64,000 nt of DNA from an uncultured Verrucomicrobiae bacterium (lineage in GTDB: Bacteria > Verrucomicrobiota > Verrucomicrobiia > Limisphaerales > Palsa-1400), in the NCBI GenBank assembly GCA_963702845.1, contig OY969763.1, forward strand, positions 2,784,001 to 2,848,000, in the 5' to 3' direction. This document shows, in pieces, positions 1-64,000 of this stretch; positions within the stretch are counted from its first letter, which is position 1, and every line of letters begins with the position of its first letter. The position numbers and the translations under genes were made by a program. Below the pieces are notes generated by a model. That model had not been told where the DNA came from and made no database searches. It saw nothing but the letters and a program-made list of their open reading frames with translations.

Positions 1-270
1 ATTCAGGAACGTCGCTGCAATACCGCTCGCTTGCAGAGCGTCGACCTGGTCTTTCATCAGGGCGATCAAAGGAGAGACAACCAGCACGAGGCCGGGACGG
101 ATCAGGGCCGGCATTTGGAAGCAGAGGGATTTGCCGCCGCCGGTGGGGAGCAACGCGAAAACGTCTTTGCCGGCCAGGACGTCGGTGATGATTTCTTGCT
201 GGAGCGGGCGGAATCCCGAGAATCCGAAGTATTGTTTGAGTAGCTTGAGCCAGTTCGCGTCCGCGGTCAT
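1..270 (-). CDS. recQ: RecQ-family ATP-dependent DNA helicase, 5' part (runs off window)
   Basis: Manual translation from ATG at 270: [56 protein letters not shown]...[27 protein letters not shown], with RecQ motifs 0, I and Ia. Not in the ORF track. Confidence 0.95.
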
Positions 271-467
271 GGTGGCAGGAGTTAAGCGGAGAGGAGAGGG
301 AAATGCGAGCAGATAGGTGAACCAGAGAAACTTCAAACTTCAAAAAAGCTTCAATATCCAAGCACGAGCCAAACTGCGTTCGGCGTTATGTTCTATCCAA
401 TCGTGCGATCGCAATTCAAAAGCGCCAGAGGACTGGCGCAGTCCAAAAGCTTCGCAATTTCGGCGCG

Positions 468-920
468 TTAGTTGGTCGCCGTGACGCGAGGGGGGGCGTT
501 GGTGCCGTCTTTGCGATTTGGATGCGCTTTGAGCAGATCGTTGAATTTTTTCTGCTGTTCGGGAGTGAGTTCTTGGCGCATTTCTTCGCGGACACGGCGC
601 ATTTCATCGCGCATTTGTGGAGAGATTTGTTGCCAGAGCGGACGGGTCCGATCGAGGCTGTCGTGCATGACTTTGTCGATTTTCTGGCGTTGTTCCGGAG
701 TGAGATCGAGTTGCCGATCCATTTTGTCCAGGAACTCTTTGCGTTGTAATTGCCATGGTGGCGCGCCGGGTGGTGCCGATGCATTTTTAGCTCCAGCCGA
801 CGAATGGTCGACTCGCGCAGCGCGCGGATGGGCAGTCTTGACCTTAACGACGAGACCGCCGGTCACGACACCGCAACCAAAGATGATCATGGTCGCGAGT
901 ATGACCTTCCAAGGACTCAC
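468..920 (-). CDS. Membrane-anchored helical periplasmic protein (Spy/CpxP-like), third gene of ECF sigma operon
   Basis: N-terminal TM helix, repeated LTPEQ motifs; 4-nt overlap with upstream gene. Confidence 0.7.
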   Translation of the reverse strand: MSPWKVILATMIIFGCGVVTGGLVVKVKTAHPRAARVDHSSAGAKNASAPPGAPPWQLQRKEFLDKMDRQLDLTPEQRQKIDKVMHDSLDRTRPLWQQISPQMRDEMRRVREEMRQELTPEQQKKFNDLLKAHPNRKDGTNAPPRVTATN

Positions 921-1225
921 CAGGCCGCGTCCTCAACGTGCTGATTCAGCCCGGCGTAAACGGCCGTTTCGAGATCCTGGGAAAGATCGCCGGTGTCGTT
1001 TGTTGCCAAGTGTGAAAATGACCACACGCCACAGAGCATGGTAATAGCGACGCAGGAGAGTGCGGCGCGCCAGAGGGGTTGCGCCCAAACCGCCCAGATG
1101 TTCAGGGGTGAATGCCCAAGCAGATTCGCCATTACGCGTTTTTCAAAGCAATACGGGACACTTTGCGACGGCGGATTAGCCTTCGCAGCGCTCATCAGTT
1201 TGGTTTGCAGGGCCTCTAAATTCAT
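917..1225 (-). CDS. Putative anti-sigma factor (small single-TM protein)
   Basis: 102 aa, one TM segment, directly downstream of ECF sigma. Confidence 0.6.
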   Translation of the reverse strand: MNLEALQTKLMSAAKANPPSQSVPYCFEKRVMANLLGHSPLNIWAVWAQPLWRAALSCVAITMLCGVWSFSHLATNDTGDLSQDLETAVYAGLNQHVEDAAW

Positions 1226-1275
1226 TTCAAAAAGTTAGACGGTTTCGGTTTCATCGGGGTTACACCGAAACCAAG

Positions 1276-1851
1276 CTACAAATATTTCTCTTTGGTCATT
1301 TTAGCCAAGATTTTTTTCATTTCGGCCCGAGCACGAAAAGCCCGCACTTTAACCAACGGGACGGACCAGCCGGTTAACTCGGCAATTTCTTTCACGGAAC
1401 GATCTTCGATTTCCAATAGTGTTATAATCAGACGCGCTGGCGGAGACAATTGTTCCATGACGCGGCCGATTAATTGTTTCGCGGCATCAGCGTGGTCACT
1501 GGCGCCGTCCGGCTCGACTTTGAAACGCTCTAGCCAATCGGTTTCGGGTTCGCTTAGTTCAGTGAATGCGGTTTCGCGATTGCGCTGGTGGGCACGGAGA
1601 AAATCGTAGCAAGTGCGGACCGCGAGGCGCATTAACCAATGTTCAAAAGGTGCTTCAGCGCGGAAACTGCCGAGTTTTTGGAAAGCTTTGATGAAAACCT
1701 CCTGAACAATATCTTCCACTTCGCTGTCACGGCGAGCGTAACGGCGCGCCGTGGCGAAAATGCGTGGCTGATATTTCTGAATCAGCGGCTCGAAACTGGC
1801 CGAGTCGCCCTTGAGGACGGCTGCGATCAGCTCCGCATCGGTCTTATCCAC
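1276..1851 (-). CDS. ECF-type RNA polymerase sigma-70 factor
   Basis: VEDIVQEVFIKAF, FEHWLMRLAVR (region 2); SVKEIAELTGWSVPLVKVRAFRAR (region 4). GTG at 1851 chosen because the ORF-track start overlaps the next gene. Confidence 0.92.
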   Translation of the reverse strand: MDKTDAELIAAVLKGDSASFEPLIQKYQPRIFATARRYARRDSEVEDIVQEVFIKAFQKLGSFRAEAPFEHWLMRLAVRTCYDFLRAHQRNRETAFTELSEPETDWLERFKVEPDGASDHADAAKQLIGRVMEQLSPPARLIITLLEIEDRSVKEIAELTGWSVPLVKVRAFRARAEMKKILAKMTKEKYL

Positions 1852-1900
1852 GCCGAGATTAAGGATTAAGAGGCAGCAATTAAGAAGGAAAAAGTGCGCC

Positions 1901-2452
1901 TCAAACGAGGTGGAGTTCCGGTTCGGGAATTTCCTGGCCCGAGTAGTCGAGCTTGCCGTCAATCATTCGCGCGGCACTGGTGAACGGATGTTCCTGGCTG
2001 GAGGTCTTGCCAAGGATGTGAATAACGGTGACACCCCGCGCTTTGAGGTAGTCGGCAATCAGTGCACGATGACAACGCCACCAAACGGCTTCGGCGCACG
2101 TGATAACGGTGCGCTTCTGCTCGGCGAGAGTCATCAAACGTTCGACTCCGCTTTGGAACGTGGGCGTCATCATGAAATCGGCATAACCGCGGAAGGATTC
2201 GTTGCGCCAGGCAGTATTTGGAGAATCGAGGCTTGGGCGTCGTCGACCGCCGAGTTCGGCGAAGTGATGATATTCGATGCCCGATCTTTTCATCGATTTG
2301 AACAACTCCATCTGGCTGAATTGAGGAAATCGACGCGAAACGGCAAAGCGGCGAACATCCGCTAACGCTTCAATATCGTAAGCCTGCAACAGTTCCAAAA
2401 ACTCCTCGGCAGAACGGCGCGAGTGACCAATTGTCCAGATTTCCTGGCTCAT
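1901..2452 (-). CDS. DUF488 family protein
   Basis: IWTIGHS, ADVRRF, ELGGRR, CAEAVWWRCHR motifs. Confidence 0.9.
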   Translation of the reverse strand: MSQEIWTIGHSRRSAEEFLELLQAYDIEALADVRRFAVSRRFPQFSQMELFKSMKRSGIEYHHFAELGGRRRPSLDSPNTAWRNESFRGYADFMMTPTFQSGVERLMTLAEQKRTVITCAEAVWWRCHRALIADYLKARGVTVIHILGKTSSQEHPFTSAARMIDGKLDYSGQEIPEPELHLV

Positions 2453-2535
2453 ACCCGTCGGTAATATACGCCAGAACGAGCCAAAGCAAACGGGTCGTTG
2501 CCCGCGCGCTAGTTTTCGGCTTCACTTAAACGTCG

Positions 2536-3159
2536 ATGAAATTTGAGCCGTTGCCGCGTTCATTTTATTTGCCGTCCGCCGAGGTGGTTGCGCCAAGATT
2601 GTTGGGGCATTGGTTAGTGAGGCGCTCGCCACGCGGGTTGATGGCGGGACGGATTGTTGAAACAGAAGCGTATTTAATCGCCGATCCGGCGAGCCACGGA
2701 TATGTAGGCGAAACGGCGCGCAATCGTGTGATGTATGGCCCGCCGGGCTTTGTCTACGTTTACCTGATTTATGGTAATTACTTTTGTTTCAATACGGTGT
2801 GCCTCGCGAAAGGGAAAGCTGAGGCGGTACTGGTTCGTGCGGTTGAAGCCGAAATGGGCGAGGACTTGATGCGGGTGAATCGGGCGGTCCAACACGTCGA
2901 GCAACTCACAAATGGGCCAGGGAAACTTTGCGATGCGATGGAAATTACGCGCGAGCTCGATGGGGCTGATTTGTGCAGCGCTTACTCGGCGGTGTTTGTT
3001 GCACGAAATTTCGACTTGGCAGAATACCTGGCTGAACGTGGGCCAATGGTGACGACGACACGAATCGGGCTTACGAAAGCAGCGGAATTGCCACTTAGAT
3101 TTTATTTGGACAAAAGCAGGTTTATTTCGAAGCGAGTCCCAAAACCCCGCGCAAAGTGA
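2536..3159 (+). CDS. mpg: DNA-3-methyladenine glycosylase (MPG/AAG family)
   Basis: GRIVETEAY, YVYLIYG, AVLVRA, TNGPGKLC, TRIGL motifs. Confidence 0.93.
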   Translation: MKFEPLPRSFYLPSAEVVAPRLLGHWLVRRSPRGLMAGRIVETEAYLIADPASHGYVGETARNRVMYGPPGFVYVYLIYGNYFCFNTVCLAKGKAEAVLVRAVEAEMGEDLMRVNRAVQHVEQLTNGPGKLCDAMEITRELDGADLCSAYSAVFVARNFDLAEYLAERGPMVTTTRIGLTKAAELPLRFYLDKSRFISKRVPKPRAK

Positions 3160-3164
3160 ACAGT

Positions 3165-4124
3165 TCAGTTTGCCGGGGCTGGAACTTTTACCGAGCGCCC
3201 GGCCATCCATTTTGCGGTCGCTTTCATCAAGCCGATGGAAATCATCACGGTGATATGTCCGGAATGGCGGCGCCAAATTTCTGGTTCGCCCCAGGCCTGC
3301 CACAAGTCTTCGACCGTTTCCGCAGGAACAAAACGATCGTAGGTGGCTTCGACGATGAGAATGTTTTGTTTGGCTATTCGCGGGCGGTGGTTGTCCAGAT
3401 TGAACGGCGCCAGATCCATTTTTGCGCCGCGTAGGGCACGGCGAATCGGCGCGACGAAAGCGGTTTCGGCAATCATCCTGTCCATGCGTGCGACGGGCGT
3501 GACCAAAACCGCGGAATGAAATTGTTCGTCGTGACAAACGGTCAGACCAGCGAGCCAGCCACCGAGTGAAATTCCCCAAAGGCTTACCTGCTCGCACCCC
3601 TGCTCTTTCAACCACTCGCGGAGCGCGCGAATGTCGGCGATCGCTTGTTGCGTGGCTTGCACGGTGCGAAGAACGTCGTCGGAGATGAAATTGCGCACGG
3701 CCGCGGGCGGCGCGGGACGACGTTGAAAATGGTAAGGCAATTCCAGAATCACACAGTTCATTCCGATGCGATTAAACTGCCGAGCGAGGAAAGGAAACCG
3801 GAACCGATAGCTGATATCGTCGTTCCATCCGTGCAGCAGGATCACGGTAGGTTTGGACGTCCAGGAATTTCGACAGCGAAAAATCCGGCCGTAAACGACG
3901 TTGTTTTGCACGAACGGAGTTTGGATCGCCGACCGGAACTCGAATCGTCCGTTAGATGCAAAGATAAGCTTGGGCGCGCTGACTTCCGGCGCAAAAAAGT
4001 TCTCACTGTTTATCAACGCTTCGGCGGCGGCGAGCTGCGGATTACACCCCGTCGGAGCGGGCATGCGCGCTGCTGCTGAGCGAATCACCCACGAATCCAG
4101 CAATTTGCAAACTAATGCGTTCAC
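3165..4124 (-). CDS. Alpha/beta-hydrolase (ABHD18/DUF2048-like)
   Basis: ILLHGW, LPYHFQRRP, nucleophile elbow GISLGG, D and GH catalytic positions; start (GTG 4124) uncertain. Confidence 0.8.
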   Translation of the reverse strand: MNALVCKLLDSWVIRSAAARMPAPTGCNPQLAAAEALINSENFFAPEVSAPKLIFASNGRFEFRSAIQTPFVQNNVVYGRIFRCRNSWTSKPTVILLHGWNDDISYRFRFPFLARQFNRIGMNCVILELPYHFQRRPAPPAAVRNFISDDVLRTVQATQQAIADIRALREWLKEQGCEQVSLWGISLGGWLAGLTVCHDEQFHSAVLVTPVARMDRMIAETAFVAPIRRALRGAKMDLAPFNLDNHRPRIAKQNILIVEATYDRFVPAETVEDLWQAWGEPEIWRRHSGHITVMISIGLMKATAKWMAGRSVKVPAPAN

Positions 4125-4190
4125 GTGACAGTTTCGAAAAAACAAAAAGCGGGTTGTATTCAACCCATTTAACATTCTATACCAGCAGCG

Positions 4191-4910
4191 ATGATAAACA
4201 AAATGTTTGGGCACACATTGCTCATCGGACTTGTTCTCGGATGTAGCGCAGGGTGCGCCACGAAAGCGTCCTCAGGAGAAGTAGAAGTGGCGCCTGCCCG
4301 ACGGCCAGGCGGCGAAGTGGTTCAGTCGGGTCGCACGAATAGTTGGTCGGCGGATTGGAAGCCGTTGTTCGATGGGAAATCGTTGCGTAATTGGGCGACC
4401 ACGGATTTTGCGGGCGGCATCGAAGCGACGGTCGAGAAAGGCGCGATTCAGATTGAGGCCGGTGCGGAGTTGAGCGGCATCACGTGGACCAATGGATCGC
4501 TTCCAAAGACAAACTACGAACTCGCGCTGGATGCGATGAAGGTGCAGGGCAGCGATTTTTTCTGTGGCCTGACGTTCCCGGTGCGGAATTCGTTTTGTAG
4601 TTTGATCCTTGGTGGCTGGGGCGGATCGGTCGTCGGATTGTCGAGTATTGATGGACTGGACGCGTCTGAGAATGAAACGACGAAGTCGCTCTATTTCGCG
4701 CCGGATAAGTGGTGCCATGTGCGGGTGCGCGTCACGGATAAAAAAATTGAAACGTGGATCGATAACGATTTGATTATTGATGTGCCAATTGAAAACCGAG
4801 AGATCGCAATGCGCTTCGGCGAGATTTATAAGTCGAAGCCGCTTGGGATTGCGACATACACAACAAGCTCTGCGATCAAGAACATCCAACTACGTCTGGT
4901 GAACCCGTGA
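4191..4910 (+). CDS. DUF1080 (3-keto-disaccharide hydrolase-like) secreted protein
   Basis: Signal/lipoprotein-like N-terminus, WKPLFDGKSL, DFFCGLTFP, GGWGG, IKNIQLR. Confidence 0.85.
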   Translation: MINKMFGHTLLIGLVLGCSAGCATKASSGEVEVAPARRPGGEVVQSGRTNSWSADWKPLFDGKSLRNWATTDFAGGIEATVEKGAIQIEAGAELSGITWTNGSLPKTNYELALDAMKVQGSDFFCGLTFPVRNSFCSLILGGWGGSVVGLSSIDGLDASENETTKSLYFAPDKWCHVRVRVTDKKIETWIDNDLIIDVPIENREIAMRFGEIYKSKPLGIATYTTSSAIKNIQLRLVNP

Positions 4911-5512
4911 TGAAAGCTCCCGAAGAAGGCAGTCTGATTCTGACCGTTTCGATTCTTGAGCGGCTGAAAATCGCCGGGGTATTTCCGAAGGAACAGGCGG
5001 TTGAAGTGGAACTTGGCAGCGGCGATGGCTCGTTCCTGATGCAGTACGCGGCGTTGCATCCAGAGCACAATTTTATTGGGCTCGAGCGGTTGCTTGGGCG
5101 GTTGCGAAAAATTGACCGGAAAGGAAGGCGCGCTGGTTTGCAGAACCTGAGGGCGGTGAGGTTGGAAGCGTCCTATTTTCTCCAATATGTGTTACCGAAG
5201 GATTCTATTTCCGCGATTCACATTTATTTTCCCGATCCCTGGCCGAAACGGAAACATCGCAAGAATCGATTAATTCAAACGGGCTTTTCGGAATTGTGTG
5301 CTGGTGTTTTGACGACGGATGGACGGGTGTATCTGCGGACTGATGATGCCGATTATTTCAAGCAGATGCAGGAAGTGTTCGGAGCGTCTCCGTTGTTCCG
5401 ACAAATTGAGACACCCGAATCGTTAAGCTCAGTTTTGACGGATTTCGAACGCGGTTTCCTCATTCGTGGTGTGCAAACAAATCGCGCCGCGTTTGAACTT
5501 ACACGTCGATAA
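4907..5512 (+). CDS. trmB: tRNA (guanine-N7)-methyltransferase
   Basis: EVELGSGDG, NFIGLE, IYFPDPWPKRKHRKNRL, LRTD, TDFE. Confidence 0.93.
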   Translation: MMKAPEEGSLILTVSILERLKIAGVFPKEQAVEVELGSGDGSFLMQYAALHPEHNFIGLERLLGRLRKIDRKGRRAGLQNLRAVRLEASYFLQYVLPKDSISAIHIYFPDPWPKRKHRKNRLIQTGFSELCAGVLTTDGRVYLRTDDADYFKQMQEVFGASPLFRQIETPESLSSVLTDFERGFLIRGVQTNRAAFELTRR

Positions 5513-5942
5513 CCGGACCGTCGTCGTTTGAGCGACGAGGCGGAGGAGGAGGCTCCGAAGGGCGTTGAAAGCGGACGCGCGAGCGGCCGGTGCCGGTCAG
5601 CGAATTTAAAATGAGTGTGGTCAAACTGATGACCAGTCCGCCCCAGAACGCCGCGCCAAAGCCTTGCACGTGGAAATGATTTTCGCCGAGGAGCGCGCTC
5701 ACGGCCATGAGTAATAACGCATTGATGACTAGCGAAAACAGACCAAGTGTCACAATCATCAGCGGAAAAGTTAAGAACATCATGATCGGCCGAATGAATG
5801 CATTCAGAAATCCGAGCAACAATGTGGCGACCATGAGGTCGATCGGTTGATTATAATCGATCCCCTTCACAATTTTCGTCGCAACAAGGACTGCGAGCGT
5901 CGTGATAATCCAGCCAAACAAAAATGATTTAACGCGAGACAT
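5499..5942 (-). CDS. YvlD/DUF360 'phage holin family' 4-TM membrane protein
   Basis: LNAFIRP...LTFPL.IVTLGLF..VINA, GFGAAFWG motifs. Confidence 0.88.
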   Translation of the reverse strand: MSRVKSFLFGWIITTLAVLVATKIVKGIDYNQPIDLMVATLLLGFLNAFIRPIMMFLTFPLMIVTLGLFSLVINALLLMAVSALLGENHFHVQGFGAAFWGGLVISLTTLILNSLTGTGRSRVRFQRPSEPPPPPRRSNDDGPVIDV

Positions 5943-6001
5943 CTTTTCTCGATGAAAAGATTCAGCACCATCGGTGGTAACACAAGCACGATTTAGAAAA
6001 C

Positions 6002-6030
6002 AAAAAGCCGACCCGTAATTCGGCCGGCTT
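6002..6030 (-). terminator. Intrinsic terminator
   Basis: Minus strand AAGCCGGCC-loop-GGTCGGCTT followed by T run, just after stop at 6045. Confidence 0.7.
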
Positions 6031-6044
6031 GTGATTGCGACCTG

Positions 6045-6891
6045 TTATTGCGCAACTCCGGCGCCGACTAATCCTTCGCTAATAACACTTCCGTCCTGCG
6101 CGACGGTGATTTGATATTGCTGATTGTCTTTCATATACAACCCACGGTAACCAACTCGGCCATCGGGGTTCGTGATTTGTTGGACTATGTCAATATGCGC
6201 ATAGCCGGTGCGATCGAGCATCGGTTTTTGCACAGACCAACCGAGGTCTTGAAACGCTAAATTGCCGGTAACTTGTCCGGTTTGCGTGCTCGCGGCCGCG
6301 GCAGCGTTTGAATTGGCGGGGACATTGGCACCGGCGGCTTCGTTTACAGTTGCGCCCTGCAGGAGCCCGCCACTTTCCGTCACGATTACATGCTGTGACG
6401 ATGAGCCCGGCGCCTGAATGAGCGCGTCATAAACAGGGCCCCGGTAAATGCCTTGCACCACAGATGTGATGTCGCCACCGGCGGCTTCCGCCAAGACCGA
6501 CTGTTGCACGATCGCCGGAAGTTGCTGGAATCGAATAGTTCGGGCATCGTTGAGTGGGTCGGCGATCAGACCGCCGTCACCGCTGAGCACAGATCCGTTC
6601 GATGTAAATTGAAGCGTCTGAACCCCTCCGTATTGCACTAAAGTCACGCGGTATGCCGGGCCAGAGTATGTTACCTCGTTCAACGCCTGCTACCACGCCA
6701 CCGCCGGCCTGCGAACGAATTATTTGTTGAACATTGGCCGGTAGTTGGTTAAACCGAACTGAGGTCCGGCCTGTGATCGCCACAGGTCGGCCTAGAACTG
6801 ATCCTCCAATGGTGATGACCTGCGCCTGAAGTCCAATGGATGGGAGCAACAATCCCAATCCAACCACGCTGCTCACGAAAATCTTTTTCAT
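6045..6891 (-). pseudogene. Secreted protein with three PepSY-like repeats, split by one frameshift near 6671
   Basis: ORFs 6577..6891 and 6045..6683 join if one A is removed (GGT AAC ATA to GGT ACA TAC, giving VERGTYSGPAY, parallel to VVQGIYRGPVY in repeat 2); repeats RFNQLPANVQQ / RFQQLPAIVQQ / AFQDLGWSVQK. Confidence 0.7.
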
Positions 6892-6993
6892 TATTCCTCC
6901 TGCTTAATATCGGCCCTGAATTCAACACGGCTACCTCGGGGAAAAACGCATTTCACAATAAGATTTAAGCTGGGGTGGTGAAAATCGCTTAGG

Positions 6994-7031
6994 AAAAATA
7001 AAAAAGGCGTCCCGCTTTTGCGGGACGCCTT
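6994..7031 (-). terminator. Intrinsic terminator of the Ig-protein operon
   Basis: AGGCGTCCCGC-AAAA-GCGGGACGCCT then TTTTTATTTTT on minus strand. Confidence 0.9.
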
Positions 7032-7047
7032 GTGAATTAGTCGTTAA

Positions 7048-10000
7048 TTACGGGTGGTTTGAGAACACAGCCGTATTGGTCCGTCCAAGCGACATGGTGA
7101 AGGTCAATGGATTGGCCAGTTGATCAGCCAATGGGCCAGTGCTGTCTGACACGGTCCATTTCTGGAAGGTTATGCCTCTGCCGATTGGCGTGGCCTTTAT
7201 TGTGTAATTGTGGCCCACCGCCAGCACCGCTGTGTTGGTCGGGTTGCCCCAGTTCTTCGAGGTCGCATCGGTCACCGAGGTGATCCGGCCAGTCCCGCTG
7301 GTCGCCAGGGTCAGCGCTTGTGGATTGGCAATGAAGAACATGTGCGTGCCCTTCGTGGTCGTGCTCGTGTTGCCGTCCGAGTCCGTCGCCAGGCCCCAGA
7401 AGATGTTGGTTCCATCTACCATGCTCACGTGCGAGAGGAAGAATGCCGGCTTGCCGGCTGCGGTGTTCGTTGCCGTCAGGTCGGTCACCTTCTTCACGAA
7501 TGTCGCCGGGAACACCGCCTGATTGACGGCGTTGCTGACCCAGGCTGACACGATCAAACCTTTATCCACTGCCTTGCCGAGGAAGTCGACATCAGGCGCG
7601 TGATTGGTTCCGGTCGGATCAACTGGAACGTCATTAGTGGTCAACGCGTGTTTGGCTGCCATGTCCGTTGGCTTCAACAAGAGCACCACTTTGGGAACTT
7701 CAGTGTCTTGAGTGACCGTCAGGGAGAGACTGGCTGTGCCACCTGTCGGCGAGTTGTTGCTCACCACGCAGGAGTAGACCGCTGTGTTAGCGGTCTGAAC
7801 ATCCACCAGCGAGTAGGTCGAGGTGGTTGCGCCGCTGATGGCATTGCCGTTCTTGTTCCATTGATAGCTCAGGGTCTGATTGAGCGCACCCTTAGTCACT
7901 TTGGCTACCATGGTGTAGTTGAAACCAGCCAGCAACGTCTTGCTGGGCGGAGCAATTTTCACCAAAGGCGCGTCGTAGACCGTCAGAGTCGCGCTGATGC
8001 TGGTTGCGCCTGAATGGAGCGAGTTGGTCACGGTGCAGTAATAGGAGCCGCCATTGGCCGCGTTAGCTACGTTGTTGATGCTAAGCGTGGCGTTGGTCAC
8101 AGCCGGGATGGTCGCGCTCTTGACCATCTTCTTGGGTGTCGTGGTGCCGTTCTTAACGAAGTACCATTGATAGGTTAACGGGCCAGTTCCACCAGCAGTG
8201 ATGCTGAATGTAATGTTGCTCTTGGTGGTGGCGACCACGTTGACGGGCTGGATGTTGACCGCAGGATCGTTCACGGAGACTACTGCGGCAGTGGTCGATT
8301 GCGTTATGTTATTCGCGGTTACCGCGCAGACGTAGCTGCCACTGTCAGCACCGGTCACATCGGTTTTGCTGTAGATGGCATTGGTTGCACCATCGATGGC
8401 GATGTTGTCCTTGCTCCATTGATAGGTTGCATCCAAGCCAGTCGCAACGACAGTCAATGTAAGAGTCGTGCCAGCGTTGATGGTTTGACCAACTGGCTGC
8501 CCGATAATACCCGGTCCGCACGCGTTAACAGCAACGATAGCTACTGCGCTTGTTACTGAACCGCTGGTTCCAGTCACCACTACGGCGAATCTGCCGGCTG
8601 ATAACGCGTCGACATTAGTGAAACACAAGGTGCTGTTCGTCGCATCTGTGATCGCTGTCCCGTTCGCGTCAGGAGTGAACCATTGATATGTCAGCGCGTC
8701 GGAGCTGGTGGCAACAACGGCAAGGCAGGTGCCTCCGCCGCAATTCACGGTAGTGTTCTGAGGATTCACAACAATGAATGGGTCAATGACAACCAGCGTT
8801 GCGGTCGCGCTTGCTGTGCTGTCGGCATTGTTCGCGGTGACCGTATAACTTCCCGCATCCGAATCCTGCAGGTTGGTGATAGTCAGAGAGGCGGAGGTCG
8901 CACCAACGATGGTGGTGCCGTTATCGGTGACAGGGTTGCCGTCTTTGATCCAGCTATAGGTGAATGGAGCAGTGCCGTTCGCCACGACTGTGAAGACAGT
9001 GGTTTGGGCGAAACCGTTGGTGGCGTTATCCGGGCCGGTTAAAGCAACGGGATCGATAACGGTCAACGACGCAGCGAAGCTGGTCGGCGATCCATCAGGG
9101 CCGGTGACGACGCAGCTATATGCGCCAGTGTCGCCGGATGTCACCGAGGCGATCGTTGTTGATGCCGCAGTTTCGCCGGAAATCGGGTTGTTGTCTTTCA
9201 GCCATTGGTAGGTGAGTCCGGTGCCGATGGCAGTGACACTGAACGTGGCGCTATGACCGGTGGCACGAGTGAGGCTGACAGGATTTGCAGTGATGACAGG
9301 ATCCTGAACGGTGAGGGTCGCGGCTGCCGTGGTGGCGGGAGTACCGGAACCGGAAACGGTACAAGTGAAGGAACCTTCGTCGCCTTGCAACACGCCGTTG
9401 ATGGAGAGCGCGGCTGTGTGGGTGCCAGAATAACTCGCGCCGCTGGCCCCGGCCCCGTCGATCAGAGGTGTTCCGTTAAGGGACCAGGCGTAGGTGAGTG
9501 TTCCGGAGCCAGTCGCAATGCAGGCGAAGCCGATGTTATCACCGGCGTTGGCCGAAACGTTCGCGGGCGATGTCACGACCAGCGGATCGTTGACGGTCAA
9601 TATCGCAGTGCTCGATGCGGAGCTGGCTTCGTTGGTGACGGCAATGGTGTAGCTGCCGTGATCTGCAAAAGCTACACCGGTCAATGTTAAGCTGGGGGTG
9701 CTCGATCCGCTGACGATGCCGCCATCGGTGAGGTTAACACCATTTTTCTTCCACTTGTAGGTGATTGTGCCGCCGCCGGTCGCGGTCGCACTGAAGGTTA
9801 CGGTATCTCCATAGTTTGCAGTAGCGCTCGCCGGAGGGCTGGTGATGGTGACGCCGTCAATCACGGTGAGGGTGGCCGAGTTCGTCACAGAGCTCGGAAT
9901 GGCGTCACTCACGACGACCGTGTAGGTATCGATATCAGCAGCGGAAGCGCCAGTAATGGTCAGCGCGGAGGTGGTTGCACCGACGATATTGCCGCCATTG

Positions 10001-13000
10001 CTGAGAGGAGTCCCACCTTTTGACCATTGATAGGTGAATGGCGCGTCGCCGGTTACAGCAATCGTGAACACGGCATTGGCGCCGGTCGCGACTGTCTTAT
10101 TCGCAGGAGCCGTCGCTGTGATAACGGGCGCCTGAACGGGACCAAAGCGGACGCCGCGCAGTAATTGATTAGGGCCGGCAGTCGATAACACGGTCGGCGT
10201 TGAACCGGAACCGCCATCAACAATGCGAACGAGACTGTTCGCCTGCGCCGCTGCTGTCGTTGCATAGAGAATCGCGCCAGTTACACCGGTGCCCCAGCTC
10301 GTGTTCGCGCTCCAATCTACCGTCAAACAACGAGCGCCATTGGTGCCCCCGGGTAGCGCTTGCAAAGTGTAAGCGTAGGTCCAGCCGCCGGAGGGGCTGT
10401 TGGTGTCGTAGCGTTCGATGCCACCCTTTTGAGAACCATCGTAGGTGCGGTCATCCGCGATGAAGACGGTTTTCAAATCTGGACTGACGGCGAAGTCCTG
10501 GAAGTTGGTGCCGTTCAACGGAGCCAGGAGCAACGATGAATTGGTACTGCCGTTCGCTGCGATTTTCGGCAAGCCCGCGCATACGTTCAGACCAACACTG
10601 CCGGAAGTATCGCAGTATACCAGATTGCCACCGACAATATCGACGCAGTGCGGACCAGCACCGCTGCTCGACGAAATACCCGGAACGCCGCCGCCATTCG
10701 AATAGCTCGCTCCCCACTGCACATACTTAACACCCGCGCTTCCGGCCGCGCCGGCCGTCCAGAAATTCGTTAAGCCGTCGTCCGAAACTGCCGCGCGTAC
10801 GAATTGATTTCCGCCGTTATTGATCCCTTTGTTCGTATACGTTAGCGCGTAGTACCCAAGTGCATTGACAGCACCGATGGCGCGGATCGCGCTGCTACCA
10901 TTATTGACGTTAAAGTTCGTCGACGGATACGCGACGTTGTAACCAATAAAGTTGATATAATTGGTGTTGGCCGAGCGCGTCAGAACGCTCTCGAAGATTC
11001 CATCCGACGATCCCATCGTCAGTAGCATGACATTTGTCCCAGTCGGCACTCCTTGGATGGATTGGTCAGTGCCGAACGCGGAGGTCGGCGTGTCGGGAAT
11101 CATGATCGTGCTGACATATCCACCACTGGTATCAAACTGATCAAGGTAAAGGGTGTTGCCAATGGTCGCGTTCAACGTCTGTGAACCGTCGCCGACGCGT
11201 GCGACAATCAGGTTTGCTGAGGACATTCGCAGGTAATCGGTCGAGACATTCAACGTGCCACTCGCCGTCGCCGGGATTCCAGCAGCATTATTCACGGTCA
11301 CAGCGTAAGTTCCCGCGTCACTCGTCTGAATACTGCTCAGCGTTAACACGCTTGTCGTTTGACCTAGAAGGTTATTGCCATTGTGCGTCCAGGAATAGGT
11401 GAAGGGCGATGTCCCGGTTGCGCTCGCTACAAACGCGAGGTGATCGCCGACTCTTTGTGTTCGCGTCGCTGGAGTTACGGAAACCGACGCTGGAACATTA
11501 ACCGTCAGGATGGCACTGCTACTGGTTGCGGTAGCGGTGCTAGCAGCGCTGGTAACTCTAACACTATAACTGCCAGCGTCCGTTGTTTGAGCGCCTGAGA
11601 TTGTAATTACCGAGGTCGCCGCGCCAGAAATCGAGCCGCCGTTGTTAAGCTGGTTGGCGCCCTTATACCACTGATAGTTCAGCGTGGGCGACCCGTTTGC
11701 GGTGACACTGAAATTAGCCGTATTGCCGAGTACCACAGCAGTTGAGGAAGGTGGTGTAACGACGTACGGATCATTCACCGTCAGCACTGCTGAGCTTGAA
11801 GTACTACCCGCTGTGTCGGTAATCAAAACCGTGTAACTGCCTGCATCTTGATAATTGACGCCTGAAATTGTCAGCGCCGAGGTCGTGGCACCCGAAACCG
11901 TCGCGCCCGAGCCGGAGATGCTGGCGCCATTGCTCAAGTTATTCGCACCCAGTTGCCATTGATACGACAAGCCAGTCGCGCCGGCCGCCGAAACGGTGAA
12001 TTTGGCGGTTTGGCCATAGTTGACGTTCGTATTGGCTGGCGGGGTGACAACACCCGGATCCGTAACTGTCAATGAAACGGTTGAACTGGTAACACTCGCA
12101 CCATAGACGTTCGACACCACACACGTGAACGTTTCACCACTGTCGGCTATTTGCGCGTTCCCGATCGTCAAATTAGCTGATTGTGATCCGGAAATAGTCG
12201 CACCCGTTGCACTTGGACTTGCGCCGTCAGTCAGGTTCGCTCCATTCATCTTCCATTGGTAGGTTACCGGCTGGCTGCCGTTCGCTGTCACCGAGAAGTT
12301 TGCCGATCCGGTGGGATACGTAACCTGCGGCGTCGGCTGCGAGGAAATGGAAGGATCAGAAACTGTAATGACTGCAGGCGAGCTGGTGATGGAAGAAATC
12401 GCATCTGTGGCAATAGCGGTGTAACTAGCCGAATCCTGTGAAGTTACTCCAGCGATTGTCAGTGAGGCTGTTTGCGAGCCAGAGACAACCGCGCCGTCAG
12501 GCAAGGTGCTGTCGGTGAGGTTCACACCATTGCGTTGCCACTGGTAACCGTTCATCGTAATACCACCGGCAACCGCCTTGGCACTGAGCGTCACGGTAGT
12601 GCCCAATGCGTAGGTACCCGAAGCAGGTTGGTTGGTGAACTCAGGGCCGCCGGTGACATATGCCCACGTCGTTCCCATGCGCATACTTCCTATCACAACG
12701 CCATTCGTTGGAGTGCTGTTGGCACCGCGTGCCAACATAAACCAACCTGCCGCGTTGGTAAGAATTCCGCCGCCGTTTGGAACCAGATGATTCACCAATT
12801 CGGTTGGCGGTGTGGCTATGCCGAATGAAGCTGTCGGCGGATCAACCCACAAACGCATCCAGTCATTTGTTACCGTGTTGGAAGTATTAGTTCCGCCAAA
12901 TTCATAGCTCATAACCACGAAATAAGTCGTGTTGCTGATCATGTATCCGTTGTTATTCGGGATTGGCGAGGCCAGCAAATTCGTGGATTTGGCGGCGGTA

Positions 13001-13635
13001 CCGAAGCCGCCACTGCTGTCACCCCAACCAATCTGGAATGCATTTGTCCCAATGTTGCTCCCATTAACGTTATTACTACTCGCCCAGAAAAACCGCGCGG
13101 TATTACCATTGACAGAGCCGTTGAACGTTTGTGTCACTTGTCCGCTTGGCACCATCCCCATCAGATATATACCTGACCCAGCAGCATTCGCGGTCGGAAG
13201 ACTCATTAGAAACGACACGTAAACTTTGTTGGTCGTACTGGTGTTCGACGGCGGATATACGACTTTGCTGAAATTGAGCGTCGCTCCAGGACCATTGCTG
13301 CTGCTACTTCCGATGTTCGGCAAGAATGCGCATTGATTCGGCTCGGGGAATCCGGAGGGAATCTGCGAAACACCGAGCGCGTTGGTGTAATGCAGGGTAA
13401 TATTGGTGATTGAGACCGGTAATTTGGTAGCGGCAGGGCTGCCGGCAAACCAGAACTCTCCCATGCCGTTCGTCTGGTTAGCCAATTGCGCTTTGTTGGT
13501 GTAACTGGTGGTTGCCGACCAACCGTTGGTATCGCCGACCGTGGAGTTTGTTATGCTGACAAACGGTTCGTATGTAGGAAACGCGAATAGCGTCGGCGCG
13601 ATCGCCAGCGCCAGTAAGGTGAGGGTCTTTTTCAT
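7048..13635 (-). CDS. Giant secreted protein (~2195 aa): N-terminal domain, many Ig-like repeats, one propeller-like domain, C-terminal B-repeat-like domain
   Basis: Signal peptide MKKTLTLLALAIAP; repeated QP..FSV.A.G..P.TYQW.K.G...L.I......D.G.Y.V.V.N Ig motif; domain from NLIVARVGDG to NQLLRGVRFGP. Confidence 0.9.
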   Translation of the reverse strand: MKKTLTLLALAIAPTLFAFPTYEPFVSITNSTVGDTNGWSATTSYTNKAQLANQTNGMGEFWFAGSPAATKLPVSITNITLHYTNALGVSQIPSGFPEPNQCAFLPNIGSSSSNGPGATLNFSKVVYPPSNTSTTNKVYVSFLMSLPTANAAGSGIYLMGMVPSGQVTQTFNGSVNGNTARFFWASSNNVNGSNIGTNAFQIGWGDSSGGFGTAAKSTNLLASPIPNNNGYMISNTTYFVVMSYEFGGTNTSNTVTNDWMRLWVDPPTASFGIATPPTELVNHLVPNGGGILTNAAGWFMLARGANSTPTNGVVIGSMRMGTTWAYVTGGPEFTNQPASGTYALGTTVTLSAKAVAGGITMNGYQWQRNGVNLTDSTLPDGAVVSGSQTASLTIAGVTSQDSASYTAIATDAISSITSSPAVITVSDPSISSQPTPQVTYPTGSANFSVTANGSQPVTYQWKMNGANLTDGASPSATGATISGSQSANLTIGNAQIADSGETFTCVVSNVYGASVTSSTVSLTVTDPGVVTPPANTNVNYGQTAKFTVSAAGATGLSYQWQLGANNLSNGASISGSGATVSGATTSALTISGVNYQDAGSYTVLITDTAGSTSSSAVLTVNDPYVVTPPSSTAVVLGNTANFSVTANGSPTLNYQWYKGANQLNNGGSISGAATSVITISGAQTTDAGSYSVRVTSAASTATATSSSAILTVNVPASVSVTPATRTQRVGDHLAFVASATGTSPFTYSWTHNGNNLLGQTTSVLTLSSIQTSDAGTYAVTVNNAAGIPATASGTLNVSTDYLRMSSANLIVARVGDGSQTLNATIGNTLYLDQFDTSGGYVSTIMIPDTPTSAFGTDQSIQGVPTGTNVMLLTMGSSDGIFESVLTRSANTNYINFIGYNVAYPSTNFNVNNGSSAIRAIGAVNALGYYALTYTNKGINNGGNQFVRAAVSDDGLTNFWTAGAAGSAGVKYVQWGASYSNGGGVPGISSSSGAGPHCVDIVGGNLVYCDTSGSVGLNVCAGLPKIAANGSTNSSLLLAPLNGTNFQDFAVSPDLKTVFIADDRTYDGSQKGGIERYDTNSPSGGWTYAYTLQALPGGTNGARCLTVDWSANTSWGTGVTGAILYATTAAAQANSLVRIVDGGSGSTPTVLSTAGPNQLLRGVRFGPVQAPVITATAPANKTVATGANAVFTIAVTGDAPFTYQWSKGGTPLSNGGNIVGATTSALTITGASAADIDTYTVVVSDAIPSSVTNSATLTVIDGVTITSPPASATANYGDTVTFSATATGGGTITYKWKKNGVNLTDGGIVSGSSTPSLTLTGVAFADHGSYTIAVTNEASSASSTAILTVNDPLVVTSPANVSANAGDNIGFACIATGSGTLTYAWSLNGTPLIDGAGASGASYSGTHTAALSINGVLQGDEGSFTCTVSGSGTPATTAAATLTVQDPVITANPVSLTRATGHSATFSVTAIGTGLTYQWLKDNNPISGETAASTTIASVTSGDTGAYSCVVTGPDGSPTSFAASLTVIDPVALTGPDNATNGFAQTTVFTVVANGTAPFTYSWIKDGNPVTDNGTTIVGATSASLTITNLQDSDAGSYTVTANNADSTASATATLVVIDPFIVVNPQNTTVNCGGGTCLAVVATSSDALTYQWFTPDANGTAITDATNSTLCFTNVDALSAGRFAVVVTGTSGSVTSAVAIVAVNACGPGIIGQPVGQTINAGTTLTLTVVATGLDATYQWSKDNIAIDGATNAIYSKTDVTGADSGSYVCAVTANNITQSTTAAVVSVNDPAVNIQPVNVVATTKSNITFSITAGGTGPLTYQWYFVKNGTTTPKKMVKSATIPAVTNATLSINNVANAANGGSYYCTVTNSLHSGATSISATLTVYDAPLVKIAPPSKTLLAGFNYTMVAKVTKGALNQTLSYQWNKNGNAISGATTSTYSLVDVQTANTAVYSCVVSNNSPTGGTASLSLTVTQDTEVPKVVLLLKPTDMAAKHALTTNDVPVDPTGTNHAPDVDFLGKAVDKGLIVSAWVSNAVNQAVFPATFVKKVTDLTATNTAAGKPAFFLSHVSMVDGTNIFWGLATDSDGNTSTTTKGTHMFFIANPQALTLATSGTGRITSVTDATSKNWGNPTNTAVLAVGHNYTIKATPIGRGITFQKWTVSDSTGPLADQLANPLTFTMSLGRTNTAVFSNHP

Positions 13636-13658
13636 ACTGGTTTTTTGGGATGTCCCCA

Positions 13659-13684
13659 TCAGGCTGAATACCGATTCAGCCTGA
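13659..13684. other. Perfect 11-bp intergenic hairpin between the two giant genes
   Basis: TCAGGCTGAAT-accg-ATTCAGCCTGA, no adjacent U-tract. Confidence 0.6.
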
Positions 13685-13737
13685 AGGCGTAGTTTTGGTT
13701 TTAGGGTCTTGGTTTTGAGACTCAGGGTTACTGGGAA

Positions 13738-16700
13738 CTACGGAATCGTAATCGTGTAAAACTGCTGTTTGAATGCAGGAGCGTTAGTATCGGTAAAACT
13801 GTCGGCGCCCCCAGTGAAGGCTCCGTTGGCCAACAAAGTCCAAGTCGATGTAATCGGTTTCAGCGCGACGTTGGTACTGCCCCACACCCGGTAGCTGCTG
13901 CCGGCGGTTCCGCTGAAATTAAGTTGCACCGTTTTGTCAGGGTTCACGACCACGGGACTCGTGCCACCGCCACCGAATTGCGAGAAGACAACTGTTAAAG
14001 CCCCAGCGGTGCTCGTGGCAGAACCGCTCGGATTTGGATTGCTGACAATCACGCTGAAATTGTCGCTTGAATCACCCACTGCGACATGGCTTACGGTCAA
14101 GACCGCGCTGGTGGATCCTGAAATGATTGCGCCGGTGCCTGATGGACTCGGGCCGTCGGTTAATGGATTGCCGTTGCGTTGCCACTGATATGTAAACGGT
14201 CCGCCCGCAGCAGAAACGGTAAAGGTCGCGCTCGTACCGACACCGGCAGTTACATTTTGTGGTGGAGTCACGATGGTCACGCCCGCCGGACCAGGACCGA
14301 AACGCATGCCGCGATACAATTGGTTCGGGCCCGCTGCCGCAAGGACCGTCCCAGTCGACCCAGGACCATTGTCAACAATTCGGACAATGCGATTTGTCGA
14401 TGCTTCCGACGTGGTCGCATAAATGACGGCGCCATTGACGCTTGGTCCCCAGCTTCCGCTGGCGCTGTAATCGACGACGATGCAGCGCGCGCCCCCCAAA
14501 GAATTGCCACCCGTCGCAAGTGTATAGGACAGGACGTAAGTTCCGCCGACATTGTCCCAGCGTTCGATTCCGCCATAACCCGCGCCGGTGGTGTAATTTT
14601 CGTCATCCGCGATATAAACCGTCGCCACGTCCGGGCTGATTGAAAAGTCGTTAGGGCTCGCCGTCGGCCCCACGTTGATAACCAACGTCGGGGTAGCCGT
14701 AGTGTTGGGCAAACCTGTCAACGCATTCAATCCAGTCATGCCGTTATCACCAACGTCGGTAAACGCAAGGTTACCATGCGGCGTGATGTCAACGACGCGA
14801 GTTCCGGACAAGCCGCCGGCAATCGCAGTGGTTGCCCCGCCGTTGTGCAGGTACTTCATGCCTGCAACGGTGCTCGCCGAACCTGTCGTCCAGAACTGGC
14901 TAATGCCATCAGATGATACAGCGCAACGGAATTGCGTGCTGGCGTTGTAGAGCCCCACGTTGGTAATTGCCAGGGAATAGGCGCCGTAGGCGTCGACCGC
15001 AGCCATGCCACGGACCGTGCCGGCATTTCCATTGCCATAGCCAACGCCGGTCGGTCCATTATAGGGCTGCGATACGTTGAATCCGGACAAGTTCAAATAA
15101 CTGGCGTTTTGTGACAACGTCATCACGTTTTCGGTCAACGCATCCGAACCACCAGCACCGATCAGCGCATTGGGCAACGTGTCCGGGATCATGATCGTGT
15201 TGACGTACGTGCCGTTGGGTTTGAATTGATCGAGATAAATGGTGTTCCCTGTAAAACTGCTCAATCCCTGTGAGCCGTCGCCGACGCGCACTGCGACAAT
15301 GTTCGTTGGATAGAGATTCTGCAAACCAGAGGTGACGGTCAATGTCGCCGAGTTGGTTACTGAGCCGTTCGGAGTTGTAATCCTCACGGCATAAGTTCCC
15401 GAATCGGAAGTTTGGATGTTGCTCAGCGCAAGAACGTTGTTCGTTCCGGAAATCGGCGAGCCATTCTTCGTCCAGGAGTAAGTAAATGGCGGAGTCCCGA
15501 GTGCCACGACTGTAAAAGCCATGTGATCACCGGCAGTTTCGACGCGCGATTGCAACGGGGTCAGCACCACCGGCGGCGCCGCGATGACGGAAACGACCGC
15601 AACCTGGCTGGTCGCACCGCTCGGCAGCGGATCACTGACGACGACGGAATAGCTGCCAGAATCAGAAGTTTGGGCGTTGGTGATCGAAAGGACGGAGTCG
15701 GTCGCGCCTGAGAGATTAACTCCGTTCTTTTTCCATTGATATGAGAACGGAGCATCACCAGTTGCGGCGACGCTCAGGCTGACGGTCTGCGCGACGAAGT
15801 TGGTTTGGGTTTGCGGCTGTGTGGTAATCTGTATAGGCACTGCCACGGGGCCAAAACGCACACCGCGCAAAATCTGGTTGGGTCCGGCTGCGGTCAGGAC
15901 ACTCGCGGCTGAACCTGAGCCGTTATCGACAATTTTAACGAGGCTATTATTTTTGCCCGAAGTGGTCGCGTAGATGATTGCGCCGTTGACACCAGGTCCC
16001 CATACCGTATTCGCGCTAAAATCAACAGTCATACAAGAAGCACCGTTTGTTCCCGCGCCCGACGCCAGAGTGTAACTATAGGTCCATCCACCGGAGGCGC
16101 TGTTCGTGTCCCAACGTTGGATTCCGCCCGCTTGCGTGCCGTCATAAACGCGATCATCCGCGATATAGATCGTTTGCAGATCCGGGCTCGCTGCAAAATC
16201 AACGGGACTGCCGCCCTGATTGAGAACCAGTGTTGATGCTACTGTTCCACTAGTTGGTTTAGGCAATCCATTGAAAGCATTAAGACCGATATTGTTAGTT
16301 GAATCTGTAAAGACGACATTGCCGCCGACGATGTCTACCACGCGAGTGCCAGGACCGCTGCCTGAAAGCCCGGGCACGCCGCTTCCTGTGGCATAGCTCG
16401 CAACACCGACCTGCACATACTTGAGCCCTCCTGAACTTGCCGCACCTGTCGTCCAGAAATCTACCAGCCCATCGTCTGAAACAGCGGAGCGAATGAATTG
16501 ACTGCCGCCGGAATAAAGGCCGAAATTGGTGTAAGCCAATTGGTAATAACCAATGGCATTCACCGCACCGATGCCGCGAATATCTGCCGTGCCGTTAATC
16601 GGATTGGCGACAGCGGGGATGGATACATTGTAAGCTGCAAAATTAAGGTATTGTTGATTGGCAGAACGGGTCAGCACATTTTCGTAAAACGCATCAGCTC

Positions 16701-19230
16701 CCGCGCCAAGCGCGCTCAACATCACGTTCTGGCCGATGTTCACACCGGCAATCGATTGCGACCCGAACGATGCCGTTGGCGCGTCTGGAATCATAATGGT
16801 GCTGACGTAACTACCGTCAGTCTGGAACTGGTCGAGATAAAGCGTGTTTCCAGTGGTGTTGTTCAAACTTTGCGCGCCGTCACCTACTCGCGATACGATC
16901 AGATTGTTCGTCTGCAAGCGGATCAAATTCGTAACGACGTTCAACGTCGCGCTCGCGCTCGGACCTGTTCCAGCCGCGTTGCTGATCGTGACTGAATAAG
17001 TTCCAGCACTGCCAAGTTGGATATTTGCCAAATTCAGCGCGCTCGAGGTTTGACTTGGGATGGCCGTTCCGTTCTGTGACCACGTATATGAGAACGGGCC
17101 GGTGCCGGAAGCAGTTACTACAATAGCAAGATGGTCTCCGACGCGTTGGGTGCGCGTGGCGGGGAAAATAGAACTGATTGTCGCAGGCACAACCGCTGTG
17201 AAAACAGCATTGCTGCTGGTGACAACCTGGCCGCTCGGACCAGAAACAGTCACTGAATAGGTTCCTGAATCAGCGACAGTCGCAGTAGAAATAGTGAGAG
17301 TCGCTGCTGTCGAACCGGAAAGTGTCGAGCCATTTCCAGTGTCGCCGTTTGCTAAGGGAGTCGCTCCTTTGAACCACTGGTATGTCGGGGTCGGCGAGCC
17401 CGCCACCGTAACTGACAAATTGCCAGTCGTCCCCGCCGCAACGCTGGAGGAAACCGGCTGCGTAACAATGTAAGGGTCGTTAACCGTCAATGTTGCTGGG
17501 GAACTTGTGGCGGAATGCGGCTGCGAATCCCCGTGGTTGTTGGTTACGACGCAACTGTAACTGGTCTGGTCTGTATAAGCGACACTGCTCAACGTTAGTG
17601 TGGCGGTTTTTGTCCCAGTCACTGTGCCGCCGCCACCAGTTGGCGCGCCTTCAGCGAGGTTTACGCCATTGGCCTGCCATTGATAGCTAAACGGTGCCGT
17701 TCCACCGGCAATGATACTGAACCCAGCAGTCTGCCCGTAATTCACCGTGACATTCGTAGGCTGGCTCGTAACGACCGGATCTTGCACCACCAGAACCGCG
17801 TCGGAACTGGTCACTGAACCGCCCAAGGTATTGTTAACGACAACCGAGTAAGACGCCGAATCCGCAGTGGTGACATGTAAAAGTGTCAGCGTGGCGCTTT
17901 GCGACCCAACGATATGAGTCCCATTGTCGGCCAGATTGGAGCCGTTGATACGCCATTGATAAGTTATTCCTGTGCCATAAGCAGTAACACCAATGATGGC
18001 ATTTTGGCCTGTAGGAACATTTTGACTGGGAGGTTGCACGGCGATGTAAGGATCATTGACCGTGATCACCGCCACCGAACTGGTAATAGAAAAATTATTG
18101 ATCGGAGTGCTGGCAACGACCGAATAACTGTCGGCATCATGTGCCTGAGTTACGCCGGTAAGAGTCAAAACCGCCGTTTTTGCGCCGGACACATTCCCGC
18201 CGTTGCTCATTGGGGTTGCGCCCTTATACCACTGATAAGAAAGCGCCGTGCCGGAGGATGCCACACCGACTTTGATAACCGCGTTGCTCCCGGCGTTGAC
18301 GACCTGGTTTGTAGGCTGGTTAGTGATAGAGGCACCGCCGGTCACGTAAGCCCAGGTATCGCCAATACGAAATTCTCCGATGACAGTAGTCTTGGGAGCG
18401 GTCGTGAAGGCATTACCGAGCAAAAACCGAAAAATAGTTGGCGTGGCGCCAATCCCGTTTCCGTTAACAAACATTGTCGGTGCCGGTGCGGTTGCGGAAG
18501 CGAACGTTGTCGACGAAGGGTTGACCCAGCACGCGCCAGTCGCAGTGGCAGTGCTGGAATTGGTTATGTACTGCATCACGACAAAAACGACTTCATTGGT
18601 CGAGTGAGTCACAGGACTGCCGCCGGAAGTTTCGAACGAATAAGCGGTAGTGGAACTATTGGCGACGGCGAGTTGGTAGTGTTGGTTGTCGGCGCCTTGT
18701 CTCAACGCAAGCTTTCCAGCGAGTGAGGACGGAGTATTTGCCTGAGAAGTATTGCCGTTGTTGGCGTCATTGAACGCAGTGACCCAGGGAAGGGCACTTG
18801 TTGCCGTAGACGCGGGGAGCGAACTGGCGTCGGCGACTTGAAGGAGATAGGATACAAAAACGTTGGTGAATCCCCCGCTCCCTTTTTGAATCACTAAACC
18901 CGCGCCCGGCGCGTTGACATTTGTCAACACCACGGCTTTGCCGGAAGGCGCTGGAAACCCAGCGGGGAAACCGCCGTAAGTAAGATTGCTGTTGGCAACT
19001 CTCACAAAATTGGCACCGGGACTTGTGGTGGTATTAATCCCGAACCAAATATCGCCGTTAATGTTAGTTTGGCCGCCCACGTTGGGGGAATTGGTTCCGC
19101 CTAGAGGCGAGCCGGCGAGATACAAACTTCCACCGCCAGCGCTAGCATCAGAAAATTGGTCAAACGTTGGGTAACAAACCGCGACTGAAGCGGAGCTTAA
19201 CAGCAGTGATAGGATAAATAATTTCTTCAT
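13738..19230 (-). CDS. Giant secreted Ig-repeat protein (1830 aa) with two propeller-like domains; paralog of the downstream gene
   Basis: Signal peptide; Ig motifs; two copies of the RVGDG...GNT.YLDQF...RG.RFGP domain; C-terminal FSG..G.SY.V..STN...W...SFTD.....QFY domain. Confidence 0.9.
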   Translation of the reverse strand: MKKLFILSLLLSSASVAVCYPTFDQFSDASAGGGSLYLAGSPLGGTNSPNVGGQTNINGDIWFGINTTTSPGANFVRVANSNLTYGGFPAGFPAPSGKAVVLTNVNAPGAGLVIQKGSGGFTNVFVSYLLQVADASSLPASTATSALPWVTAFNDANNGNTSQANTPSSLAGKLALRQGADNQHYQLAVANSSTTAYSFETSGGSPVTHSTNEVVFVVMQYITNSSTATATGACWVNPSSTTFASATAPAPTMFVNGNGIGATPTIFRFLLGNAFTTAPKTTVIGEFRIGDTWAYVTGGASITNQPTNQVVNAGSNAVIKVGVASSGTALSYQWYKGATPMSNGGNVSGAKTAVLTLTGVTQAHDADSYSVVASTPINNFSITSSVAVITVNDPYIAVQPPSQNVPTGQNAIIGVTAYGTGITYQWRINGSNLADNGTHIVGSQSATLTLLHVTTADSASYSVVVNNTLGGSVTSSDAVLVVQDPVVTSQPTNVTVNYGQTAGFSIIAGGTAPFSYQWQANGVNLAEGAPTGGGGTVTGTKTATLTLSSVAYTDQTSYSCVVTNNHGDSQPHSATSSPATLTVNDPYIVTQPVSSSVAAGTTGNLSVTVAGSPTPTYQWFKGATPLANGDTGNGSTLSGSTAATLTISTATVADSGTYSVTVSGPSGQVVTSSNAVFTAVVPATISSIFPATRTQRVGDHLAIVVTASGTGPFSYTWSQNGTAIPSQTSSALNLANIQLGSAGTYSVTISNAAGTGPSASATLNVVTNLIRLQTNNLIVSRVGDGAQSLNNTTGNTLYLDQFQTDGSYVSTIMIPDAPTASFGSQSIAGVNIGQNVMLSALGAGADAFYENVLTRSANQQYLNFAAYNVSIPAVANPINGTADIRGIGAVNAIGYYQLAYTNFGLYSGGSQFIRSAVSDDGLVDFWTTGAASSGGLKYVQVGVASYATGSGVPGLSGSGPGTRVVDIVGGNVVFTDSTNNIGLNAFNGLPKPTSGTVASTLVLNQGGSPVDFAASPDLQTIYIADDRVYDGTQAGGIQRWDTNSASGGWTYSYTLASGAGTNGASCMTVDFSANTVWGPGVNGAIIYATTSGKNNSLVKIVDNGSGSAASVLTAAGPNQILRGVRFGPVAVPIQITTQPQTQTNFVAQTVSLSVAATGDAPFSYQWKKNGVNLSGATDSVLSITNAQTSDSGSYSVVVSDPLPSGATSQVAVVSVIAAPPVVLTPLQSRVETAGDHMAFTVVALGTPPFTYSWTKNGSPISGTNNVLALSNIQTSDSGTYAVRITTPNGSVTNSATLTVTSGLQNLYPTNIVAVRVGDGSQGLSSFTGNTIYLDQFKPNGTYVNTIMIPDTLPNALIGAGGSDALTENVMTLSQNASYLNLSGFNVSQPYNGPTGVGYGNGNAGTVRGMAAVDAYGAYSLAITNVGLYNASTQFRCAVSSDGISQFWTTGSASTVAGMKYLHNGGATTAIAGGLSGTRVVDITPHGNLAFTDVGDNGMTGLNALTGLPNTTATPTLVINVGPTASPNDFSISPDVATVYIADDENYTTGAGYGGIERWDNVGGTYVLSYTLATGGNSLGGARCIVVDYSASGSWGPSVNGAVIYATTSEASTNRIVRIVDNGPGSTGTVLAAAGPNQLYRGMRFGPGPAGVTIVTPPQNVTAGVGTSATFTVSAAGGPFTYQWQRNGNPLTDGPSPSGTGAIISGSTSAVLTVSHVAVGDSSDNFSVIVSNPNPSGSATSTAGALTVVFSQFGGGGTSPVVVNPDKTVQLNFSGTAGSSYRVWGSTNVALKPITSTWTLLANGAFTGGADSFTDTNAPAFKQQFYTITIP

Positions 19231-19277
19231 AGGGTCAAAAGGGTATGTGTAGTGATGAAAAAAATTAGGGTAATGAG

Positions 19278-20081
19278 TTACAAGCCAGAAGTTGTGTTCA
19301 GGGAAACAGTTGTATGTTCAACAATCCAAATTGCGTCGGGATTGTTCGGGACGCTTTTAGGAGTTGCATTCCAAAATGCCTGAGTTTGCCAATGTTTTCC
19401 TTCAACATGGCCGTCAGCGAAAGAAAAGCCGCAGGTCTTACCGTGGGTGCTGCTTGGCCAATCCTGGACGGTGAGACTGCCGTAATTGGCCGGGAGGTAC
19501 ATCAACACCTCGAAGAAATCGTCGTTAATCGAACTCGGTAGTTCATCGACAAACACAAATGAATCGGACGGTTTGCGAATCTGGGTGATTTTGTCGTACC
19601 ACCAAAATTGGTTCGAATTGATACTGCCAGGATTGCCATAGCCATGCATGTAGTTGTTCATGGAGATACTGCGAACGCGGAATGTGCCGGCTGGATTGCC
19701 CGGATCAGCGGGGCATCGGTAAGCGTTCACGTTCTTGATCCATGGTCCCAACAGTGATTGTTTGAGAATGTCTGCATTCTGCGCCTGCGGCAGAGTGTCA
19801 ACCCGGCCCCAGGCCCAGCAGCTATTTGTCGTATTGTTTATCCACGGCAGTTGATTGAAACCGACATTGGGCACCAATTGTTGACGGTACTCATCAGCGT
19901 AGATAATCCACGCAAGCTGGCACTGCTTGAGGTTGTTTTTGCAGTAGGTGAGCTGTGCTTTGCGTTTAGCGTTGGCCAGCGTGGGAAGGAGCATCGAGGC
20001 CAGAATTGCGATGATTGCAATAACAACGAGTAACTCAATGAGGGTGAAACCTTCTAACCGGGCGATGCGTATCAGTCGCAT
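19278..20081 (-). CDS. Prepilin-type N-methylation protein (DUF1559 / H-X9-DG type)
   Basis: [49 protein letters not shown]. Confidence 0.92.
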
Positions 20082-20239
20082 ATTTGACAAGGAAATGGGC
20101 TTAGAGCGAAGGTGCCCAGCCGCAGATGGATTGTCAATTAGTTTTTTCACTTTCGAAATAAATAGCTTTTTGAAAGCTATTTTAATTAAGTAATACGGGT
20201 CTGGGTTCTTTTTAGGGTTAGTTACCTAATCGCAATTTT

Positions 20240-21454
20240 TTACTTCGCCAATGGTTTCCACTCATGCACGGCGAGCGCCGCCGCACCAAGGGCGCCGTTA
20301 AAGGTTCCCAAGGTTGAATTGACCACTCTCGGAGGACCCGCCAAAGGCGCGAATGTCGCCAATTGTGTGTTCAAACGGTCGAGAAACTGGTCTCCAAAGG
20401 CGGTCAAACCGCCGGCGAGAATGATGATTTCGGGGTTGAATGCGCAGCTCAACTGGTTGAGTGCCAGGCCAAAAGTCTGAGCAGCACCATCAAGCACGGC
20501 GAGGACTTCGCGATCGCCCGCTTGCGCGGCCAAAACGAGTTCTTTGATGGGGACGTCGTTGCTCGGGTGAGCAGGCGCAGTTCCGGCCCGACGCGAATTT
20601 ACGACGGCAGCGAAGGAAGCGATTTCCTCCAGACGCCCAAAACCGGCGTTGCCGGAGTGGCCGTTCGTTTTCGTCAATGCACAGGGCCACTCACCAATTT
20701 CACCAGCGCGATTGTGGCCGCCTTGCAGGACTTCGCCGTTGACGATAATACCAGCGCCGACGCCGCTGCGAATGCCGAGGCAAATAAAATTGGATAGTCC
20801 CCTGCCCTGTCCGAACCACAGTTCGGCGAGGGCCATGGTGCGGATGTTGTTTTCGAGGAATACAGGAACTTTAAATTTGTCGTTAAGGCGCTGGACCAAT
20901 GGGACGTTTTCCCAACCCTTGATGTGTTTGTATTTTTTGGCAACGCCGGTGGCTGGATCGATGACGCCGGGAACGCCAACGCCAATGGCCAGCAACGGCC
21001 TCGGGTCGTCCAGAGCAACTTCCTGAATCGCACATTCGATCTTGCGGAGAATATCTTCTACTGAATCTGATCGAGCAATGGTGCCGTGAAATTCTTTGAC
21101 CGGTTTTTGGGAAAAGTCGACCGAAACGGCCATGATATTGCGCGCTTCGAAATCGACGCCGATGAAGCGTCCCCCGTGAGGATTCAGTGCGAGAATAGTG
21201 GGGGGTCGGCCAGACTCCCGTTCGGTGGCTTTGCCTTCGAAAAGATACCCTTCTTCAACAAGGTGATCGACATAGATACCAACCGTGGAGGGGGCGAGAT
21301 TCAGCCCGCGTGCGAGTTCCACTCGAGACAACCCTTCACGAGTACGCACGCGACGGAGCAAGTCGGCCTGCTGCAACGCTATGCTGCCGTGCTTGATCTT
21401 GAAACGCCCCATCCGGCGTGTGCGCTCGTTTTTTGATTTGATCACTGGAGCCAT
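20240..21454 (-). CDS. ROK-family transcriptional regulator (NagC/XylR-like)
   Basis: HTH SRVELARGLNLAPSTV, SGRPP, IGVGVPG, ENNIR, GVGAGII, AGEIG; ATG 21454 lies just after the upstream prepilin stop. Confidence 0.9.
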   Translation of the reverse strand: MAPVIKSKNERTRRMGRFKIKHGSIALQQADLLRRVRTREGLSRVELARGLNLAPSTVGIYVDHLVEEGYLFEGKATERESGRPPTILALNPHGGRFIGVDFEARNIMAVSVDFSQKPVKEFHGTIARSDSVEDILRKIECAIQEVALDDPRPLLAIGVGVPGVIDPATGVAKKYKHIKGWENVPLVQRLNDKFKVPVFLENNIRTMALAELWFGQGRGLSNFICLGIRSGVGAGIIVNGEVLQGGHNRAGEIGEWPCALTKTNGHSGNAGFGRLEEIASFAAVVNSRRAGTAPAHPSNDVPIKELVLAAQAGDREVLAVLDGAAQTFGLALNQLSCAFNPEIIILAGGLTAFGDQFLDRLNTQLATFAPLAGPPRVVNSTLGTFNGALGAAALAVHEWKPLAK

Positions 21455-21458
21455 ATAA

Positions 21459-22253
21459 TCACAAACCCGTTGGGGGCCAAAGACTACATTTGTCTCCAGC
21501 CTGCTGTCCTGAATCTCCGGTCCCGCGGGCGGAATCGGGGTAATCGCACCACAAATTGCCGGCGTAATTCGTCGTATCGCGCAGGAACTGGAAGACTTGA
21601 TAAAACTCCACGTGCCCGTCAAACGCCGTAATGATGCATCCCTTCTTACTGTGAAAAGTCCCCGGGCCTTCACCTGTTTTCGGCGTGCTGCTTGCGTCAT
21701 TCCAATTGCCCGGCTTTGTGGGGTCAGGTTCCCACATGCAAAATGCAGTCGCAGGTTTGAAGTCGCCCAACCGATGCGTTCCGGCCAAACCCGACCCAGC
21801 AATCGCCTGGGGCTTGGAATGCCACCCCATAACCGCGCCATTCATCACGTAAGTAGATAGCCGATTGCCGCGGGTCGCCCAAAGCGTGTTATTCGTTGCG
21901 TCTGCCGGACACTGGTAAACCTTGTAATTCCTTGTGTAGGCAATTAATTGCCCGCCGCTATAGGCTAATTGAGGTGGAGCAGACGGAACGGGTGGCGCGT
22001 TGTTGCTTGGCGCATAAAGCCAGCCGGGGTTGGCTGTTCCCCAATTCGGCCAAACCATGCGATCCCGGTAATCTCCCGAATACATAGTGAAGGACACGGA
22101 AATCTGTTTGCAATTGTTTCGGCATTGGGTTGCCAACGCGCTCTGTTTAGCCCTGGCTAAAGCAGGCAACAACATCGATGCAAGAATGGCAATAATTGCG
22201 ATAACCACCAACAATTCGATTAGTGTAAAACCAGTTTTTTTGTGGGTAGGCAT
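21459..22253 (-). CDS. Second prepilin-type N-methylation protein (DUF1559 / H-X9-DG type)
   Basis: [45 protein letters not shown]. Confidence 0.92.
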
Positions 22254-22329
22254 GCGCTTTAGACGACTTAATTGGGATACTTTCTACGGTGATACGCCGA
22301 TTTCAAAAAAAGTCAATTAGACAACGCCC

Positions 22330-24675
22330 TTATTGTTTGGCGACGTCGGAATGGCGGACATGCAGGAGCACGGGAAGGGAGGTCGGGTTACCAGCTTGTT
22401 TTGCCTGGATGTAGAAGAGACGGTCGGTGTCAGACACCCACTTGGCTGCTTTCAGGAAAATCTGACGGTGGGTTTCGTTGGCGGGAATGAGCACGCCGCT
22501 CAAACCGATGTTATCGACGATGACGCCGTGCGGAAGATTTTCGGCGGTGAAGGTGGCAATATCGTCAAAGCCCGTGCGCCGCACTTTCAACCAAACCGGG
22601 ATAATCTGGCCCGGCGCGATTGTGATATCCTGCGGCGGATCGGCAATCGTGCGAACGACGAAGTTAGTGGAGGACTCGGAGTAAGGTTCGGCAGCGACGA
22701 TCATTTGCGCCTTGTCACCAATTTTGATTTTTTCGAAGCGGTTGACGTCTTTAACCATTACCTTCCCGGCGACCTTGGTTTTGGCGGTAACTTTCAATTG
22801 CGCCAGTGTTTCAGGCTTCGGTTCAACGGCATTTGTCGCGGCATTGATTGTTCCGCGCGCTTCCAAATGGCCGGCCTGAATTGTTAACGGTGTCGAAACT
22901 TTGAAACCGGCGGGTACGTTTTGGAAGTCGATGACAATGTCGTTGTCAAAGCCGTCAATGCGATCGACTGCGACCGAGAATTGCTGACCGGAGCCCGGGC
23001 TGATCGTCGGACTCGTCTCTTTCAAAGTCACTTTGAAATCCGGGCGCGATTCGCGGACGGTCAGGCGATAGGCGAATCGTTCGCCATAATAACCGCGCGT
23101 GTCGGTAACCCGCACAAGATATTCGCCATCGGCGGGGGCAACAAACTGCAATCGTGAATCTGTGCCGAGTTCCCGCTCACCGTCATCGTCATTGGCGTAA
23201 AGGATCGGAAATACCGGCAGACCGTTTGCCACGAGCTTTTCTCCAGAGGGGTGAGCCTCGACGATATAACAAGGCGCGTCCAAGGCATGCGCTGACGCGC
23301 TGCTGTCAAAGTAATCGCGTCGCTTACCGCCAGATTGATACAACTGAAAACCAGAGTCGGGACCCTCCGGCATCCGGAAGATTTTGCAAACCTCGCCGCC
23401 CATATATAGATACTGGTTCAACTCCATTTCCTGCCAGTTCTCGACCCGAATGTCTGGTGAGCGTGAATCGATATCCTTGAAAGTGATGGCTGAATCTCGA
23501 ACGGCCTGCAGTTGGACGCGCTCCACTGGCTTGCCGTCGCCATATAAGACTTCGATTTTCGTATCGATCGGCGAACCGCGACGGCTTGCATCCGTCTCGA
23601 TGATGAGTGACTGCCCTGCTGCGGCTTTGAAACGGTATAAATCGGCATCGCTACCACTCGCAGACCAGATACGACCAGAAATGGTTCCGGGCACTGGAAT
23701 TTGAGTTGCCTGACTCGGCGTGTCGTTTGGTTCAACTTCGACCAACTCGGGCCCGTCTGTCGCAAGGAGTTTCAAGCTACGGCGCACTCGAAATTTTGCC
23801 ATGTCGACCGGCAGGTCCATCTCGCCCGCTTTCGTCGGTTTTACGTGCACCTTGGCTTCGTGCAGGTTGTAGCCGATGAGTTGAATGTCGTGGTCCTGGT
23901 TGACGGCGGTGCTCAACGGATACATGCCGACGACCACCGGCAATTCACCAATGGTCAAACGATAGGTATGCTCTGGAGAACCGGTTGCGGTTGTGTCTTT
24001 GATTTGAACCTTGTAACGGCCGGTCTTCGGTGCAGTGAAAGCGATCAATGGTTCAGGGCCGTCGAAACCGCTGTTCGCCTCAATCAACGTTCCATGCGGA
24101 TCAAATAAAGCGATCATGGCGTCGGCTTTGGAGCCGATGCTCGTCGTGCTCAAATCCAGAACCAACGATTGCCCTGCCCGCGCTTCGAATTGCACTTCGT
24201 CGAGATTGCCCGCGGGATTGATTGCTCCCCAATAGGCGACGGGAAGCTTCAGCGTTTTGGTGTTAGTCACCTCTTGCGCCTGGGGAATATCGTCGACGTA
24301 TAGTTTTACCTTGGCGCTTTCACCCTTCGCGTTCACGACCGAGATATCGTAAGCGCCACGGTGTAAATCTGAAGCAGCTTTGACCATGATCCACGCTTCG
24401 GTGGTATCTTCATCTGATTCGCCGTCGAGTTTCGCGACGAGATTTGAGTTGCCTGTTTTTACTTCGGTGAGATCAACGAAATTGGTGCCGATTAATCTGA
24501 CGCGTGTTTCGATTCCGTTCTGAACACCACGAGGTTCAAAGCGTGTGATGTCCGGTTTTTCGCCGATAACTTTCGGCTTCTGCATCTTTTTTGCTTTCTT
24601 CGGTGCAGCTATCGCCACAGAGCCGATCGCGCAAACGAGCAGCAGCAGCAAAACGTATTTCAAAGCTCGCAACAT
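22330..24675 (-). CDS. Secreted PPC (pre-peptidase C-terminal) domain protein of DUF1501 cluster
   Basis: Signal peptide MLRALKYVLLLLL; EVEPND, DLYRFKAAAGQ, NDDD, DSRLQFVAPADGEY. Confidence 0.85.
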   Translation of the reverse strand: MLRALKYVLLLLLVCAIGSVAIAAPKKAKKMQKPKVIGEKPDITRFEPRGVQNGIETRVRLIGTNFVDLTEVKTGNSNLVAKLDGESDEDTTEAWIMVKAASDLHRGAYDISVVNAKGESAKVKLYVDDIPQAQEVTNTKTLKLPVAYWGAINPAGNLDEVQFEARAGQSLVLDLSTTSIGSKADAMIALFDPHGTLIEANSGFDGPEPLIAFTAPKTGRYKVQIKDTTATGSPEHTYRLTIGELPVVVGMYPLSTAVNQDHDIQLIGYNLHEAKVHVKPTKAGEMDLPVDMAKFRVRRSLKLLATDGPELVEVEPNDTPSQATQIPVPGTISGRIWSASGSDADLYRFKAAAGQSLIIETDASRRGSPIDTKIEVLYGDGKPVERVQLQAVRDSAITFKDIDSRSPDIRVENWQEMELNQYLYMGGEVCKIFRMPEGPDSGFQLYQSGGKRRDYFDSSASAHALDAPCYIVEAHPSGEKLVANGLPVFPILYANDDDGERELGTDSRLQFVAPADGEYLVRVTDTRGYYGERFAYRLTVRESRPDFKVTLKETSPTISPGSGQQFSVAVDRIDGFDNDIVIDFQNVPAGFKVSTPLTIQAGHLEARGTINAATNAVEPKPETLAQLKVTAKTKVAGKVMVKDVNRFEKIKIGDKAQMIVAAEPYSESSTNFVVRTIADPPQDITIAPGQIIPVWLKVRRTGFDDIATFTAENLPHGVIVDNIGLSGVLIPANETHRQIFLKAAKWVSDTDRLFYIQAKQAGNPTSLPVLLHVRHSDVAKQ

Positions 24676-24676
24676 A

Positions 24677-26017
24677 TTATTTCTTTGAAAGCTTCGCGTT
24701 GTGGTCGGTTGAGATATGAATATCCAGAGGCTTGCCACTGAGATCATAGAACGCAACGGTGCCATCCAGTCGGCCTAAAGCGATTTTGTCGGAGGAAACG
24801 AAATCCAAGGCAGGAGCCCAGTCAGGTTGTTTTTCGAGCAGGACGCGTTCGCGCATGCCGCTGAAGTTCCAAATTTTGACGGTGCGATCGTCGGCCGTGG
24901 AAGCGAGCACCTGCCCGTCGGAGGAAAACGCGAGGTGCAGGATGGCGCCCTCGTGCGCGAACTTGGATTCGAGGATGGGATTGGTCGTCTCCGCCGCGTT
25001 GTCGCTGATCTGCCAGGTGCGAATGCGGCTATCAACGCCGCCGGCCACGAGTTTCTTGCCGTCGGGAGTGAAGGCGACGGTGTACACATCCTTCAAGGGT
25101 TGCGAGAGCGTGTCGCGGCGATTACCGGTCGCGACGTCCCAAAGTTTTACGGTTCGATCACCACTCGCGCTGGCAAGGATTTTGCCGTCTGGTCGAAACG
25201 CCAGGCCATAAACGCAGCCGTTATGGCCTGATAACGTTTTGAGTTCCTTGCCAGTCACGACATCCCACAGCTTGATTTTTTGGTCGTAGCTGCCGCTGGC
25301 CAGAATTTTTCCGTCAGGTGAAAGCGCGATTGAATAGATGGCGTCCTTGTGTCCCTTCAAAGTTCGGACGAGGGAACCATCAGCAACCTTCCAGATTTTT
25401 ATTTCGCCGAAACGCGAGTCCTCACCGGCGGCGGCGTAGATACGATGTCCGTGAGCTGAAGCGACCAATGCATTGACGTTGCCGTGGTGCCCCGAAAGTG
25501 TGCGAATCAACGAACCGTTTTCCACGGAACACAACTGAACTTCGCCGTAGCGTCCTAACGCAAAGAGCGAAGAATTCGGGATATGCACAATCGCATTCAC
25601 TGGATTGCGCGGCGCGACCTTTGGTTTGATTTCAGGAACGTTGAGCTCTTTAACGATTGCTGCCGCTGGTGGTTTTGCGCCCGCATCGATCCATGCTTTG
25701 ATCGCGGCGATTTCTTCAAGGTCGAGCTTTTTGCGTTTCTTCGGCGGCATGACGAGCGTCTTGCCGTCCTTGCTGGTTTTGCCCTCGACCATTTTTACCA
25801 ACAAACTGTCACTGCTTTTACCCGGCACAATGGCGGCGCCGTTCTCGCCGCCCTTCATCAAGCCTTCGTAGTTTTCCAAAACGAGTTTCGCTTCGGGTTC
25901 TTTGGATTCGTGGCAATCGAGGCAGTATTTGGAAAAGATAGCGTCGACGGCGACGTAATCCGGAGCCGCCACCGCAGATAGCGCAAGACTGAACAAAAAT
26001 AAAAACGCTGCGCGCAT
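24677..26017 (-). CDS. Planctomycete cytochrome c domain + WD40 repeat protein
   Basis: CLDCH heme motif, MPP, WIDAGA; multiple GH...SPDGKILAS.S.D.TVKLWD repeats. Confidence 0.92.
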   Translation of the reverse strand: MRAAFLFLFSLALSAVAAPDYVAVDAIFSKYCLDCHESKEPEAKLVLENYEGLMKGGENGAAIVPGKSSDSLLVKMVEGKTSKDGKTLVMPPKKRKKLDLEEIAAIKAWIDAGAKPPAAAIVKELNVPEIKPKVAPRNPVNAIVHIPNSSLFALGRYGEVQLCSVENGSLIRTLSGHHGNVNALVASAHGHRIYAAAGEDSRFGEIKIWKVADGSLVRTLKGHKDAIYSIALSPDGKILASGSYDQKIKLWDVVTGKELKTLSGHNGCVYGLAFRPDGKILASASGDRTVKLWDVATGNRRDTLSQPLKDVYTVAFTPDGKKLVAGGVDSRIRTWQISDNAAETTNPILESKFAHEGAILHLAFSSDGQVLASTADDRTVKIWNFSGMRERVLLEKQPDWAPALDFVSSDKIALGRLDGTVAFYDLSGKPLDIHISTDHNAKLSKK

Positions 26018-26018
26018 A

Positions 26019-28469
26019 TCAATGGTTGAACAAGAATTCCCTGCTGCTCAACAGCGCCCAATATATGTCTTCAACGACCGGCCGAACCTCGTCCGGTTTT
26101 GTCGTTTCGAGAGCGGAGATGAGTTTCTTTTTCTCCGGCTCGGTTGGATACCGACAGAGCGCGCTCAAATACGCGTGGTCCAACATTGTTTGCGGCGACG
26201 TTTTCTTGCTCAACAACTTGCCGATCTCGTTGTTCTTTGCCTCGAGCTTCTTGTTGATCGTGTCGCCGTTACAAACGTGCAAGACCTGCGAAATGCTCGG
26301 GTCAGCGGTGCGTTCGCATTCGCAGGTGATACTGCGATCGGGACGGCCAAAGGTTTTGAGGAAATACGAATCCACTCGAGTATCGGGCAACTGCATCGCG
26401 CGCCAGCCTTTCGGGAACGGCACGGCCTGACCGCCGAAGTCTGCCGTGCTGCCCGTGAAGCTCGATGAATCATAAGTGTCCGTCACTTGCGAGACGGCGT
26501 CCAACAGCACTTCAGCCATCAGCCGACGCGGATAGTAACGCGAATAGAACCGGGTATCGGCAACGTTCTCCGGCAACGCCTCGCTGGAGCGCTGATAGGT
26601 TTCGGACTGCAGAATGGTCCGCATCAAAATTTTAAGGTCAAACTTTTGGTCGCTCAGGAACTTTGCTGTTGCTGACAAAAGTTTTTCGTTACTGGCCGGA
26701 TTGGTGACCCGCAAATCATCGACTGCTTCAATAATGCCCACGCCGAAAAAGTTCGCCCAAACGCGGTTGACGATCGCTCGCGCGAAATACGGATTGTCGC
26801 GAGAGACGAGCCAATCCGCTAAATGCTGGCGGCGATCTTCGGGCGAATCGATCGGAACGGGCGTGCCGTCCAGCGGTGTAGGAACTTGTGGTTTGCCGGT
26901 CAAAGGCTGCACGAGATCCCCATCCGGAACCGTATAAACCACTGCTTCACCATCGCCATTGCCACTCTTGGCGCGAACACGTGCGTAAAGGTTCGCGAAC
27001 TTATAATATTGGTCGTTCGTCCACTTTTCCATCGGATGGTTGTGACACTTCGCGCACGCGACCGACATCCCGAGAAACGCTTGCGACGTGGTTTCGGCCA
27101 AAGATTTAGGGTCGTCATGCAAAACGTAGAAATTGCCGGCGCCGTTTTGGAAAGTGCTGCCGGTCGCGGTCACGATCTTGCGCGCGAACTCGTCCCAATG
27201 CGTGTTGGCGGTCACGTTCTCGCGAATCCAATTATAGTAAGACCACATCGCCGCTGGTTTCAGCTTCTTGGTGCTGACGAGCAACAGGTCCGACCATTTG
27301 TGCGACCAATAATCAACAAACTCCGGACGTTGCAACAAGCGGTCGATCAGTTGATCGCGTTTTTTGGAAGATTTGTCGGCCAAGAAATCGCGCGTTTCTT
27401 TTTCAGTGGGCAGAACGCCAATGGTATCGAGGTAAGCGCGACGAATAAACTCCGTGTCCGTGCATTTCGGTGACGGCGGAATATTCAGGCTACGGAGCTT
27501 TTCATTTACGAGATCATCGATGAAATTGCGCCGCTTGGCCTGGGTAAACACACGCGAAGGAATTTGGTTTGTGAACGGGACTGTGACGGTCGCCGCGGCG
27601 ATGCGGCTCAAATACCAGGCGGTGATCGCGCCTTCCCCATTTCCGATGACCTTCACATGTCCTTCATCATCGACCTGCGTCACGCTTCCGTTTGCAGCGT
27701 TAAATTTCGCCCAATGCGTCACGTCTTCGGTGTGGCCGTCGCTGAACGATGCGACAACCATCAGTTGCTGCGCGTCACCGTTCCTCAGCACGACAGAGCT
27801 CGGGATGATTTCGATTTTCTCAATGCGCGGATCTTCGGGTTTGGGCCCCGGCGTTCCAGAAGCAATCCAATCGGCGATGACGCGATAGTCGATCGAATCA
27901 ACGTCGAAGCGCTTGCCGCCTTTGTGTGGAACGGCGGAGGTCGGTTTCAACAACATCAGGCTGCGGCCGGGATCGCTTGGAATGACGCGGCGGCCTAAAG
28001 CGGAACGAGTCAAAGTCAAAAAATCTCCTTCATTATCATAGCCGCGCAGAGAGAGCTTGAATCCGTTTTGTCCGGCAGCGGCACCGTGGCAGGCGCCCGA
28101 GCTGCATCCGGCTTTGGCAAGGACCGGTTGGACGTGGTTGCGGAAACTCCATTCGAAAGGCTTTTCCATGCCGACGACGGTGATGTCCACCGACGCCTTT
28201 CCAGCTTTTAAAGTAACCGTTGCTTTGCCGTTGCCGACCGGAATCGCCACCCCGTTCTCCACTTTGACAACCTTCGGATTATTGGAGACAAAAACCGCAT
28301 TGGTAATTTCGCCGACGTTTTGTTTGCCTTGCACTTTTTCAGCAATCAACCGTTGATGGGCAGCTTGACCGTGCAACGTGATTTTTCGCGGAAGGATTTC
28401 GATCGTGTCGGACGCACGCGCGACAAGCCCAACGAAGAGCAACGCACAAAATAAGAAATGACGAGACAT
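26019..28469 (-). CDS. DUF1549/DUF1553 protein with Ig-like domains
   Basis: CSSGACHG, FIRRAYLD, CAKCHNHP, NPYFARAIVNRVW, RRLMAEVL, FGRPDR, EFLFNH; start 28469 or 28475. Confidence 0.92.
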   Translation of the reverse strand: MSRHFLFCALLFVGLVARASDTIEILPRKITLHGQAAHQRLIAEKVQGKQNVGEITNAVFVSNNPKVVKVENGVAIPVGNGKATVTLKAGKASVDITVVGMEKPFEWSFRNHVQPVLAKAGCSSGACHGAAAGQNGFKLSLRGYDNEGDFLTLTRSALGRRVIPSDPGRSLMLLKPTSAVPHKGGKRFDVDSIDYRVIADWIASGTPGPKPEDPRIEKIEIIPSSVVLRNGDAQQLMVVASFSDGHTEDVTHWAKFNAANGSVTQVDDEGHVKVIGNGEGAITAWYLSRIAAATVTVPFTNQIPSRVFTQAKRRNFIDDLVNEKLRSLNIPPSPKCTDTEFIRRAYLDTIGVLPTEKETRDFLADKSSKKRDQLIDRLLQRPEFVDYWSHKWSDLLLVSTKKLKPAAMWSYYNWIRENVTANTHWDEFARKIVTATGSTFQNGAGNFYVLHDDPKSLAETTSQAFLGMSVACAKCHNHPMEKWTNDQYYKFANLYARVRAKSGNGDGEAVVYTVPDGDLVQPLTGKPQVPTPLDGTPVPIDSPEDRRQHLADWLVSRDNPYFARAIVNRVWANFFGVGIIEAVDDLRVTNPASNEKLLSATAKFLSDQKFDLKILMRTILQSETYQRSSEALPENVADTRFYSRYYPRRLMAEVLLDAVSQVTDTYDSSSFTGSTADFGGQAVPFPKGWRAMQLPDTRVDSYFLKTFGRPDRSITCECERTADPSISQVLHVCNGDTINKKLEAKNNEIGKLLSKKTSPQTMLDHAYLSALCRYPTEPEKKKLISALETTKPDEVRPVVEDIYWALLSSREFLFNH

Positions 28470-28477
28470 AACCACGG

Positions 28478-29854
28478 CTAGAACAGTTCGTTGATTGGTT
28501 GCGTCCCAAAATCGACGACCGGGAACGGCCGCGACTGCGGTCCAGGCAGCTTAGTTTCCAGATCAACGCCTACAGATTTGAGGATGGTCGCGACGACTTC
28601 AGACGGTTTCACGGGCCGCTCGGTTGGATATGCACCAATGTCGTCGCTCTTGCCGACGACACGACCGCCTTTCACCCCACCACCGGCAAAATTGATTGTC
28701 CAACATTGCGGCCAGTGATCGCGACCGCCGGCCGGGTTTACTTTTGGCGTGCGACCGAATTCGGCGAGGCAGGCGATCATCGTCTTATCCAACATGCCGC
28801 GCTGGAACAAATCTTCGAGCAGCGCCGTGTAGCCCTGGTCATACATCGGCGCGACGATGTCTTTCATTCCAGCAATGGACGTGAAGGGTTTCGAGCCGTG
28901 AATATCCCACGTGATTTCATCGAACACGGTGATGAACGTGTTGATGGTGACGAAACGCACGCCGCGTTCGACAAGACGGCGAGCGAGCAAACAACTTTGG
29001 CCAAATCGCGTCATGCCATAACGATCACGGACTTTTTGCGGTTCTTTCTCGAGGTCAAATGCCTCGCGCGCCTTGCTGCTCGTCATCAGGCGATAGGCCG
29101 ACGCGAAGTTTGTATCCATCAACTGCGCGTTCGGGCTGGCTTCGAAATTCTTCACCGCATCGTCAACCACCTGGCGCAATTCGCGACGGCGTTCGAGGCG
29201 GGCTTCGCCAATTTCGGTCGGCGGCAAAAGATCTGGAACTTTGAAACCTTTCTTCGAAGGGTCAGCATTCAGCACGAATGGGTCAAATGACTTGCCGAGG
29301 AACCCGGCGTCCTGGCCATGCGGCATGTTTCCGCCGGTCGGGCCCATCGGCTCGGGCAGAATAATATTGGCAGGCAACTCGTTACGGCGGCCTTTCAAAA
29401 ACTCCAACGCGCACCCGACATGCGGCGTATTAACTCCGCCCGTAAATAACCGCCCTGTCTGCATCAACTGATGCCCACCATCGTGCACCGCCGGACCGGT
29501 GTGATAACAACTGCGCACCAGCGAAAATTTGTCGGCGTGTTTGGCGTGGAGCGGGAAAATCTCTGAAATCTGAATGTCCGGATTGTTCGTCCTGATCGGC
29601 TTGAATGGCCCGCGAATTTCCGCTGGCGCATCCGGTTTCATATCCCACGTATCGATCTGGCTGGGCGCGCCGAGATTAAAAATCATGATGCACGAACGAT
29701 CGTCATTTCCCTTAGGTGCGGCGCCCATCGCCTGAAGTTCCGCAAACTTCGATAGCGATAATCCAATCGCGCCCAGCGTGCCGACCTGAAGGAAGTCGCG
29801 ACGGGTTATTCCGTCGCAAGTCGTGATCGAACCTCTGCCGGTGAACTTGAGCAT
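28478..29854 (-). CDS. DUF1501 protein (Tat signal)
   Basis: TRRDFLQ, GAPSQIDTWDMKP, ARRLVERGVRFV, EFGRTP, GRDHW. Confidence 0.93.
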   Translation of the reverse strand: MLKFTGRGSITTCDGITRRDFLQVGTLGAIGLSLSKFAELQAMGAAPKGNDDRSCIMIFNLGAPSQIDTWDMKPDAPAEIRGPFKPIRTNNPDIQISEIFPLHAKHADKFSLVRSCYHTGPAVHDGGHQLMQTGRLFTGGVNTPHVGCALEFLKGRRNELPANIILPEPMGPTGGNMPHGQDAGFLGKSFDPFVLNADPSKKGFKVPDLLPPTEIGEARLERRRELRQVVDDAVKNFEASPNAQLMDTNFASAYRLMTSSKAREAFDLEKEPQKVRDRYGMTRFGQSCLLARRLVERGVRFVTINTFITVFDEITWDIHGSKPFTSIAGMKDIVAPMYDQGYTALLEDLFQRGMLDKTMIACLAEFGRTPKVNPAGGRDHWPQCWTINFAGGGVKGGRVVGKSDDIGAYPTERPVKPSEVVATILKSVGVDLETKLPGPQSRPFPVVDFGTQPINELF

Positions 29855-29966
29855 ACGATTATAGACGTAACATCGGACAAAAATATTTGGGCTGCATTTT
29901 AAAAATATCTCTTTCTTGAAATGATTCAATCGCAATCAGTAGTGTCGCGGCCTGTCGGGCGGGACA

Positions 29967-30006
29967 GATTACTTGCGATTACCTCTGATTACTTCTGATT
30001 ACCTCT
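29967..30006 (+). repeat. 4 x 10-bp periodic repeat GATTACnnnn (block 1)
   Basis: GATTAC at 29967, 29977, 29987, 29997. Confidence 0.9.
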
Positions 30007-30139
30007 TTCGTGTTTTTTCGATTTTCCATAAAAGTTAGAGCCTCCTTACGTCGGCTGCTACATTAGTATAACGACGGACGAAACGGCGTGATCGTCCCTA
30101 CCTGGAAGACATATGCTGGACGGTGTTTTCATGGATCGA

Positions 30140-30179
30140 GATTACTTGCGATTACCTGTGATTACTTCTGATTACCTTT
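30140..30179 (+). repeat. 4 x 10-bp periodic repeat GATTACnnnn (block 2, near-identical to block 1)
   Basis: GATTAC at 30140, 30150, 30160, 30170. Confidence 0.9.
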
Positions 30180-30195
30180 TTTCATATTTTTCACG

Positions 30196-31590
30196 TCAAA
30201 AACCACGGAGCCTGACTTGGTGGACCTTCTGTGGTTGGGTTGCGATCATGTAACGGAGTGCGTCGGCGGCATCGTCGCCGCCGACACCGGTTTCGTCGGG
30301 ATCGGTTTTCAGGACGTCTTCCGGTCGGTTAGGGTCGCTTTGCAACGTAGGGAGGCAATCGATCAGACGCGAGCAGCGGCGATGGAAAAAGAGTGTTGGT
30401 TTGAGCTTTCCTTCTTCATCGCCGAGACGTTTGAGGATGGCAGCCCAGCCGTTCAGGCGCTCCATATTGGCCTGGCGCATAGAAATTCCCAGTTGCCGGT
30501 ATTGCGATGCAATCGTTGTGCCGTCGCTTTGTTTGCCGAAGATATCAGCGCCTGCGACGAACCTTGCGAGGTTAATCGAATAGCGTTCGTTGAGTCCCAA
30601 GTGATGCCGTTTGAGCATGGCTTTGATCGCCTCTGCGTGACGTTCCGGAATCCAATTACGCGCGGCGTGCTCGTCGACGATGAAGATGTTGTTGTCACTG
30701 TCGCGGCAACCGAGCAGGACGACGGTATAGTGGGTGAAGCCGTAATCAAGCGCAGCGAACCATTCGACGGCGCGGCGGTCGTCGAACTCGTCGATGACGT
30801 GCAATTCCCGGCGGAAGTTGGTGAAGAATTGGCCGGCCTTGATGTCCCAGTCGCCATCCAGCCACGCGCGCCGTTGCCAACCGGTGAGAGAGCCAAGAGC
30901 ATCTTTATATCCGGCGTTGACGAAAGAATTGTCGTTAACGGTCGCTGGGATGAAGCGTGTCTGCTTCTCCTCGCCGCGTTGAAATGGAACGACGTATTTA
31001 GACCGATACCATGCGTGGCCGACACCTCCGGGATTGGTGGTGGAATAGATGCGAGGTCGCCAGCCGGTTTTTGAGGTGCGGTTGCAGGTGCAGATGTCCA
31101 GGAATTTGCGGCTGGTCAGGGTGGTGGCTTCTTCAATGCCTATGACGTCGTATTCGAGCCCTAGATATTTATCGATGTCGTTTTCGTTTTGAAAATGACC
31201 GATGATGATACGTGAGCCGTTTTCGAACGTGAGAACGCCTCGAGTGGTGCTGAACTCGTGGTTGAGCCTGAGGAGAAGACGGCGGCGCAGGTCTTCGAAG
31301 TTTTCGAGGTTGGATTTGCCGACTTTGCGCAGGAGCAAACATTTGAGGCCGGGGAAGCGTTGGCAGTCATCGGTGCCCATCTGAGCGATGAGCCAATGAG
31401 ATTTGCCACCGCCACGCGCACCGCCGAAGCCGATGGAGGTTGGGCCGGTTGCAAGATCGCAAAGGCGCGCGGCGGCACTGGCGGCGAGTTGTTTGGGCTG
31501 AAGTATCACGCCGGCGTTGATGAAGTGCCTTAGCTGATCCGGTGGGCAACCTGCTTCAGTGGCTAAGTTGATGTAGTGTTCGGGAGACAT
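30196..31590 (-). CDS. terL: Phage terminase large subunit
   Basis: Walker A FGGARGGGKS, Walker B IGIEEA, coupling motif STTNPGGVGH, nuclease ALDYG and DDAADALRY. Confidence 0.93.
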   Translation of the reverse strand: MSPEHYINLATEAGCPPDQLRHFINAGVILQPKQLAASAAARLCDLATGPTSIGFGGARGGGKSHWLIAQMGTDDCQRFPGLKCLLLRKVGKSNLENFEDLRRRLLLRLNHEFSTTRGVLTFENGSRIIIGHFQNENDIDKYLGLEYDVIGIEEATTLTSRKFLDICTCNRTSKTGWRPRIYSTTNPGGVGHAWYRSKYVVPFQRGEEKQTRFIPATVNDNSFVNAGYKDALGSLTGWQRRAWLDGDWDIKAGQFFTNFRRELHVIDEFDDRRAVEWFAALDYGFTHYTVVLLGCRDSDNNIFIVDEHAARNWIPERHAEAIKAMLKRHHLGLNERYSINLARFVAGADIFGKQSDGTTIASQYRQLGISMRQANMERLNGWAAILKRLGDEEGKLKPTLFFHRRCSRLIDCLPTLQSDPNRPEDVLKTDPDETGVGGDDAADALRYMIATQPQKVHQVRLRGF

Positions 31591-31635
31591 TTGGAAAGAA
31601 AAGTGCCAAGTGATGAGTGATGAGTTTTACTGCAT

Positions 31636-32418
31636 CTAATTTTGGAAATGGGTGCCGTTTGAATTAGCCGTCGCGAGTGGTGGTGGAGGTGGTGGGCAGA
31701 TTTTATTGAGGGCGGCGAGGAGTTCGTTCTGTATGGGTGATAGTGCAGGGCGATCGTCGTCAGTCGTTGGGCTTTGCAGGGCCGAACGGGACATTTTGGA
31801 ACCGATACTCAGGGCGCGCGACAGTTCGGAGATGCGGAATTTTTCGAGGTCGCGATCACCGAAATTTTCGAGGCAACATCGCACCACGTTGAGGAGTTTT
31901 TGTGCGTCTTCCCATTCCTGCTCGCGGTATTCAGCGGTGCGTTTGGCCCAATCAGCAGCAGCTTTCCGAGCCGCTTCTGTTTCAGCCTGCGCTTCCTGTT
32001 CGAGTAAGCCGGAATTGAAACGGTTTATGCGCTCGCTCCAGTCGTATTTGCTGGACCAGTTTTTGACCGTGGGCAATTGCTCGCCGTGTTTGTCGGCGAC
32101 GGCTTGCAGAGTACGGCGGTGGCCGAGGCGAAAGTAGGTCGTGAAAGCGTTGAAGGCACGTGGGGTTTCGCCGGGGGAACGGGAAAAGGTTGGTTGACAA
32201 CCGACATGTGTGTCGGGGCTCGCTCCGCTCGGCGTTGAGGGTTGAGGGGCATCTTGTCCATTTCGGATTTCCACCTTCGCCGAGGCTACGGCGGACGGGT
32301 CGGATTGCGGATTGCGAATTGAATCGGGACCAGTTTCTAACATCGATGGCGTATTTGCTGTGTCGGGTGTCGCACAAACTGTTGTTGAGACCGTGTTGGA
32401 ATCATTGGAGGTATTCAT
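31636..32418 (-). CDS. Putative terminase small subunit (HTH) with low-complexity N-terminus
   Basis: GETPRAFNAF..Y..LG..RTL..VA......TVKNWSSKYDWSER pattern typical of phage HTH proteins, directly upstream of terL. Confidence 0.65.
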   Translation of the reverse strand: MNTSNDSNTVSTTVCATPDTANTPSMLETGPDSIRNPQSDPSAVASAKVEIRNGQDAPQPSTPSGASPDTHVGCQPTFSRSPGETPRAFNAFTTYFRLGHRRTLQAVADKHGEQLPTVKNWSSKYDWSERINRFNSGLLEQEAQAETEAARKAAADWAKRTAEYREQEWEDAQKLLNVVRCCLENFGDRDLEKFRISELSRALSIGSKMSRSALQSPTTDDDRPALSPIQNELLAALNKICPPPPPPLATANSNGTHFQN

Positions 32419-32441
32419 ATTTTTGAAAAACCCTACCAAAG

Positions 32442-32468
32442 TCACTTGGACAAAGACGGTCCAAGTGA
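32442..32468. promoter_or_regulatory. Palindromic operator-like site TCACTTGGAC-N7-GTCCAAGTGA upstream of TerS-like gene
   Basis: Perfect 10-bp arms; same arms at 55566-55592. Confidence 0.75.
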
Positions 32469-32778
32469 AAATTTTTTGAACAAAAAAGAAGAATTGGCGC
32501 AAACGTCTTAAACGCAGGCGGTAATGCACTGAATACGAGTTAAAACATCAACCAAGCGATCGAATTCTTTGACCGTAACCGCCGCGTCCGCTGGTGACGA
32601 CTCACTAGCGTGGCCGGTATGGCGCAGCTTTACGTTTCCAAGGTGAAATACTTCTTGGCGGCAGGTTACCGGGAAGGAAACCGCAAGGGTGTGTTGCAGA
32701 AATTCCCGGAAAATCCCACAAAGAATGTGTAAATGTGTAGGACTGACACTGGACATAGGGATAATATGATTGTATGCG

Positions 32779-32961
32779 ATGAAGACCTCCCACTCCAACG
32801 AGACCACAGCACACACTGGGACGGTGTTTGCTATCTCGGAGATTGTCCTCGGTTTGGCCATGCTGCGTGGCATTGCCCCTTTGGTGGATTTCGCATTTCC
32901 CCAGGCGACATCCAAGAGTCCAACGGAGGTTGATGAGACTAAAGCGCAAGATCAACAATAG
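32779..32961 (+). CDS. Small hypothetical protein, convergent with terL remnant 1
   Basis: 60 aa, one hydrophobic stretch, upstream TATGAT -10-like element. Confidence 0.35.
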   Translation: MKTSHSNETTAHTGTVFAISEIVLGLAMLRGIAPLVDFAFPQATSKSPTEVDETKAQDQQ

Positions 32962-32993
32962 GGTATCCCAAATGGGCGAGATCAACATTTGGA

Positions 32994-33076
32994 CTAACCA
33001 GCAGCTTCCGCTGCAAAATAACCCGTGACTTCGTCGCCACCAGATATCGCAACGCATCCGCCGCATCATCGCCTCC
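32994..33076 (-). pseudogene. terL 3'-end remnant 1
   Basis: Translates GGDDAADALRYLVATKSRVILQRKL vs resident GGDDAADALRYMIATQPQKVHQVRL. Confidence 0.85.
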
Positions 33077-33229
33077 AAACCTCCCTTGTCGCGCCATAGC
33101 CTTCGGCGACGGCGGACCGCCAGAGATTTCCAACCTCTGCACTCCGCTCTCTTTTCCAGAAGAGCCCCCTATAAAACCCTTGTTCGCAAATAAAGAAATG
33201 CGAACAATTGTCGCATATCAATTTTGGGC

Positions 33230-33430
33230 ATGACTCACAACCTTCATTCTCTCTTTGCGGTCTACATGGCAATACCGCCTGACGGCAAGCTCTCAGACAA
33301 AACGCCCGGCTGGGCAGTTGTCATGGGCGGCATCGGGTGCGTCGTTACACTCGTGCTCATGTGTGCATTGATCCAAAAGACGCGAAGGGATAAACGGCGC
33401 CAGAAGCACTCCTGGACGCGTCGACAATGA
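33230..33430 (+). CDS. Small single-TM protein, convergent with terL remnant 2
   Basis: 66 aa, TM WAVVMGGIGCVVTLVLMCALI followed by basic tail. Confidence 0.55.
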   Translation: MTHNLHSLFAVYMAIPPDGKLSDKTPGWAVVMGGIGCVVTLVLMCALIQKTRRDKRRQKHSWTRRQ

Positions 33431-33454
33431 CAGAGCCTTGTCATCGTACCTAGC

Positions 33455-33517
33455 TCACACCCCCCACAACTTCCCCTGAATAATCACGCGCGGCTTCGTC
33501 GTGACCAGATGCCGCAG
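33455..33517 (-). pseudogene. terL 3'-end remnant 2
   Basis: Translates LRHLVTTKPRVIIQGKLWGV*, same 20-aa register and stop as LRYMIATQPQKVHQVRLRGF*. Confidence 0.75.
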
Positions 33518-33621
33518 CTTGCAAAAAATCGGCAGCTATAGAGAAACTCAATTTAAAAATTGAGGACAGCAACGTTTTGCCTTATTGACACGCGCCCTAA
33601 TGGGTGACACCACATCGAAGA

Positions 33622-36507
33622 TTAGGCGAACGCGCGGTCAAGAATCTCTTTTTCTTCCTTCTTATGGACGCGCGGAGAACCGGTCGCGGGGCTCGGCGAT
33701 GCCGGTCGCGAGATGCTGCGGAACGGAACATTTCGAAGCTTTTCACCGACAAGGATGCGCATGTAACGGGAAGCTCCCATGTTTTCAGGCTCTTCCTGGA
33801 CCCAGAAAAATTCAGTCGCTTGAGCATATTGAGCCAGGCCGTCGTTCAAACGTTCGATATCGAGCGGGTAAAGCTGCTCGATTCGCACGACCGCGATGTC
33901 ATCGCGTTTGAGTTTTTGGCGCTGCGTTTCGAGTTCGTAATAAATTCGGCCAGCGCAGAGAAGAATGCGCCGGGCACCGGGATTTTGCGGCGCGATGATC
34001 CGTTGGAATTTGCCGGTCGCGCAGTCGTCGAGAGATGAAACGGCCCGTGTATCGCGCAATAAACCTTTTGGCGTAAAAACAATCAACGGCTTGCGCCATT
34101 GCCGTATCAGTTGCCGGCGCAAACAATGGAAGCACTGCGCGGGAGTCGTCGGATAGACGACCTGCATATTGTCTTGAGCGCACAATGCTAAAAAGCGTTC
34201 GAGCCGCGCGCTGCTGTGTTCCGGCCCCTGCCCTTCAAATCCGTGCGGGAGCAAAAGCACCACGCCGCTGAGGCGGCTCCATTTGTCCTCGGCGCTGGCG
34301 ATGAATTGATCGATGAAGACTTGCGCTGCATTGACGAAATCGCCGAACTGCGCTTCCCAACATACCAGGCCGTCAGGGCAATCGAGGCTGTAACCATAAT
34401 CGAAGCCGAGGACCCCGTTCTCTGACAACGGGCTGTTGATAATCTCAACAGGCGCTTGCTGCGGGCCGAGGTGGCGCAATGGAATATACGGATGGCCATC
34501 TTTGTAGTCGTAGAAAATCGCGTGTCGTTGACTGAACGTGCCGCGCCCGCTGTCCTGACCACTGAGGCGCACTCGAAAACCTTCCGTGCTGAGACTGGCG
34601 AACGCGAGAGCTTCGGCGGTTGACCAATCCAACGGTTGTTCACCGCGTGCCATCTTGCGACGTGCTTCCAGTAATTTAGTGATCTTGGGGTGCGGATTAA
34701 AGTCCTTTGGCAACTCGGTTTGCTTTAGCAAAAGCTGTGAAAGCGTTGCGCGATCGACGCCGGTTGAAACGTTCGACCGTGCAAGTGCATTGGACGAAAC
34801 GGGCGGAAGTTGCTCCGCATTGCGTTCGGACCCGCCGAGGTATTGGCCGCGGCTCCAGACACCAGGTATCTTTTCGACAGGCGTTTGAAACCGTTCGTCA
34901 CGGGCCTCGCTCAGCATTTGTTCCAGTGCTTCGCGACGACGGTGCGCGATGGCATCAGCGTCCTCGCGCGTCACACCTTTGAGCGCGAGCAAATGTTCCA
35001 GATACCCTTCGCGGACCGACTTGCGATCTTCGATTGCCCGGTATAGGACCGGCTGAGTGAACGATGGTTCGTCGCTCTCGTTGTGACCGAGCCGACGATA
35101 ACCATACATATCGATAACCACGTCGCGCTTGAACTCGTTTCGAAAATCCATCGCGAGCCGCACGACCTGCGCAACGGCTTCGGGGTCTTCACCGTTCACG
35201 TGGAAAATCGGGATTTGCAACATGCGCGCGACATCGGTGGAGTAAGTCGTCGAACGGCCCTCGTCGGGAGACGTGGTGAATCCGATTTGATTATTCACGA
35301 CCACATGCAACGTGCCGTGCACTGTGTAACCGGGCAGTTGGCTCATGTTGAGCGTCTCTTGAATGATCCCCTGCCCTGCGAAACTGGCGTCGCCGTGAAT
35401 CAACATGCCCATGCAATGTTCGCCTTGCGTATCGTTCGTGCGATCCTGCTTGGCACGAACACGCCCGAGCACCACTGGATTGACGAACTCGAGATGACTC
35501 GGATTGAAGCAAAGCGAGAGATGAATCCTGGCCCCGGATGAGGTCGTCCATTCGTTGCTGTAGCCCAGATGGTATTTCACGTCACCGTGGCCTACCGGCA
35601 ATTTTGAATCATCGGCGAACTCGCGGAAAATTTGTCGCGGACTTTTGCCAATAATATTTGCGAGAACATTGAGCCGACCGCGATGAGCCATGCCGAAGAC
35701 GATCTCCTTGATGCCTTGAGTCGCGGCTTTCTCGATGGCGAGGTCCAGCAGCGGTATCAAGCTTTCGCAGCCTTCGAGTGAAAAACTTTTTGCGCCAACA
35801 AATTTTTTACGAATGAATTCCTCGAACGTCACTGCATCGGTTAGTCGCGTGAAAATGCGCAGTTGTTCATCGCGGGTGAGTTGAATGCGATTGCGGGATG
35901 TTTCCATCCTGCGCTGCAACCAACGACGCACATCGAGGTCGTCGATGTGCATGAACTGGACGCCAATCGAACGGCAATAGGTATCGCGCATTAACGCGAT
36001 GATCTCGCGCACCGCCATCGGCTTGTCGATTTGCAGCACAACCGACGTCACCGACGTGTTCAGCTCTTCTTCGGTGAACTTGTAAAACTCAGGCTGGAGT
36101 TCCGCCGGAACCGCCGGTTGGATTCCCAATGGATTCACTCGCGCGATGCGATGACCGCGCACCCGGTAATTGCGCACGAGCTGATTGACGCGATCCTGCA
36201 AGCCGGTCGCAGCGCTCGTCGCTTCGCCTCGCCGCTCTGCTGTCGCCGAAAATAATCCGCGTGGCTTGAACGATGGCCCGAGTTGCGACGCGACACGAGC
36301 GTCGCCGTTTACGAGGTTGTCGAAATATTCCTGCCACTCAGGACTGAGCGACCCGGGATCCCGCGCGTAATCGGCATACAACTCCTCGATGAATGGCAGA
36401 TTACTGAACGTTGCGACATCGAGTGACTCCGCGTGCCTGCCCGGAGCAAGTTGAACAGGAGCATCCTTCACCACATCCAAATCTACCCCGCCACAGTGCC
36501 ATGTCAA
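33622..36507 (-). CDS. sucA: 2-oxoglutarate dehydrogenase E1 component
   Basis: FSLEG, GMAHRGRLN, GDVKYHLG, NPSHLE, HGDA, WEAQFGDF, GPEHSSARLERFL; exact start uncertain. Confidence 0.96.
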   Translation of the reverse strand: MTWHCGGVDLDVVKDAPVQLAPGRHAESLDVATFSNLPFIEELYADYARDPGSLSPEWQEYFDNLVNGDARVASQLGPSFKPRGLFSATAERRGEATSAATGLQDRVNQLVRNYRVRGHRIARVNPLGIQPAVPAELQPEFYKFTEEELNTSVTSVVLQIDKPMAVREIIALMRDTYCRSIGVQFMHIDDLDVRRWLQRRMETSRNRIQLTRDEQLRIFTRLTDAVTFEEFIRKKFVGAKSFSLEGCESLIPLLDLAIEKAATQGIKEIVFGMAHRGRLNVLANIIGKSPRQIFREFADDSKLPVGHGDVKYHLGYSNEWTTSSGARIHLSLCFNPSHLEFVNPVVLGRVRAKQDRTNDTQGEHCMGMLIHGDASFAGQGIIQETLNMSQLPGYTVHGTLHVVVNNQIGFTTSPDEGRSTTYSTDVARMLQIPIFHVNGEDPEAVAQVVRLAMDFRNEFKRDVVIDMYGYRRLGHNESDEPSFTQPVLYRAIEDRKSVREGYLEHLLALKGVTREDADAIAHRRREALEQMLSEARDERFQTPVEKIPGVWSRGQYLGGSERNAEQLPPVSSNALARSNVSTGVDRATLSQLLLKQTELPKDFNPHPKITKLLEARRKMARGEQPLDWSTAEALAFASLSTEGFRVRLSGQDSGRGTFSQRHAIFYDYKDGHPYIPLRHLGPQQAPVEIINSPLSENGVLGFDYGYSLDCPDGLVCWEAQFGDFVNAAQVFIDQFIASAEDKWSRLSGVVLLLPHGFEGQGPEHSSARLERFLALCAQDNMQVVYPTTPAQCFHCLRRQLIRQWRKPLIVFTPKGLLRDTRAVSSLDDCATGKFQRIIAPQNPGARRILLCAGRIYYELETQRQKLKRDDIAVVRIEQLYPLDIERLNDGLAQYAQATEFFWVQEEPENMGASRYMRILVGEKLRNVPFRSISRPASPSPATGSPRVHKKEEKEILDRAFA

Positions 36508-36515
36508 AAAGCCGG

Positions 36516-37787
36516 CTATTCCTGAATCCCAAAAACCATGCGCCGCAACAAATCAAAGGCCTGTTGCGAGACTGCATATTTGAACGTCTCGCGATCGAAC
36601 GGATAAAATTGCCGCTGCACAATCGTGCCGCCCTCTCCGGCCACGGCGATGTAAACGGTTCCAACCGGTTTCTGCGGTGTGCCGCCTGAGGGGCCGGCGA
36701 TTCCTGTTACTGCGATCGCATAATTCGTTCGTGCGCTTCGGCGCGCACCATCGGCCATCTCGCGCACCACGTGTTCGCTGACTGCCCCATATGTATCGAG
36801 CGCTTCTGCGCTCACACCTAACAGGTCCCGTTTCGATTGATTGCTGTAAGTAATCATCCCGCTCATTAAGACCGCCGAAGCTCCTGGAACATTCGTCAGC
36901 CGATTACAAATCAAACCGCCCGTACATGACTCAGCAACAGCAAGTGTCATTTTTCGATCGCTCAAAAGCTGCACAACGGACTGCTCGATCGTCTCTTCAC
37001 CGACACTGTAAACGTGCGGTCCTAAAAGTAGTTTCACAATCGACTCAGCGCGGGCAACCAAGGCTTCGGCACCTTCACCATGAGCAACGAAGCGCACCGT
37101 GACCAATCCGATGCGCGCACAATAGCCAAGCTCCAAACCTTCTTTCACCAGCGGCGCGAGCGGCGCGTCGATTTTCTCTTCCACCAATGACTCGCCCAGT
37201 CCGGTGGTATTCAGGGTGCGACAAATGAATTTTTTCGTCGGAAACTCACGAGCTAAAAACGGCACGACATCCTCATCAAACATCGGCCGCAATTCGCGTG
37301 GCGGTCCTGGTAACAAAACCAACCAACTCTTCCCTTCGCCGGCGCGCAATCGATTTGGGTTCACTTCCAAAGCGAGTCCCGGGGCAGTGCCATGATTGTT
37401 ATAAAGAACAGCTGCGCCTTCCGGAATTTGCGCCTGACGTTTAGCGTTTTCGGGAATAGGACGTTTCCTCAGCGCGAAATACTTCTCCATGCGCGCGATG
37501 ACTTTGTCATCCACCACGAGCTTTTTGCCGATCAACCCGGCAATCAAATCACGCGTAATGTCGTCGGACGTCGGCCCAAGGCCACCAGTTGTAATCACCA
37601 GATCAGCCCGTCCAAGCGCCTCGCGTACCGCTTCGATGATCTGCTTCCCTTCATCCGCGACCGCTGTTTGACGTGCCACGATATAACCGAGGTCGGTCAG
37701 TCGCCGGCAAAGCCATTGCTGATGGGTGTTCAAGATACCGCCCAGCATCAGTTCGGTTCCCGTGTTGATAATTTCGGTACGGTACAT
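36516..37787 (-). CDS. cinA: Competence/damage-inducible protein CinA (NMN deamidase)
   Basis: GTELMLG, TGGLGPTSDDIT, PGPPREL, AESCTGG, TGIAGPSGG. Confidence 0.94.
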   Translation of the reverse strand: MYRTEIINTGTELMLGGILNTHQQWLCRRLTDLGYIVARQTAVADEGKQIIEAVREALGRADLVITTGGLGPTSDDITRDLIAGLIGKKLVVDDKVIARMEKYFALRKRPIPENAKRQAQIPEGAAVLYNNHGTAPGLALEVNPNRLRAGEGKSWLVLLPGPPRELRPMFDEDVVPFLAREFPTKKFICRTLNTTGLGESLVEEKIDAPLAPLVKEGLELGYCARIGLVTVRFVAHGEGAEALVARAESIVKLLLGPHVYSVGEETIEQSVVQLLSDRKMTLAVAESCTGGLICNRLTNVPGASAVLMSGMITYSNQSKRDLLGVSAEALDTYGAVSEHVVREMADGARRSARTNYAIAVTGIAGPSGGTPQKPVGTVYIAVAGEGGTIVQRQFYPFDRETFKYAVSQQAFDLLRRMVFGIQE

Positions 37788-37790
37788 GTC

Positions 37791-38429
37791 TTACTTTTGT
37801 CGTTTTGTTTGAAGCACCAAGCTCTCCGGCAGTGCAATTAGCTCCGAGTTGCTGGCATTGGGTCTCCACACAATGCGACTGTCGGCTAATATGCGCACAA
37901 CGACACCAACAGTCGAAACGCGCAATGTTTTTACGTTGTCACCAGCTTTAAGCGAGGCCGATTCACATAGACTTTCGATGATCTGTCGCATCGCATCGCC
38001 ATCGAGAACGCCGGCTACGTAGTGTGCAATCGCAGAAGCGACTTCGCGCCGACGCACCACCGGCAGCTCAGCAAAAAGGTAATCGGCAATGGTGCGTGCG
38101 ATATCCGCGAAGGTATTGCCGTTGAAAAAGAGAAAAGGCGCGTTTCGATGGCACGTGCGAAAATACTCCAGGAGTTCCGCTAGTGTGAACTCTTGTGCCC
38201 GGCGGGTTTCCCACTCTTCGCTGACTTTTGCAAAGCTTTCTGAATTCTTGCCGTGCTGCGCTCCACCTCTTGCGCACGCTGCTCGGTTGAGGCCGACGAC
38301 AGACTCCCAGTCCCAGTTTTGGAGAAAAGCGGCTCGGGTTTGTAACGGCTGTTGTTCGCCAGCACTTCCTTGAGCGCTTCCTTTGGCGTGGCGTATTTCA
38401 ACAGGTCCACTCGCACCTTCATCATCCAT
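37791..38429 (-). CDS. Hypothetical protein with degenerate Fic/Doc-like motif and C-terminal SH3/KOW-like beta domain
   Basis: CHRNAPFLFFNGNTFAD resembles HPFxxGNGR; start uncertain. Confidence 0.6.
   Translation of the reverse strand: MDDEGASGPVEIRHAKGSAQGSAGEQQPLQTRAAFLQNWDWESVVGLNRAACARGGAQHGKNSESFAKVSEEWETRRAQEFTLAELLEYFRTCHRNAPFLFFNGNTFADIARTIADYLFAELPVVRRREVASAIAHYVAGVLDGDAMRQIIESLCESASLKAGDNVKTLRVSTVGVVVRILADSRIVWRPNASNSELIALPESLVLQTKRQK
38180..38425 (-). CDS. Small basic protein nested in an alternative frame (possible antitoxin)
   Basis: 81 aa, starts 4 nt after the 212-aa ORF in ATGGATGATGAAG; natural-looking helical sequence. Confidence 0.45.
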   Translation of the reverse strand: MMKVRVDLLKYATPKEALKEVLANNSRYKPEPLFSKTGTGSLSSASTEQRAQEVERSTARIQKALQKSAKSGKPAGHKSSH

Positions 38430-38550
38430 AATGTGCCTTTTTATCGTATCGGTCGCAAGGCGGTTCTTGCATCACACCAGTCAACTATAACGCCGAAGCT
38501 TTGCGCAACAACTCTTGAACCTCCGTCGTTCTGACCTATAGTATCGGCCC

Positions 38551-39033
38551 ATGGCTGAAGACGCGAAATCCAGGGCTAAAAAACGGTTCGTTGATTTTCT
38601 GCAAACGAAAAATCTTCGTCTGACCTCACAACGTCAGGCGATTGTGGATTCGGTTTTCAGCACGGAAGAACATTTCACCGCGGAACAACTTCTCAAGTGG
38701 TCCCGCAAACGTGACAAAACAGTGTCACGCGCCACCGTGTATCGGACTCTTCCCCTGCTCACCGAAAGCAGTTTGGTTCATGAAATGGATTTCGGAGGGG
38801 ATCACAAATTCTACGATCCCAACTACGCCGAGCATCCGCACCATAACCATATCGTTTGCGAGAACTGCGATAAGATTGTGGAGTTTGACAGCGCACAGAT
38901 CGAAAAGCTTGAAGATGAAATGGCGCAGAAGCTCGGCTTTTCGGTAAAGACCCACCGTCTACAAATCACGGGTTCGTGCGAACAACTCAAACGCTCGGGA
39001 TCCTGCAAGCGCAAGAGCACCACTTGTAAGTAG
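38551..39033 (+). CDS. fur: Fur-family transcriptional regulator
   Basis: LRLTSQR, HFTAE, VSRATVYRTL, HHNHIVCENC. Confidence 0.93.
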   Translation: MAEDAKSRAKKRFVDFLQTKNLRLTSQRQAIVDSVFSTEEHFTAEQLLKWSRKRDKTVSRATVYRTLPLLTESSLVHEMDFGGDHKFYDPNYAEHPHHNHIVCENCDKIVEFDSAQIEKLEDEMAQKLGFSVKTHRLQITGSCEQLKRSGSCKRKSTTCK

Positions 39034-39035
39034 AG

Positions 39036-39347
39036 TTATTTTTTCTTCGTTGGCATCTCCGCCTGCCCGTCGCGCAGCTTCTGCGTGAATTCAAGAACTC
39101 GATCGAAATCAGCCGATTTCAGCTTCGACTTACGCCGCATCTTCACCATCCACTTGTCCCAGTCGGCCTGAGAGTAATTTGCCGGCGGGTAAAACTCGTG
39201 GCACTTGGCGCAGTTGCGCACGTAGATTTTACCGCCATCGGTTTCGTTGCCCCCGCTGCGCGTCGAAGCGAAATGGTCTGCTGCTGGCGCGCATGAGGCG
39301 ACCAGCAGCAGACTCAACACCAAAACTGTTTTGATGATCTGCATCAA
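39036..39347 (-). CDS. Small monoheme cytochrome c lipoprotein
   Basis: Lipobox LVASC; CAKCH; distal Met in WMVKM. Confidence 0.8.
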   Translation of the reverse strand: MMQIIKTVLVLSLLLVASCAPAADHFASTRSGGNETDGGKIYVRNCAKCHEFYPPANYSQADWDKWMVKMRRKSKLKSADFDRVLEFTQKLRDGQAEMPTKKK

Positions 39348-40153
39348 AAGTTAAATCCAAAAATCAACCGTGCATTCAAACGTTCATGGGCTTCCAGTTC
39401 CAAATTCGGATTATTGTCCGGGCTATCCGGAAAATTATTGCCGAAAACCTGCGGCATAACACTCAAGGTAGCCCACCAACGGTCCGCGCGATAGGCGACG
39501 ACTGGTCCCATATAAAAAGCGTTATTGTCCCACACTTTCCATTCTTCCAGTTCCGCGTTGTCGCGGAATTCGAAACCGACCGCCCAATGCTTCCCGATTA
39601 ACCGCGCCAGGCCGAAGCTCAATTCCGTTTCGCCTTCCGAAGTATGGAAGTGATCCTTCCATTCAGCCTCCTCCGTCAGGTTTAACGCCCACTTCCACTG
39701 ACCATGACGCTGGCCGAGAATGATTTTCCCTTCGATCTCGCCTTCGCTATCGGAAATGCGCGGCTCAAGATACAGCGTCAACCCTACCGGATGATCGGCC
39801 TGGTTCCAAACCTGGTAACGGTTCTCCAGCGAAAATCCGTCCCAACGAAAACCGGAATGCTGATTGCCGTTCGCAGGATCACGAAAACTTTGCTGGTGCG
39901 AATTATAGTACAATTCCGTGGTCCAATTATCGGTGACACCGTATTCGATGGAATCGCGGAATTCCCATTGGCGAAAGTCTTTTTGGCCGACGTTGTCGTT
40001 GCGGCCGGCGCGGGCAGTCACCCACTGTTCAAATTCCCACCCGCCCTTGGGCATGGTTTCAGGTTCGTAGGTGTAGGTGAAAAGACGTTCGTTCGCGGAG
40101 GCGCTGAGCAGGCTTGCTGTCAGGATCGCCAGTGTTGCTATGGTTGATTTCAT
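39344..40153 (-). CDS. Putative outer-membrane beta-barrel protein
   Basis: Signal peptide, alternating aromatic strands (IEYGVTDNW, LTLYLE), C-terminal Phe. Confidence 0.75.
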   Translation of the reverse strand: MKSTIATLAILTASLLSASANERLFTYTYEPETMPKGGWEFEQWVTARAGRNDNVGQKDFRQWEFRDSIEYGVTDNWTTELYYNSHQQSFRDPANGNQHSGFRWDGFSLENRYQVWNQADHPVGLTLYLEPRISDSEGEIEGKIILGQRHGQWKWALNLTEEAEWKDHFHTSEGETELSFGLARLIGKHWAVGFEFRDNAELEEWKVWDNNAFYMGPVVAYRADRWWATLSVMPQVFGNNFPDSPDNNPNLELEAHERLNARLIFGFNF

Positions 40154-40168
40154 GTTCAGTTGTTCTTA

Positions 40169-40219
40169 TTGAGACTCAATCTCAAGAGCGAGTCTATTGA
40201 GACTCAGTCTCAGTGTCAA
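40169..40219 (-). promoter_or_regulatory. Sigma70 promoter TTGACA-17-TAGACT with two Fur-box-like palindromes
   Basis: -35 at 40214-40219, -10 at 40191-40196; TTGAGACTCARTCTCAR at 40169-40185 and 40197-40213. Confidence 0.85.
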
Positions 40220-40272
40220 AGAACAACTGTTTACATTTTTTGTGAAAGCCTGAACAAATTTTGGGGCGCCCT

Positions 40273-40584
40273 TTAAATTCCCAACAAGGCATCTGCCTGA
40301 GTGCGGATTTCGTTCTCCGCTTTGCTCTTCCAGGGCAGCGCAGCGAATGGGAAATCGATCTGGACGTCGAGGTTGTGATTGTCGACTTCCAGCCGGCCCT
40401 GGACGAGAAAACCGACGGCGCGAAAACTGTAGCTGCCTACGTTTTCGACCCACGTTTCCTTCAAATCGCTGACGCCACCAACCTGCGGGCGCGCCTGCGC
40501 GATGAATCCAATAATCCTCTTCTTGGCCTCTTCTGCTTCAAGGCCGTGCGAGATCGATAAGCTAATCCTCGGCATGGCGCCCAC
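40273..40584 (-). CDS. Polyhydroxyalkanoic acid system (PHA granule region) family protein
   Basis: ISLSISHGL..EEAK.RI, W, V.G.L.V, FPFAALPWKSKAE pattern. Confidence 0.7.
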   Translation of the reverse strand: MGAMPRISLSISHGLEAEEAKKRIIGFIAQARPQVGGVSDLKETWVENVGSYSFRAVGFLVQGRLEVDNHNLDVQIDFPFAALPWKSKAENEIRTQADALLGI

Positions 40585-40733
40585 TATAGCAGAAAACCCT
40601 GATTTCGCCAGTTTCCGGCAACCTTCAATACCTTAAACGCCCTACAGTTTGCTGCCGACCATGTTACGAACGTAGACCCCTCAATAATCCTTCCCATTCT
40701 TTTGCGACCTCATCATAGTCAGACAGCATCCAA

Positions 40734-43700
40734 ATGATTCGAGTTCTCGCCAGCATCATTCTGCTTTTGTCCATTCGGGTTGCCACTGCCGCCCAAACGG
40801 ACGACCTCGAGTTTTTCGAAGAAACGGATCAGACCGGTCCTGGTCGCCCATTGCTATCCGTGCCACAGCGCAGATGCGAAAAAAGTAAAAGGCGGCTTGA
40901 AGCTCGATTCGCGGCAAGACCTGTTGAAGGGCGGAGAAAACGGACCGGTGATTGTGCCCGGCAATGCTGAATCGAGCCCGTTGATTGAAGCGGTGCGCTA
41001 CAAGAATCCAGACCTCAAGATGCCGCCTCCGAAACAGGGCAAGCTTTCGGACGAACAAATCGCGGACCTCATCGTCTGGATCAATTCAGGAGCGGCTTCC
41101 CCGGATTCGACTTCAATCTCCAACAAGACTCCCGCGAAGAAGCATTGGGCGTTTCAGCCAGTCAGCGCGCCAGCCATCCCACCAGTTAAAGACAAGAAAT
41201 GGATTACGACACCTATTGATTCATTCATTTTGGCAAAACTGGACAAACTTCAACCCAGTCCGCGCGCTGATCGCCGCACGCTGATTCGACGCGCCAGTTA
41301 TGACCTGACCGGGTTGCCGCCTACACCGGAAGAAGTGGATTTATTTATCAAAGACCGATCACCCAACGCCTACGAGAAATTGATAGATCGATTGCTGGCT
41401 TCGCCCTGTTACGGAGAACGTTGGGGCAGATATTGGCTCGATGTGGCGCGGTTCGCTGACACGAAAGGTTACGTTTACGCCGGGCGTGAGGAAACGAAGT
41501 TTGTCCAATCGTCGGCATATCGCGATTGGGTCGTCGGCGCGTTTAATGAAGACCTGCCTTACGACCAGTTTCTCAAATTGCAGATTGCGGCTGATCAAAT
41601 GGAGGCGGGACGCAATTCGCTCGCCGCCTTGGGTTATCTGACGATGGGACGGCGATTCCTCGGCGTGGTGCACGATATCATTGATGATCGCATCGATGTA
41701 ACGATGCGCGGAATGCAGGGGCTCACCGTCGGGTGCGCACGTTGTCATGACCACAAATTTGATCCCATTCCGACCAAGGACTACTACTCGCTTTACGGAG
41801 TATTCGCGGGTTGTTATGAGCGAACGGTCGCATTGGATGCGCCGTCGATTGCAGCGAAGGCGTTTCTCGAATACGAGACCGAACTCAAAAAACGGGAGGA
41901 TAAGTTTACTGCGACGTTCCATGACAAATGCGAAGAGCAGGCGAAACGATTTCGCGCGAAAACGACCGAATATCTGCACGGTGTTTTGAACGCGGAAAAG
42001 TTTGAGACGGAAGTATTTTATTCTTTTGTCACGGCTGACGACGTCAATCCGGTCGTCGTGCGGCAGTGGCAGAGCTATTTGCTTTCGAAGGCAAAAGAGG
42101 CACATCCAATTTGGGGGCTATGGCACAGCTACGTCGATGCGGCGAAAGCAAAAAAGCCGTTAAGTTCGGTAACGGTTTCAACCAATAAAACAAATCCGCT
42201 TGTTGCCCAGGCATTCAAGACGAATGCCCCGGCATCATTGCATGAATGGCCGACCGTTACGGCAAGTTACTGGTCGCCGCAGATAAGAAGTCGATGGAAG
42301 GCAAAACGCTATCGCCGGACGAAGAGGAATTGCGCCAGGTGCTTTACGGCCCGGATTCACCGGCCGTTGTTCCTCCGGGCGCGATTGTCGATATGGAATG
42401 GTATTTCGACGAACCGACGCGCGTGGAACTCGGCGGGTTGCAGGTGCAGATCGATCAATGGATGATTCAATCGCCGGGCTCGCCGCCTCACGCGGTCATC
42501 TTGGAAGATCGCGCCGTCCAAAAAAATCCGCATGTATTCAAGCGTGGCAATCCCGCTAACACAGGCGACGAAGTGCCTCGGCAATTTTTGGAAGTGTTGA
42601 GCGGGCCGAATCGCAAACCGTTTACTAAAGGCAGCGGTCGCTTGGAATTGGCTGAAGCCATCGGCAGCACAGAACAATCCTCTGACTGCGCGCGTGATGG
42701 TCAATCGTATTTGGCTCCACCACTTCGGTACAGGACTCGTTCGCACTCCGAGCGATTTCGGCACACGCAGCGAACCACCCAGCCATCCGGAACTGCTCGA
42801 TTGGCTCGCGCGTTATTTCATGGATAACGGCTGGTCGATGAAAAAGGTGCATCGACTCATCATGCTTTCGTCCGTTTACCAGCAACGAAGCGATGATCCG
42901 GAGGATGCCAAATGACGCTTCAGGTCGACCCGGAGAACAGGTTGCTCTCGCGCATGACTCGTCAACGGCTCGACTTCGAGGCCATGCGCGATTCGTTGCT
43001 CGCCGTTTCAGCGCAAATCGATTTGAAAGTCGGCGGGCCCAGCGAAGAGTTGTTTAAAGCGCCTTACAGCAAACGCCGTTCGGTTTACGGCTTCATCGAT
43101 CGCCAGTTTCTTGCCGGAGCCTATCGCGTTTTCGATTTTGCAAATCCGGACATGCATAGTCCGCAACGGGCGGAAACAACAGTGCCGCAACAGGCGTTGT
43201 TCCTGATGAACAGTCCGTTTGTGATTGAACAATCACGCGCGCTCGCCGCTCGTGGCAGTGGCAGTAATAAGGAAAAAATCAGCCAGCTCTATCGAATTGT
43301 TTTTCAACGGGAACCGACCAGCAAACAGTTGAATGCCGCCGTTGCATATATTAGTTCCGCCCAAAACGAAACGACGAACACGCAACCAAAACCTGTGCCA
43401 AGTGCATGGCAATATGGCTACGGGGTGTTTGATGAGTCCTCCAAAAAGTTGAAGTCGTTTACTGCCTTGCCCCATTACACTGAAGATGCGTGGCAAGGCG
43501 GGCCGACTTTGCCGGACGCAACGCTTGGTTGGGCACAACTGACCGCGACCGGTGGACATGCTGGCAATGACCCGCAACACGCCGTCATTCGTCGATGGGT
43601 TTCTCCAATCGATGGAACTGTTTCTGTGCAGGGAAAAATCGTTCACGAACGCCCAGCCGGCGAAGGCATCAAAGCCAAAATCATTTCCAGCCGGCACGGT

Positions 43701-44010
43701 TTGTTAAAGGAGTGGACGTTGCACAATAATTCTGCGGACGCGAACATTGGGTCGATCGAAGTTAAAACCGGCGACACGTTGGATTTTTACGTCAGCATCG
43801 CCGTCACACTGAACAGTAACGATTTCCTATGGTCGCCCGTCATTCAGGCGCAAGGCAAAGAGCTCCTCGACGCGAACGGCTACGCTAGAGAATGGAACGC
43901 CAAACGCGAATTCGGTGGCACGCCATCCACTACCCGGCAAACCACTGAGTCCTTTGGAGAAATACGCGCAAGTCCTGCTACTGGCGAACGAGTTTATGTT
44001 TGTGGATTGA
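40734..44010 (+). pseudogene. Planctomycete cytochrome c / DUF1549 / DUF1553 protein broken by about 5 single-base frameshifts
   Basis: Motifs continue across frames: [88 protein letters not shown]; shifts near 40822, 42245, 42671, 42910, 43930. Confidence 0.85.
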
Positions 44011-44038
44011 AAATATTCTAAGTGCTAGGATTAAACCA

Positions 44039-45478
44039 ATGTCCCACCACCAGCCACGATTGGAAGATGCGTTTCTGACGCGACGCCAGTTCCTGCGCCG
44101 ATGCGGCATGGGAATGGGCGCGGTGTCGCTGGCGGCATTGTTGGGTGAAACGGGAATTCTACCAGCCCACGCGGCCGAAGCCGTCAATCCCCTCGCCCCG
44201 AAGCTGCCGCACTTTCCAGCGAAGGCGAAACGGGTCGTTCATTTTTTCCTCAACGGCGGCCCATCACACGTCGACACGTTTGATCCAAAGCCGGCATTGG
44301 CAAAATACGCGGGCAAATCCTTGCCCGGCGAATACATCAAGACCGAACGCAAAACGGGCGCGGCATTTCCATCGCCGTTTAAATTTAAAAAATACGGCCA
44401 GAGCGGAATCGAAGTCAGCGAACTGTTGCCGCACCTCGGTGAGTGCGTTGATGACATGGCGGTGATTCGGTCGATGGTGGCCGAGGTGCCCAATCACGAG
44501 CCGTCGCTCATGTTGATGAATTGCGGTGATGCGGTGCAGAGCCGTCCGAGTTTCGGTTCGTGGACGACTTACGGGCTCGGCACGGAAAACCAAAATCTAC
44601 CCGGCTTTATTTCCATGTGTCCCGGTGGATATCCGGTGAAGGAAACGGATAATTGGCAGTCCGGTTTTCTTCCCGGCACCTATCAAGGTACCTACATCGA
44701 TTCGCAATTCACGAAAATCGAGAAGCTCATCGAAAACATTCGTAGCAATCAAACTTCGTTGACCGACCAGCGGCGGCAACTCGATTTGCTCCACCAGTTG
44801 AATGAAGAACACGAGGCGCGCCGCAAGCAAGATGCCCGTCTCGAAACGCGCATCCAGTCGTTCGAACTGGCCTACCGCATGCAGATGGACGCAGCCGATG
44901 CGTTCGATATCTCGAAGGAACCACGATCCATCCGCGACCTTTACGGGGACGGTGTTCATGGACGACAAACTTTAATCGCGCGCCGTTTGCTGGAGCGCGG
45001 AGTCCGTTTCATCCAACTCTGGCATGGGGCCGGCCAGCCCTGGGACAACCACACCAACATCGAAGCAGGTCATCGAAACCTTTGCAAAGAAATCGACCAG
45101 CCAGCCGCGGCTCTCATCAAAGACCTGAAACAACGCGGCATGTTGGAGGATACGTTGATCATCTTCGGCGGAGAATTCGGGCGCACCCCGACTGTCGAAC
45201 TAAACGCAGCGGGAAAGCCCGACAATGGCCGCGACCACAATCCATTTGGGTTCACCGTTTGCCTGGCTGGTGGCGGCGTACACGGTGGAACCATTTACGG
45301 AGCGACGGACGAGTTTGGTTTCAAGACTGTCGAAAACAAAGTCCACGTCCACGATCTCCACGCGACGTTATTACACTTACTCGGTTTCAACCACGAAAGA
45401 TTTACCTACCGCTACGCTGGTCGTGATTTCCGACTGACGGATGTTTACGGGCGCGTGGTCAAAGACATTCTGACGTAG
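44039..45478 (+). CDS. DUF1501 protein (Tat signal)
   Basis: TRRQFLRR, GGPSHVDTFDPKP, ARRLLERGVRF, GEFGRTP, GRDHN. Confidence 0.94.
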   Translation: MSHHQPRLEDAFLTRRQFLRRCGMGMGAVSLAALLGETGILPAHAAEAVNPLAPKLPHFPAKAKRVVHFFLNGGPSHVDTFDPKPALAKYAGKSLPGEYIKTERKTGAAFPSPFKFKKYGQSGIEVSELLPHLGECVDDMAVIRSMVAEVPNHEPSLMLMNCGDAVQSRPSFGSWTTYGLGTENQNLPGFISMCPGGYPVKETDNWQSGFLPGTYQGTYIDSQFTKIEKLIENIRSNQTSLTDQRRQLDLLHQLNEEHEARRKQDARLETRIQSFELAYRMQMDAADAFDISKEPRSIRDLYGDGVHGRQTLIARRLLERGVRFIQLWHGAGQPWDNHTNIEAGHRNLCKEIDQPAAALIKDLKQRGMLEDTLIIFGGEFGRTPTVELNAAGKPDNGRDHNPFGFTVCLAGGGVHGGTIYGATDEFGFKTVENKVHVHDLHATLLHLLGFNHERFTYRYAGRDFRLTDVYGRVVKDILT

Positions 45479-45504
45479 TTGAAGCGGCATAATGCCGCGC
45501 TTCC

Positions 45505-45918
45505 TTACTGGCCCTGACGGCGGCGCTTGACGTTGAGTTGCGTGATCGAATGGGCCAGAGCAGCGGAGACGGTGGCGGTTTCTTCGTCGCCTAAATGTTC
45601 GGCCAAACGAGCTTCAGCGCGTTTGCGCGCTTCTTCTGCTTGCGCCTCGTCAATGCTTTCAGCGCGGATCGCCATGTCGGTCAACACGGCGACGCGGTCG
45701 CCGGTGATTTCAACGAACCCTTCACCCACGGCCAGAAAGGAATCCTGACCGTTTTTGCGGATGATGAGTTCGCCGTTCACCAATTGGGTCATCAATGGGA
45801 CGTGATTCGGGTAGATACCCATTTCACCGTCCACGCCGGGCAAGGTGACCATTTCGACGTCGTCAGAATAGGTCTTTGCGTCCGGCGTGACGATTTCCAG
45901 TTTTAAAGTATTGGCCAT
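45505..45918 (-). CDS. atpC: F0F1 ATP synthase epsilon subunit
   Basis: LEIVTPD, GEMGIYPNHVP, GEGFVEI. Confidence 0.96.
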   Translation of the reverse strand: MANTLKLEIVTPDAKTYSDDVEMVTLPGVDGEMGIYPNHVPLMTQLVNGELIIRKNGQDSFLAVGEGFVEITGDRVAVLTDMAIRAESIDEAQAEEARKRAEARLAEHLGDEETATVSAALAHSITQLNVKRRRQGQ

Positions 45919-45941
45919 CGACTAGTTGATCCTTGAAGCGA

Positions 45942-47666
<1,725 letters not shown>

Positions 47667-47690
47667 TTAAAAATTTTTTGCGCAAAAAGT

Positions 47691-47750
47691 GCGGCCAAAC
47701 AGGGGCAAAGACTGCCAATTAGTGCCAGAGACGGCCAAAGAGCGCCTTGG
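47691..47750 (-). repeat. 6 x degenerate 10-bp periodic repeat (nnnGCCAAAn on + strand) abutting A/T tracts
   Basis: gcggccaaac aggggcaaag actgccaatt agtgccagag acggccaaag agcgccttgg. Confidence 0.65.
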
Positions 47751-48517
47751 GCTGTGGGCTGAAACTGCCATTTGTGATGAGGGAGAAAACAGCCGATGAA
47801 TTCACCACAGGGGCACAGAGACTCAGAGATTGCTGGGAAGGAGGCGCTGATCGCCTGATGAAATATGTCAACACCATGGAATCGACTCGTAAATGGACTG
47901 ACCCGTAGATGAGGTTGTTGGCGTCGTTGATGTTCATAATAAAAAAAGAATCCTTTTTTTGGTGTCCGCAGGCGGACTGGTGATTGATTGGATTGAGGAT
48001 TTTGGTGCTCGGTTTTGGTCGCGGTCAGCCACGAGTTTATGGTTGTTTTCTTCATGTTGTATCGTTCGCATAACACGACCGATTGTGACATAAAGTAGCT
48101 ACGCGTCAAAAAATGTAGGGAAAGGAGGGAAACCAGGGAAAGAAATGATAGTTTTAGTTAGAAAAAGGCGGGGGTGGCATGGAAGCTGAGTCAATGTAAA
48201 GGCACAGCGCGGCCAAGCCGCAACCCAAGTCGAGGGGTCGAAGGTCGAAAGTCGAGAGCCAAAAGGGAGCCTATAGCCAATTGGAAAACTTTTGCCAAAA
48301 ATGCGCAACTTTTCCAGATAGCACTAGGATTTGAAACAGGGATCGGAGAAACCACAGAGATACAGAGGTTGTTGGAGTCGAATATAGCCATCCCTGCCTG
48401 CTTTCGGTTGACTGCCCACATTCAGAGGTCCAGCATCAATCAACACGCGACTTAACCTGCAAATCGGCTAATATGGCCAAAACAACTTTATAATCAGTGA
48501 TTAGGCCTTCGCGCGCT

Positions 48518-49132
48518 ATGAGAGCTATTGCAGCATTTCTTCTTCTCGCCGCATGTCATTTGTGTTGTGCGAGCGGCGACACGAATATCATCGCAATGAG
48601 TGATTGGTCGAAGCCCGTCGACACGACGGATGATAGTCTTCGCGTTCGAATGATTGCGGCCTACGGACGTGGACCGGGATTCGGAGGCCCGCACGACGAG
48701 ACGCAGTTCTATTTGGAGTTTCAGAACGTTTCAGGCCCTATCATTTCACCGACTCAGTTTTATTTTGATCCTTCCCGTGGCTTGCGATGCGTGATGAAGG
48801 ACGCCAATGGCAACACGGTGCCTGCTGGTGGAAGTGGCAGCGGCGGCGGCGCTGGCGCGTGTTGGATCACCTTACCGTATGATTCCACGATTCGGCTGCG
48901 CGCCAATATGTTTGGCTACGGCACTAAGCGCGGTGCGGGTTTGATTCTAACTTTGTATCCACCTTATGCATGGGAGTTCAGAGCTGGAGACACCAACAGT
49001 TACTATCTGTCAGGCACGTTTACTGTAACCACGCCGACGAATTTCGTTCCGAAGGATTTCGAGGCTGCTCGTGCTGTGTGGAGTGGCACGCTACAGTTGC
49101 CCAGAATGAAAATTACAGTTCCAAAACCATGA
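48518..49132 (+). CDS. Cassette 1: secreted hypothetical protein
   Basis: Signal peptide; starts just after a TTAGGC site; followed by attC. Confidence 0.75.
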   Translation: MRAIAAFLLLAACHLCCASGDTNIIAMSDWSKPVDTTDDSLRVRMIAAYGRGPGFGGPHDETQFYLEFQNVSGPIISPTQFYFDPSRGLRCVMKDANGNTVPAGGSGSGGGAGACWITLPYDSTIRLRANMFGYGTKRGAGLILTLYPPYAWEFRAGDTNSYYLSGTFTVTTPTNFVPKDFEAARAVWSGTLQLPRMKITVPKP

Positions 49133-49136
49133 CGTT

Positions 49137-49235
49137 GGCTAACAAGGTGCTCGAGCCAACGTCGGTCTGCGTTGGCAGTTCCGCTTTCGCGGTTGACACT
49201 GGGTGCTCGGCGTGGCTCAGCTTGACTCGTTAGAC
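49137..49235 (+). mobile_element. Integron attC site 1
   Basis: GGCTAAC...GCTCGAGCCA...TGGCTCAGC...GTTAGAC. Confidence 0.88.
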
Positions 49236-49245
49236 CACATCAAAT

Positions 49246-49692
49246 ATGGACATGCCTACACCGCCAAAAACGACATCGTTCTCACATCAGGCAGCCAAGC
49301 TCAGTTGGGTTTGCCCCATCATCGTCTTCGTGCTTTTGATGTTCACTAGGCAGATTGGCGCGCGAGTGATTATTGAGATGGTTGCACTTTTACTCATCGT
49401 CGTCGGTCTGGTTTTCGGCATCTTCGCTTTGTTCGGGATTTCCAAGCACGGCACGAAGGGCATCCTCGCACCAGCCATTGTCGGCATCATTGTTAACGGA
49501 CTGTTGCTTTTCATTTTTGTCACGAACTTCATGGCGGCGAGAGCCAGAGCGCAGCAGCACACGAGCATTGAGGCTTCGCCAGTCGTAACCGTGTGTTCTA
49601 ACAAGTCGCTGGAGCCAACCTCCGTTGCCGCTGCCAGTTCCGCTGTCGCGGTTCACGGCACGAGTCGACGGTGGCTCAGCTTTCTATGTTAG
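49246..49692 (+). CDS. Cassette 2: 3-TM membrane protein; ORF reads through its attC
   Basis: Three hydrophobic helices; stop codon is the TAG inside GTTAGGC. Confidence 0.75.
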   Translation: MDMPTPPKTTSFSHQAAKLSWVCPIIVFVLLMFTRQIGARVIIEMVALLLIVVGLVFGIFALFGISKHGTKGILAPAIVGIIVNGLLLFIFVTNFMAARARAQQHTSIEASPVVTVCSNKSLEPTSVAAASSAVAVHGTSRRWLSFLC

Positions 49693-49694
49693 GC
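49596..49694 (+). mobile_element. Integron attC site 2
   Basis: TTCTAAC...GCTGGAGCCA...TGGCTCAGC...GTTAGGC. Confidence 0.9.
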
Positions 49695-49708
49695 ATCATT
49701 CACGCGCC

Positions 49709-50371
49709 ATGAGTATAGAAGCAACAATGGTCAGCTACTACGCGGAGCGAGCCGCAGAATATGAGCGCATTTATCACAAGCCGGAGCGTCAGGCTGACTT
49801 GCGGCAGTTGCGCATTTTTGTCGAGCGCACGTTTGCTGGTGCTGATGTTTTCGAGTTGGCCTGCGGCACAGGTTACTGGACGGAGATTTTATCGCGCACG
49901 GCTGCATCGGTTGTTGCCACGGACATCAACGAGGAGGTTCTGGCGATTGCCCGTTCCAAGCCCATTGATACTCGCAAGGCGACTTTTCGCATAGCGGACG
50001 CTTATCATTTGCCGGACTCCATACAGAGTTTTACCAGTGGTTTATCGGTTTTCTGGTGGTCTCATGTTCCGAAGGCGAGGCTGCGTGGTTTTTTGCGGGG
50101 CTTCCACCGCATTTTTGCACCCGGTGCGCGGATCGTATTCATCGAGAATTGTTACGCCGAGGGAAGCAGCACGTCGATTTCTCGCACCGATGAGCACGGT
50201 GACACATATCAGTTACGACGGTTGGATGACGGCAGCACACACGAGGTTCTCAAGAATTTCCCGACAGAGTCAGAGTTACGTGCCACCGTGGAAGGGTTAG
50301 CATCAGATGTGCAGGTTGAGTTTCTTGAGTATTATTGGATTTTGAGTTATGTGCCAAGAACTGACGCCTAA
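49709..50371 (+). CDS. Cassette 3: class I SAM-dependent methyltransferase
   Basis: YYAERAAEY, FELACGTGYWT, TDIN, FWWSHVP. Confidence 0.9.
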   Translation: MSIEATMVSYYAERAAEYERIYHKPERQADLRQLRIFVERTFAGADVFELACGTGYWTEILSRTAASVVATDINEEVLAIARSKPIDTRKATFRIADAYHLPDSIQSFTSGLSVFWWSHVPKARLRGFLRGFHRIFAPGARIVFIENCYAEGSSTSISRTDEHGDTYQLRRLDDGSTHEVLKNFPTESELRATVEGLASDVQVEFLEYYWILSYVPRTDA

Positions 50372-50487
50372 CCAGAGCGCTCCAGCCATTAGCCGCCGCA
50401 CTTGGCTTTTCGCTCGCCGTTGGTATTCTGTTGTCACTGATTTCGGCTGCGTCCAGCCTCGGCGGCTGTGGCTGAGCTGAACACGTT
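50366..50487 (+). mobile_element. Integron attC site 3, interrupted at its GTT core by the IS (remainder AGAC at 52285-52288)
   Basis: GCCTAAC...GCTCCAGCCA...TGGCTGAGC...CACGTT then IS then AGAC. Confidence 0.85.
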
Positions 50488-50599
50488 GATATGGCTCTCT
50501 GATTGTCAAGTGGGCAGTGCGATTCGGTTTCCGTTTTTTCACGGTTTTTTCTTTCCGGCATTGAGCAATGGACTGTTGGGTTGGCAGAAGCGGCAATCA

Positions 50600-50765
50600 A
50601 CGACGGTTGATCCTGCTGATATGCGTGAGTTCACCCCGCTCTTGCAACGCAAGTGCTGGGCTTATCGACCTGACCACGGTTCGAGTCGCGGCGCTTCCTC
50701 TCTCTAGGCACGAGGGTTCGTTCGCAAGGAACTTCCTCTTAACACTCACGAGGGTTCGCCTAACC
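50600..50765 (-). ncRNA. Putative bridge/seek RNA of the IS110 element
   Basis: Two stem-internal loop-stem modules whose loop strands match the attC core and the IS circle junction; boundaries approximate. Confidence 0.6.
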
Positions 50766-50956
50766 GAGCTGCTCTCTGCCAACTCATCAATCCACTGCAA
50801 AGTTAAAGTTTTTTTATTTGTTCGGTTTTGCCCAGCGATTCGACCGGGTGAGCGCAGCGGCAGCGTAGCGAGAGCTGGCGCGATAGCGCTTCGGCTCACG
50901 TGCTCATCAGCAGTTGGTTTGCTGATAATCGGTTCGTGCCACTTCATTCTTAAATG

Positions 50957-52138
50957 TTATTTTTTATAAGTTCGGGTTGGATTCAGTTTGTAAACGCGGC
51001 CGCGGCAAGTCCGGATAATTTCCGGCGCAGCTGGTTTTTGCGGCGCTTTGATCTGGCAGGCGATGGCCCAGACAAAGCCGGTCAGTTCCCGCGCAATGGC
51101 CGTGACCACCACCACGCTCTTTTTACGAACCGATAGGAAGCGGAACCGTTTATGCAGTCGCTGTTGAGCTTTCCATGCGATCAAGCGGACTTCTTTGCTT
51201 TGTTTTTCCTGTCGTTTTTGCATGGCCTCGCTGACCTGCGGTTTGAGACGGTAATGCCAGGACGCTTCGGTGAGGACGCGCCGGCAGTGGGTGTTGCCGC
51301 ATTTAGTAATCCCACCTTGGCTGCGTTTTCCGCCGCTGCTGTGCTCGCAGGAAGTCAGTCCAAAAAAACTCATCAGCTGCCGCGGCTCAGTAAAGCGGGT
51401 CATGTCCCCAGCCTCAGCCACCAAAGTCATCCCGTTGAGCACTTGCACCCCACGCAAGCTCATCAGCCCGCGCACCACCGGTTCCCATTTCCAGCCCGAC
51501 AAAGAGTTTTCCACTGCTTGAGTCAGTCGTTCCAGTCGCTGGCTGGCGTCGTCGATCGTATGAATGCATTCCTGAAAGACGATTTGCTGCGCCGGTTGCG
51601 GCATGAGCAAGCCGGAGAGATAACGCTTGTGCGCATCGTTCCAACTGGTCTTGCCGCTGTAACGAAAACCCAGTCGCAACAAAAAGCCTTTCAAACGATT
51701 TCGGGCCTGGCGCTGGTCACACACCGCCGCAGTGCGGGCCCGGATCAAATCGCGGATAGCTTCATCCTCCTGATCAGGCACGTAGATGGCCCTCAGTTCT
51801 CCCGCCCGATAAAGACGGGCCAGTTGCTCGGCATCACGCCGATCAGTCTTCACCCGGTCGGAAGCCTTTTTGGGAATGAGCGAAGGCGACACCACATCGC
51901 ATTGGATGCCTTTGCTTTTAAGATAGCGATGAATGACAAAGCCGCAGGGACCCGCTTCGTAAACAAAACGCAGTTCAATGTTTTGTGCAGATAGTTTTTT
52001 GACGAGCTTTTCGACGGCTTCAAGGGCTCCGCCGATGATGCCGTAGGAACGGACCTCGGTGGTATCCTGCGGCGCGATGGCCACGGCAATAGTTTCTTTG
52101 TGGACGTCCAGACCGAGGTAATGCACGATTTTATTCAT
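50957..52138 (-). CDS. IS110-family transposase/recombinase
   Basis: LGLDVHK, YEAGPCG, KTDRRDA (DEDD); GL...EHSSG, GGITKCGN, TAIAREL. Confidence 0.96.
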   Translation of the reverse strand: MNKIVHYLGLDVHKETIAVAIAPQDTTEVRSYGIIGGALEAVEKLVKKLSAQNIELRFVYEAGPCGFVIHRYLKSKGIQCDVVSPSLIPKKASDRVKTDRRDAEQLARLYRAGELRAIYVPDQEDEAIRDLIRARTAAVCDQRQARNRLKGFLLRLGFRYSGKTSWNDAHKRYLSGLLMPQPAQQIVFQECIHTIDDASQRLERLTQAVENSLSGWKWEPVVRGLMSLRGVQVLNGMTLVAEAGDMTRFTEPRQLMSFFGLTSCEHSSGGKRSQGGITKCGNTHCRRVLTEASWHYRLKPQVSEAMQKRQEKQSKEVRLIAWKAQQRLHKRFRFLSVRKKSVVVVTAIARELTGFVWAIACQIKAPQKPAAPEIIRTCRGRVYKLNPTRTYKK

Positions 52139-52303
52139 GGGTGTTTGGTTTCTTTCATTGATGCTGAATCAGCCCCGACCCGCCGTCGGGACTCTCATAT
52201 TGCGGATAGGTCGGCACACGCCGATAACCCGCGTAACACCGAGATCAAACACCCATCTGACTTTCTCGTTAAGCCATATGGTCTAGACTGCTTCGCACCT
52301 GCG

Positions 52304-52432
52304 CTACGCACTCCACTTCCAATCGCGGATCTCCGGCATGTCGTCGCCGTGCTCGCGGATGTAATGATTGTGTTCCATGAGTTTGTTTTGGATGGCCTGT
52401 TTGGCGTAGGCAGCCCGCGCGCCCAGTTGCGG
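52304..52432 (-). pseudogene. xfp: 3'-terminal fragment of phosphoketolase
   Basis: Manual translation PQLGARAAYAKQAIQNKLMEHNHYIREHGDDMPEIRDWKWSA*, matching the XFP C-terminal H..YI..HG.DMPEI..W.W signature. Confidence 0.8.
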
Positions 52433-52566
52433 GTCAAGCGCGATTTGTTGCGCTTGATTCGCAGCGGCAGCAGAACAATAGTCTCCTCAACCAATATGAA
52501 CCAACCGTTCGTATATCAAAATTACCTCGACACCCCGTCGCATAATCATAGTTCGACCCAATAGCT

Positions 52567-53112
52567 ATGCTTCGAGAAGCCGCACTCGAATATTTGAAGG
52601 CCAGGAACGCGAAGCCTAGTGAAACGGTTCAGTTGGGTTGGTTTGTCTTCCGGATAATCGCGACTGACCAGGGGCTTGACCTTGAGACATTAGACTTTAA
52701 GGCACTCGCCTCGTTTACTACAGATTTTGAAATTCCTGAGCGTGTTCATTGGGCTCAACAAGAGACGTTACGGCGTCTCGGTGCTTCGGCTATGGCTTGT
52801 ACGTTGAGCCAGCCAGCTCTTGTCAGTCGGTCGTATTCGCCCGGATCGAAACAGGCTTTCATCGAGCGCGGTCAGCTGACAAGCCAGTCCGATTCAGGCT
52901 GGTATGTCGGCGTCCTTGGCGACACATTGGATATGAGACTCGCTAGTTCTTTCGTCCACCAGTCGCTTTACGAGTTGTCTATTCGTGATCAGCGACTGGT
53001 CAGGTTTTGGCTGTTACCGGTCGGCTACCGTGTCTTTTTTGGTGACGATGAACCGAGAATCGAAAGGGTCGAACCAGACGGTGCAGCGAATGCGGCTTCG
53101 CCGCATCGCTGA
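52567..53112 (+). CDS. Cassette 4 gene: Imm33/DUF2185-like immunity-type protein
   Basis: DSGWY motif, SLYEL, LLPVG; overlaps attC 4. Confidence 0.6.
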   Translation: MLREAALEYLKARNAKPSETVQLGWFVFRIIATDQGLDLETLDFKALASFTTDFEIPERVHWAQQETLRRLGASAMACTLSQPALVSRSYSPGSKQAFIERGQLTSQSDSGWYVGVLGDTLDMRLASSFVHQSLYELSIRDQRLVRFWLLPVGYRVFFGDDEPRIERVEPDGAANAASPHR

Positions 53113-53126
53113 CATCTTCGTTAGGC
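53068..53126 (+). mobile_element. Integron attC site 4 (short)
   Basis: GTCGAAC...CAGCGAATGCGG-CTTCG-CCGCATCGCTG...GTTAGGC. Confidence 0.8.
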
Positions 53127-53129
53127 CAC

Positions 53130-53507
53130 TTGAACATTATAAAAACATTACCGTTTATTCTGCTGCTGGCTCTTGTTGGTTGTGACCGTTCCGGGCAGGA
53201 AGCTGTTTTGGCGCAAACCAGCGAACAAGTCCGGCAATGGGTTCCGATGAGGAGTTCTCTCACTACCGCGCGGCAGAGGATGGAGCAGCATCAATACAGG
53301 TGCTCCGTGACTTCATTCGATAGCCTCGAGGAGATGCAGCGGGTGCGACCGAAAGAAACTGCGATCTGGAAGGAGCGAGTGATCCGAGATCACGTGACAC
53401 AAGCCATCACCAATGTCACCTATTTGGAATGCAAGCAAGAGCATCTGGTCGTTCTTTTACGGTTGGTCAATGGTGAGACGAGCGGAATCTTTTCGGCACA
53501 ACATTAG
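53130..53507 (+). CDS. Cassette 5: hypothetical lipoprotein
   Basis: TTG start right after attC; lipobox LLLALVGC. Confidence 0.65.
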   Translation: MNIIKTLPFILLLALVGCDRSGQEAVLAQTSEQVRQWVPMRSSLTTARQRMEQHQYRCSVTSFDSLEEMQRVRPKETAIWKERVIRDHVTQAITNVTYLECKQEHLVVLLRLVNGETSGIFSAQH

Positions 53508-53599
53508 GCATCATGTGTGCGTCTACACCAAAGGCGGCTAGAATCTGGAAACGGATACTCCTGATGGCAGAAGGTTGTTATATATTTTATGACGCTGAT

Positions 53600-53698
53600 G
53601 CCCAACCATGCGCTTGAGCCAACGCCGGTTTGCGTTGGCAATTCCGCTTACGCGGTCGACATCAGGTGTCCGACGTGGCTCAGCTTGGGTTGTTAAGC
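53600..53698 (+). mobile_element. Integron attC site 5
   Basis: GCCCAAC...GCTTGAGCCA...TGGCTCAGC...GTTAAGC; similar to attC 1 and 2. Confidence 0.88.
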
Positions 53699-53803
53699 CG
53701 CATTTAGAACGCCCTTCGATCGTATCTTTGTTGCGTTCGCTTTTCTCTCTTCCACGCAACTCCACCCTCGCCCTTCAAAACCAAACCCGATACAATCGCG
53801 CCC

Positions 53804-54616
53804 GTGAACGTCATCGCCGAGGAGCAAGCACAGTCAAGTCCGTTGCGAGAAACCCTCGCGTGCATGTTCTATCGATTCGAAGTCATCGCGTTGACGGCCT
53901 GGTTCGTGGCACGCTGGTTGGTTCACGGGGCCTACCTGCACGTTCCGCTTGAATTACCCTCCGTCGACGCCATTACCATCGTCGTCGCAACGCTCGCCAC
54001 CATCTTCGGGTTAAGCCGCTGGTGGCCGAACCAAAATGTCATCGCCGTCTCCTTCCTCACCGTCGCCCTGTCCGGAGTCCTCGAACACGTTCTCACCATC
54101 AGCACAGGCTCGGCCTATCCCGACACCGCTGGCACTGCATTTTTCGGTGTGCCCTGGACTTTGCCGCTCCTCTGGCTCGTCGCCATGCTCAACGCCCGCA
54201 GCGTCGCTCGAATGGTTTTGTGGCCAAAACGCGAAAAAGGCAGCTACGGTTTATGGCTGATTCTCTACACCTCGGTCATGACCGCCTTGGTTCTGCTGGT
54301 AAACGAAGCCGTCTCCGGACGATTCTACAACTGGGGCGCGCTCGTCGCCTTTTGCGCTGTTCGCTTTCTCGCCGCCGTATTCTTTCTCGCCATCGTCGCC
54401 CCGTTCTTAATTCCAAAAGGCGGCGTCATTCCTCCACCGGATTGCGGCCCTGTCACCATCTGGGCAGTTCTCAACGCCTACCTCATCATTGTCGCTGCAA
54501 TCGTACACTCTTGGGAATCCTTTGGCATTCTCGTCGTCCTGAATGGAATCCTGACAACCATCGGGCTGCGCTGGCGCAAAAAACGAAAACCCAAAGCCGC
54601 TACGCAGCAGATATAG
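53804..54616 (+). CDS. Membrane protein, CruF-like 'carotenoid biosynthesis protein' family
   Basis: Multiple TM helices, E....TG..Y....G..FFGVPW..PL.W; TACAAT 7 nt before GTG. Confidence 0.6.
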   Translation: MNVIAEEQAQSSPLRETLACMFYRFEVIALTAWFVARWLVHGAYLHVPLELPSVDAITIVVATLATIFGLSRWWPNQNVIAVSFLTVALSGVLEHVLTISTGSAYPDTAGTAFFGVPWTLPLLWLVAMLNARSVARMVLWPKREKGSYGLWLILYTSVMTALVLLVNEAVSGRFYNWGALVAFCAVRFLAAVFFLAIVAPFLIPKGGVIPPPDCGPVTIWAVLNAYLIIVAAIVHSWESFGILVVLNGILTTIGLRWRKKRKPKAATQQI

Positions 54617-55406
54617 CCAGCTCGAACGACGGCACCAGCTCGAACTTCAACGTCACCGGCGACGCTGCCCGCAACGCTTCGCGCATCTTCTCCTCATCCG
54701 CAAACGTGTTCAGCAAATGCCGCCCTTCGCACACGATCTGCAATGGCTCCTCAGAACGAAACGGCCACGGATCAAACCGAACCACATGACCATCCCGGAT
54801 GCTCATCGTCAGATTCATTTGTCCGGCGGCACACGGCACATTTTCAATCACTCGCTCCTCTTCAAAACCGATACACAACGACAGCGATATCCAATCCCAC
54901 ACCGACACTAACCGCGCGTTGCGATCAATGTTTTCGTCCGCCGCCCATTCGCCATAATAAAAATCATTCTGCAACGAAGTCACCAGTGTTCGCTGCCGTT
55001 CTTCCTGGTCGCGCAAAAATTTCTTTTCCAATTCGAACTCACGCGGGGAATTGAATTTCCGACGCCCATCACAGAGGTGGGTAAAATGGAGCGACACCAA
55101 CAGCGCCGGATACCGCCCATACCGCATCATCTTCTGAATACTCTTATGCCACAGTGCCAGCCTGGCTTCGGTCGGCAGTTCCAGAAATGAATACGGCAAG
55201 CCGGTTTTGGCATTAAGCGTCGGCGAATGTTCCCAGTTTAAGTAACCGATATCATGAAGAGCTGCCGCGATGTAAACATCCGCATCCGGTTCAAACGTGC
55301 CAAACGTGTCATTTCCCCAACGGCGCGCAACCTGTCCGGCGACCCATGCGTGAGCCGGTTGACTGATAACAACGATCCCCTCCTCCTCATGCACCCGGTG
55401 CAACAT
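54600..55406 (-). CDS. DUF3891 family protein
   Basis: ISQPAHAWVAGQVA..WGN, ALHDIG, LLVSLH, WDWISL.LC, DPWPF; start 55406 or 55421. Confidence 0.85.
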   Translation of the reverse strand: MLHRVHEEEGIVVISQPAHAWVAGQVARRWGNDTFGTFEPDADVYIAAALHDIGYLNWEHSPTLNAKTGLPYSFLELPTEARLALWHKSIQKMMRYGRYPALLVSLHFTHLCDGRRKFNSPREFELEKKFLRDQEERQRTLVTSLQNDFYYGEWAADENIDRNARLVSVWDWISLSLCIGFEEERVIENVPCAAGQMNLTMSIRDGHVVRFDPWPFRSEEPLQIVCEGRHLLNTFADEEKMREALRAASPVTLKFELVPSFELAISAA

Positions 55407-55565
55407 GATGAAACGTAGCACAACCCCACCATTTCGCTTTTCGGGCGTGCGGGCTGCGAGGCCGACGTTCGGCTCCCGGCCGCAGCAACGTCAAGAGCAC
55501 CCCTGGTTACGAATTACCTCAACGCTCCTCCACAAAGTCATCAAAAACCGCCAAAAAATAAATTT

Positions 55566-55592
55566 TCACTTGGACAGCCTTTGTCCAAGTGA
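55566..55592. promoter_or_regulatory. Second copy of palindrome TCACTTGGAC-N7-GTCCAAGTGA
   Basis: Identical arms and spacer length to 32442-32468; 18 nt before ATG 55611. Confidence 0.75.
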
Positions 55593-55610
55593 CCTTGCTA
55601 ACCTCGCCCC

Positions 55611-55847
55611 ATGAAAATTGAAATATCCGAAGTATTCGTGCTCCACACCGACTCCATCAACACCGAGGCAACACCCGCACCTATCGGCATAGCCGCCCTC
55701 GAACCTCGCACAAGTCCGGTCGGCACCAACACCAAATCCCGCCGATTTCCGGCTTTTGCCGCTTTATCCCGCTTTTTCTCACTAAAACTAAAAAGATGTT
55801 ATGCCACCCACGATCGCTCCTTCCAAATCGGCGTGACAAACCCGTGA
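55611..55847 (+). CDS. Small hypothetical protein
   Basis: 78 aa ORF between the palindrome and a periodic repeat; no recognisable motif. Confidence 0.35.
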   Translation: MKIEISEVFVLHTDSINTEATPAPIGIAALEPRTSPVGTNTKSRRFPAFAALSRFFSLKLKRCYATHDRSFQIGVTNP

Positions 55848-55860
55848 CAGAATCGCGCTT

Positions 55861-55910
55861 CATGACGCTCCATAACGGTTCATAACGCCTCATAACGGCT
55901 TATAACGGTT
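55861..55910 (+). repeat. 5 x 10-bp periodic repeat CATAACGnnn followed by T/A tracts
   Basis: catgacgctc cataacggtt cataacgcct cataacggct tataacggtt gtttttaaaaaaa. Confidence 0.88.
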
Positions 55911-55964
55911 GTTTTTAAAAAAATAAAATTTTCGAATTCGTGCCCCGACGCATACAGTTGACTC

Positions 55965-57218
55965 GTGCAGTATCAACCCAGCACATGGGCGATGATCCCA
56001 TTTGGAATCGTTCTAATGGCAATTGCCATTGGCCCGACGCTCTTCCATGCCTGGTGGAACAAACACTATTCCAAAGTCACGCTATCGCTTGCTGCGATCA
56101 CATTGGCATACTACCTGTTCGCCGTTCCAAGCGGGATAACCACCGTCTTCCATACCGCTCACGAATACTTCGGCTTCATCGCGCTCATCGGCTCGCTCTA
56201 CGTCGTTTCCGGCGGCATCCACATCCACGTAGGCCGCGAGGCCACCCCCGCCTTGAACGTTCTCTTCCTCTTCATCGGCGCAGTGCTTGCGAATATCCTG
56301 GGCACAACCGGTGCCTCGATGTTGCTCATTCGGCCGTGGCTGCGCATGAACCAACATCGGGCCGCGACCCATCACGTCGTGTTTTTCATTTTTATAGTCG
56401 CGAACATCGGCGGCTGTCTCACGCCCATCGGCGATCCTCCGCTCTTCCTCGGTTATTTGAAAGGCGTGCCCTTCTGGTGGGTAGTCCAAAAATGCTGGCC
56501 CATGTGGCTGATTGGAGTCGGCTTCCTGCTCGCAATCTTCTACGTGTTCGACCGCCGCAACTACGCGAAGGTAGGGCGCGTCGCTCCGCGCGCGCCGAAA
56601 CTGCCGCACGAAACAGACAAATGGAAATTCGAAGGCTTGGCCAACCTGGCCTGTCTGACCGTCGTTCTGGCTGGAGTGTTCGTCTCCAAACCCCTGCTCC
56701 TGCGCGAAACCATCATGATCGCCGCCGCCTTGGTCTCCTGGGTCACAACCAGGAAATCCGTCCACGACGCCAACCACTTCAACTGGCATCCGGTGATCGA
56801 AGTCGTCATCCTTTTCGCCGCCATCTTTTCCACCATGATGCCCGTCCTCGACTGGCTGCGTCTCAATGCCCACAACGTCTTCGGTTCCCCGCATGTTGGA
56901 ACATATTATTGGGTCAGTGGTTTGCTCTCCGGGGTGCTCGACAATGCCCCCACCTACCTGGCCTTCTTCACCATGATCTTCGGCGGCACCTATCCAGTCG
57001 GAGACCATCTGGATGTGTTTCTCGAAGCCATCAGCGTCGGCGCAGTTTTCTTCGGCGCAGCCACCTACATTGGCAACGGCCCCAATTTCATGGTGCGTTC
57101 GATCGCCATGCATCAAAAGGCCCCCGGCCCAACCTTCTTCGGCTACATCATAAAATGGGCCCTGCCCATCCTCGGACCATTGTTCGCGCTGCTCTGGTTT
57201 CTGTTCTTCCGCTCGTAG
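55965..57218 (+). CDS. Putative sodium:proton antiporter / IT-superfamily transporter
   Basis: GTTGASMLLIRP, ANIGGCLTPIGDPPLFLG, LDNAPTY, TYIGNGPNFMV. Confidence 0.9.
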   Translation: MQYQPSTWAMIPFGIVLMAIAIGPTLFHAWWNKHYSKVTLSLAAITLAYYLFAVPSGITTVFHTAHEYFGFIALIGSLYVVSGGIHIHVGREATPALNVLFLFIGAVLANILGTTGASMLLIRPWLRMNQHRAATHHVVFFIFIVANIGGCLTPIGDPPLFLGYLKGVPFWWVVQKCWPMWLIGVGFLLAIFYVFDRRNYAKVGRVAPRAPKLPHETDKWKFEGLANLACLTVVLAGVFVSKPLLLRETIMIAAALVSWVTTRKSVHDANHFNWHPVIEVVILFAAIFSTMMPVLDWLRLNAHNVFGSPHVGTYYWVSGLLSGVLDNAPTYLAFFTMIFGGTYPVGDHLDVFLEAISVGAVFFGAATYIGNGPNFMVRSIAMHQKAPGPTFFGYIIKWALPILGPLFALLWFLFFRS

Positions 57219-57235
57219 CCGCCGACGCAATCCAA

Positions 57236-58015
57236 TTACACGTAACCGAGGCGTTTCATCGCCGTCCCGTGATTTGCCATGAATTCCGCCTGCATCGATC
57301 CAGTGAAATAACTGCTGTAATCTGTACCTCCCTCGCGGATAAACATTTTATTTTTTTCCGTAGGGTTAAGGCCGCGACGAGGTTGGGCCGCATCCAATTT
57401 CGACATATTCTCGAAGCTGCATTGCTCCACGGCTTTTTCTATTCGGGCGAGGTCCACAGGAATTTTGCTGAAGACGCACATCCGGATGAGTTCGCCAACC
57501 GGGTTGAGCACCAAATCTTCGTAACGAACGAGCAGAAAGCGAGCGGGCGCGTGATCAATCCAGGAATTGAGGTGGTCGCTCCATCGTCCGTAACCTACGT
57601 TGCCCTGATTGAAGGTGAGCAGGAATTGCTCGAACGTGCTGTCTTCGCTGATTTGTTTGTTCCGGCGATGAAAATGGAAATACGACACAGCCACTTCCCG
57701 GACATTGCGCACCAGGTAGATGACGTTCTGCATTTCCGAACAGTAAGAGAAATGGCTTTTGATGAAGCGCGGCCGCGATTTGAGTTGCTTGATCGATTCG
57801 GGCCGCTCATGCATATCCGGCATGATGTCGTGGACGCTGAAGAAATCGACTTTGCTGCCGGAAAGGTAACTAGCGATCAGAAATCGCAACCAGGTATTGC
57901 CGGAGCGTGGATAGGAAACGAGAAAAACATCATCATCCGCCGAAGTGAACGGCAACGTGGAATTGCGCTTACTGACGGTTTTCGGCCAGAGCTTTTCGGT
58001 AAACTTCAAAGGCAT
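57236..58015 (-). CDS. Sulfotransferase
   Basis: 5'-PSB SYPRSGNTW, IKSH, YLVRN.R.VAVS, RYEDL, FIREG. Confidence 0.9.
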   Translation of the reverse strand: MPLKFTEKLWPKTVSKRNSTLPFTSADDDVFLVSYPRSGNTWLRFLIASYLSGSKVDFFSVHDIMPDMHERPESIKQLKSRPRFIKSHFSYCSEMQNVIYLVRNVREVAVSYFHFHRRNKQISEDSTFEQFLLTFNQGNVGYGRWSDHLNSWIDHAPARFLLVRYEDLVLNPVGELIRMCVFSKIPVDLARIEKAVEQCSFENMSKLDAAQPRRGLNPTEKNKMFIREGGTDYSSYFTGSMQAEFMANHGTAMKRLGYV

Positions 58016-58347
58016 AGCGAAACGTTGTTAAACTGTTCATCTCGCTCCTTTGGTTGCGGCGACGACATCGCCTTTATTGCACGCAAACCCTGTACAGTTC
58101 TGCGCACTAAGAGGAACGCTTTTTTGTTAGCTGCCAACAATATTGGCGAGCTTGGGACTTTTGTAGTGTCTTCCCTCTCACTCGTCAAGCTTTTCCCTCT
58201 CATTTTCAATGGGGTATACCTCACATTCCTCAACTCACCACAAATGTCAGTTCGAGCTATTGAAACAAACCCGTTTCAAAACCGCGTCCACCCCATTGCG
58301 TTGTCCCTCGACTCTAAAAGCCTTTCCGGCCAAAATGAACGAAAGCC

Positions 58348-59544
58348 ATGAATCGTCGGTTGTTGTTGTATTTATCCCTAGCTTGCAATGTTAGCCTCGT
58401 CGTTTTTTTTGGTGTTCGACACTACGATTCAAAGCCAATTCAATCGCCAGCGGAACATCAAGGAACAAACCTCGCGGCCGCATCCACCCTTTCGAAAGTA
58501 ATCCGATTAAATTGGCAATCGGTGGAAACGTCGGATTACAGGCAATACATTCGTAATCTGCGTGCGATCGGGTGCCCGGAGGAAACGGTTTATGACATCA
58601 TCGTTGCAGACGTAAACACCCTTTATGCACTTCGCTTGAAGACCGCAGACTCCGCCGCTCCCTGGCGATATTGGGATGCGGAAGATGAGATCGTTTCGCG
58701 CGAGGAGACCGCCCATCAACGGATGCGACGCGATTTAGAAAAAGAAAAGACGGCTTTGATTAAAAACCTTCTCGGAGCCGATGCCGTCGAGCGGATGAAA
58801 AAATATCAGCTTTGGGGCGGAGAAGAAAACGTCAATCGCAAGCTGGCGTTTTTGCCCGAGGAAAAGCGAGAGTCGCTCAAAGCGCTTCAGCAGCGGTATT
58901 ACGAAATGGAGCAAGAGGCCATGGAATGGGACGCGAACAGCGTATTGACTGATCGCAGCCGCGAAAAAATCATCGAGTTGCGCAAGGTAGAGGATGCAGA
59001 ACTGCGCGCCCAACTTTCGCCGACGGAGCTACAGGAATATGATTTTCGCTTTTCGGAAACGGCTTCGCACCTGCGCCGCGAACTGAATGGGTTCCATCCC
59101 ACGGAACAGGAATTTCGCCAGCTGTATGAATTGCGCAAAACTTACGAGCAGCAGATGGGCGCGAGCCTTGATGTCAGTGATCCAAACGTCATCAAGGCGC
59201 GCGAGGAAAACGAACAACGGCTCGTTCAGCGCGGTAAAGAAATTCTGGGCGAATCGCGCCACGCGGAATTCGTTCGTTCGCAGGACGTGGATTACCAGAA
59301 CGCGTTGCGGCTAACGAAATACATGAATTTGCCTGAAACCGCCGCGGCCGAAGTTTACACGCTCAAGCAACAACAGGACGCTGAAGTTACCAAACTGCGC
59401 AGCAATCCTGACGCTGACGAGGAACAACGCCTCAGACTATTTTTCAATCTCCAGCAAGAGGGTGATGCGCGCTTGCAGCAAATTCTTGGACCTCAGGGCT
59501 TCGATACCTATCGCCAAAACAATCGTTGGTGGATGCGCAATTAA
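58348..59544 (+). CDS. Membrane-anchored helical hypothetical protein
   Basis: N-terminal TM, WQSVETSDYRQYIRNLRAIGCPEET, helical repeats. Confidence 0.8.
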   Translation: MNRRLLLYLSLACNVSLVVFFGVRHYDSKPIQSPAEHQGTNLAAASTLSKVIRLNWQSVETSDYRQYIRNLRAIGCPEETVYDIIVADVNTLYALRLKTADSAAPWRYWDAEDEIVSREETAHQRMRRDLEKEKTALIKNLLGADAVERMKKYQLWGGEENVNRKLAFLPEEKRESLKALQQRYYEMEQEAMEWDANSVLTDRSREKIIELRKVEDAELRAQLSPTELQEYDFRFSETASHLRRELNGFHPTEQEFRQLYELRKTYEQQMGASLDVSDPNVIKAREENEQRLVQRGKEILGESRHAEFVRSQDVDYQNALRLTKYMNLPETAAAEVYTLKQQQDAEVTKLRSNPDADEEQRLRLFFNLQQEGDARLQQILGPQGFDTYRQNNRWWMRN

Positions 59545-59571
59545 AAACCCGGCGTTGTTGAACGCCGGGTT
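59543..59571 (-). terminator. Intrinsic terminator between convergent genes
   Basis: AACCCGGCGTT-gttg-AACGCCGGGTT with T run on minus strand. Confidence 0.8.
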
Positions 59572-59601
59572 GCTCAAGTTCGAGCTGGAGATGCGGTCAG
59601 C

Positions 59602-60414
59602 TTACAGGTTATCAACCTTCGCTTCAATCACGGATTGAATGCTCGAAGGCACCGCCGAAAAGAAATTGTAACCGGTCCACGATTCGATCTGGTTTACGGA
59701 CGTGCGGTAGTTCTTCCAGTTGGCCGAGCGGATACCGCTGTTATTCGGGATGTCCACGGCAATCAGACGGGTGGAGGTGGTCACACGTGAAACGTCACTG
59801 GAACCATTTGGCAAGACCATGATGACCTTCCAAGTCGAGGTGGGGACCAGCACTCGTCCGCTATCGATGGTGGCTTTGGAACCGCGTCCACCGCTGATGA
59901 TATAAAGTTCATTTCCCGCCGAAACGAGGGATCGGCAATAATCTTCCAATACAGCCCACGGCCCCTGGTTATTGTCCGGGGTCTGCGGCACGATGTTCGA
60001 CATATAAAACGTCGCGGCATTGTCGGTCGAACTGGCGGTGCGGTCAGCCGAAGGGCACATATGTCCGCGATCATAGCCGCTGCTGGTGTAACTGCCAGTG
60101 GTCACATGATACCATGCTGATGGCAAATTCGAGTCAGACTTGAAACAATCGCAACGCGCGGCACTTCCTAAATCCAGCGGTCCAAGATGCCAGCTCACCC
60201 AATTCGGCACGCCATGGTCACGATGATAAGAATGCGCATATTGCGGCTTGGACATCAGATAATTGGAGGGGAAGTTAACATCGGTGGTCGCTCCACTCGG
60301 ATTTCCCATGGTGAGTTGAACGCTGGCGGTGGACTGGGCGACTACCGCGCTGGCGGTGAGCAGCAGCAGACAGGCTGTAGCTGCAATACGGCGGGTGAGG
60401 TTATTTTTCGACAT
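59602..60414 (-). CDS. Secreted DNA/RNA non-specific endonuclease (NucA-like)
   Basis: GNPSGA, PNWVSWHL, YDRGHMCPSADR, TFYMSNIVPQ, NNQGPW. Confidence 0.93.
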   Translation of the reverse strand: MSKNNLTRRIAATACLLLLTASAVVAQSTASVQLTMGNPSGATTDVNFPSNYLMSKPQYAHSYHRDHGVPNWVSWHLGPLDLGSAARCDCFKSDSNLPSAWYHVTTGSYTSSGYDRGHMCPSADRTASSTDNAATFYMSNIVPQTPDNNQGPWAVLEDYCRSLVSAGNELYIISGGRGSKATIDSGRVLVPTSTWKVIMVLPNGSSDVSRVTTSTRLIAVDIPNNSGIRSANWKNYRTSVNQIESWTGYNFFSAVPSSIQSVIEAKVDNL

Positions 60415-60885
60415 AGGCTTTTTTGATTTTTTGGTTTAAGTGCCGAGGGTCGACTGCGATTGTTAAAGAACCAAAGAAGGGCTGTCAACCGGTTTCGCTC
60501 TGGCGCTCGTTTTAATTTCCAAAGCTCAACAAACAATTAAAGATGGAAAGCGACGGAAGGGACGAACTGAAATCAATCGCACGATGAAGCTGGATCCGTT
60601 GCCAATGCGCTGCTGACGATTCTATGGGCGGGTTTCTTCCGCTCGTAGCCGCCAACGTAAGGCGGCGGATTATTTCGACGTCGCAATTCGCTGCGTTTCA
60701 CGGTTGTTCAACGTCCGGTGAACACGCAGACAATCACCCTGCTTTATGACTTCTTCTGGCACCAAGTAGCGAAATCACTACTTAGCGCAAATAGATTCAC
60801 GATTGACCCGCATCAAAGACGCCTCTGTCAAACAATGTCACACTCGCAAAAAGCACTGGGATGCGTCGGGCTCTCGGCGAGAAAG

Positions 60886-61018
60886 ATACAGAATCCCCCT
60901 CAATGACTTGAGGCGGAGGCGTCGGCGGGTTAACGACAAAGTCGCGAAACGACACAATCTCCGGCAAAGGCTGCGGCACAGCGCCAAGATCAACCGCAAT
61001 GTCAATTTGCTCGCTCAT
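60886..61018 (-). pseudogene. 5' fragment of probable AAA/RepA-type (AAA_25-like) helicase, truncated
   Basis: MSEQIDIAVDLGAVPQPLPEIVSFRDFVVNPPTPPPQVIEG(ILY) resembles the lead-in to the P-loop of primase-associated helicases; no Walker A remains. Confidence 0.5.
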
Positions 61019-61038
61019 TCAAAGCACCTGCCTACCCT

Positions 61039-61716
61039 GTGAGCGTGGAACGCCGATGGAAAATTGCGCTTGCAGTCGTTGCGACTGCCGCGATTTCTGC
61101 CGCCGTTCTCCTGACAATCAGGAATGACGAGCCCACATACCAAGGCCGCAGGCTCTCTGAGTGGGTTATCGACGTCAGCACCTATCACTTCGGCATTAGA
61201 ACCAACGTGGCTGAAGGGAGCGTGCCGGTTGAGGCTGTCCTTGCAATAGGAACAAATGCTCTGCCATGGATGGTCAACTGGATTGCCTCCGAACCGACTG
61301 GACAATATGCCCAGTTGCGATGGGAGATTCCGGTGCTCAGCAAGCTCGCGGTACGCGAGACCGCCCTCGTAAGGGGATCGCGCGATATGCTCAATCACTA
61401 TGAGACCAACACAGATCCCGCTGTTCCTTTGATAACCGAACAATTGCAACGCTTGCAACCGTCGCCTGCCGTCGAAGAGCTGGGCTACACACTTCTCAGT
61501 ATCGGGTCCCCCGCCGCGGTAGCAGCACTCTGCAATTGTATCACGAACACGAAAATGTCCGTCGATAATCGGCTGCTCCTGATCTACGAGCTTGAAACGC
61601 ACTGGAGTGTGAGTGATCGCGATATGAACATGGAGGTGGCGTTGACTAACTGCCTTGCCGACCCAATGCCGGAAATTAGGGGAGCAGCTCAAAGATGTCT
61701 GCGGGCCCGCCAGTAG
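61039..61716 (+). CDS. Array cargo 1: membrane-anchored HEAT-like repeat protein
   Basis: RRWKIA-TM-EPTYQGRRLSEW, IGTNALP, LADPMPEIRGAA; start 61039 or 61045. Confidence 0.8.
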   Translation: MSVERRWKIALAVVATAAISAAVLLTIRNDEPTYQGRRLSEWVIDVSTYHFGIRTNVAEGSVPVEAVLAIGTNALPWMVNWIASEPTGQYAQLRWEIPVLSKLAVRETALVRGSRDMLNHYETNTDPAVPLITEQLQRLQPSPAVEELGYTLLSIGSPAAVAALCNCITNTKMSVDNRLLLIYELETHWSVSDRDMNMEVALTNCLADPMPEIRGAAQRCLRARQ

Positions 61717-61769
61717 GCACCACAGTCCACCGATTGAACGAATTTCTTGTTCGGTTGAGTTCATTGAAC

Positions 61770-61878
61770 CCTCAACCCAACGAGTTTCTGCAGCCGTCCA
61801 TCCCTGAAAGCCCCCGGGACACGGACCGCTTGTCGCCACAGCGCCAAGATCAACCGCAATGTCAATTTGCTCGCTCAT
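61770..61878. repeat. Hybrid junction repeat: primase 3' end copy (61770-61833) fused to helicase 5' start copy (61834-61878)
   Basis: Matches 63830-63893 and 60977-61018. Confidence 0.9.
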
Positions 61879-61882
61879 TCCG

Positions 61883-62128
61883 TCATTTCACTCGCCACAA
61901 GCGCAAGTAGCGCCAATCGGGTTGTTGTTTGACACGAAGCTTCCAACCATTGCGCCGGCACGTCGCATAAATGTTCGGCATCGGCGGCTCGCACAGCAGC
62001 ACGCTGTCGCCGATTTCCATGCTCCGGATCAGCGTTGCCCATTTCGCGCCACGGGCCCAACGGTTGCCCACGGGTTTTGTGGGCGGGAGTGGAATGCTCT
62101 TGTCGATTTTGAACTCAGTCTCACTCAT
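61883..62128 (-). CDS. Small phage-type putative DNA-binding protein
   Basis: FKIDKSIPLP...MEIGDS...LRLWRVK pattern; flanked by 12-bp direct repeat GCTCGCTCATTC. Confidence 0.7.
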   Translation of the reverse strand: MSETEFKIDKSIPLPPTKPVGNRWARGAKWATLIRSMEIGDSVLLCEPPMPNIYATCRRNGWKLRVKQQPDWRYLRLWRVK

Positions 62129-62168
62129 AGTCATTTTCGCTCGCTCATTCAAAGCACCTGCCTACTCT

Positions 62169-62876
62169 GTGTACGTGAAGCGTCAGTGGAAAATTGCGAT
62201 TGCTGGTGCGGCGCTGATTGCAATCGTCGCCGCTATCAAGCTGACCGGCTCCGAACCGGAATACAAAGGCCGCAAACTTTCGGAGTGGATATCTGAGTGC
62301 AAGTACGCTTATTCGGAGGCACAGCCGAAGGAAGCCGCCCAAGCATTGCGTGAAATGTGCCCAACCGCTCTTCCGACACTTGTCGATTGGATAGGTTATG
62401 AAAAGTCGGATCAAACCAAGCGTGTGGAGAACTTCATCTGGGAGATTGCCGAGAAACTTGGCGTGGGAGCAAAGTTCGACCTTATGACGCGAAAAGGAGA
62501 AAACCGTGTAAACACGGCCTTCGACGCGTTCGAGGTCCTCGGGACAAATGCGGCGCCTGCCATTCCACAACTCTCGAATATGGTTATGAATGCAAACAAT
62601 CCCGGTACCGCCGCCAGTCGTGCGCTCTCGGCCCTTGCGTTGATTGGAAAATCGGGAAAACAAACGATTGTCTCGCTGCTGCACGATGCAAACAACCCCC
62701 ACCGCTCGCAAACTCTGGACGGCTTGTTTTACTTTTCTGTCGTGGATCGCGACACTCTCATAAAAGAAATCAACCAACACCTGACAAATTCCGACGTACA
62801 AACGCGCACAACCGCTACCAATCTTTTGCAATCTTTGCGCAAAGTGGAGAAGATGCGCAAATCGGCCGCGCAATAA
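62169..62876 (+). CDS. Array cargo 2: membrane-anchored HEAT-like repeat protein
   Basis: RQWKIA-TM-EPEYKGRKLSEW, ALPTLVDWI, LGTNAAPAIPQL; start 62169 or 62175. Confidence 0.82.
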   Translation: MYVKRQWKIAIAGAALIAIVAAIKLTGSEPEYKGRKLSEWISECKYAYSEAQPKEAAQALREMCPTALPTLVDWIGYEKSDQTKRVENFIWEIAEKLGVGAKFDLMTRKGENRVNTAFDAFEVLGTNAAPAIPQLSNMVMNANNPGTAASRALSALALIGKSGKQTIVSLLHDANNPHRSQTLDGLFYFSVVDRDTLIKEINQHLTNSDVQTRTTATNLLQSLRKVEKMRKSAAQ

Positions 62877-62920
62877 CCGCACAAAACTGTTTGTCTCCGT
62901 TCTCATCCGTAATTTCACTC

Positions 62921-63029
62921 CCTCAACCAAACGAGTCTCTGCAGCCGCCCATCCCTGAAAGCCCCAGGAACACGAACCAGTTGCCGCCACAGCACCAAGA
63001 TCAACCGCAATGTCAATTTGCTCGCTCAT
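62921..63029. repeat. Second hybrid junction repeat: primase 3' end copy (62921-62984) fused to helicase 5' start copy (62985-63029)
   Basis: Same length and fusion point as 61770-61878. Confidence 0.9.
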
Positions 63030-63049
63030 TCAACGCACCTGCCTACTCT

Positions 63050-63757
63050 GTGAACGTGAAACGACGGTGGAAAATTGCGATTGCCGCAGCAGCGCTGATT
63101 GCCATTGTCGCTTCGCTTGAATTGGCAACGCGCGATCCCGAACCGAGTTACCACGGTCGCACGCTTTCGGAATGGGTTTCTGCTTACAAACCGCTGTACT
63201 TCTCTGCTCGTCGGAACGAAGACCTCAACAGCGCAAGAACAAGCGAAGTCGGGCAGGCGTTGCGCGAGATGAATCCAGCCGCGCTTCCCACTCTCGTTGA
63301 GTGGATTGGCTATGAAATACCCACTTCCCCGCCTTATTTCGAATACGCTGTGTCTCGCGTCTTTGGATACGACAGCAGGTTGTACGCAATGATAACCAAG
63401 AAAAAGGCACGCATCTGGGAAACGGTGATAGCCTTCGATGCACTCGGAACGAATGCGTCTCCCGCGATCCCACAGCTCACGACTATGGTCATCAACTCCA
63501 AGCATCCTGACTCTGCTCGGCCTGCGCTTGAGGCTATGGCAGCGATCGGCAAACCTGGAATGCAAGCGATGGTCGCGCTCCTTCACAATCCGAACAACCC
63601 CTATCGGGAAGTCACTTTGGATAGACTTAAGTTGTGTGCTTCTATTGATCAAAAAACGGTGACAGACGAGGTTCGGCAGAGCCTGACTGATGCTGATCCG
63701 CATATGCGTAGCACCGCCCGGTTCGTATTGTACTGTCTCGAGCATTCCTCGCATTGA
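63050..63757 (+). CDS. Array cargo 3: membrane-anchored HEAT-like repeat protein
   Basis: RRWKIA-TM-EPSYHGRTLSEW, ALPTLVEWI, LGTNASPAIPQL, LTDADPHMR; start 63050 or 63056. Confidence 0.82.
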   Translation: MNVKRRWKIAIAAAALIAIVASLELATRDPEPSYHGRTLSEWVSAYKPLYFSARRNEDLNSARTSEVGQALREMNPAALPTLVEWIGYEIPTSPPYFEYAVSRVFGYDSRLYAMITKKKARIWETVIAFDALGTNASPAIPQLTTMVINSKHPDSARPALEAMAAIGKPGMQAMVALLHNPNNPYREVTLDRLKLCASIDQKTVTDEVRQSLTDADPHMRSTARFVLYCLEHSSH

Positions 63758-63823
63758 CGGCTCGTTTGTCTGATGTGAAGCAGCGTTCATCTGTGGTTTG
63801 TTTCGATTCATCGTGGCCGTCTG

Positions 63824-64000
63824 CTAAGACCTCAACCAAACGAGTTTCTGTAGCCGTCCGTCCCTGAAAGCCCCAGGCACACGGACCGGTTGCGAATACG
63901 TAAAAACTTTCGGATCACACCCAAACACCTCGAGCGCGGCCTTCAATCGCCCCTCGTGCAAACGAGTGCGCGGCGCATCAAACCACGCGTGCAAAGATTT
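63824..64000 (-). CDS. 3' part of probable primase (AEP/RepB-like), enters from beyond the window
   Basis: Manual translation KSLHAWFDAPRTRLHEGRLKAALEVFGCDPKVFTYSQPVRVPGAFRDGRLQKLVWLRS*; SLHAWF, D and RVPG fit AEP-type motifs. Not in ORF track. Confidence 0.65.
   Translation of the reverse strand, partial: KSLHAWFDAPRTRLHEGRLKAALEVFGCDPKVFTYSQPVRVPGAFRDGRLQKLVWLRS

Follow-up and report, generated by a model that had tools for sequence, protein, structure and literature searches.

An intact terminase pair kept alone among host genes of an uncultured Verrucomicrobiae bacterium, and the operator it shares with other lone pairs

The 64-kb stretch of an uncultured Verrucomicrobiae genome analysed here (the window) carries two adjacent terminase genes between a DUF1501 cluster (DUF1501 match 7e-102) and sucA, which Pfam recognises by E1_dh and related domains. 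The gene for the large subunit, TerL (30196–31590, minus strand, 464 aa), was identified by its reading frame and by profile matches. It is intact – the frame runs uninterrupted through an ATPase and an RNase-H-like nuclease domain. The gene for the small subunit, TerS (31636–32418, minus strand, 260 aa), lies directly upstream, with 45 nt between the TerS stop and TerL. A first-pass annotation of the sequence had proposed an intact pair at this place, and Pfam and PHROG matches together with preserved motifs bear it out: this is a real, intact TerS–TerL module.

TerL matches Terminase_3 (30.5 bits, cut-off 23.2) and Terminase_6N (30.3 bits, cut-off 22) in Pfam, and phrog_2 (5.7e-29) and phrog_979 (1.3e-21) in PHROGs; NCBIfam returned no match, and a sequence search of the PDB gave chance-level matches only. 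Measured against 54 canonical homologues, the protein keeps 196 of 211 near-invariant columns. The family-invariant positions include a Walker A motif (GGARGGGKS, residues 56–64), E153/E154, TTNPGG (184–189), D282, D306-E307-H308, D349 and D439/D440/D443, among which the catalytic Walker A/B and acidic nuclease residues presumably lie. Across residues 400–447, nearly all of the canonical invariant positions are retained. The predicted fold is weak (pLDDT 60.3, pTM 0.43), and for this low-confidence model the PDB matches listed at E≤0.001 are large terminases exclusively, the best being phage D6E TerL (E 1e-9, TMq 0.48–0.50, ~445–458 columns). The codon-position GC of TerL resembles that of the host.

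The upstream gene was assigned as TerS through phrog_6299 (9.9e-21). It has no match in Pfam, and its score against the NCBIfam model TerS_not_xtmA (18.6 bits) is well under the cut-off of 120. Its true start is the ATG at 32418, and the beginning of the protein, MNTSNDS, is conserved in two other species. Alignment reveals a low-complexity, indel-rich N-terminus of ~75 aa followed by a conserved core. We refer to this TerS as A-type; its identity to the TerS of the canonical elements described below is just 27–31%.

The pair was also said to lack a nearby portal, capsid or integrase, and searches of the 64 kb with Pfam and PHROGs found none of these and no tail gene either. No tRNA was found in the window, Rfam gave no match across 29800–33700, and a promoter scan returned one site, fewer than the shuffle mean. 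Right after the TerL stop codon begins one copy of a 54-nt direct repeat (30139–30192), made of four tandem 10-bp repeats (GATTACYTNN) and a T-rich tail and conserved in a related genome, G002; the other copy (29966–30019), 87% identical, lies upstream of the DUF1501 gene. Repeats of this type occur at 11 genomic sites, and the canonical elements hold none. Because they form an 11-site mosaic family without a link to the canonical elements, the GATTAC repeats were rejected as the operator that the pair might share with other packaging genes.

Fragments of canonical elements are scattered through the window. One encodes the 25 C-terminal residues of a TerL of canonical type (33002–33076, minus strand), 88% identical to the copies in elements C and D and missing from the orthologous spacer of a related metagenome locus, L237; a second covers the extreme C-terminus of a canonical-type TerL (33458–33517, minus strand). 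A third, recognised by homology to canonical elements, is a remnant of a replication module (60896–64000, minus strand) with a 41-aa N-terminal primase fragment (90% identity), three copies of an unknown, E16-like gene and a 94-aa C-terminal piece of a primase-neighbouring gene (98% identity) that runs off the window; its ORFs match no Pfam or PHROG family. The primase/helicase module that the first-pass annotation had placed 30 kb away thus shrinks to this remnant. Two ORFs that had been candidates for primase/helicase functions (55940–58351 and 58348–59544) have no Pfam, PHROG or PDB match. Solitary TerL 3′ fragments occur at seven places in the genome, two of them 0.5–1 kb upstream of the window TerS, and the presence of such fragments and of an element remnant nearby indicates that the region collects and erodes elements.

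Upstream of TerS lies a 25-nt palindrome, CACTTGGAC-N7-GTCCAAGTG (32443–32467), with which the end of the locus in the first-pass annotation (32468) coincides and which is also the top site of a terminator scan. It forms part of a module of ~45 nt – an A/T run, the palindrome and then GTGACYTTGYTA – that ends ~23 nt before the TerS start codon. The suspicion that the pair shares an operator with other genes proved correct: the palindrome has 27 genomic copies and precedes four orphan pairs and one prophage packaging operon, namely the window pair (A), a second pair of its type (Gx), pairs of an unrelated TerL family (family 2) at 2.184 and 2.760 Mb, and the packaging operon at 2.30 Mb. It is also found at the outer edge of canonical elements C, D and E, and it is kept before TerS in G002 (L035, 4137–4161) and in L237 (2332–2356). 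A second copy in the window (55567–55591, plus strand) precedes a 78-aa ORF starting MKIEISEVFV. The operator is common to the window pair and other lone terminase pairs of the genome.

The nearest relatives of the window TerL, the canonical TerLs (65–70% identity), sit in integrative elements of ~22–25 kb that carry a primase, TerS, TerL, portal, scaffold, major head protein, head–tail adaptor and integrase, with no recognisable tail genes. Five such elements (B–F) are present in this genome, E and F annotated by PHROGs and B, C and D assigned by homology. Integrase, primase, TerS/TerL, portal, capsid and adaptor are all there, and by these genes the five score as cf-PICIs; no HNH, protease or AlpA-type regulator gene was among those found. 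Behind the adaptor lie three small ORFs without a PHROG match to tail, holin or other structural families; two are without any match and one has a weak bacteriocin-immunity match (7.6e-4).

These elements bear on whether any head genes depend on the window pair. All five phrog_145 portals and all five phrog_247 capsids lie in elements with their own TerS/TerL, and each of the two HK97-type loci comes with a TerL from a different family (phrog_5909). Since every portal and capsid set has its own terminase, a need for the orphan pair is not evident. The genome-wide search for head genes served by the pair, proposed in the first-pass annotation, therefore came back empty. Its picture of a dispersed, GTA-like packaging system holds insofar as the pair is retained and the operator is shared, but no terminase-less head module exists in the genome to complete it.

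Further lone pairs occur in this genome and elsewhere. Gx, the second orphan pair of the window type, is located among nuoH-J-K-L, and at least two further orphan pairs, those of family 2, adjoin purH/hemL and thiH. In a 45-row TerL tree obtained by a quick IQ-TREE search, all 23 canonical TerLs fall in one clade (SH-aLRT 96) with every orphan pair outside it, a clustering matched by none of 500 label shuffles; the placement of one orphan-type locus, L070, differed between two such quick trees. All 14 readable orphan-type loci have host genes as neighbours, nuo, aroQ-accBC and an encapsulin operon among them. The host genes that Pfam recognises beside A-type loci include nuoC/D/J/L, aroQ-accB-accC, a sigma-70 gene and encapsulin with a cysteine desulfurase, and a host-gene context is likewise seen in L059 (nuoA to nuoL), L070 and G174. 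Two more positional classes, upstream of nuo and beside encapsulin, each occur in at least two genomes. Of ~66 A-type metagenome loci, 10 have long flanks, and no canonical replication or head gene was found at any of these, whereas all seven long-flank canonical loci have such genes; A-type TerS was found in none of the best 17 IMG/VR contigs. The terminase lineages of the window pair lie outside the capsid-element clade, and wherever their surroundings could be read they stand as lone pairs amid host genes. At the metagenome loci, many of the neighbouring ORFs (for example, small upstream ORFs in L267 and L291) lack a Pfam match and could conceal unknown mobile genes.

The orphan lineage is not uniformly well preserved. 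At the 211 invariant TerL columns, Gx deviates at 37 and L152 at 32, and the TerL of L294 is truncated at its N-terminus. TerS stands without TerL in seven of the 18 A-type metagenome loci that have at least 1.5 kb downstream, and two TerS-like domains without TerL are found in longer ORFs of this genome.

The gene order TerS–TerL–DUF1501(–PSCyt2/PSD1–WD40) is syntenic in this genome (G000), in G002 and in L237. Genes flanking the pair differ among the three at a dS of ~1.0 (0.98–1.10), as does the DUF1501 gene adjoining TerL, which indicates three separate species. Among these species-level lineages the dN/dS of TerL is 0.11, 0.067 and 0.082, compared with 0.068 and 0.082 for TerL within complete elements; that of TerS is 0.24–0.27 overall and 0.15 for the core. 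The pair has a lower dS than the adjacent host genes (TerL 0.40–0.59 and TerS 0.50–0.95, against 0.98–1.10), and no sharp-edged block of higher identity around it appeared in a sliding-window plot. A sister genus has the orthologous DUF1501 cluster without the pair, which is thus genus-restricted at this site. Sampling of 301 genomes of the order turned up A-type TerS (at least 41% identity) in only two, G000 and G174.

The expectation of a conserved position, low dN/dS and vertical inheritance is accordingly borne out in part: vertical inheritance under purifying selection is seen in three species of the genus and not beyond it. The outcome named in advance as pointing to an ordinary prophage remnant – a sporadic locus under relaxed selection – was not borne out as regards selection (omega 0.07–0.27), though the distribution across the order is sporadic. 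Signs of a decaying remnant are lacking, with ORFs intact in three species and both motifs and synteny kept. These comparisons show that the two genes persist on their own in the chromosome and under purifying selection, and we consider the pair likely to be a selected stand-alone module.

Several other explanations have to be weighed against this background. The genome is full of element debris, including the seven solitary TerL fragments and the replication remnant at 60.9–64 kb, and the pair might simply be more of it: the two last, now functionless survivors of a decayed capsid-forming element or prophage. Confinement of the pair at its site to one genus and the rarity of A-type TerS in the order would fit such an origin. 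Yet both genes have stayed intact in three species whose flanking genes stand at a dS of ~1.0, with a TerL omega of 0.07–0.11, all catalytic motifs kept and a conserved operator before TerS in each; moreover, TerL is not nested among the canonical TerLs, where fresh remnants would fall, and the two other positional classes each recur. We find a functionless remnant quite improbable. The lower dS of TerL and TerS than of adjacent host genes raises a different prospect, namely that the locus is selfish, packages itself into resident capsids and spreads by homologous recombination through its housekeeping flanks. Constraint on synonymous sites could equally lower dS, however, and the DUF1501 gene beside TerL retains its full dS of ~1.0, with no bounded identity block in the plot. 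A selfish locus would make sense of pairs that have no integrase or replication genes beside them, that are flanked by highly conserved core genes (sucA, nuo, accBC, purH, hemL and thiH) and that are sporadic across the order and still fall into positional classes; lateral transduction by phages and PICIs is known (PMC12829572). With no pac site found and no transfer event seen, we hold this explanation to be unlikely.

The remaining explanations assign the pair another job. A host-fixed terminase might compete with satellites and phages, or cut their DNA, and so limit their spread. The pair and canonical elements do occur together in four of the five genomes examined (G000, G002, G174 and the L059 genome have canonical portals, the L070 genome has none), the shared operator, which also borders elements C, D and E on their outer side, links the two, and the specificity of the A-type TerS is probably unlike that of the elements. 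Satellites are also known to manipulate the packaging motor of a helper phage (10.1101/2024.04.22.590561). Interference late in the lytic cycle would be of little benefit to a dying cell, though, and no known defence genes adjoin the pair, nor did a literature search find an account of terminase-derived defence; a defensive role seems very unlikely to us. TerL retains in full the C-terminal stretch that its capsid-associated homologues share without change, and the operator ties the pair to packaging operons; both argue against exaptation to a job unrelated to capsids, such as a DNA-processing or repair nuclease/translocase guided by an HTH protein. The housekeeping operons that surround the pairs in all contexts, and the TerS-like domains that occur without TerL (two in this genome, and at seven of 18 metagenome loci), would be in keeping with such a change of function, which we nevertheless regard as highly improbable.

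Being intact, selected in three species and one of several lone pairs that share an operator, the window pair looks like more than prophage debris. On balance, and by a modest degree, we favour the reading that it initiates packaging in trans, on the capsids of resident elements, as a stand-alone module that is co-regulated and under selection. Weighing against this are the decay seen in Gx, L152, L294 and the TerS-only loci, the rarity of A-type TerS in the order and the absence of the pair from the DUF1501 site of the sister genus. Trans-acting packaging as the actual job of the pair is a plausible assignment that we make tentatively, falling just short of calling it probable. The operator would activate the pair in concert with further packaging genes carried by resident elements. 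TerL, with a C-terminal region nearly identical to that of the elements' TerLs, would then dock on the procapsids and portals of co-resident capsid-forming elements. The divergent A-type TerS would steer cutting and packaging to a DNA target of its own, unlike that of the elements and possibly in the adjoining chromosome, which would then be packaged in the manner of lateral transduction.

A wider form of this packaging-initiator reading is conceivable, if rather doubtful: at least four TerS–TerL pairs, from two unrelated TerL families and under one operator, would seize procapsids for in situ packaging of the chromosome. The trigger would be induction of resident capsid-forming elements or prophages. 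Such a system might be a host-domesticated, multi-origin relative of GTAs. Alternatively, it might be a hyperparasite smaller than any known so far, a ‘satellite of satellites’ that consists of terminase genes alone and would re-enter genomes via homologous recombination at its housekeeping flanks.

Terminases are seen as components of a complete virus, satellite or GTA. Like the terminase module of cf-PICIs (PMC10085698), the window pair is a phage-derived TerS/TerL pair, and its canonical relatives show cf-PICI architecture; the other cf-PICI components are absent within the 64 kb around it. The pair also differs from the complete cf-PICI-like elements in its type of TerS and in a TerL that falls outside their clade. 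Most detected satellites, as far as that account goes, are in Proteobacteria and Firmicutes, and the named cf-PICI families come from these two phyla (PMC10085698); relatives of the window TerL come from Verrucomicrobiota records. The same source describes how the TerS of classical PICIs and SaPIs redirects a helper TerL to satellite DNA (PMC10085698). The window pair would resemble them in that a divergent small terminase respecifies the packaging machine of another element. Classical PICIs bring TerS without TerL and are mobile islands that possess both integrase and replicon, whereas the window pair includes TerL and has neither.

GTAs of the RcGTA type (PMC6854486, PMC7947584, PMC9632790) are likewise chromosome-fixed, phage-derived packaging genes kept by selection, and both they and the window pair may fall under a host-wide regulon. 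A GTA has a complete head(–tail) set serving its own terminase, whereas here TerS and TerL alone are fixed and no head set was found to depend on them. Lateral transduction (PMC8575938, PMC8575950, PMC12829572) is in situ packaging that starts at an integrated pac site; it too relies on a terminase kept in the chromosome with its recognition site, and the window pair could similarly launch one-directional packaging of host genes next to it. There the terminase belongs to an element that is complete and inducible, whether prophage or PICI; here the terminases are lone pairs, several per chromosome.

A literature search found no mention of an orphan, stand-alone, domesticated or exapted terminase. 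The sequencing runs listed for the organism include no RNA run, and its shares of the DNA runs are small (0.05–0.09). To our knowledge, there is almost no experimental phage biology in Verrucomicrobiota. The locus offers a concrete, testable candidate regulon in its 27 operator sites. The picture that emerges would be of a terminase-pair lineage living alone among housekeeping genes, under selection, several pairs to a genome and under one operator. If true, this would be a new use of packaging machinery, whether by the host or by a minimal parasite, and might open a new route for the transfer of chromosomal genes in Verrucomicrobiota.

We found that the window TerL (30196-31590, minus strand) is an uninterrupted ORF of 464 aa with an ATG start. 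It matches Pfam Terminase_3 and Terminase_6N, both over their curated cut-offs, as well as large-terminase PHROG families, the best being phrog_2 (5.7e-29). The ORF 5' of TerL (31636-32418, minus strand) belongs to the small-terminase family phrog_6299 (9.9e-21). Its actual start codon, the ATG at 32418, gives a 260-aa TerS (MNTSNDS...) and is common to two other species; the reading frame further upstream is not conserved. Aligning 54 TerL homologues from complete elements defined 211 near-invariant columns, and the window TerL keeps 196 of them. It retains Walker A, Walker B, the coupling motif and the acidic nuclease positions in full, and most of the 15 deviations are conservative (e.g., R/K, Y/F, L/I). 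A weak AlphaFold model of TerL (pLDDT 60.3, from a shallow 21-row alignment) was compared with the PDB; among the matches listed with E≤0.001, all were large terminases, the best being phage D6E TerL (E 1e-9, TMq about 0.5). The pair is flanked by a DUF1501/PSCyt2-PSD1/WD40 cluster on one side and by sucA and cinA on the other. Pfam and PHROG searches identified no portal, capsid, tail or integrase gene anywhere else in the 64 kb – which, together with the intact TerS and TerL, confirms the first-pass annotation's description of an orphan terminase pair without head or integrase genes nearby. No tRNA was found in the window. Elsewhere in the window, two giant proteins (2203 aa, 7048-13659; 1830 aa, 13738-19230) consist of numerous immunoglobulin-like domains, with a gene for a pilin-like N-methyl protein beside them.

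The genome (6.03 Mb, single contig) encodes seven full-length TerL paralogues, at 55-69% identity to the window copy, plus short C-terminal fragments, and a TerS homologue lies directly 5' of every full-length copy. Five copies (134606-136015, 1715664-1717049 and 4828809-4830257 on the plus strand; 2247661-2249040 and 4295523-4296908 on the minus strand) reside in related ~22-25 kb integrative elements, here called B-F (covered by loci L009-L016 and L020-L025). These share a gene order: (RusA, exonuclease), primase, TerS, TerL, a variable block of 4-15 kb, portal (phrog_145), scaffold, major head protein (phrog_247), structural protein, head-tail adaptor, a few small ORFs and a tyrosine integrase. 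We recognized no tail genes in B-F, and the elements of this Verrucomicrobiota-like genome show the gene architecture that defines capsid-forming PICIs (cf-PICIs) in the portion of PMC10085698 consulted. Many contigs titled Verrucomicrobiota MAGs, as well as IMG/VR contigs, share this layout. The variable block splits the packaging and head modules, an unusual arrangement. In this genome and in loci L039-L111 and L153-L167, TerL and portal are always separated by 4-15 kb of small ORFs, mostly on the opposite strand, and these ORFs had no PHROG match. TerS and TerL are the only genes that B-F have in common with the window pair.

The window TerS is 27-31% identical to the TerS of B-F and 49-52% identical to that of Gx, a second orphan pair in the genome, whose TerL is directly followed by nuoH-nuoJ-nuoK-nuoL. 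In quick IQ-TREE runs, all 23 complete-element TerLs formed one clade (SH-aLRT 96; 0 of 500 label shuffles were as clustered), and all orphan pairs fell outside it. The orphan types formed a single clade (support 96) in the first tree, but one of them (L070) was placed differently in the second, so their single-clade status is tree-dependent. Orphan-type probes matched a TerS in 41 of 301 genomes of the order, with at least 41% identity in this genome and one other (G174) only. Among the 80 metagenome matches listed, 66 were of the window-pair (A) or Gx type, 13 were of the complete-element (canonical) type and one was weak. Homologues of canonical replication or head genes were present at 7/7 canonical metagenome loci with long flanks and at 0/10 such A-type loci. 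Among the 17 closest IMG/VR contigs, nine carried a canonical TerS and none an A-type TerS. At the loci seen, the lineages of the window pair occur only as lone pairs.

Pfam annotation of flanks and tblastn placed these lone pairs in several contexts. The DUF1501 setting of the window recurs in a same-genus genome (G002) and metagenome locus L237, and Gx, L059 and L278 lie directly 5' of a nuo operon. L278, from a 395-kb contig, has a TerL that groups as sister to the L059 TerL (support 99). Other neighbors are aroQ-accB-accC (L260), HtrA and sigma-70 (L267), a PALP enzyme and response regulator (L269), an autotransporter-like giant gene (L291), pyruvate-phosphate dikinase and UbiB (G174), and a histidine kinase and glycosyltransferases (L070); many flanking ORFs had no Pfam match. 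Two pairs adjoin an SrpI-like, family-2A encapsulin shell gene (L283:12900-13856 and L294:12521-13477), followed in L283 by a cysteine desulfurase gene. Encapsulin shells are HK97-fold compartments. The adjacency may be mere synteny between related organisms.

Several orphan loci (window 29966-30019 and 30139-30192; Gx; L059; L152) carry arrays of 4-5 tandem 10-bp repeat units 3' of the TerL stop. The unit differs by locus (GGTAATCAGA, GGTTCCTTTT, GGTGCGGTTT), and the arrays belong to a wider family of intergenic, mosaic short-tandem-repeat elements.

The position of the pair is conserved across three species. The 67% complete G002 assembly carries the orthologous pair on a 5.2-kb contig, in the order DUF1501, the two repeat copies also present in the window, TerL (90.7% aa identity), TerS and a response-regulator gene; L237 reads TerS-TerL (95% aa)-DUF1501-PSCyt2/PSD1-WD40. 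A second same-genus assembly (G001, 73% complete) contains neither the pair nor the DUF1501 orthologue and is therefore uninformative on presence of the pair. Nei-Gojobori estimates across three species pairs gave dN/dS of 0.11, 0.067 and 0.082 for TerL (dS 0.40-0.59) and 0.24-0.27 for TerS (dS 0.50-0.95), alongside 0.015-0.024 for DUF1501 (dS about 1.0), 0.053 for PSCyt2 (dS 1.10) and 0.059 for WD40 (dS 1.07). TerL pairs within complete elements gave a similar 0.068 and 0.082, which indicates that the orphan TerL is constrained like TerLs that are certainly in use. Between species, the pair (30196-32418) has a dS of 0.40-0.95, roughly half the 0.98-1.10 of the adjacent host genes (24677-29854), though a sliding-window plot revealed no sharply bounded block around it. 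The expectation of conserved position and low dN/dS thus holds for three species, with TerL at 0.067-0.11, but not for a sister genus (G003), which retains the WD40-PSCyt2/PSD1-DUF1501 cluster (87% aa) and has unrelated genes at the site of the pair. The window pair is an intact, selected and positionally conserved stand-alone terminase module, and a plain remnant is an unlikely reading of it. That reading could apply to particular members of the lineage that have diverged: the Gx and L152 TerLs deviate at 37 and 32 of the 211 near-invariant columns, the L294 TerL is truncated at its N-terminus, and 7 of the 18 A-type loci whose downstream sequence spans 1.5 kb or more have a TerS without a TerL.

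A putative operator, the palindrome CACTTGGAC-N7-GTCCAAGTG (32443-32467), ends about 23 nt 5' of the TerS start codon within a conserved ~45-nt module. The first-pass annotation's shared operator is borne out: the genome holds 27 copies, 25 with perfect arms, against about 1e-4 perfect copies expected by chance (a simple arithmetic estimate). Copies lie about 20-40 nt 5' of start codons, mostly of packaging or mobile-element genes. These include the window TerS, a small ORF heading the Gx pair, a longer ORF that contains an A-type TerS domain, a gene of 358-391 aa on the outer margin of elements C, D and E, and a TerS-like gene of a prophage at 2.30 Mb with four of its paralogues; another copy (window 55567-55591) precedes a 78-aa ORF. 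The palindrome is kept 5' of the orthologous TerS in G002 and L237 and was not found 5' of A-type pairs in more distant genomes.

A dispersed packaging system served by the pair, as first proposed, would include head genes elsewhere in the genome. Whole-genome HMM searches for portals and capsids placed all five phrog_145 portals and all five phrog_247 capsids inside B-F. The one HK97-type capsid and two HK97-type portals are at loci at 5.24 and 2.30 Mb, both with a phrog_5909-family TerL (one intact, one split). Each head module therefore has its own terminase, these searches found no head set without one, and the proposal is only partly borne out in this genome. The primase/helicase module 30 kb away that had been invoked in its support is a remnant (window 60.9-64 kb) comprising a 41-residue piece of a primase N-terminus, a 94-residue piece of the neighboring gene and three tandem copies of one gene (61015-63757), which in elements E and F sits just upstream of primase/TerS. 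Long ORFs occupy both strands of 61015-63757, the better-conserved frame being antisense to the packaging genes.

Seven solitary 3' fragments of canonical TerL (window 33002-33076 and 33458-33517; genome 397789, 398728, 1543177, 3447099 and 3667425) comprise the last 25-67 codons, all finishing exactly at the stop codon; apart from these, the census yielded few remnants, namely a 29-aa portal fragment at 808325 and the replication-module remnant at the window end. Homology shared among all TerL copies likewise extends no further than the stop codon, the point at which the elements' variable block starts – possibly a recombination or packaging site.

Lone pairs are not confined to one terminase family. 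Using tblastn with the phrog_5909-type TerL, which is unrelated to the window TerL, we identified TerS2-TerL2 pairs at ~2.184, 2.596, 2.760 and 3.499 Mb (~2183028-2185297, ~2594972-2597282, ~2758761-2761138 and ~3497737-3499898; loci L320-L323), with portal homologues at 2.30 and 5.25 Mb only. Downstream of the 2.184 Mb pair are purH (2e-128 to solved PurH) and hemL (1.6e-162); thiH (1.6e-97) and a ResA-like oxidoreductase gene come after the 2.760 Mb pair, and the 2.596 Mb pair precedes a gene whose product is weakly homologous to the 842-aa protein of the prophage. The palindrome lies upstream of both the 2.184 and 2.760 Mb pairs, and the operator is common to the window pair and other lone pairs of the genome. 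Intact counterparts in G002 have dN/dS of 0.22-0.33, and one of them has both the operator and the initial 56 nt past TerL2 in common.

We propose that the pair would be co-induced with resident elements and would act in trans on their procapsids, its divergent TerS directing the packaging machine to another DNA target. Trans action is suggested by a TerL C-terminal region almost identical to that of element TerLs and by canonical portals in four of the five genomes having orphan pairs. The literature searched yielded no description of an orphan, domesticated, stand-alone or exapted terminase, and nothing pertinent on terminases with defence and domestication; the nearest phenomena, in the portions of the sources consulted, are lateral transduction by prophages and PICIs and the terminases of gene transfer agents (GTAs). 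The beneficiary may be the host, through GTA-like or lateral-transduction-like transfer, or the pair itself as a minimal hitchhiker, or the pair may serve a defence function.

Follow-up and report, generated by a model that had tools for sequence, protein, structure and literature searches.

A structured 3' region in an IS110-family insertion sequence of a Verrucomicrobiae genome as a candidate guide-RNA module programmed for the integron attC core

An insertion sequence (IS) was found on the minus strand of a 64,000-nt stretch of DNA from an uncultured Verrucomicrobiae bacterium (GCA_963702845.1 OY969763.1:2784001-2848000, hereafter the window). Alignment of three genomic copies gave a full IS length of 1797 bp (window 50488-52284), and the edges were also set by 13 related left ends and 10 related right ends. 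The sequence common to the copies starts with (A)GACCATATGGCT... at 52284 and finishes with ...GAGAGCCATATC at 50488; it has the following features.

50488..52284, minus strand: whole insertion sequence, from the copy alignment; a single A (T on the plus strand) at either edge is common to IS and target
50957..52138, minus strand: transposase/recombinase gene of the DEDD type, 393 aa, from ORF and Pfam analysis
52272..52278, minus strand: left subterminal inverted repeat TATGGCT, preceded by the terminal extension (A)GACCA
50490..50496, minus strand: right subterminal inverted repeat AGCCATA, followed by terminal TC(A)
50504..50509, minus strand: TTGACA, 16 nt from the right end and conserved in alignments

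The transposase matched PF01548 (DEDD_Tnp_IS110; E 3.6e-18, 66.3 bits) and PF02371 (Transposase_20; E 6.4e-19, 68.6 bits), both scores exceeding their cut-offs, and the element was placed in the IS110 family because both transposase domains of this family are present. The left end is 146 nt long up to the ATG (52284 to 52139), and 469 nt follow from the stop codon to the right end (50956 to 50488). The subterminal repeats TATGGCT/AGCCATA are 7-8 bp in length, the left one carrying the extension (A)GACCA and the right one TC(A); this length is at the short end of the published range for IS1111-type elements, for which one account gives mostly 11-13 bp, flanked by extensions of 7 or 6 bp and of 3 bp, and another 7-17 bp. 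The left end is short and the non-coding right end long, the repeats are subterminal and the target is not duplicated, a layout that Siddiquee et al. 2024 as well as Durrant et al. 2024 outline for the IS1111 type. The TTGACA near the right end may, from its sequence, be the -35 box of a junction promoter; a consensus scan of the window's element and of the end-to-end junction in relative L100 (see below) called no sigma-70-type promoter. The three copies in the genome share 98-100% identity and sharp common edges, and two left-end stumps of about 100 bp each are present as well. The transposase frame is open only in the window copy, codon 309 being changed from CGA to TGA in both others, one of which additionally is without the right end.

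The IS interrupts the attC site of an integron cassette. The order on the plus strand is the ORF of a methyltransferase cassette and then its attC, which is split by the IS.

50366..50487, plus strand: interrupted attC of the methyltransferase cassette, from R'' GCCTAAC (50366) to ...GAACAC GTT (50485-50487) of R'
52285-52288, plus strand: remainder of R' (AGAC) on the far side of the IS
49129-49244, 49589-49701 and 53592-53704, plus strand: neighbouring intact attC sites, from an attC profile search of the window

The plus-strand junction reads GTT/IS/AGAC (a slash marks a junction or cut throughout), without target duplication, and removal of the IS restores a 7-bp core (GTTAGAC). The element is thus antisense to the cassettes and inside the R' core, at or one base from the crossover point of the integron integrase. 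An attC profile seeded from two of the neighbouring sites and iterated for three rounds detected 20 attC sites scattered over the genome. In a genome search for an integron integrase, no protein scored above the family cut-off of 265 bits, the best reaching 85.9 bits.

Related elements were collected in two ways. When a single genome was scanned for each species, 18 loci were obtained, nearly all in Verrucomicrobiota MAGs, with transposase identities of 73-83% for nine (two of them partial) and of 31-50% for seven. The transposases of L018 and L020 are only 49-53% identical, and the 3' region in these two loci is about 76% identical to that of the window. Metagenome contigs were searched by a pattern made from an invariant hairpin of the 3' region (the third hairpin below), yielding 107 matching stretches, of which 80 were retrieved. 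The hosts of the relatives are accordingly Verrucomicrobiota MAGs and soil metagenomes. Within the class, the RNA region was detected in 2 of 401 sampled genomes, including that of the window, and no new sites were obtained. Viral contigs scanned for relatives with the right end CCATGTC gave 0 matches, and blastn of plasmid records with the 481-nt non-coding end returned only eight fragments at chance level (coverage at most 8%, E at least 2). The nearest named transposases are those of ISSso6 (47.5%) and ISEc45 (46.8%), and no plasmid match exceeds 53%. One candidate for a copy of ISPa21, H11, was rejected; it is not located in an integron.

Insertion of other copies at unrelated sites had been named in advance as an outcome that would speak against the original prediction of a recombinase guided to attC cores. 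Among 74 unique insertions, the right flank starts with AAC in 69 and with AGC in four, the last being a right end joined to a left end. The 13 left flanks read GCCT in seven cases, GTCT in the window copy, and GACT, TACT, GAAT, GCCC and GGCC in one case each; the final base is T in 11 of the 13. An imperfect palindrome AAC...GTT was detected in 34 of 78 flanks of at least 116 nt as compared with 3 of 78 shuffled ones, with preferred lengths of 85, 94 and 118 nt. Fifteen flanks matched the attC profile of this genome directly from the IS end onwards, with the site and the transposase on opposite strands. For genomic relatives, attC matches were found in 8 of 23 sequences scanned, and all 13 matches again run opposite to the transposase. 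The attC match of L014 borders with its 3' end on the IS end, indicating that this IS is located at the R' end of the site. The flanks of relatives are thus often attC-like. One relative, L017, ends exactly at ...GAGCCTA/ACGATCCAAAGCTGAGCCAC, that is, with the guide-encoded GCCTA described below fused to a true attC.

The long non-coding right end contains the region for which guide function had been proposed. Its predicted features are as follows.

50573..50790, minus strand: structured RNA domain of about 215 nt, a bridge/seek RNA candidate, consisting of closing helix, target arm, donor region and third hairpin
50774..50786, minus strand: 5' strand of the closing helix P1, from covariation scoring
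50690..50760, minus strand: target-binding arm, with stems GGCG/CGCC and CCUC/GAGG, internal loop, inner stem GAGG/CCUC and a variable distal hairpin
50739..50749, minus strand: 5' strand of the target loop, DNA GTGAGTGTTAA, RNA GUGAGUGUUAA; pairs with the top (transposase) strand of the right half-site T-A-AC-N(3-5)
50701..50711, minus strand: 3' strand of the target loop, DNA GTGCCTAGAGA, RNA GUGCCUAGAGA; pairs with the bottom strand, having the sense of the left half-site GCCT-A
50671..50677, minus strand: GUGGUCA (DNA GTGGTCA), in which UGGUC is complementary to GACCA of the left end
50634..50660, minus strand: variable distal hairpin of the donor region, 6 of 7 pairs changed on both sides
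50616..50623, minus strand: CAUAUCAG (DNA CATATCAG), same sense as the circle junction ...CATATC-A-G...
50596..50611, minus strand: third hairpin AUCAAC-CGUC-GUUGAU, invariant, from the consensus fold and alignment
50577..50589, minus strand: 3' strand of the closing helix P1, from covariation scoring

The four strings on which the original prediction was built were read on the minus strand as described: GTGAGTGTTAA at 50749-50739, GTGCCTAGAGA at 50711-50701, GTGGTCA at 50677-50671 and CATATCAG at 50623-50616. The module GAACCCTCGTG-N7-AGAGGAAG does occur twice, at 50757-50731 and 50719-50693. The first internal loop, which had been drawn by eye, was recovered by computation: an 11 x 11 nt loop is present in the single-sequence minimum free energy (MFE) fold, and the consensus that RNAalifold derived from 12 sequences contains it as well. 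Each CCUC pairs with the GAGG of the other module copy, leaving the two 11-nt loop strands.

The folding energy of the single sequence was not outstanding, with z +0.33 for 201 nt and z -1.77 for the 218-nt domain (11 of 200 shuffles as good); for the 481-nt non-coding end z was -2.23. RNAalifold on the first MAFFT alignment gave 27 pairs with 0 compensatory changes, because the loop stems are invariant and the variable hairpins were misaligned. A user-specified structure of 48 pairs was therefore scored on an alignment of 11 sequences, and the arms were parsed by anchors; 3' partners slid by 1-3 columns and 500 shuffles served as controls. Pairing was observed for 91.6% of cells as compared with 34-44% after sliding, and changes on both sides for 13 of the 48 pairs as compared with 3-5, the observed measures being reached by 0-2 of the 500 shuffles. 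The covariation signal sits in the closing helix (50786-50774 with 50589-50577) and in the distal hairpin of the donor part; for helix 1, 6 of 15 pairs are changed on both sides. The donor-part hairpin of the window copy differs in sequence from that of both other genomic copies. Anchor parsing of 91 loci gave 84 target arms, 66 of them distinct. The outer stems show no variation in these 66 arms, and the inner stem GAGG/CCUC shows three double changes (two from A-U to C-G and one from G-C to C-G). Of 55 distinct distal hairpins of the target arm, 54 fold as an extension of the stem. The stems bounding the target loop and the helix CGUGGU/ACUCACG are invariant or nearly so, a state in which covariation cannot confirm them. 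The third hairpin is kept also in ISSso6, in an element on a Lichenicola plasmid and in L025. These comparisons indicate that 50573-50790 is a discrete structured unit of about 215 nt, which the thermodynamics of the single sequence (z -1.77) would have missed. An Rfam scan of 49500-53500 at E up to 1 matched no family. Each of 20 sequencing runs contained at most a fraction of 0.31 of the sampled words. One RNA run with related sequence gave a 270-nt contig on the transposase gene only, the non-coding end being without cover; three DNA runs were also mapped.

We next consider the programming of the target loop. The 3' loop strand reads GCCUAGA in 65 of the 66 distinct arms and GCUUAGA in one (L057, L069). 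The two bases after GCCUA (GA) equal the start of the IS left end. As a handshake guide in the sense of IS621, this GA was rejected, since such dinucleotides extend top-strand guides in IS621. In the 5' loop strand, the 3' part is constant (CGUUAA, with UGUUAA here and in a few others) and the sequence upstream is variable. Taken by themselves, the short matches between guide and core are weak.

Covariation between guide and target had been set beforehand as a test of refutation, and the variable 5' strand was found to track the right flank base by base. Its reverse complement matched flank positions 4-9 at a mean of 2.96 of 6 bases as compared with 2.46 +/- 0.075 after shuffling, a match reached by 0 of 20000 shuffles in which the loops were dealt among loci (74 independent insertions). 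A position-by-position analysis, with a slightly wider anchor, used 76 unique pairs. At flank position 4, A was found in 4 of 5 cases where the guide predicts A, and G in 67 of 70 where it predicts G. At position 5, C was found in 8 of 11 where C is predicted as compared with 4 of 52 where A is predicted, and at position 6, T in 7 of 11 where T is predicted as compared with 10 of 60 where C is predicted. Single cases of guide-flank match reach 8 nt: GGGAAUGUUAA at AACATTCC, GUUGUUGUUAA at AACAACAA and GUUGGCGUUAA at AACGCCAA. The commonest guide, GUUGUCGUUAA, is found at many different flanks, indicating that specificity beyond TAACG is loose. The guide of this genome predicts AACAC, which is the flank of the genomic copy L002. 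The site in the window is imperfect, with GTCT instead of GCCT as the left half-site and AACGT as the right flank instead of the predicted AACAC; here the right guide would pair TAAC plus two wobbles (U.G and G.T). Element type, RNA covariation, attC-like sites and guide-flank covariation altogether support the proposal that the recombinase is guided to attC cores.

The donor side is less uniform. The junction predicted for the circle fits the edges of the three genomic copies, and the junction of right end, single A and left end (...CCATATC-A-GACCGTATGGCT...) was seen directly in the metagenome contig of relative L100, with an ordinary left end and the beginning of the transposase gene coming next; a circle and a tandem copy both fit this arrangement. 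No such junction was observed for the element of the window itself. Among the 89 relatives in which the right end could be parsed, CAUAUCAG, which spans this junction in the same sense, is exact in 67 and has one difference, mismatching the element's own right end, in the other 22. It occupies a multi-branch junction between ACUCACG on its 5' side and the third hairpin on its 3' side, a position for which Durrant et al. describe donor-binding nucleotides in many IS1111 elements. AUAUCAG followed by GAUCAACCGUCG is kept in ISSso6, the Lichenicola plasmid element and L025, all with right ends that terminate in CATATC or a similar sequence. Elements of the L023 group have CCATAGC as right end and CACAGCAG in the RNA, a T-to-G change common to guide and right end. 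All 14 loci with the right end CCATGTC carry CAUCUCAG, which also occurs in 7 loci with CCATATC, and CAUAUCAG was combined with CCATGTC at no locus. Under the same-sense model the pairing of CAUCUCAG with CCATGTC is not compensatory, and may reflect descent or an unseen contact.

The other strand proposed for the second loop, GUGGUCA, behaves differently. It is invariant but for its last base in about 90 relatives, whereas position 5 of the left end varies among A, C, T and G. In one of three folds, the consensus, five of its bases pair with ACUCACG (helix CGUGGU/ACUCACG), and in another, the MFE, it forms the loop of a 3-bp hairpin. The L023 group, with the same left end AGACC, reads GUGGUGA, and AGGUCU further on fits the left end better. 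A second, donor-reading loop is thus half supported: the strand spanning the junction has support, and the other strand, mostly placed in a predicted helix or small hairpin loop, is ambiguous in its pairing. The guides are arranged as in IS1111-type seekRNAs and not as in IS621, since the top-strand match comes first and the RNA region is 3' of the gene. The earlier reading was, on the whole, confirmed as essentially right, and the finding as real.

Reports of IS1111-family elements that target attC go back to 2008-2009 (Tetu & Holmes 2008; Post & Hall 2009). According to Siddiquee et al. 2024, the seekRNAs of ISKpn4 and ISPst6 co-purify with the transposase and match both target strands, and ISPa25, with a transposase 46% identical, has the same target matches. 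The element described here shares with this group (ISPa21, ISPst6 and ISKpn4; ISPa25) a DEDD transposase, a long non-coding region downstream of the gene, insertion into attC antisense to cassettes and a 3' RNA, a candidate here, in which the top-strand target match is 5' of the bottom-strand match. One RNA module is associated with transposases of about 46-53% identity in both cases (ISKpn4 and ISPa25 in the published account, L018 and L020 here). The site of cutting is different. The group cuts AA/CG or AG/CG, 11 nt before the core, and the table of a 2026 review lists attC targets such as CGGCTTGAA/CGAATTGTTAG, cut 11 nt before the GTTAG core, while the present element cuts inside the 7-bp core (GCCT-A-AC, that is, GTT/AGGC). 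The hosts also differ: Pseudomonas or clinical class 1 integrons for the group, Verrucomicrobiota MAGs and soil metagenomes for the present element, whose RNA region has no blastn similarity to any plasmid record. The nearest named transposases are those of ISSso6 and ISEc45 (about 47%) and not those of the ISPst6 group, which indirectly points against membership in the monophyletic ISPa21/ISPst6 subgroup of Tetu & Holmes 2008. An independent origin of attC targeting is likely.

The closest named transposases belong to the ISCARN28/ISSso6/ISEc45 clade, for which N-terminal motifs were compared by eye. ISSso6 has the same layout: its subterminal repeats measure 11 bp, its right end reads ...GTCATATC/A, and AAUAUCAGCGUGAUUCACCGUCG in its 3' region corresponds to CAUAUCAGCAGGAUCAACCGUCG of the present element. 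The ISSso6 copy examined sits at ...ATATTGGT/ACCGAATG, which is not attC, and its target arm was not alignable by eye. ISCARN28 is among six elements whose bridge RNA was inspected by Durrant et al., and stands between ISSso6 and ISEc45 in the identity matrix seen in the supplement of Siddiquee et al. With the IS621 bridge RNA (Durrant et al. 2024; Hiraizumi et al. 2024), the candidate RNA shares an internal loop in which each strand is complementary to a different strand of the target half-sites, the two pairings overlapping at the core; target duplication is absent in both systems. A second part reading the donor junction of right and left ends, and a circular intermediate, may be common to them as well. 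In contrast, the IS621 RNA is located 5' of the gene with the bottom-strand guide first, whereas the present RNA is 3' of the gene with the top-strand guide first; the shared core is CT in IS621 and apparently a single A (or YA) here; and the donor-reading bases here lie without a clean second internal loop. Group IIC-attC introns resemble the element in being RNA-guided mobile elements that home to attC in antisense orientation, but they are retroelements with a ribozyme and reverse transcriptase, unrelated in sequence and chemistry.

The region is very probably the guide-RNA module, here a candidate RNA, of an active-type IS110-family element with an IS1111-type layout, programmed for the attC core. 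The anatomy of the element, its insertion sites, the covariation within the RNA and between guide and flank, and the junction in a relative were observed directly in the sequences, and from these we infer RNA production and processing, protein binding and the chemistry of recombination. Most likely, a structured RNA that binds the recombinase would arise from the 3' end, with a length of about 215 nt or, if processed, less. The 11 x 11 nt loop of the first arm would read the target, its two pairings overlapping at the central T-A and jointly spelling the inverse attC core GCCTAAC (read on the cassette strand, GTTAGGC). On the donor side, at least CAUAUCAG, adjoining the third hairpin, would read the ends of the excised 1797-bp circle (...CCATATC-A-GACC...), and a GGUC motif may also join in donor reading. 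Recombination at the shared A would then place the IS inside the R' core of attC, antisense to cassettes and without duplication, splitting the site that an integron integrase would use.

The most serious alternative, although we consider it unlikely, concerns the donor side only: the RNA would be a target-only seekRNA whose first loop picks the target, while protein or other parts of the RNA recognise the ends by way of the subterminal repeats, and GUGGUCA and CAUAUCAG are conserved for structural reasons. The constancy of GUGGUCA against a varying left-end position 5, its pairing with ACUCACG in the consensus fold and the GUGGUGA of the L023 group beside an unchanged AGACC all favour such a role, as does the short closed hairpin at the equivalent position in ISSso6, L025 and L030. 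CAUCUCAG, moreover, accompanies both CCATATC (7 loci) and CCATGTC (14 loci) and matches neither, and only target matches are described for the short seekRNA by Siddiquee 2024. It is harder to reconcile with CAUAUCAG, an exact 8-nt copy, in 67 of 89 relatives, of a junction that was itself observed, with the T-to-G change that guide and right end of the L023 group have in common, and with the multi-branch position, which resembles that of the IS1111 donor-binding nucleotides in the account of Durrant et al.

Readings that dispense with a guide altogether are far less probable. If protein alone recognised attC, the 3' region would be a structured UTR concerned with stability, termination or regulation, and the core matches would be due to chance or ancestry. 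Such a reading is compatible with an RNA library in which related sequence covers the transposase gene only, with the lack of an Rfam match and with the mere 4-5 nt of the GCCUA and GUUA matches; since all relatives have a common target, conservation alone cannot separate guide from scaffold. The covariation of the variable loop positions with the flank (0 of 20000 shuffles) makes it highly improbable, and RNA dependence has been established experimentally for other family members. Still slighter is the chance that the core-like strings GTTAGGC (50764-50758) and GCCTA (50708-50704) are a pseudo-attC for an integron integrase and the element is cassette-like. The L017 element, which stops at the guide-encoded GCCTA fused to a true attC, would fit this. 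However, GTTAGGC is not conserved, relatives having GTTAAGGC, GTTCAGGC or GTTTAGGC; no integrase above the cut-off was found in the genome (85.9 as compared with 265 bits); and the sharp IS edges, subterminal repeats and right end-left end junction fit transposition.

An extension of the guide-RNA reading is plausible but tentative. An RNA-guided clade related to ISSso6 and ISCARN28, apart from the classical IS1111-attC group, may have been programmed independently for the universal 7-bp core, the integrase crossover, and not for the arm. Its copies might adjust as many as 8-9 nt of their right guide to fit the spacers of attC subfamilies, a natural reprogramming in progress, and the GCCTAGA DNA may act as a pseudo-core for truncation, as in L017.

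Both the mechanism and the target class are already in print, and the known mechanism is unchanged by the present element; what is new is the lineage and the cut site within the core. The element represents a second route for RNA-guided insertion sequences into cassette arrays, and since it acts directly on the core, the R' box is split by every insertion; excision of the cassette upstream should thereby be blocked. The element is frequent in soil metagenomes, where one scan gave the 107 matching stretches, and its own genome combines scattered attC sites with no recognisable integron integrase. With about 75 independent natural insertions, it provides a ready covariation set for work on bridge and seek RNAs. 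The set indicates that the guide is read strongly at flank positions 4-6 and weakly at 7-8 and that a short constant left guide together with a tunable right guide suffices, in a compact natural system aimed at a sequence found in every integron.

All 14 copies with the right end CCATGTC carried CAUCUCAG in the guide-RNA candidate, and at none of the 89 loci was CAUAUCAG paired with CCATGTC. The change from A to G in the DNA is accompanied by a change from A to C in the RNA, which is not a Watson–Crick compensatory exchange in a simple model.

Metagenome contigs carrying the right end CCATGTC together with CAUCUCAG
L034, L037, L038, L044, L051, L064, L071,
L082, L084, L090, L098, L099, L104, L108

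Two further loci carry element sequence beyond the right end. At L100:560-620, only one A separates the right end from a left end in a head-to-tail junction (CCATATC-A-GACCGTATGGCT), and a complete left end followed by the start of the transposase gene was located beyond this junction. This metagenome contig may have caught the element as a circular intermediate, or alternatively as a tandem copy. At L063:573-642 (reverse strand), the sequence AGCGCGGTTTGGGCGAACCCTCG..., which is the beginning of the RNA module of the same element, directly followed the right end CCATATC. Possible explanations are a small circle or a rearrangement that contains the RNA module only, or else an assembly artefact.

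Two relatives are truncated. In L017 (2560-2640), a related element breaks off exactly within the DNA coding for the target loop's 3' strand, the break lying between ...CCCTCGAGCCTA and ACGATCCAAAGCTGAGCCAC. Because the guide-encoded GCCTA is fused at this exact break to a true attC, the L017 sequence suggests recombination of a pseudo-core within the IS with a real core. In L024 (2030-2100), a related transposase gene ends after about codon 181 and is followed by the 3' half of an attC. In the copies of the window's genome, a perfect GTTAGGC is located immediately 5' of the target arm (50758-50764 of the window). As judged from the aligned relatives, this match is probably coincidental, since they carry one additional base at this position (GTTAAGGC, GTTTAGGC, and GTTCAGGC).

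Throughout the whole genome, about 20 attC-like sites were detected, either alone or clustered in small groups, at 10 or more distinct positions, and no integron integrase gene was found above the family cut-off. In the cassette adjoining the IS (window 52289-52480), a minus-strand ORF ends with ...HNHYIREHGDDMPEIRDWKWSA and then a stop codon; this end presumably resembles the C-terminus of phosphoketolases, and the region looks like a gene fragment within the cassette.

Within the genome, the three copies of the element hardly differ outside the second RNA part, where the distal hairpin (window 50634-50660) is replaced in the other two copies, L002 and L003, by a different, shorter hairpin, a type also present in a soil metagenome contig (run X2). 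L002 and L003 also carry a CGA-to-TGA change at codon 309 of the transposase (equivalent to window 51214), and L003 lacks the last ~70 bp. Among the three, only the window copy retains an open transposase frame. Left-end stumps, one of them preceded by GAGCCTA, were identified elsewhere in the genome, and are similar to the degenerate footprints reported for IS that target attC sites.

Left-end stumps of related elements
L004:1501-1601
L005:1501-1578

For L018 and L020, two relatives from the genome scan, the transposase was only 49–53% identical to that of the window, whereas identity was ~76% for the left end and for the RNA region on the 3' side. From these identities, the ends-plus-RNA module seems either to be swapped among recombinase genes or to be much more constrained than they are.

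Follow-up and report, generated by a model that had tools for sequence, protein, structure and literature searches.

At the right-hand end of the window (the whole stretch of 64,000 nucleotides analysed here, from the genome of an uncultured Verrucomicrobiae bacterium, GCA_963702845.1 OY969763.1:2784001-2848000, hereafter G000) three genes lie in a row between pieces of two phage core genes, one primase-like and one encoding an AAA_25 helicase, and these cargo genes are on the strand opposite to the core genes (Table 1). A preliminary description, made from the window alone, recognised them as diverged paralogs, and their products are indeed only 28–45% identical to each other; it also divided the array into units, each consisting of primase end, cargo and helicase start, which holds except that the second unit contains, in addition, a small fourth cassette. 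The latter carries an 83-aa minus-strand ORF (61883-62134) that is unique in the genome and has no homologs in loci L008, L009 and L018-L041, and in the Atlas it gives a mere lead to viral hypothetical proteins (0.89).

Table 1. Features of the array, with positions counted from the first nucleotide of the window.
Feature	Position	Strand	Description
Helicase 5' stump (AAA_25)	60897-61018	-	41 homologous codons; blastn match to the intact copy (G000 132859-133884) stops at 60897
Cargo c1	61039-61716	+	225 aa; N-terminal hydrophobic helix and alpha-helical body
Junction J_a	61770-61878	-	Last 64 nt of primase (61770-61833) and first 45 nt of helicase (61834-61878)
Fourth cassette, in unit 2	61869-62150	-	270-nt insert; a 12-nt helicase-start sequence flanks it as direct repeats (61869-61880, 62139-62150)
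Cargo c2	62169-62876	+	235 aa; predicted HEAT-family membrane-anchored protein
Junction J_b	62921-63029	-	Primase end (62921-62984) and helicase start (62985-63029); same breakpoint as J_a
Cargo c3	63050-63757	+	235 aa; N-terminal helix (residues 3-26) and ARM/HEAT-like solenoid
Primase-like 3' stump	63824-64000, on to ~64108 outside the window	-	~95 codons in total

The internal boundaries are head-to-tail, the end of one unit being joined to the start of the next at an identical breakpoint in J_a and J_b, and a repeat search pairs 61769-61880 with 62920-63031 at 91% identity over 112 nt, in agreement with the 109-bp hybrid spacers first described. The primase-end piece occurs in three copies (63 nt, 87–90% identity), at 61770, 62921, and 63830, and the start of the helicase gene is likewise repeated, at 60974, 61834, and 62985. 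Searched against the whole of G000, the 109-nt junction matches seven places with E values from 3e-51 to 3e-11, and the repeat is therefore not due to chance. The two junction copies show 10 differences in 112 positions and G000 was assembled as one contig, so we reject an assembly artefact. Conservation at each junction continues for ~45 nt past the 109 nt, taking in the 20-nt spacer together with the opening ~25 nt of each cargo gene, and the scars are 90–93% identical to intact primase and helicase genes present at 132 kb.

The helicase part of both junctions ends in ...GCTGTG (nucleotides 42–45 of the gene), and the primase part begins with ...CAAC/CGG, 64 nt before the stop codon. As had been noted, the fusion falls where both genes encode Gln-Pro; the parental sequences at the breakpoint, CCGCAGCC and TCGCAACC, are alike at six of eight positions and have CGCA in common, so that a short microhomology is present at the novel joint. 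The joint is not clean, having one extra base, and both J_a and J_b carry a GCG found in neither parent; this common GCG and the single breakpoint point to a hybrid junction that would have been formed once.

The two flanking genes have the phage homologies first ascribed to them but are not complete. The open frame of the helicase stump continues to 60797 through unrelated sequence, while on the other side 63808-64108 is 93.4% identical to 132116-131815 within an intact 354-aa primase-like gene, and no longer primase frame is present beyond 64000. The ORFs on both sides within ~8 kb of the array include neither other phage genes nor the recombinase that was to be looked for beyond the window; they encode a CitMHS_2 transporter, a sulfotransferase, an Endonuclease_NS protein, and a DUF1559/N_methyl protein, or belong to no family. 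GC content around the locus is flat (0.50–0.55), a tRNA scan of 55000-64000 found none, and no clear orthologs of the window flanks are present in either of two other genomes, G015 and G014. Because the flanking genes are stumps and the neighbours are ordinary chromosomal genes, we conclude that this 3.2-kb array is a decayed prophage relic and not the working replication module it had been taken for.

An intact arrangement of the same genes is found at 131–136 kb of G000, in the order primase-like gene, opposite-strand cargo, AAA_25 helicase, terS, and terL. The helicase matches AAA_25 at 1.6e-28 and also the C-terminal half of phrog_2597. The primase-like gene has no sequence match in Pfam, PHROG, NCBIfam or PDB, and is so labelled because a paralog to which it is 26% identical (122 residues, E 6e-8) matches the N-terminal half of phrog_2597, 'DNA primase', and because its structural model (pLDDT 75) has as its best fold matches Prim-Pol/AEP domains, although these are weak (7nqf, E 4e-3; 7p9j, probability 0.97; TM 0.24–0.39).

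A search of viral contigs with a helicase alignment as query yielded 43 loci (a single helicase protein matched no pattern), and we compared 27 elements that have both primase and helicase in the same order, usually with terS and terL. The gap between the two genes is 35 nt or less in 13 of the 27 (five of them overlap), 81 nt in one, and 259–2455 nt in the other 13. Proteins of one type, with an N-terminal helix and HEAT repeats and encoded on the opposite strand, occupy seven of the 13 filled slots (eight genes); of the remaining six, two contain genes for an HNH endonuclease and a PP-binding membrane protein, one contains a gene for an LRR_5 protein, and three contain small or unknown ORFs. 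With empty and filled states and unrelated cargo among relatives at a fixed syntenic position, the primase/helicase boundary, already suspected of being a variable cargo slot, is a hotspot for phage accessory genes (morons).

Assignment of the cargo to the HEAT family draws on several members. HEAT_2 matches c3 below the Pfam cut-off (1.7e-5, 25.4 bits), and c1 and c2 have no Pfam HEAT match; cA, one of the two single-copy cargos elsewhere in G000, scores 27.8 bits against a gathering cut-off of 27.7, and the relatives in L027 and L028 reach 40–50 bits. The Atlas places c3 in HEAT clusters of Verrucomicrobiota (0.97), and its model (pLDDT 91.9) is all-alpha, with a designed armadillo repeat protein as the top Foldseek match (E 8e-4); armadillo repeat proteins are its best fold matches, at probability 1.0 but with a TM of only 0.27–0.36. 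If either a score above the cut-off or an alpha-solenoid fold marks a HEAT/ARM protein, the cargo family belongs among them. No NCBIfam family was found for five proteins, and PADLOC has no model for nine proteins from the window, the 132-kb element, L024, L036 and L038; in a trial of 10 proteins, it gave a weak HEAT-ARM_XIII match for one L027 cargo. The family occurs at ~12 places in G000 and adjoins phage genes at seven of the nine examined outside the relic (~4.276 and ~4.314 Mb being left out). Our guess is that these proteins act at the cell envelope for the phage or the lysogen, for example by excluding other phages.

The cargo genes have a history quite different from that of their junctions. 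Synonymous sites in the cargo bodies are saturated (pS 0.62–0.81, with dN/dS of 0.18–0.52), whereas the scars differ by 9–13%, and the cargo bodies are thus old alleles, far older than the junctions; this bears out the first impression that junctions are much more conserved than cargo. Identity along the aligned units is correspondingly uneven, at 75–94% in the first ~90 columns, 25–60% in the body, and 85–95% in the last 64 nt. A simple recent duplication of whole units, the reading against which the first account had set its own, is refuted, as the cargos are not as alike as the junctions and c1 lies outside the clade of the other two. It is only 28–31% identical to c2 and c3, while c2 is 45% identical to c3, 46% to the cargo at 132 kb, and 51% to that at 4.827 Mb; the tree unites c2 and c3 with the two single-copy cargos, cA and cB, in one clade (88/88) and places c1 apart from them. 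The closest relative of c1, and the one close relative found, is 81% identical; a search of metagenome contigs with c1 missed this relative and returned a single distant locus (42% over 66 residues), and with c1 as the sole query no near-identical donor allele was found. A diversity-generating retroelement would have, besides a reverse transcriptase, a template repeat elsewhere that matches a variable region; by blastn against the genome, 60301-64700 shows no further copy of any cargo part outside the two prophage loci, where the cargo copies share a ~100-nt tract that is 98% alike (pS 0.08 over the first 30 codons) and then fall to ~50%.

Other arrays of this kind are present, with boundaries of their own. 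In L027 two cargos that are 28% alike are separated by a ~24-nt copy of the helicase start; in L036 unrelated cargos are flanked by a repeat of 246 nt (92.7%) whose start lies 48 nt ahead of the primase stop, and the repeat element beside that stop is absent from G000; and in G015 (contig C102) there are three cargos, with one junction consisting of helicase (42 nt) and primase (45 nt) and another of primase (240 nt), a repeat element, and helicase (163 nt). The breakpoints therefore vary, at 10–12, ~24, and 42–45 nt in the helicase and at 0, 45, 48, and 64 nt in the primase, which fits illegitimate and homologous recombination but not a site-specific step. The G000 junction and the short G015 junction have the same helicase breakpoint, a coincidence hardly expected of independent random events, and this may be one old junction kept alike by conversion as opposed to a recent assembly. 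As DNA, the 109-nt junction has matches only in these two among 31 genomes of the family. Between them the scars and stumps are 88–100% identical, compared with 75–89% for chromosomal orthologs; we note that scars here exceed genes in conservation, and that neutral, vertically inherited scars would be expected to be less conserved.

These arrays bear on whether the locus is an old triplication in place, in which two ancient duplications in a phage lineage were followed by divergence under purifying selection while concerted evolution homogenised the junctions. Such a history would account for the breakpoint common to J_a and J_b and the matching helicase end in G015, and for the grouping of c2 and c3 with the cargos present singly at the two other loci; the 98% tract would be conversion caught between two cargo loci, and scar-scar crossovers could explain the remodelled G015 array. 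We nonetheless think it unlikely: not one of 200 bootstrap trees, the measure we used for common origin, unites c1, c2, and c3; the similarity of the scars to the genes at 132 kb and to those of another species would require conversion across loci and genomes; and duplication cannot yield unrelated cargos flanked by a primase-end repeat, as in L036.

The preliminary description offered another explanation, in which a ~1.1-kb unit loops out across the microhomology and re-inserts in tandem, accumulating cargo like an integron but without attC sites or an integrase. The unit structure and identical internal junctions are the expected trace of a re-inserted circle, the cargo alleles do predate the junctions, and multi-cargo slots and relics recur in several genomes. 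However, four common bases are insufficient for repeated precise circularisation, and neither a structured site in the junctions nor a recombinase within ~8 kb accompanies them: none of the four inverted-repeat pairs found lies within a junction, and single-stranded folds of both junctions on both strands do not surpass 200 shuffles (z 0.58, -0.66, 1.59, and 0.78). An Rfam scan of the array gave no match; three terminator-like sites compare with 5.2 expected and none is in a junction, and a consensus promoter scan found no promoter-like site there. The circle model also fares poorly with breakpoints that vary among arrays, and with relics elsewhere whose flanks of 123–290 nt exceed the 45 and 64 nt that a circle would carry and so must have another origin. 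The junction of a circle would have the same sequence as that of the array, and a junction-spanning pattern (helicase-start anchor, 8–38 free bases, primase-end anchor) has no match in metagenome contigs or in viral contigs; one DNA sequencing run (share 0.05) gave three contigs of 151–250 nt containing conserved parts only and no joints. Integron-like accumulation through circles is accordingly very improbable indeed.

Similar cargo relics are present in two other genomes. In one, G122, the relic lies between two genes that are not neighbours in those relatives in which we located both. The ends of the relics cluster at primase residues ~258–261 in two families (the window and G122) and at helicase codons 54–56 in three loci (G015, the 4.827-Mb locus, and L041), and plain random decay does not predict such clustering among independent relics. 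This suggests the possibility of double-strand breaks at the conserved sites encoding the primase FLVLESD and helicase P-loop motifs that are repaired from a co-infecting genome, with the whole module co-converted and sometimes pasted elsewhere. Free-standing HNH endonucleases might make the breaks, since genes for them lie directly after the primase in two of the 13 filled slots (L024 and L040; phrog_1571, E 2.7e-21 and 1.9e-22), but the elements of G000 itself have no HNH gene at the slot, the clustering comprises two and three events, and there is no known cleavage site; HNH genes close to those for terminase commonly function in packaging. As the origin of the array we regard this as very unlikely. 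The broader proposition that the boundary is an active exchange site, where a slot-borne HNH or other nuclease cuts the FLVLESD and P-loop regions and repair transfers the module from one co-infecting phage to another and occasionally into a chromosome, is a long shot; if true, it would explain the stacked arrays and common helicase breakpoint in two species, as well as the near-identical flanks of very old alleles and the cargo relics with clustered ends in three genomes.

The reading we favor, with a probability of about 0.7, is that a phage hotspot stacked diverged alleles by one microhomology crossover and later unequal homologous crossovers, and that the prophage then decayed. The ancestor would have been a temperate phage from a family that is widespread among Verrucomicrobiota. 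The primase-like and helicase genes of this family normally abut or overlap, and in about half of the elements the boundary holds an opposite-strand gene, whose product most often combines an N-terminal membrane helix with HEAT repeats. An illegitimate crossover at CGCA between misaligned phage genomes with different cargo alleles would then have joined helicase nucleotides 42–45 to primase nucleotide -64, and the single common breakpoint indicates that this hybrid was made once. Unequal homologous crossovers or conversion, using as homology the junction itself, the start of the helicase gene, and the 5' end conserved among the cargo genes, may subsequently have added or swapped alleles and added the small fourth cassette; it is from the mosaic identity and the saturated synonymous divergence that we infer such swapping of cargo alleles. 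Finally, deletions stripped away the rest of the prophage while the cargo genes stayed, as the stumps and ordinary chromosomal neighbours show. Because only 20 nt separates the cargo start codon from the helicase ATG, the expression signals of the cargo would lie within the first helicase codons, and expressed cassettes would thus keep the helicase-start piece; each cassette probably has its own promoter.

Several known systems resemble this locus in part. Hendrix, Juhala and colleagues reportedly described, for lambdoid phages, morons and the novel joints that lie at gene boundaries; lying between core genes with their own orientation and expression signals, morons are said to enter by illegitimate recombination and to be trimmed by selection to gene boundaries. 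The joints here differ in being untrimmed, with core-gene scars of 45 nt and 64 nt duplicated. Integron arrays likewise have single-gene cassettes in a row, short conserved junctions, and cargo more diverse than the junctions; in contrast, our array has neither IntI nor attI among the ORFs within ~8 kb and no attC hairpin, and boundaries differ between arrays. The hotspots in P2-like phages and those in P4-like satellites, in the excerpted accounts (PMC9122126, PMC13586616), are at fixed core-gene positions with variable cargo that is present, absent or different in close relatives and turns over faster than the backbone, as is the case here. They differ in host phylum and phage family; our slot is inside the replication module, its scars directly record unequal crossover, its cassettes are stacked in tandem, and among the nine proteins tried as above its cargo matches no PADLOC defence model, the one weak match being that of the L027 cargo. 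For the tandem lpl paralogs of S. aureus, the portions of Tsuru and Kobayashi (2008, PMC2568036) on which we draw likewise describe a short conserved segment serving as the site of homologous recombination, with shuffling of variable parts and changes in copy number, but that segment is inside each ORF in a chromosomal island, whereas here it consists of two phage core-gene pieces and the cargo 5' end. Polyimmunity loci, going by extracts of Zhang et al. (2012, PMC3482391), also comprise tandem, strongly diverged repeat-protein genes, and the HEAT-repeat immunity proteins listed there for polymorphic toxin systems include those of Verrucomicrobia; in our case no toxin gene is nearby, the proteins have an N-terminal membrane helix, and the family adjoins phage genes at seven of the nine G000 places examined outside the relic.

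On present evidence, the locus does not represent a novel type of mobile element. For the best-studied phage hotspots, the way in which cargo is acquired and stacked has yet to be settled, and in its excerpted text the 2026 P2/P4 study leaves the exchange mechanism open between homologous recombination via flanking genes and illegitimate recombination (PMC13586616). In G000 the untrimmed scars would record a single crossover at a microhomology between core genes and then reshuffling driven by homology, and the synonymous divergence of the alleles is at least 10 times that of the scars separating them. The array also draws attention to a large, unstudied family of HEAT-repeat proteins with a membrane anchor; in view of its phage-gene neighbourhood, and of the retention of a member in three genomes after loss of the remaining phage, it is reasonable to consider this family a candidate for benefiting the lysogen or excluding phages in Verrucomicrobiota.

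The genome carrying the window (G000:C1:2784001-2848000) is a single contig of 6.03 Mb, and a whole-genome blastn comparison of the ~3.2-kb island at the right end of the window with an intact element at 131-134 kb limits the match to 63808-64108 (93.4%) and 60897-61164 (77%). The helicase frame of the island therefore keeps 41 homologous codons and its primase frame ~95. No continuation of the primase frame was found past 64000, where a DUF1559/N_methyl gene, lying in two frames that overlap, comes next and ordinary chromosomal genes follow. The DUF1559/N_methyl gene, abutting the primase stump at G000 2848118-2848877 (64118-64877 on the window scale), is split into frames of 178 aa and 103 aa, and may be frameshifted. 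Scans, together with the ORFs of the flanking sequence, revealed neither a recombinase nor a promoter-like site, tRNA or Rfam family within the island or next to it, and GC is flat across the region.

The intact element (131035-136018 of G000) consists of five genes, listed in order in the Table. Assignment of the first as a primase is moderately supported: searches of Pfam, PHROG, NCBIfam and PDB sequences returned no family match for the protein itself, but it is 26% identical over 122 residues (E 6e-8) to a paralog matching the N-terminal half of phrog_2597 'DNA primase', and the top fold matches of its model (pLDDT 75.2) are Prim-Pol/AEP domains, although weak. A third locus (G000 4824766-4828186; L009 4766-8186) contains a different primase/helicase pair, a cargo, a helicase stump of ~56 codons, terS and terL. 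Its primase matches the N-terminal half of phrog_2597 and is accompanied by an AAA_25 helicase of its own, while the stump, ahead of terS, belongs to the first type of helicase; this is a prophage in which the replication module has been replaced and the cargo spared. The cargo of the intact element and that of the third locus (4827129-4827845) share a 5′ tract of ~100 nt that is 98% identical (pS 0.08 over codons 1-30), with ~50-78% identity beyond it, and this tract reflects recent conversion or crossover between the two G000 prophages.

Table. Positions and make-up of the array cargos (c1 to c3, three paralogs; window scale), of related loci and of cargo-family members elsewhere in G000
Feature	Position	Strand	Remarks
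c1	61039-61716		cargo between junctions/flanks
c2	62169-62876		cargo between junctions/flanks
c3	63050-63757		cargo between junctions/flanks
Fourth insert	61869-61880 and 62139-62150 (repeats)		270 nt, with a 12-nt direct repeat of helicase start at each end
G122 relic, primase part			residues 258-353
G122 relic, HEAT cargo	L115 8705-9337	-	
G122 relic, helicase part			residues 3-85
Helicase P-loop break, G015	L017 ~1703		
Helicase P-loop break, G000	~4828030 (L009 ~8030)		
Helicase P-loop break, L041	~4690		
HNH endonuclease gene, L024	4887-5207	+	free-standing, in slot, directly 3′ of primase stop
HNH endonuclease gene, L040	4875-5210	+	free-standing, in slot, directly 3′ of primase stop
Intact element, gene 1			354-aa primase-like gene
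Intact element, gene 2	132161-132838	opposite to core genes	single cargo
Intact element, gene 3			341-aa AAA_25 helicase (AAA_25 E 1.6e-28; C-terminal half of phrog_2597)
Intact element, gene 4			terS (phrog_6299)
Intact element, gene 5			terL (phrog_979)
HEAT family, places 1-2	132 kb and 4.827 Mb		single-cargo prophage loci
HEAT family, tandem pair	1734070-1735992 (L043 5070-6992)		between portal (phrog_145) and scaffold (phrog_206) genes
HEAT family, two places	~2305931-2306908 (~2.306 Mb)		adjoin terL and portal genes
HEAT family, one place	2593526-2594644		adjoins terL and terS

With the helicase as query, loci were gathered from species-representative genomes (23) and viral contigs (43). 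The slot between the two replication genes was measured, from the stop of the primase to the start of the helicase, in the 27 elements that carry this type of both genes: L008, 20 loci from genomes and 6 from viral contigs. Not counted were loci whose primase is absent or truncated (L037, L039 and L041), one that may be a duplicate entry (L018), one with another replication module (L009), and distant loci whose primase is of a different type or lacking (L052-L088). The gap is 35 nt or less in 13 elements, five of which have genes overlapping by 4 or 8 nt, 81 nt in one, and a filled 259-2455 nt in the other 13. Members of an opposite-strand HEAT family are the cargo of seven filled slots (8 genes), an HNH endonuclease (phrog_1571, E ~1e-21) accompanied by a PP-binding membrane protein that of two, an LRR_5 protein that of one, and small or unknown ORFs that of three. 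Empty and filled states such as these, with varied cargo, characterise an accessory-gene hotspot of phages. In the two slots with HNH genes (L024 and L040) the membrane protein, with its PP-binding (acyl carrier) domain, is encoded on the opposite strand and adjoins the HNH gene.

The repeats between cargos noted in the preliminary description are real, with 91% identity over 112 nt between 61769-61880 and 62920-63031. On the plus strand, the left half of each junction resembles the 63-nt end of the minus-strand primase-like frame (63830-63892; 87-90%) and the right half the first 45 nt of the minus-strand frame starting at 61018. Both junctions also share the breakpoint that had been proposed: in the orientation of the replication genes, each passes from helicase ATG...GCTGTG through GCG into primase ...CAAC/CGGTCCGTG..., which continues to the primase stop region. 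The parental sequences at the joint, CCGCAGCC and TCGCAACC, have CGCA in common and are alike at 6 of 8 positions, a microhomology. The GCG is absent from either parent and present in both junctions, which therefore descend from one event. The fourth insert encloses an 83-aa minus-strand ORF, for which no relatives were found in the G000 genome or in loci L008, L009 and L018-L041. Each cargo is also traversed in antisense by a long open frame (261-294 aa; 61015-61878, 62145-63029 and 63026-63811, minus strand) that terminates at the helicase ATG; similar ones lie opposite the cargo genes of L008, L017 and L026-L028 and opposite other window genes. All of them have the appearance of shadow frames produced by a GC-rich coding strand rather than of genes.

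Identity along the aligned units is a mosaic, with 75-94% over approximately the first 90 columns (helicase start, 20-nt spacer and cargo nt 1-25), 25-60% in the cargo body and 85-95% in the final 64 nt. Nei-Gojobori counts for the cargo bodies give a saturated pS of 0.62-0.81 and dN/dS of 0.18-0.52, values that mark the cargo alleles as old and subject to purifying selection; recent adaptive divergence was rejected as their origin on the same values. The scars, the duplicated ends of core genes, differ by just 9-13%. A tree was built of 24 family members, two short or doubtful rows being excluded; in it c2 and c3 form a clade (88/88) with the two single cargos of the other G000 loci, c1 is placed elsewhere with a single close relative (81%), and none of 200 bootstrap trees unites the three.

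Scars are also present at other loci. The intact element L027 has two HEAT cargos of 28% identity separated by a ~24-nt copy of the helicase start with no primase piece, and in L036 a 246-nt repeat (92.7%), starting 48 nt before the primase stop, flanks unrelated cargos. A 4254-nt contig of a same-genus genome (G015:C102) carries three cargos, with 25% identity between the first two; its first junction runs from 240 nt of primase through an interspersed repeat to 163 nt of helicase, and its second is an in-frame fusion of 42 nt of helicase to the final 45 nt of primase, with the same helicase breakpoint as in G000 and a primase side 27 nt shorter. Slots that combine several cargos with duplicated core-gene ends thus recur. 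The repeat flanking the G015 helicase stumps (L017 1328-1447, 1630-1680 and 2877-2996) occurs dozens of times in G000; the one found after the primase stop of L036 is of another kind, and G000 lacks it. Triplication in place long ago, with junctions held alike by conversion, is a poorer fit both to c1 and to L036 and requires conversion across loci and species, and we regard it as unlikely.

Scar end points vary across arrays, from 10-12 through ~24 to 42-45 nt of helicase and from 0 through 45 and 48 to 64 nt of primase. Such differences between arrays weigh against cassettes that circularise and reintegrate, as the preliminary description suggested; as DNA the junctions fold no better than shuffled sequence (z 0.58, -0.66, 1.59 and 0.78), no recombinase lies near the array, and neither the metagenome nor the viral collection searched contains the junction pattern. 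The circle model is the formal equivalent of an unequal crossover; it has no support of its own and is very improbable. The likeness to an integron was not borne out either: of its two defining features, IntI/attI was looked for within ~8 kb on both sides and attC at the junctions, and neither was found, so the array is not an integron.

The 41-codon helicase start occurs in 16 of 401 genomes of the order. One of these 16, G122, contains an isolated relic (G122:C23, L115 8306-9639; Table) that is composed like the island of the window, and thus three genomes (those of the window, G015 and G122) keep just the module of primase end, cargo and helicase start. The G122 relic occupies the whole gap from an fpg-like to a purB-like gene, which lie on different contigs in relatives where both were found, and no other phage genes occur within 18 kb around it. 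The primase stumps of the window and G122 start within ~10 nt of each other, in the region coding for FLVLESD, and helicase homology is lost within ~6 nt at P-loop codons 54-56 (GGTS) at three independent loci; in L041 the break is an internal deletion, with homology resuming at approximately residue 237. Stumps and scars are 88-100% identical between G000 and G015, as against 75-89% for chromosomal orthologs. The clustering of end points could possibly reflect convergent trimming to what cargo expression needs, or possibly a nuclease cutting conserved sites, for which the HNH genes of two slots are a lead; transfer of the module driven by an endonuclease or by breaks seems to us decidedly unlikely.

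In the model of c3 (pLDDT 91.9), basic residues lead into an N-terminal helix (residues 3-26), after which comes an all-alpha solenoid; the top fold matches of the model are armadillo repeat proteins. Members of the family score HEAT_2, c3 falls among HEAT clusters of Verrucomicrobiota in the Atlas (0.97), and no PADLOC defence model fits the proteins of the window. With five cargo proteins as tblastn queries the family was found at ~12 places in G000; phage genes adjoin its members at seven of nine places examined outside the relic, and two more paralogs lie at ~4.276 and ~4.314 Mb. Our guess is that the cargo may act at the envelope for the lysogen or phage, for example in exclusion of other phages.

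The most likely origin of the array is one illegitimate crossover, followed by homologous additions or swaps of cassettes and then by phage decay. The junction would have formed once, between misaligned phage genomes at the CGCA microhomology; cassettes would then have been added or swapped through unequal homologous crossovers or conversion, using the junction, helicase start, primase end and conserved cargo 5′ end as homology, and the phage would later have decayed around the cargo genes. Direct observation covers the single breakpoint, the mosaic identity, the age of the alleles, the varying slot and the stumps; we infer that events took this order, and the helicase-start pieces may have been kept for carrying cargo expression signals. 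Moron accretion in lambdoid phages, a known phenomenon, is among the closest known things to the array. So is the tandem lpl cluster of Staphylococcus aureus, in which a short conserved segment serves recombination (PMC2568036). The value of the array lies in its joints, which have been left untrimmed and therefore hold a record that documents the recombination mechanism.
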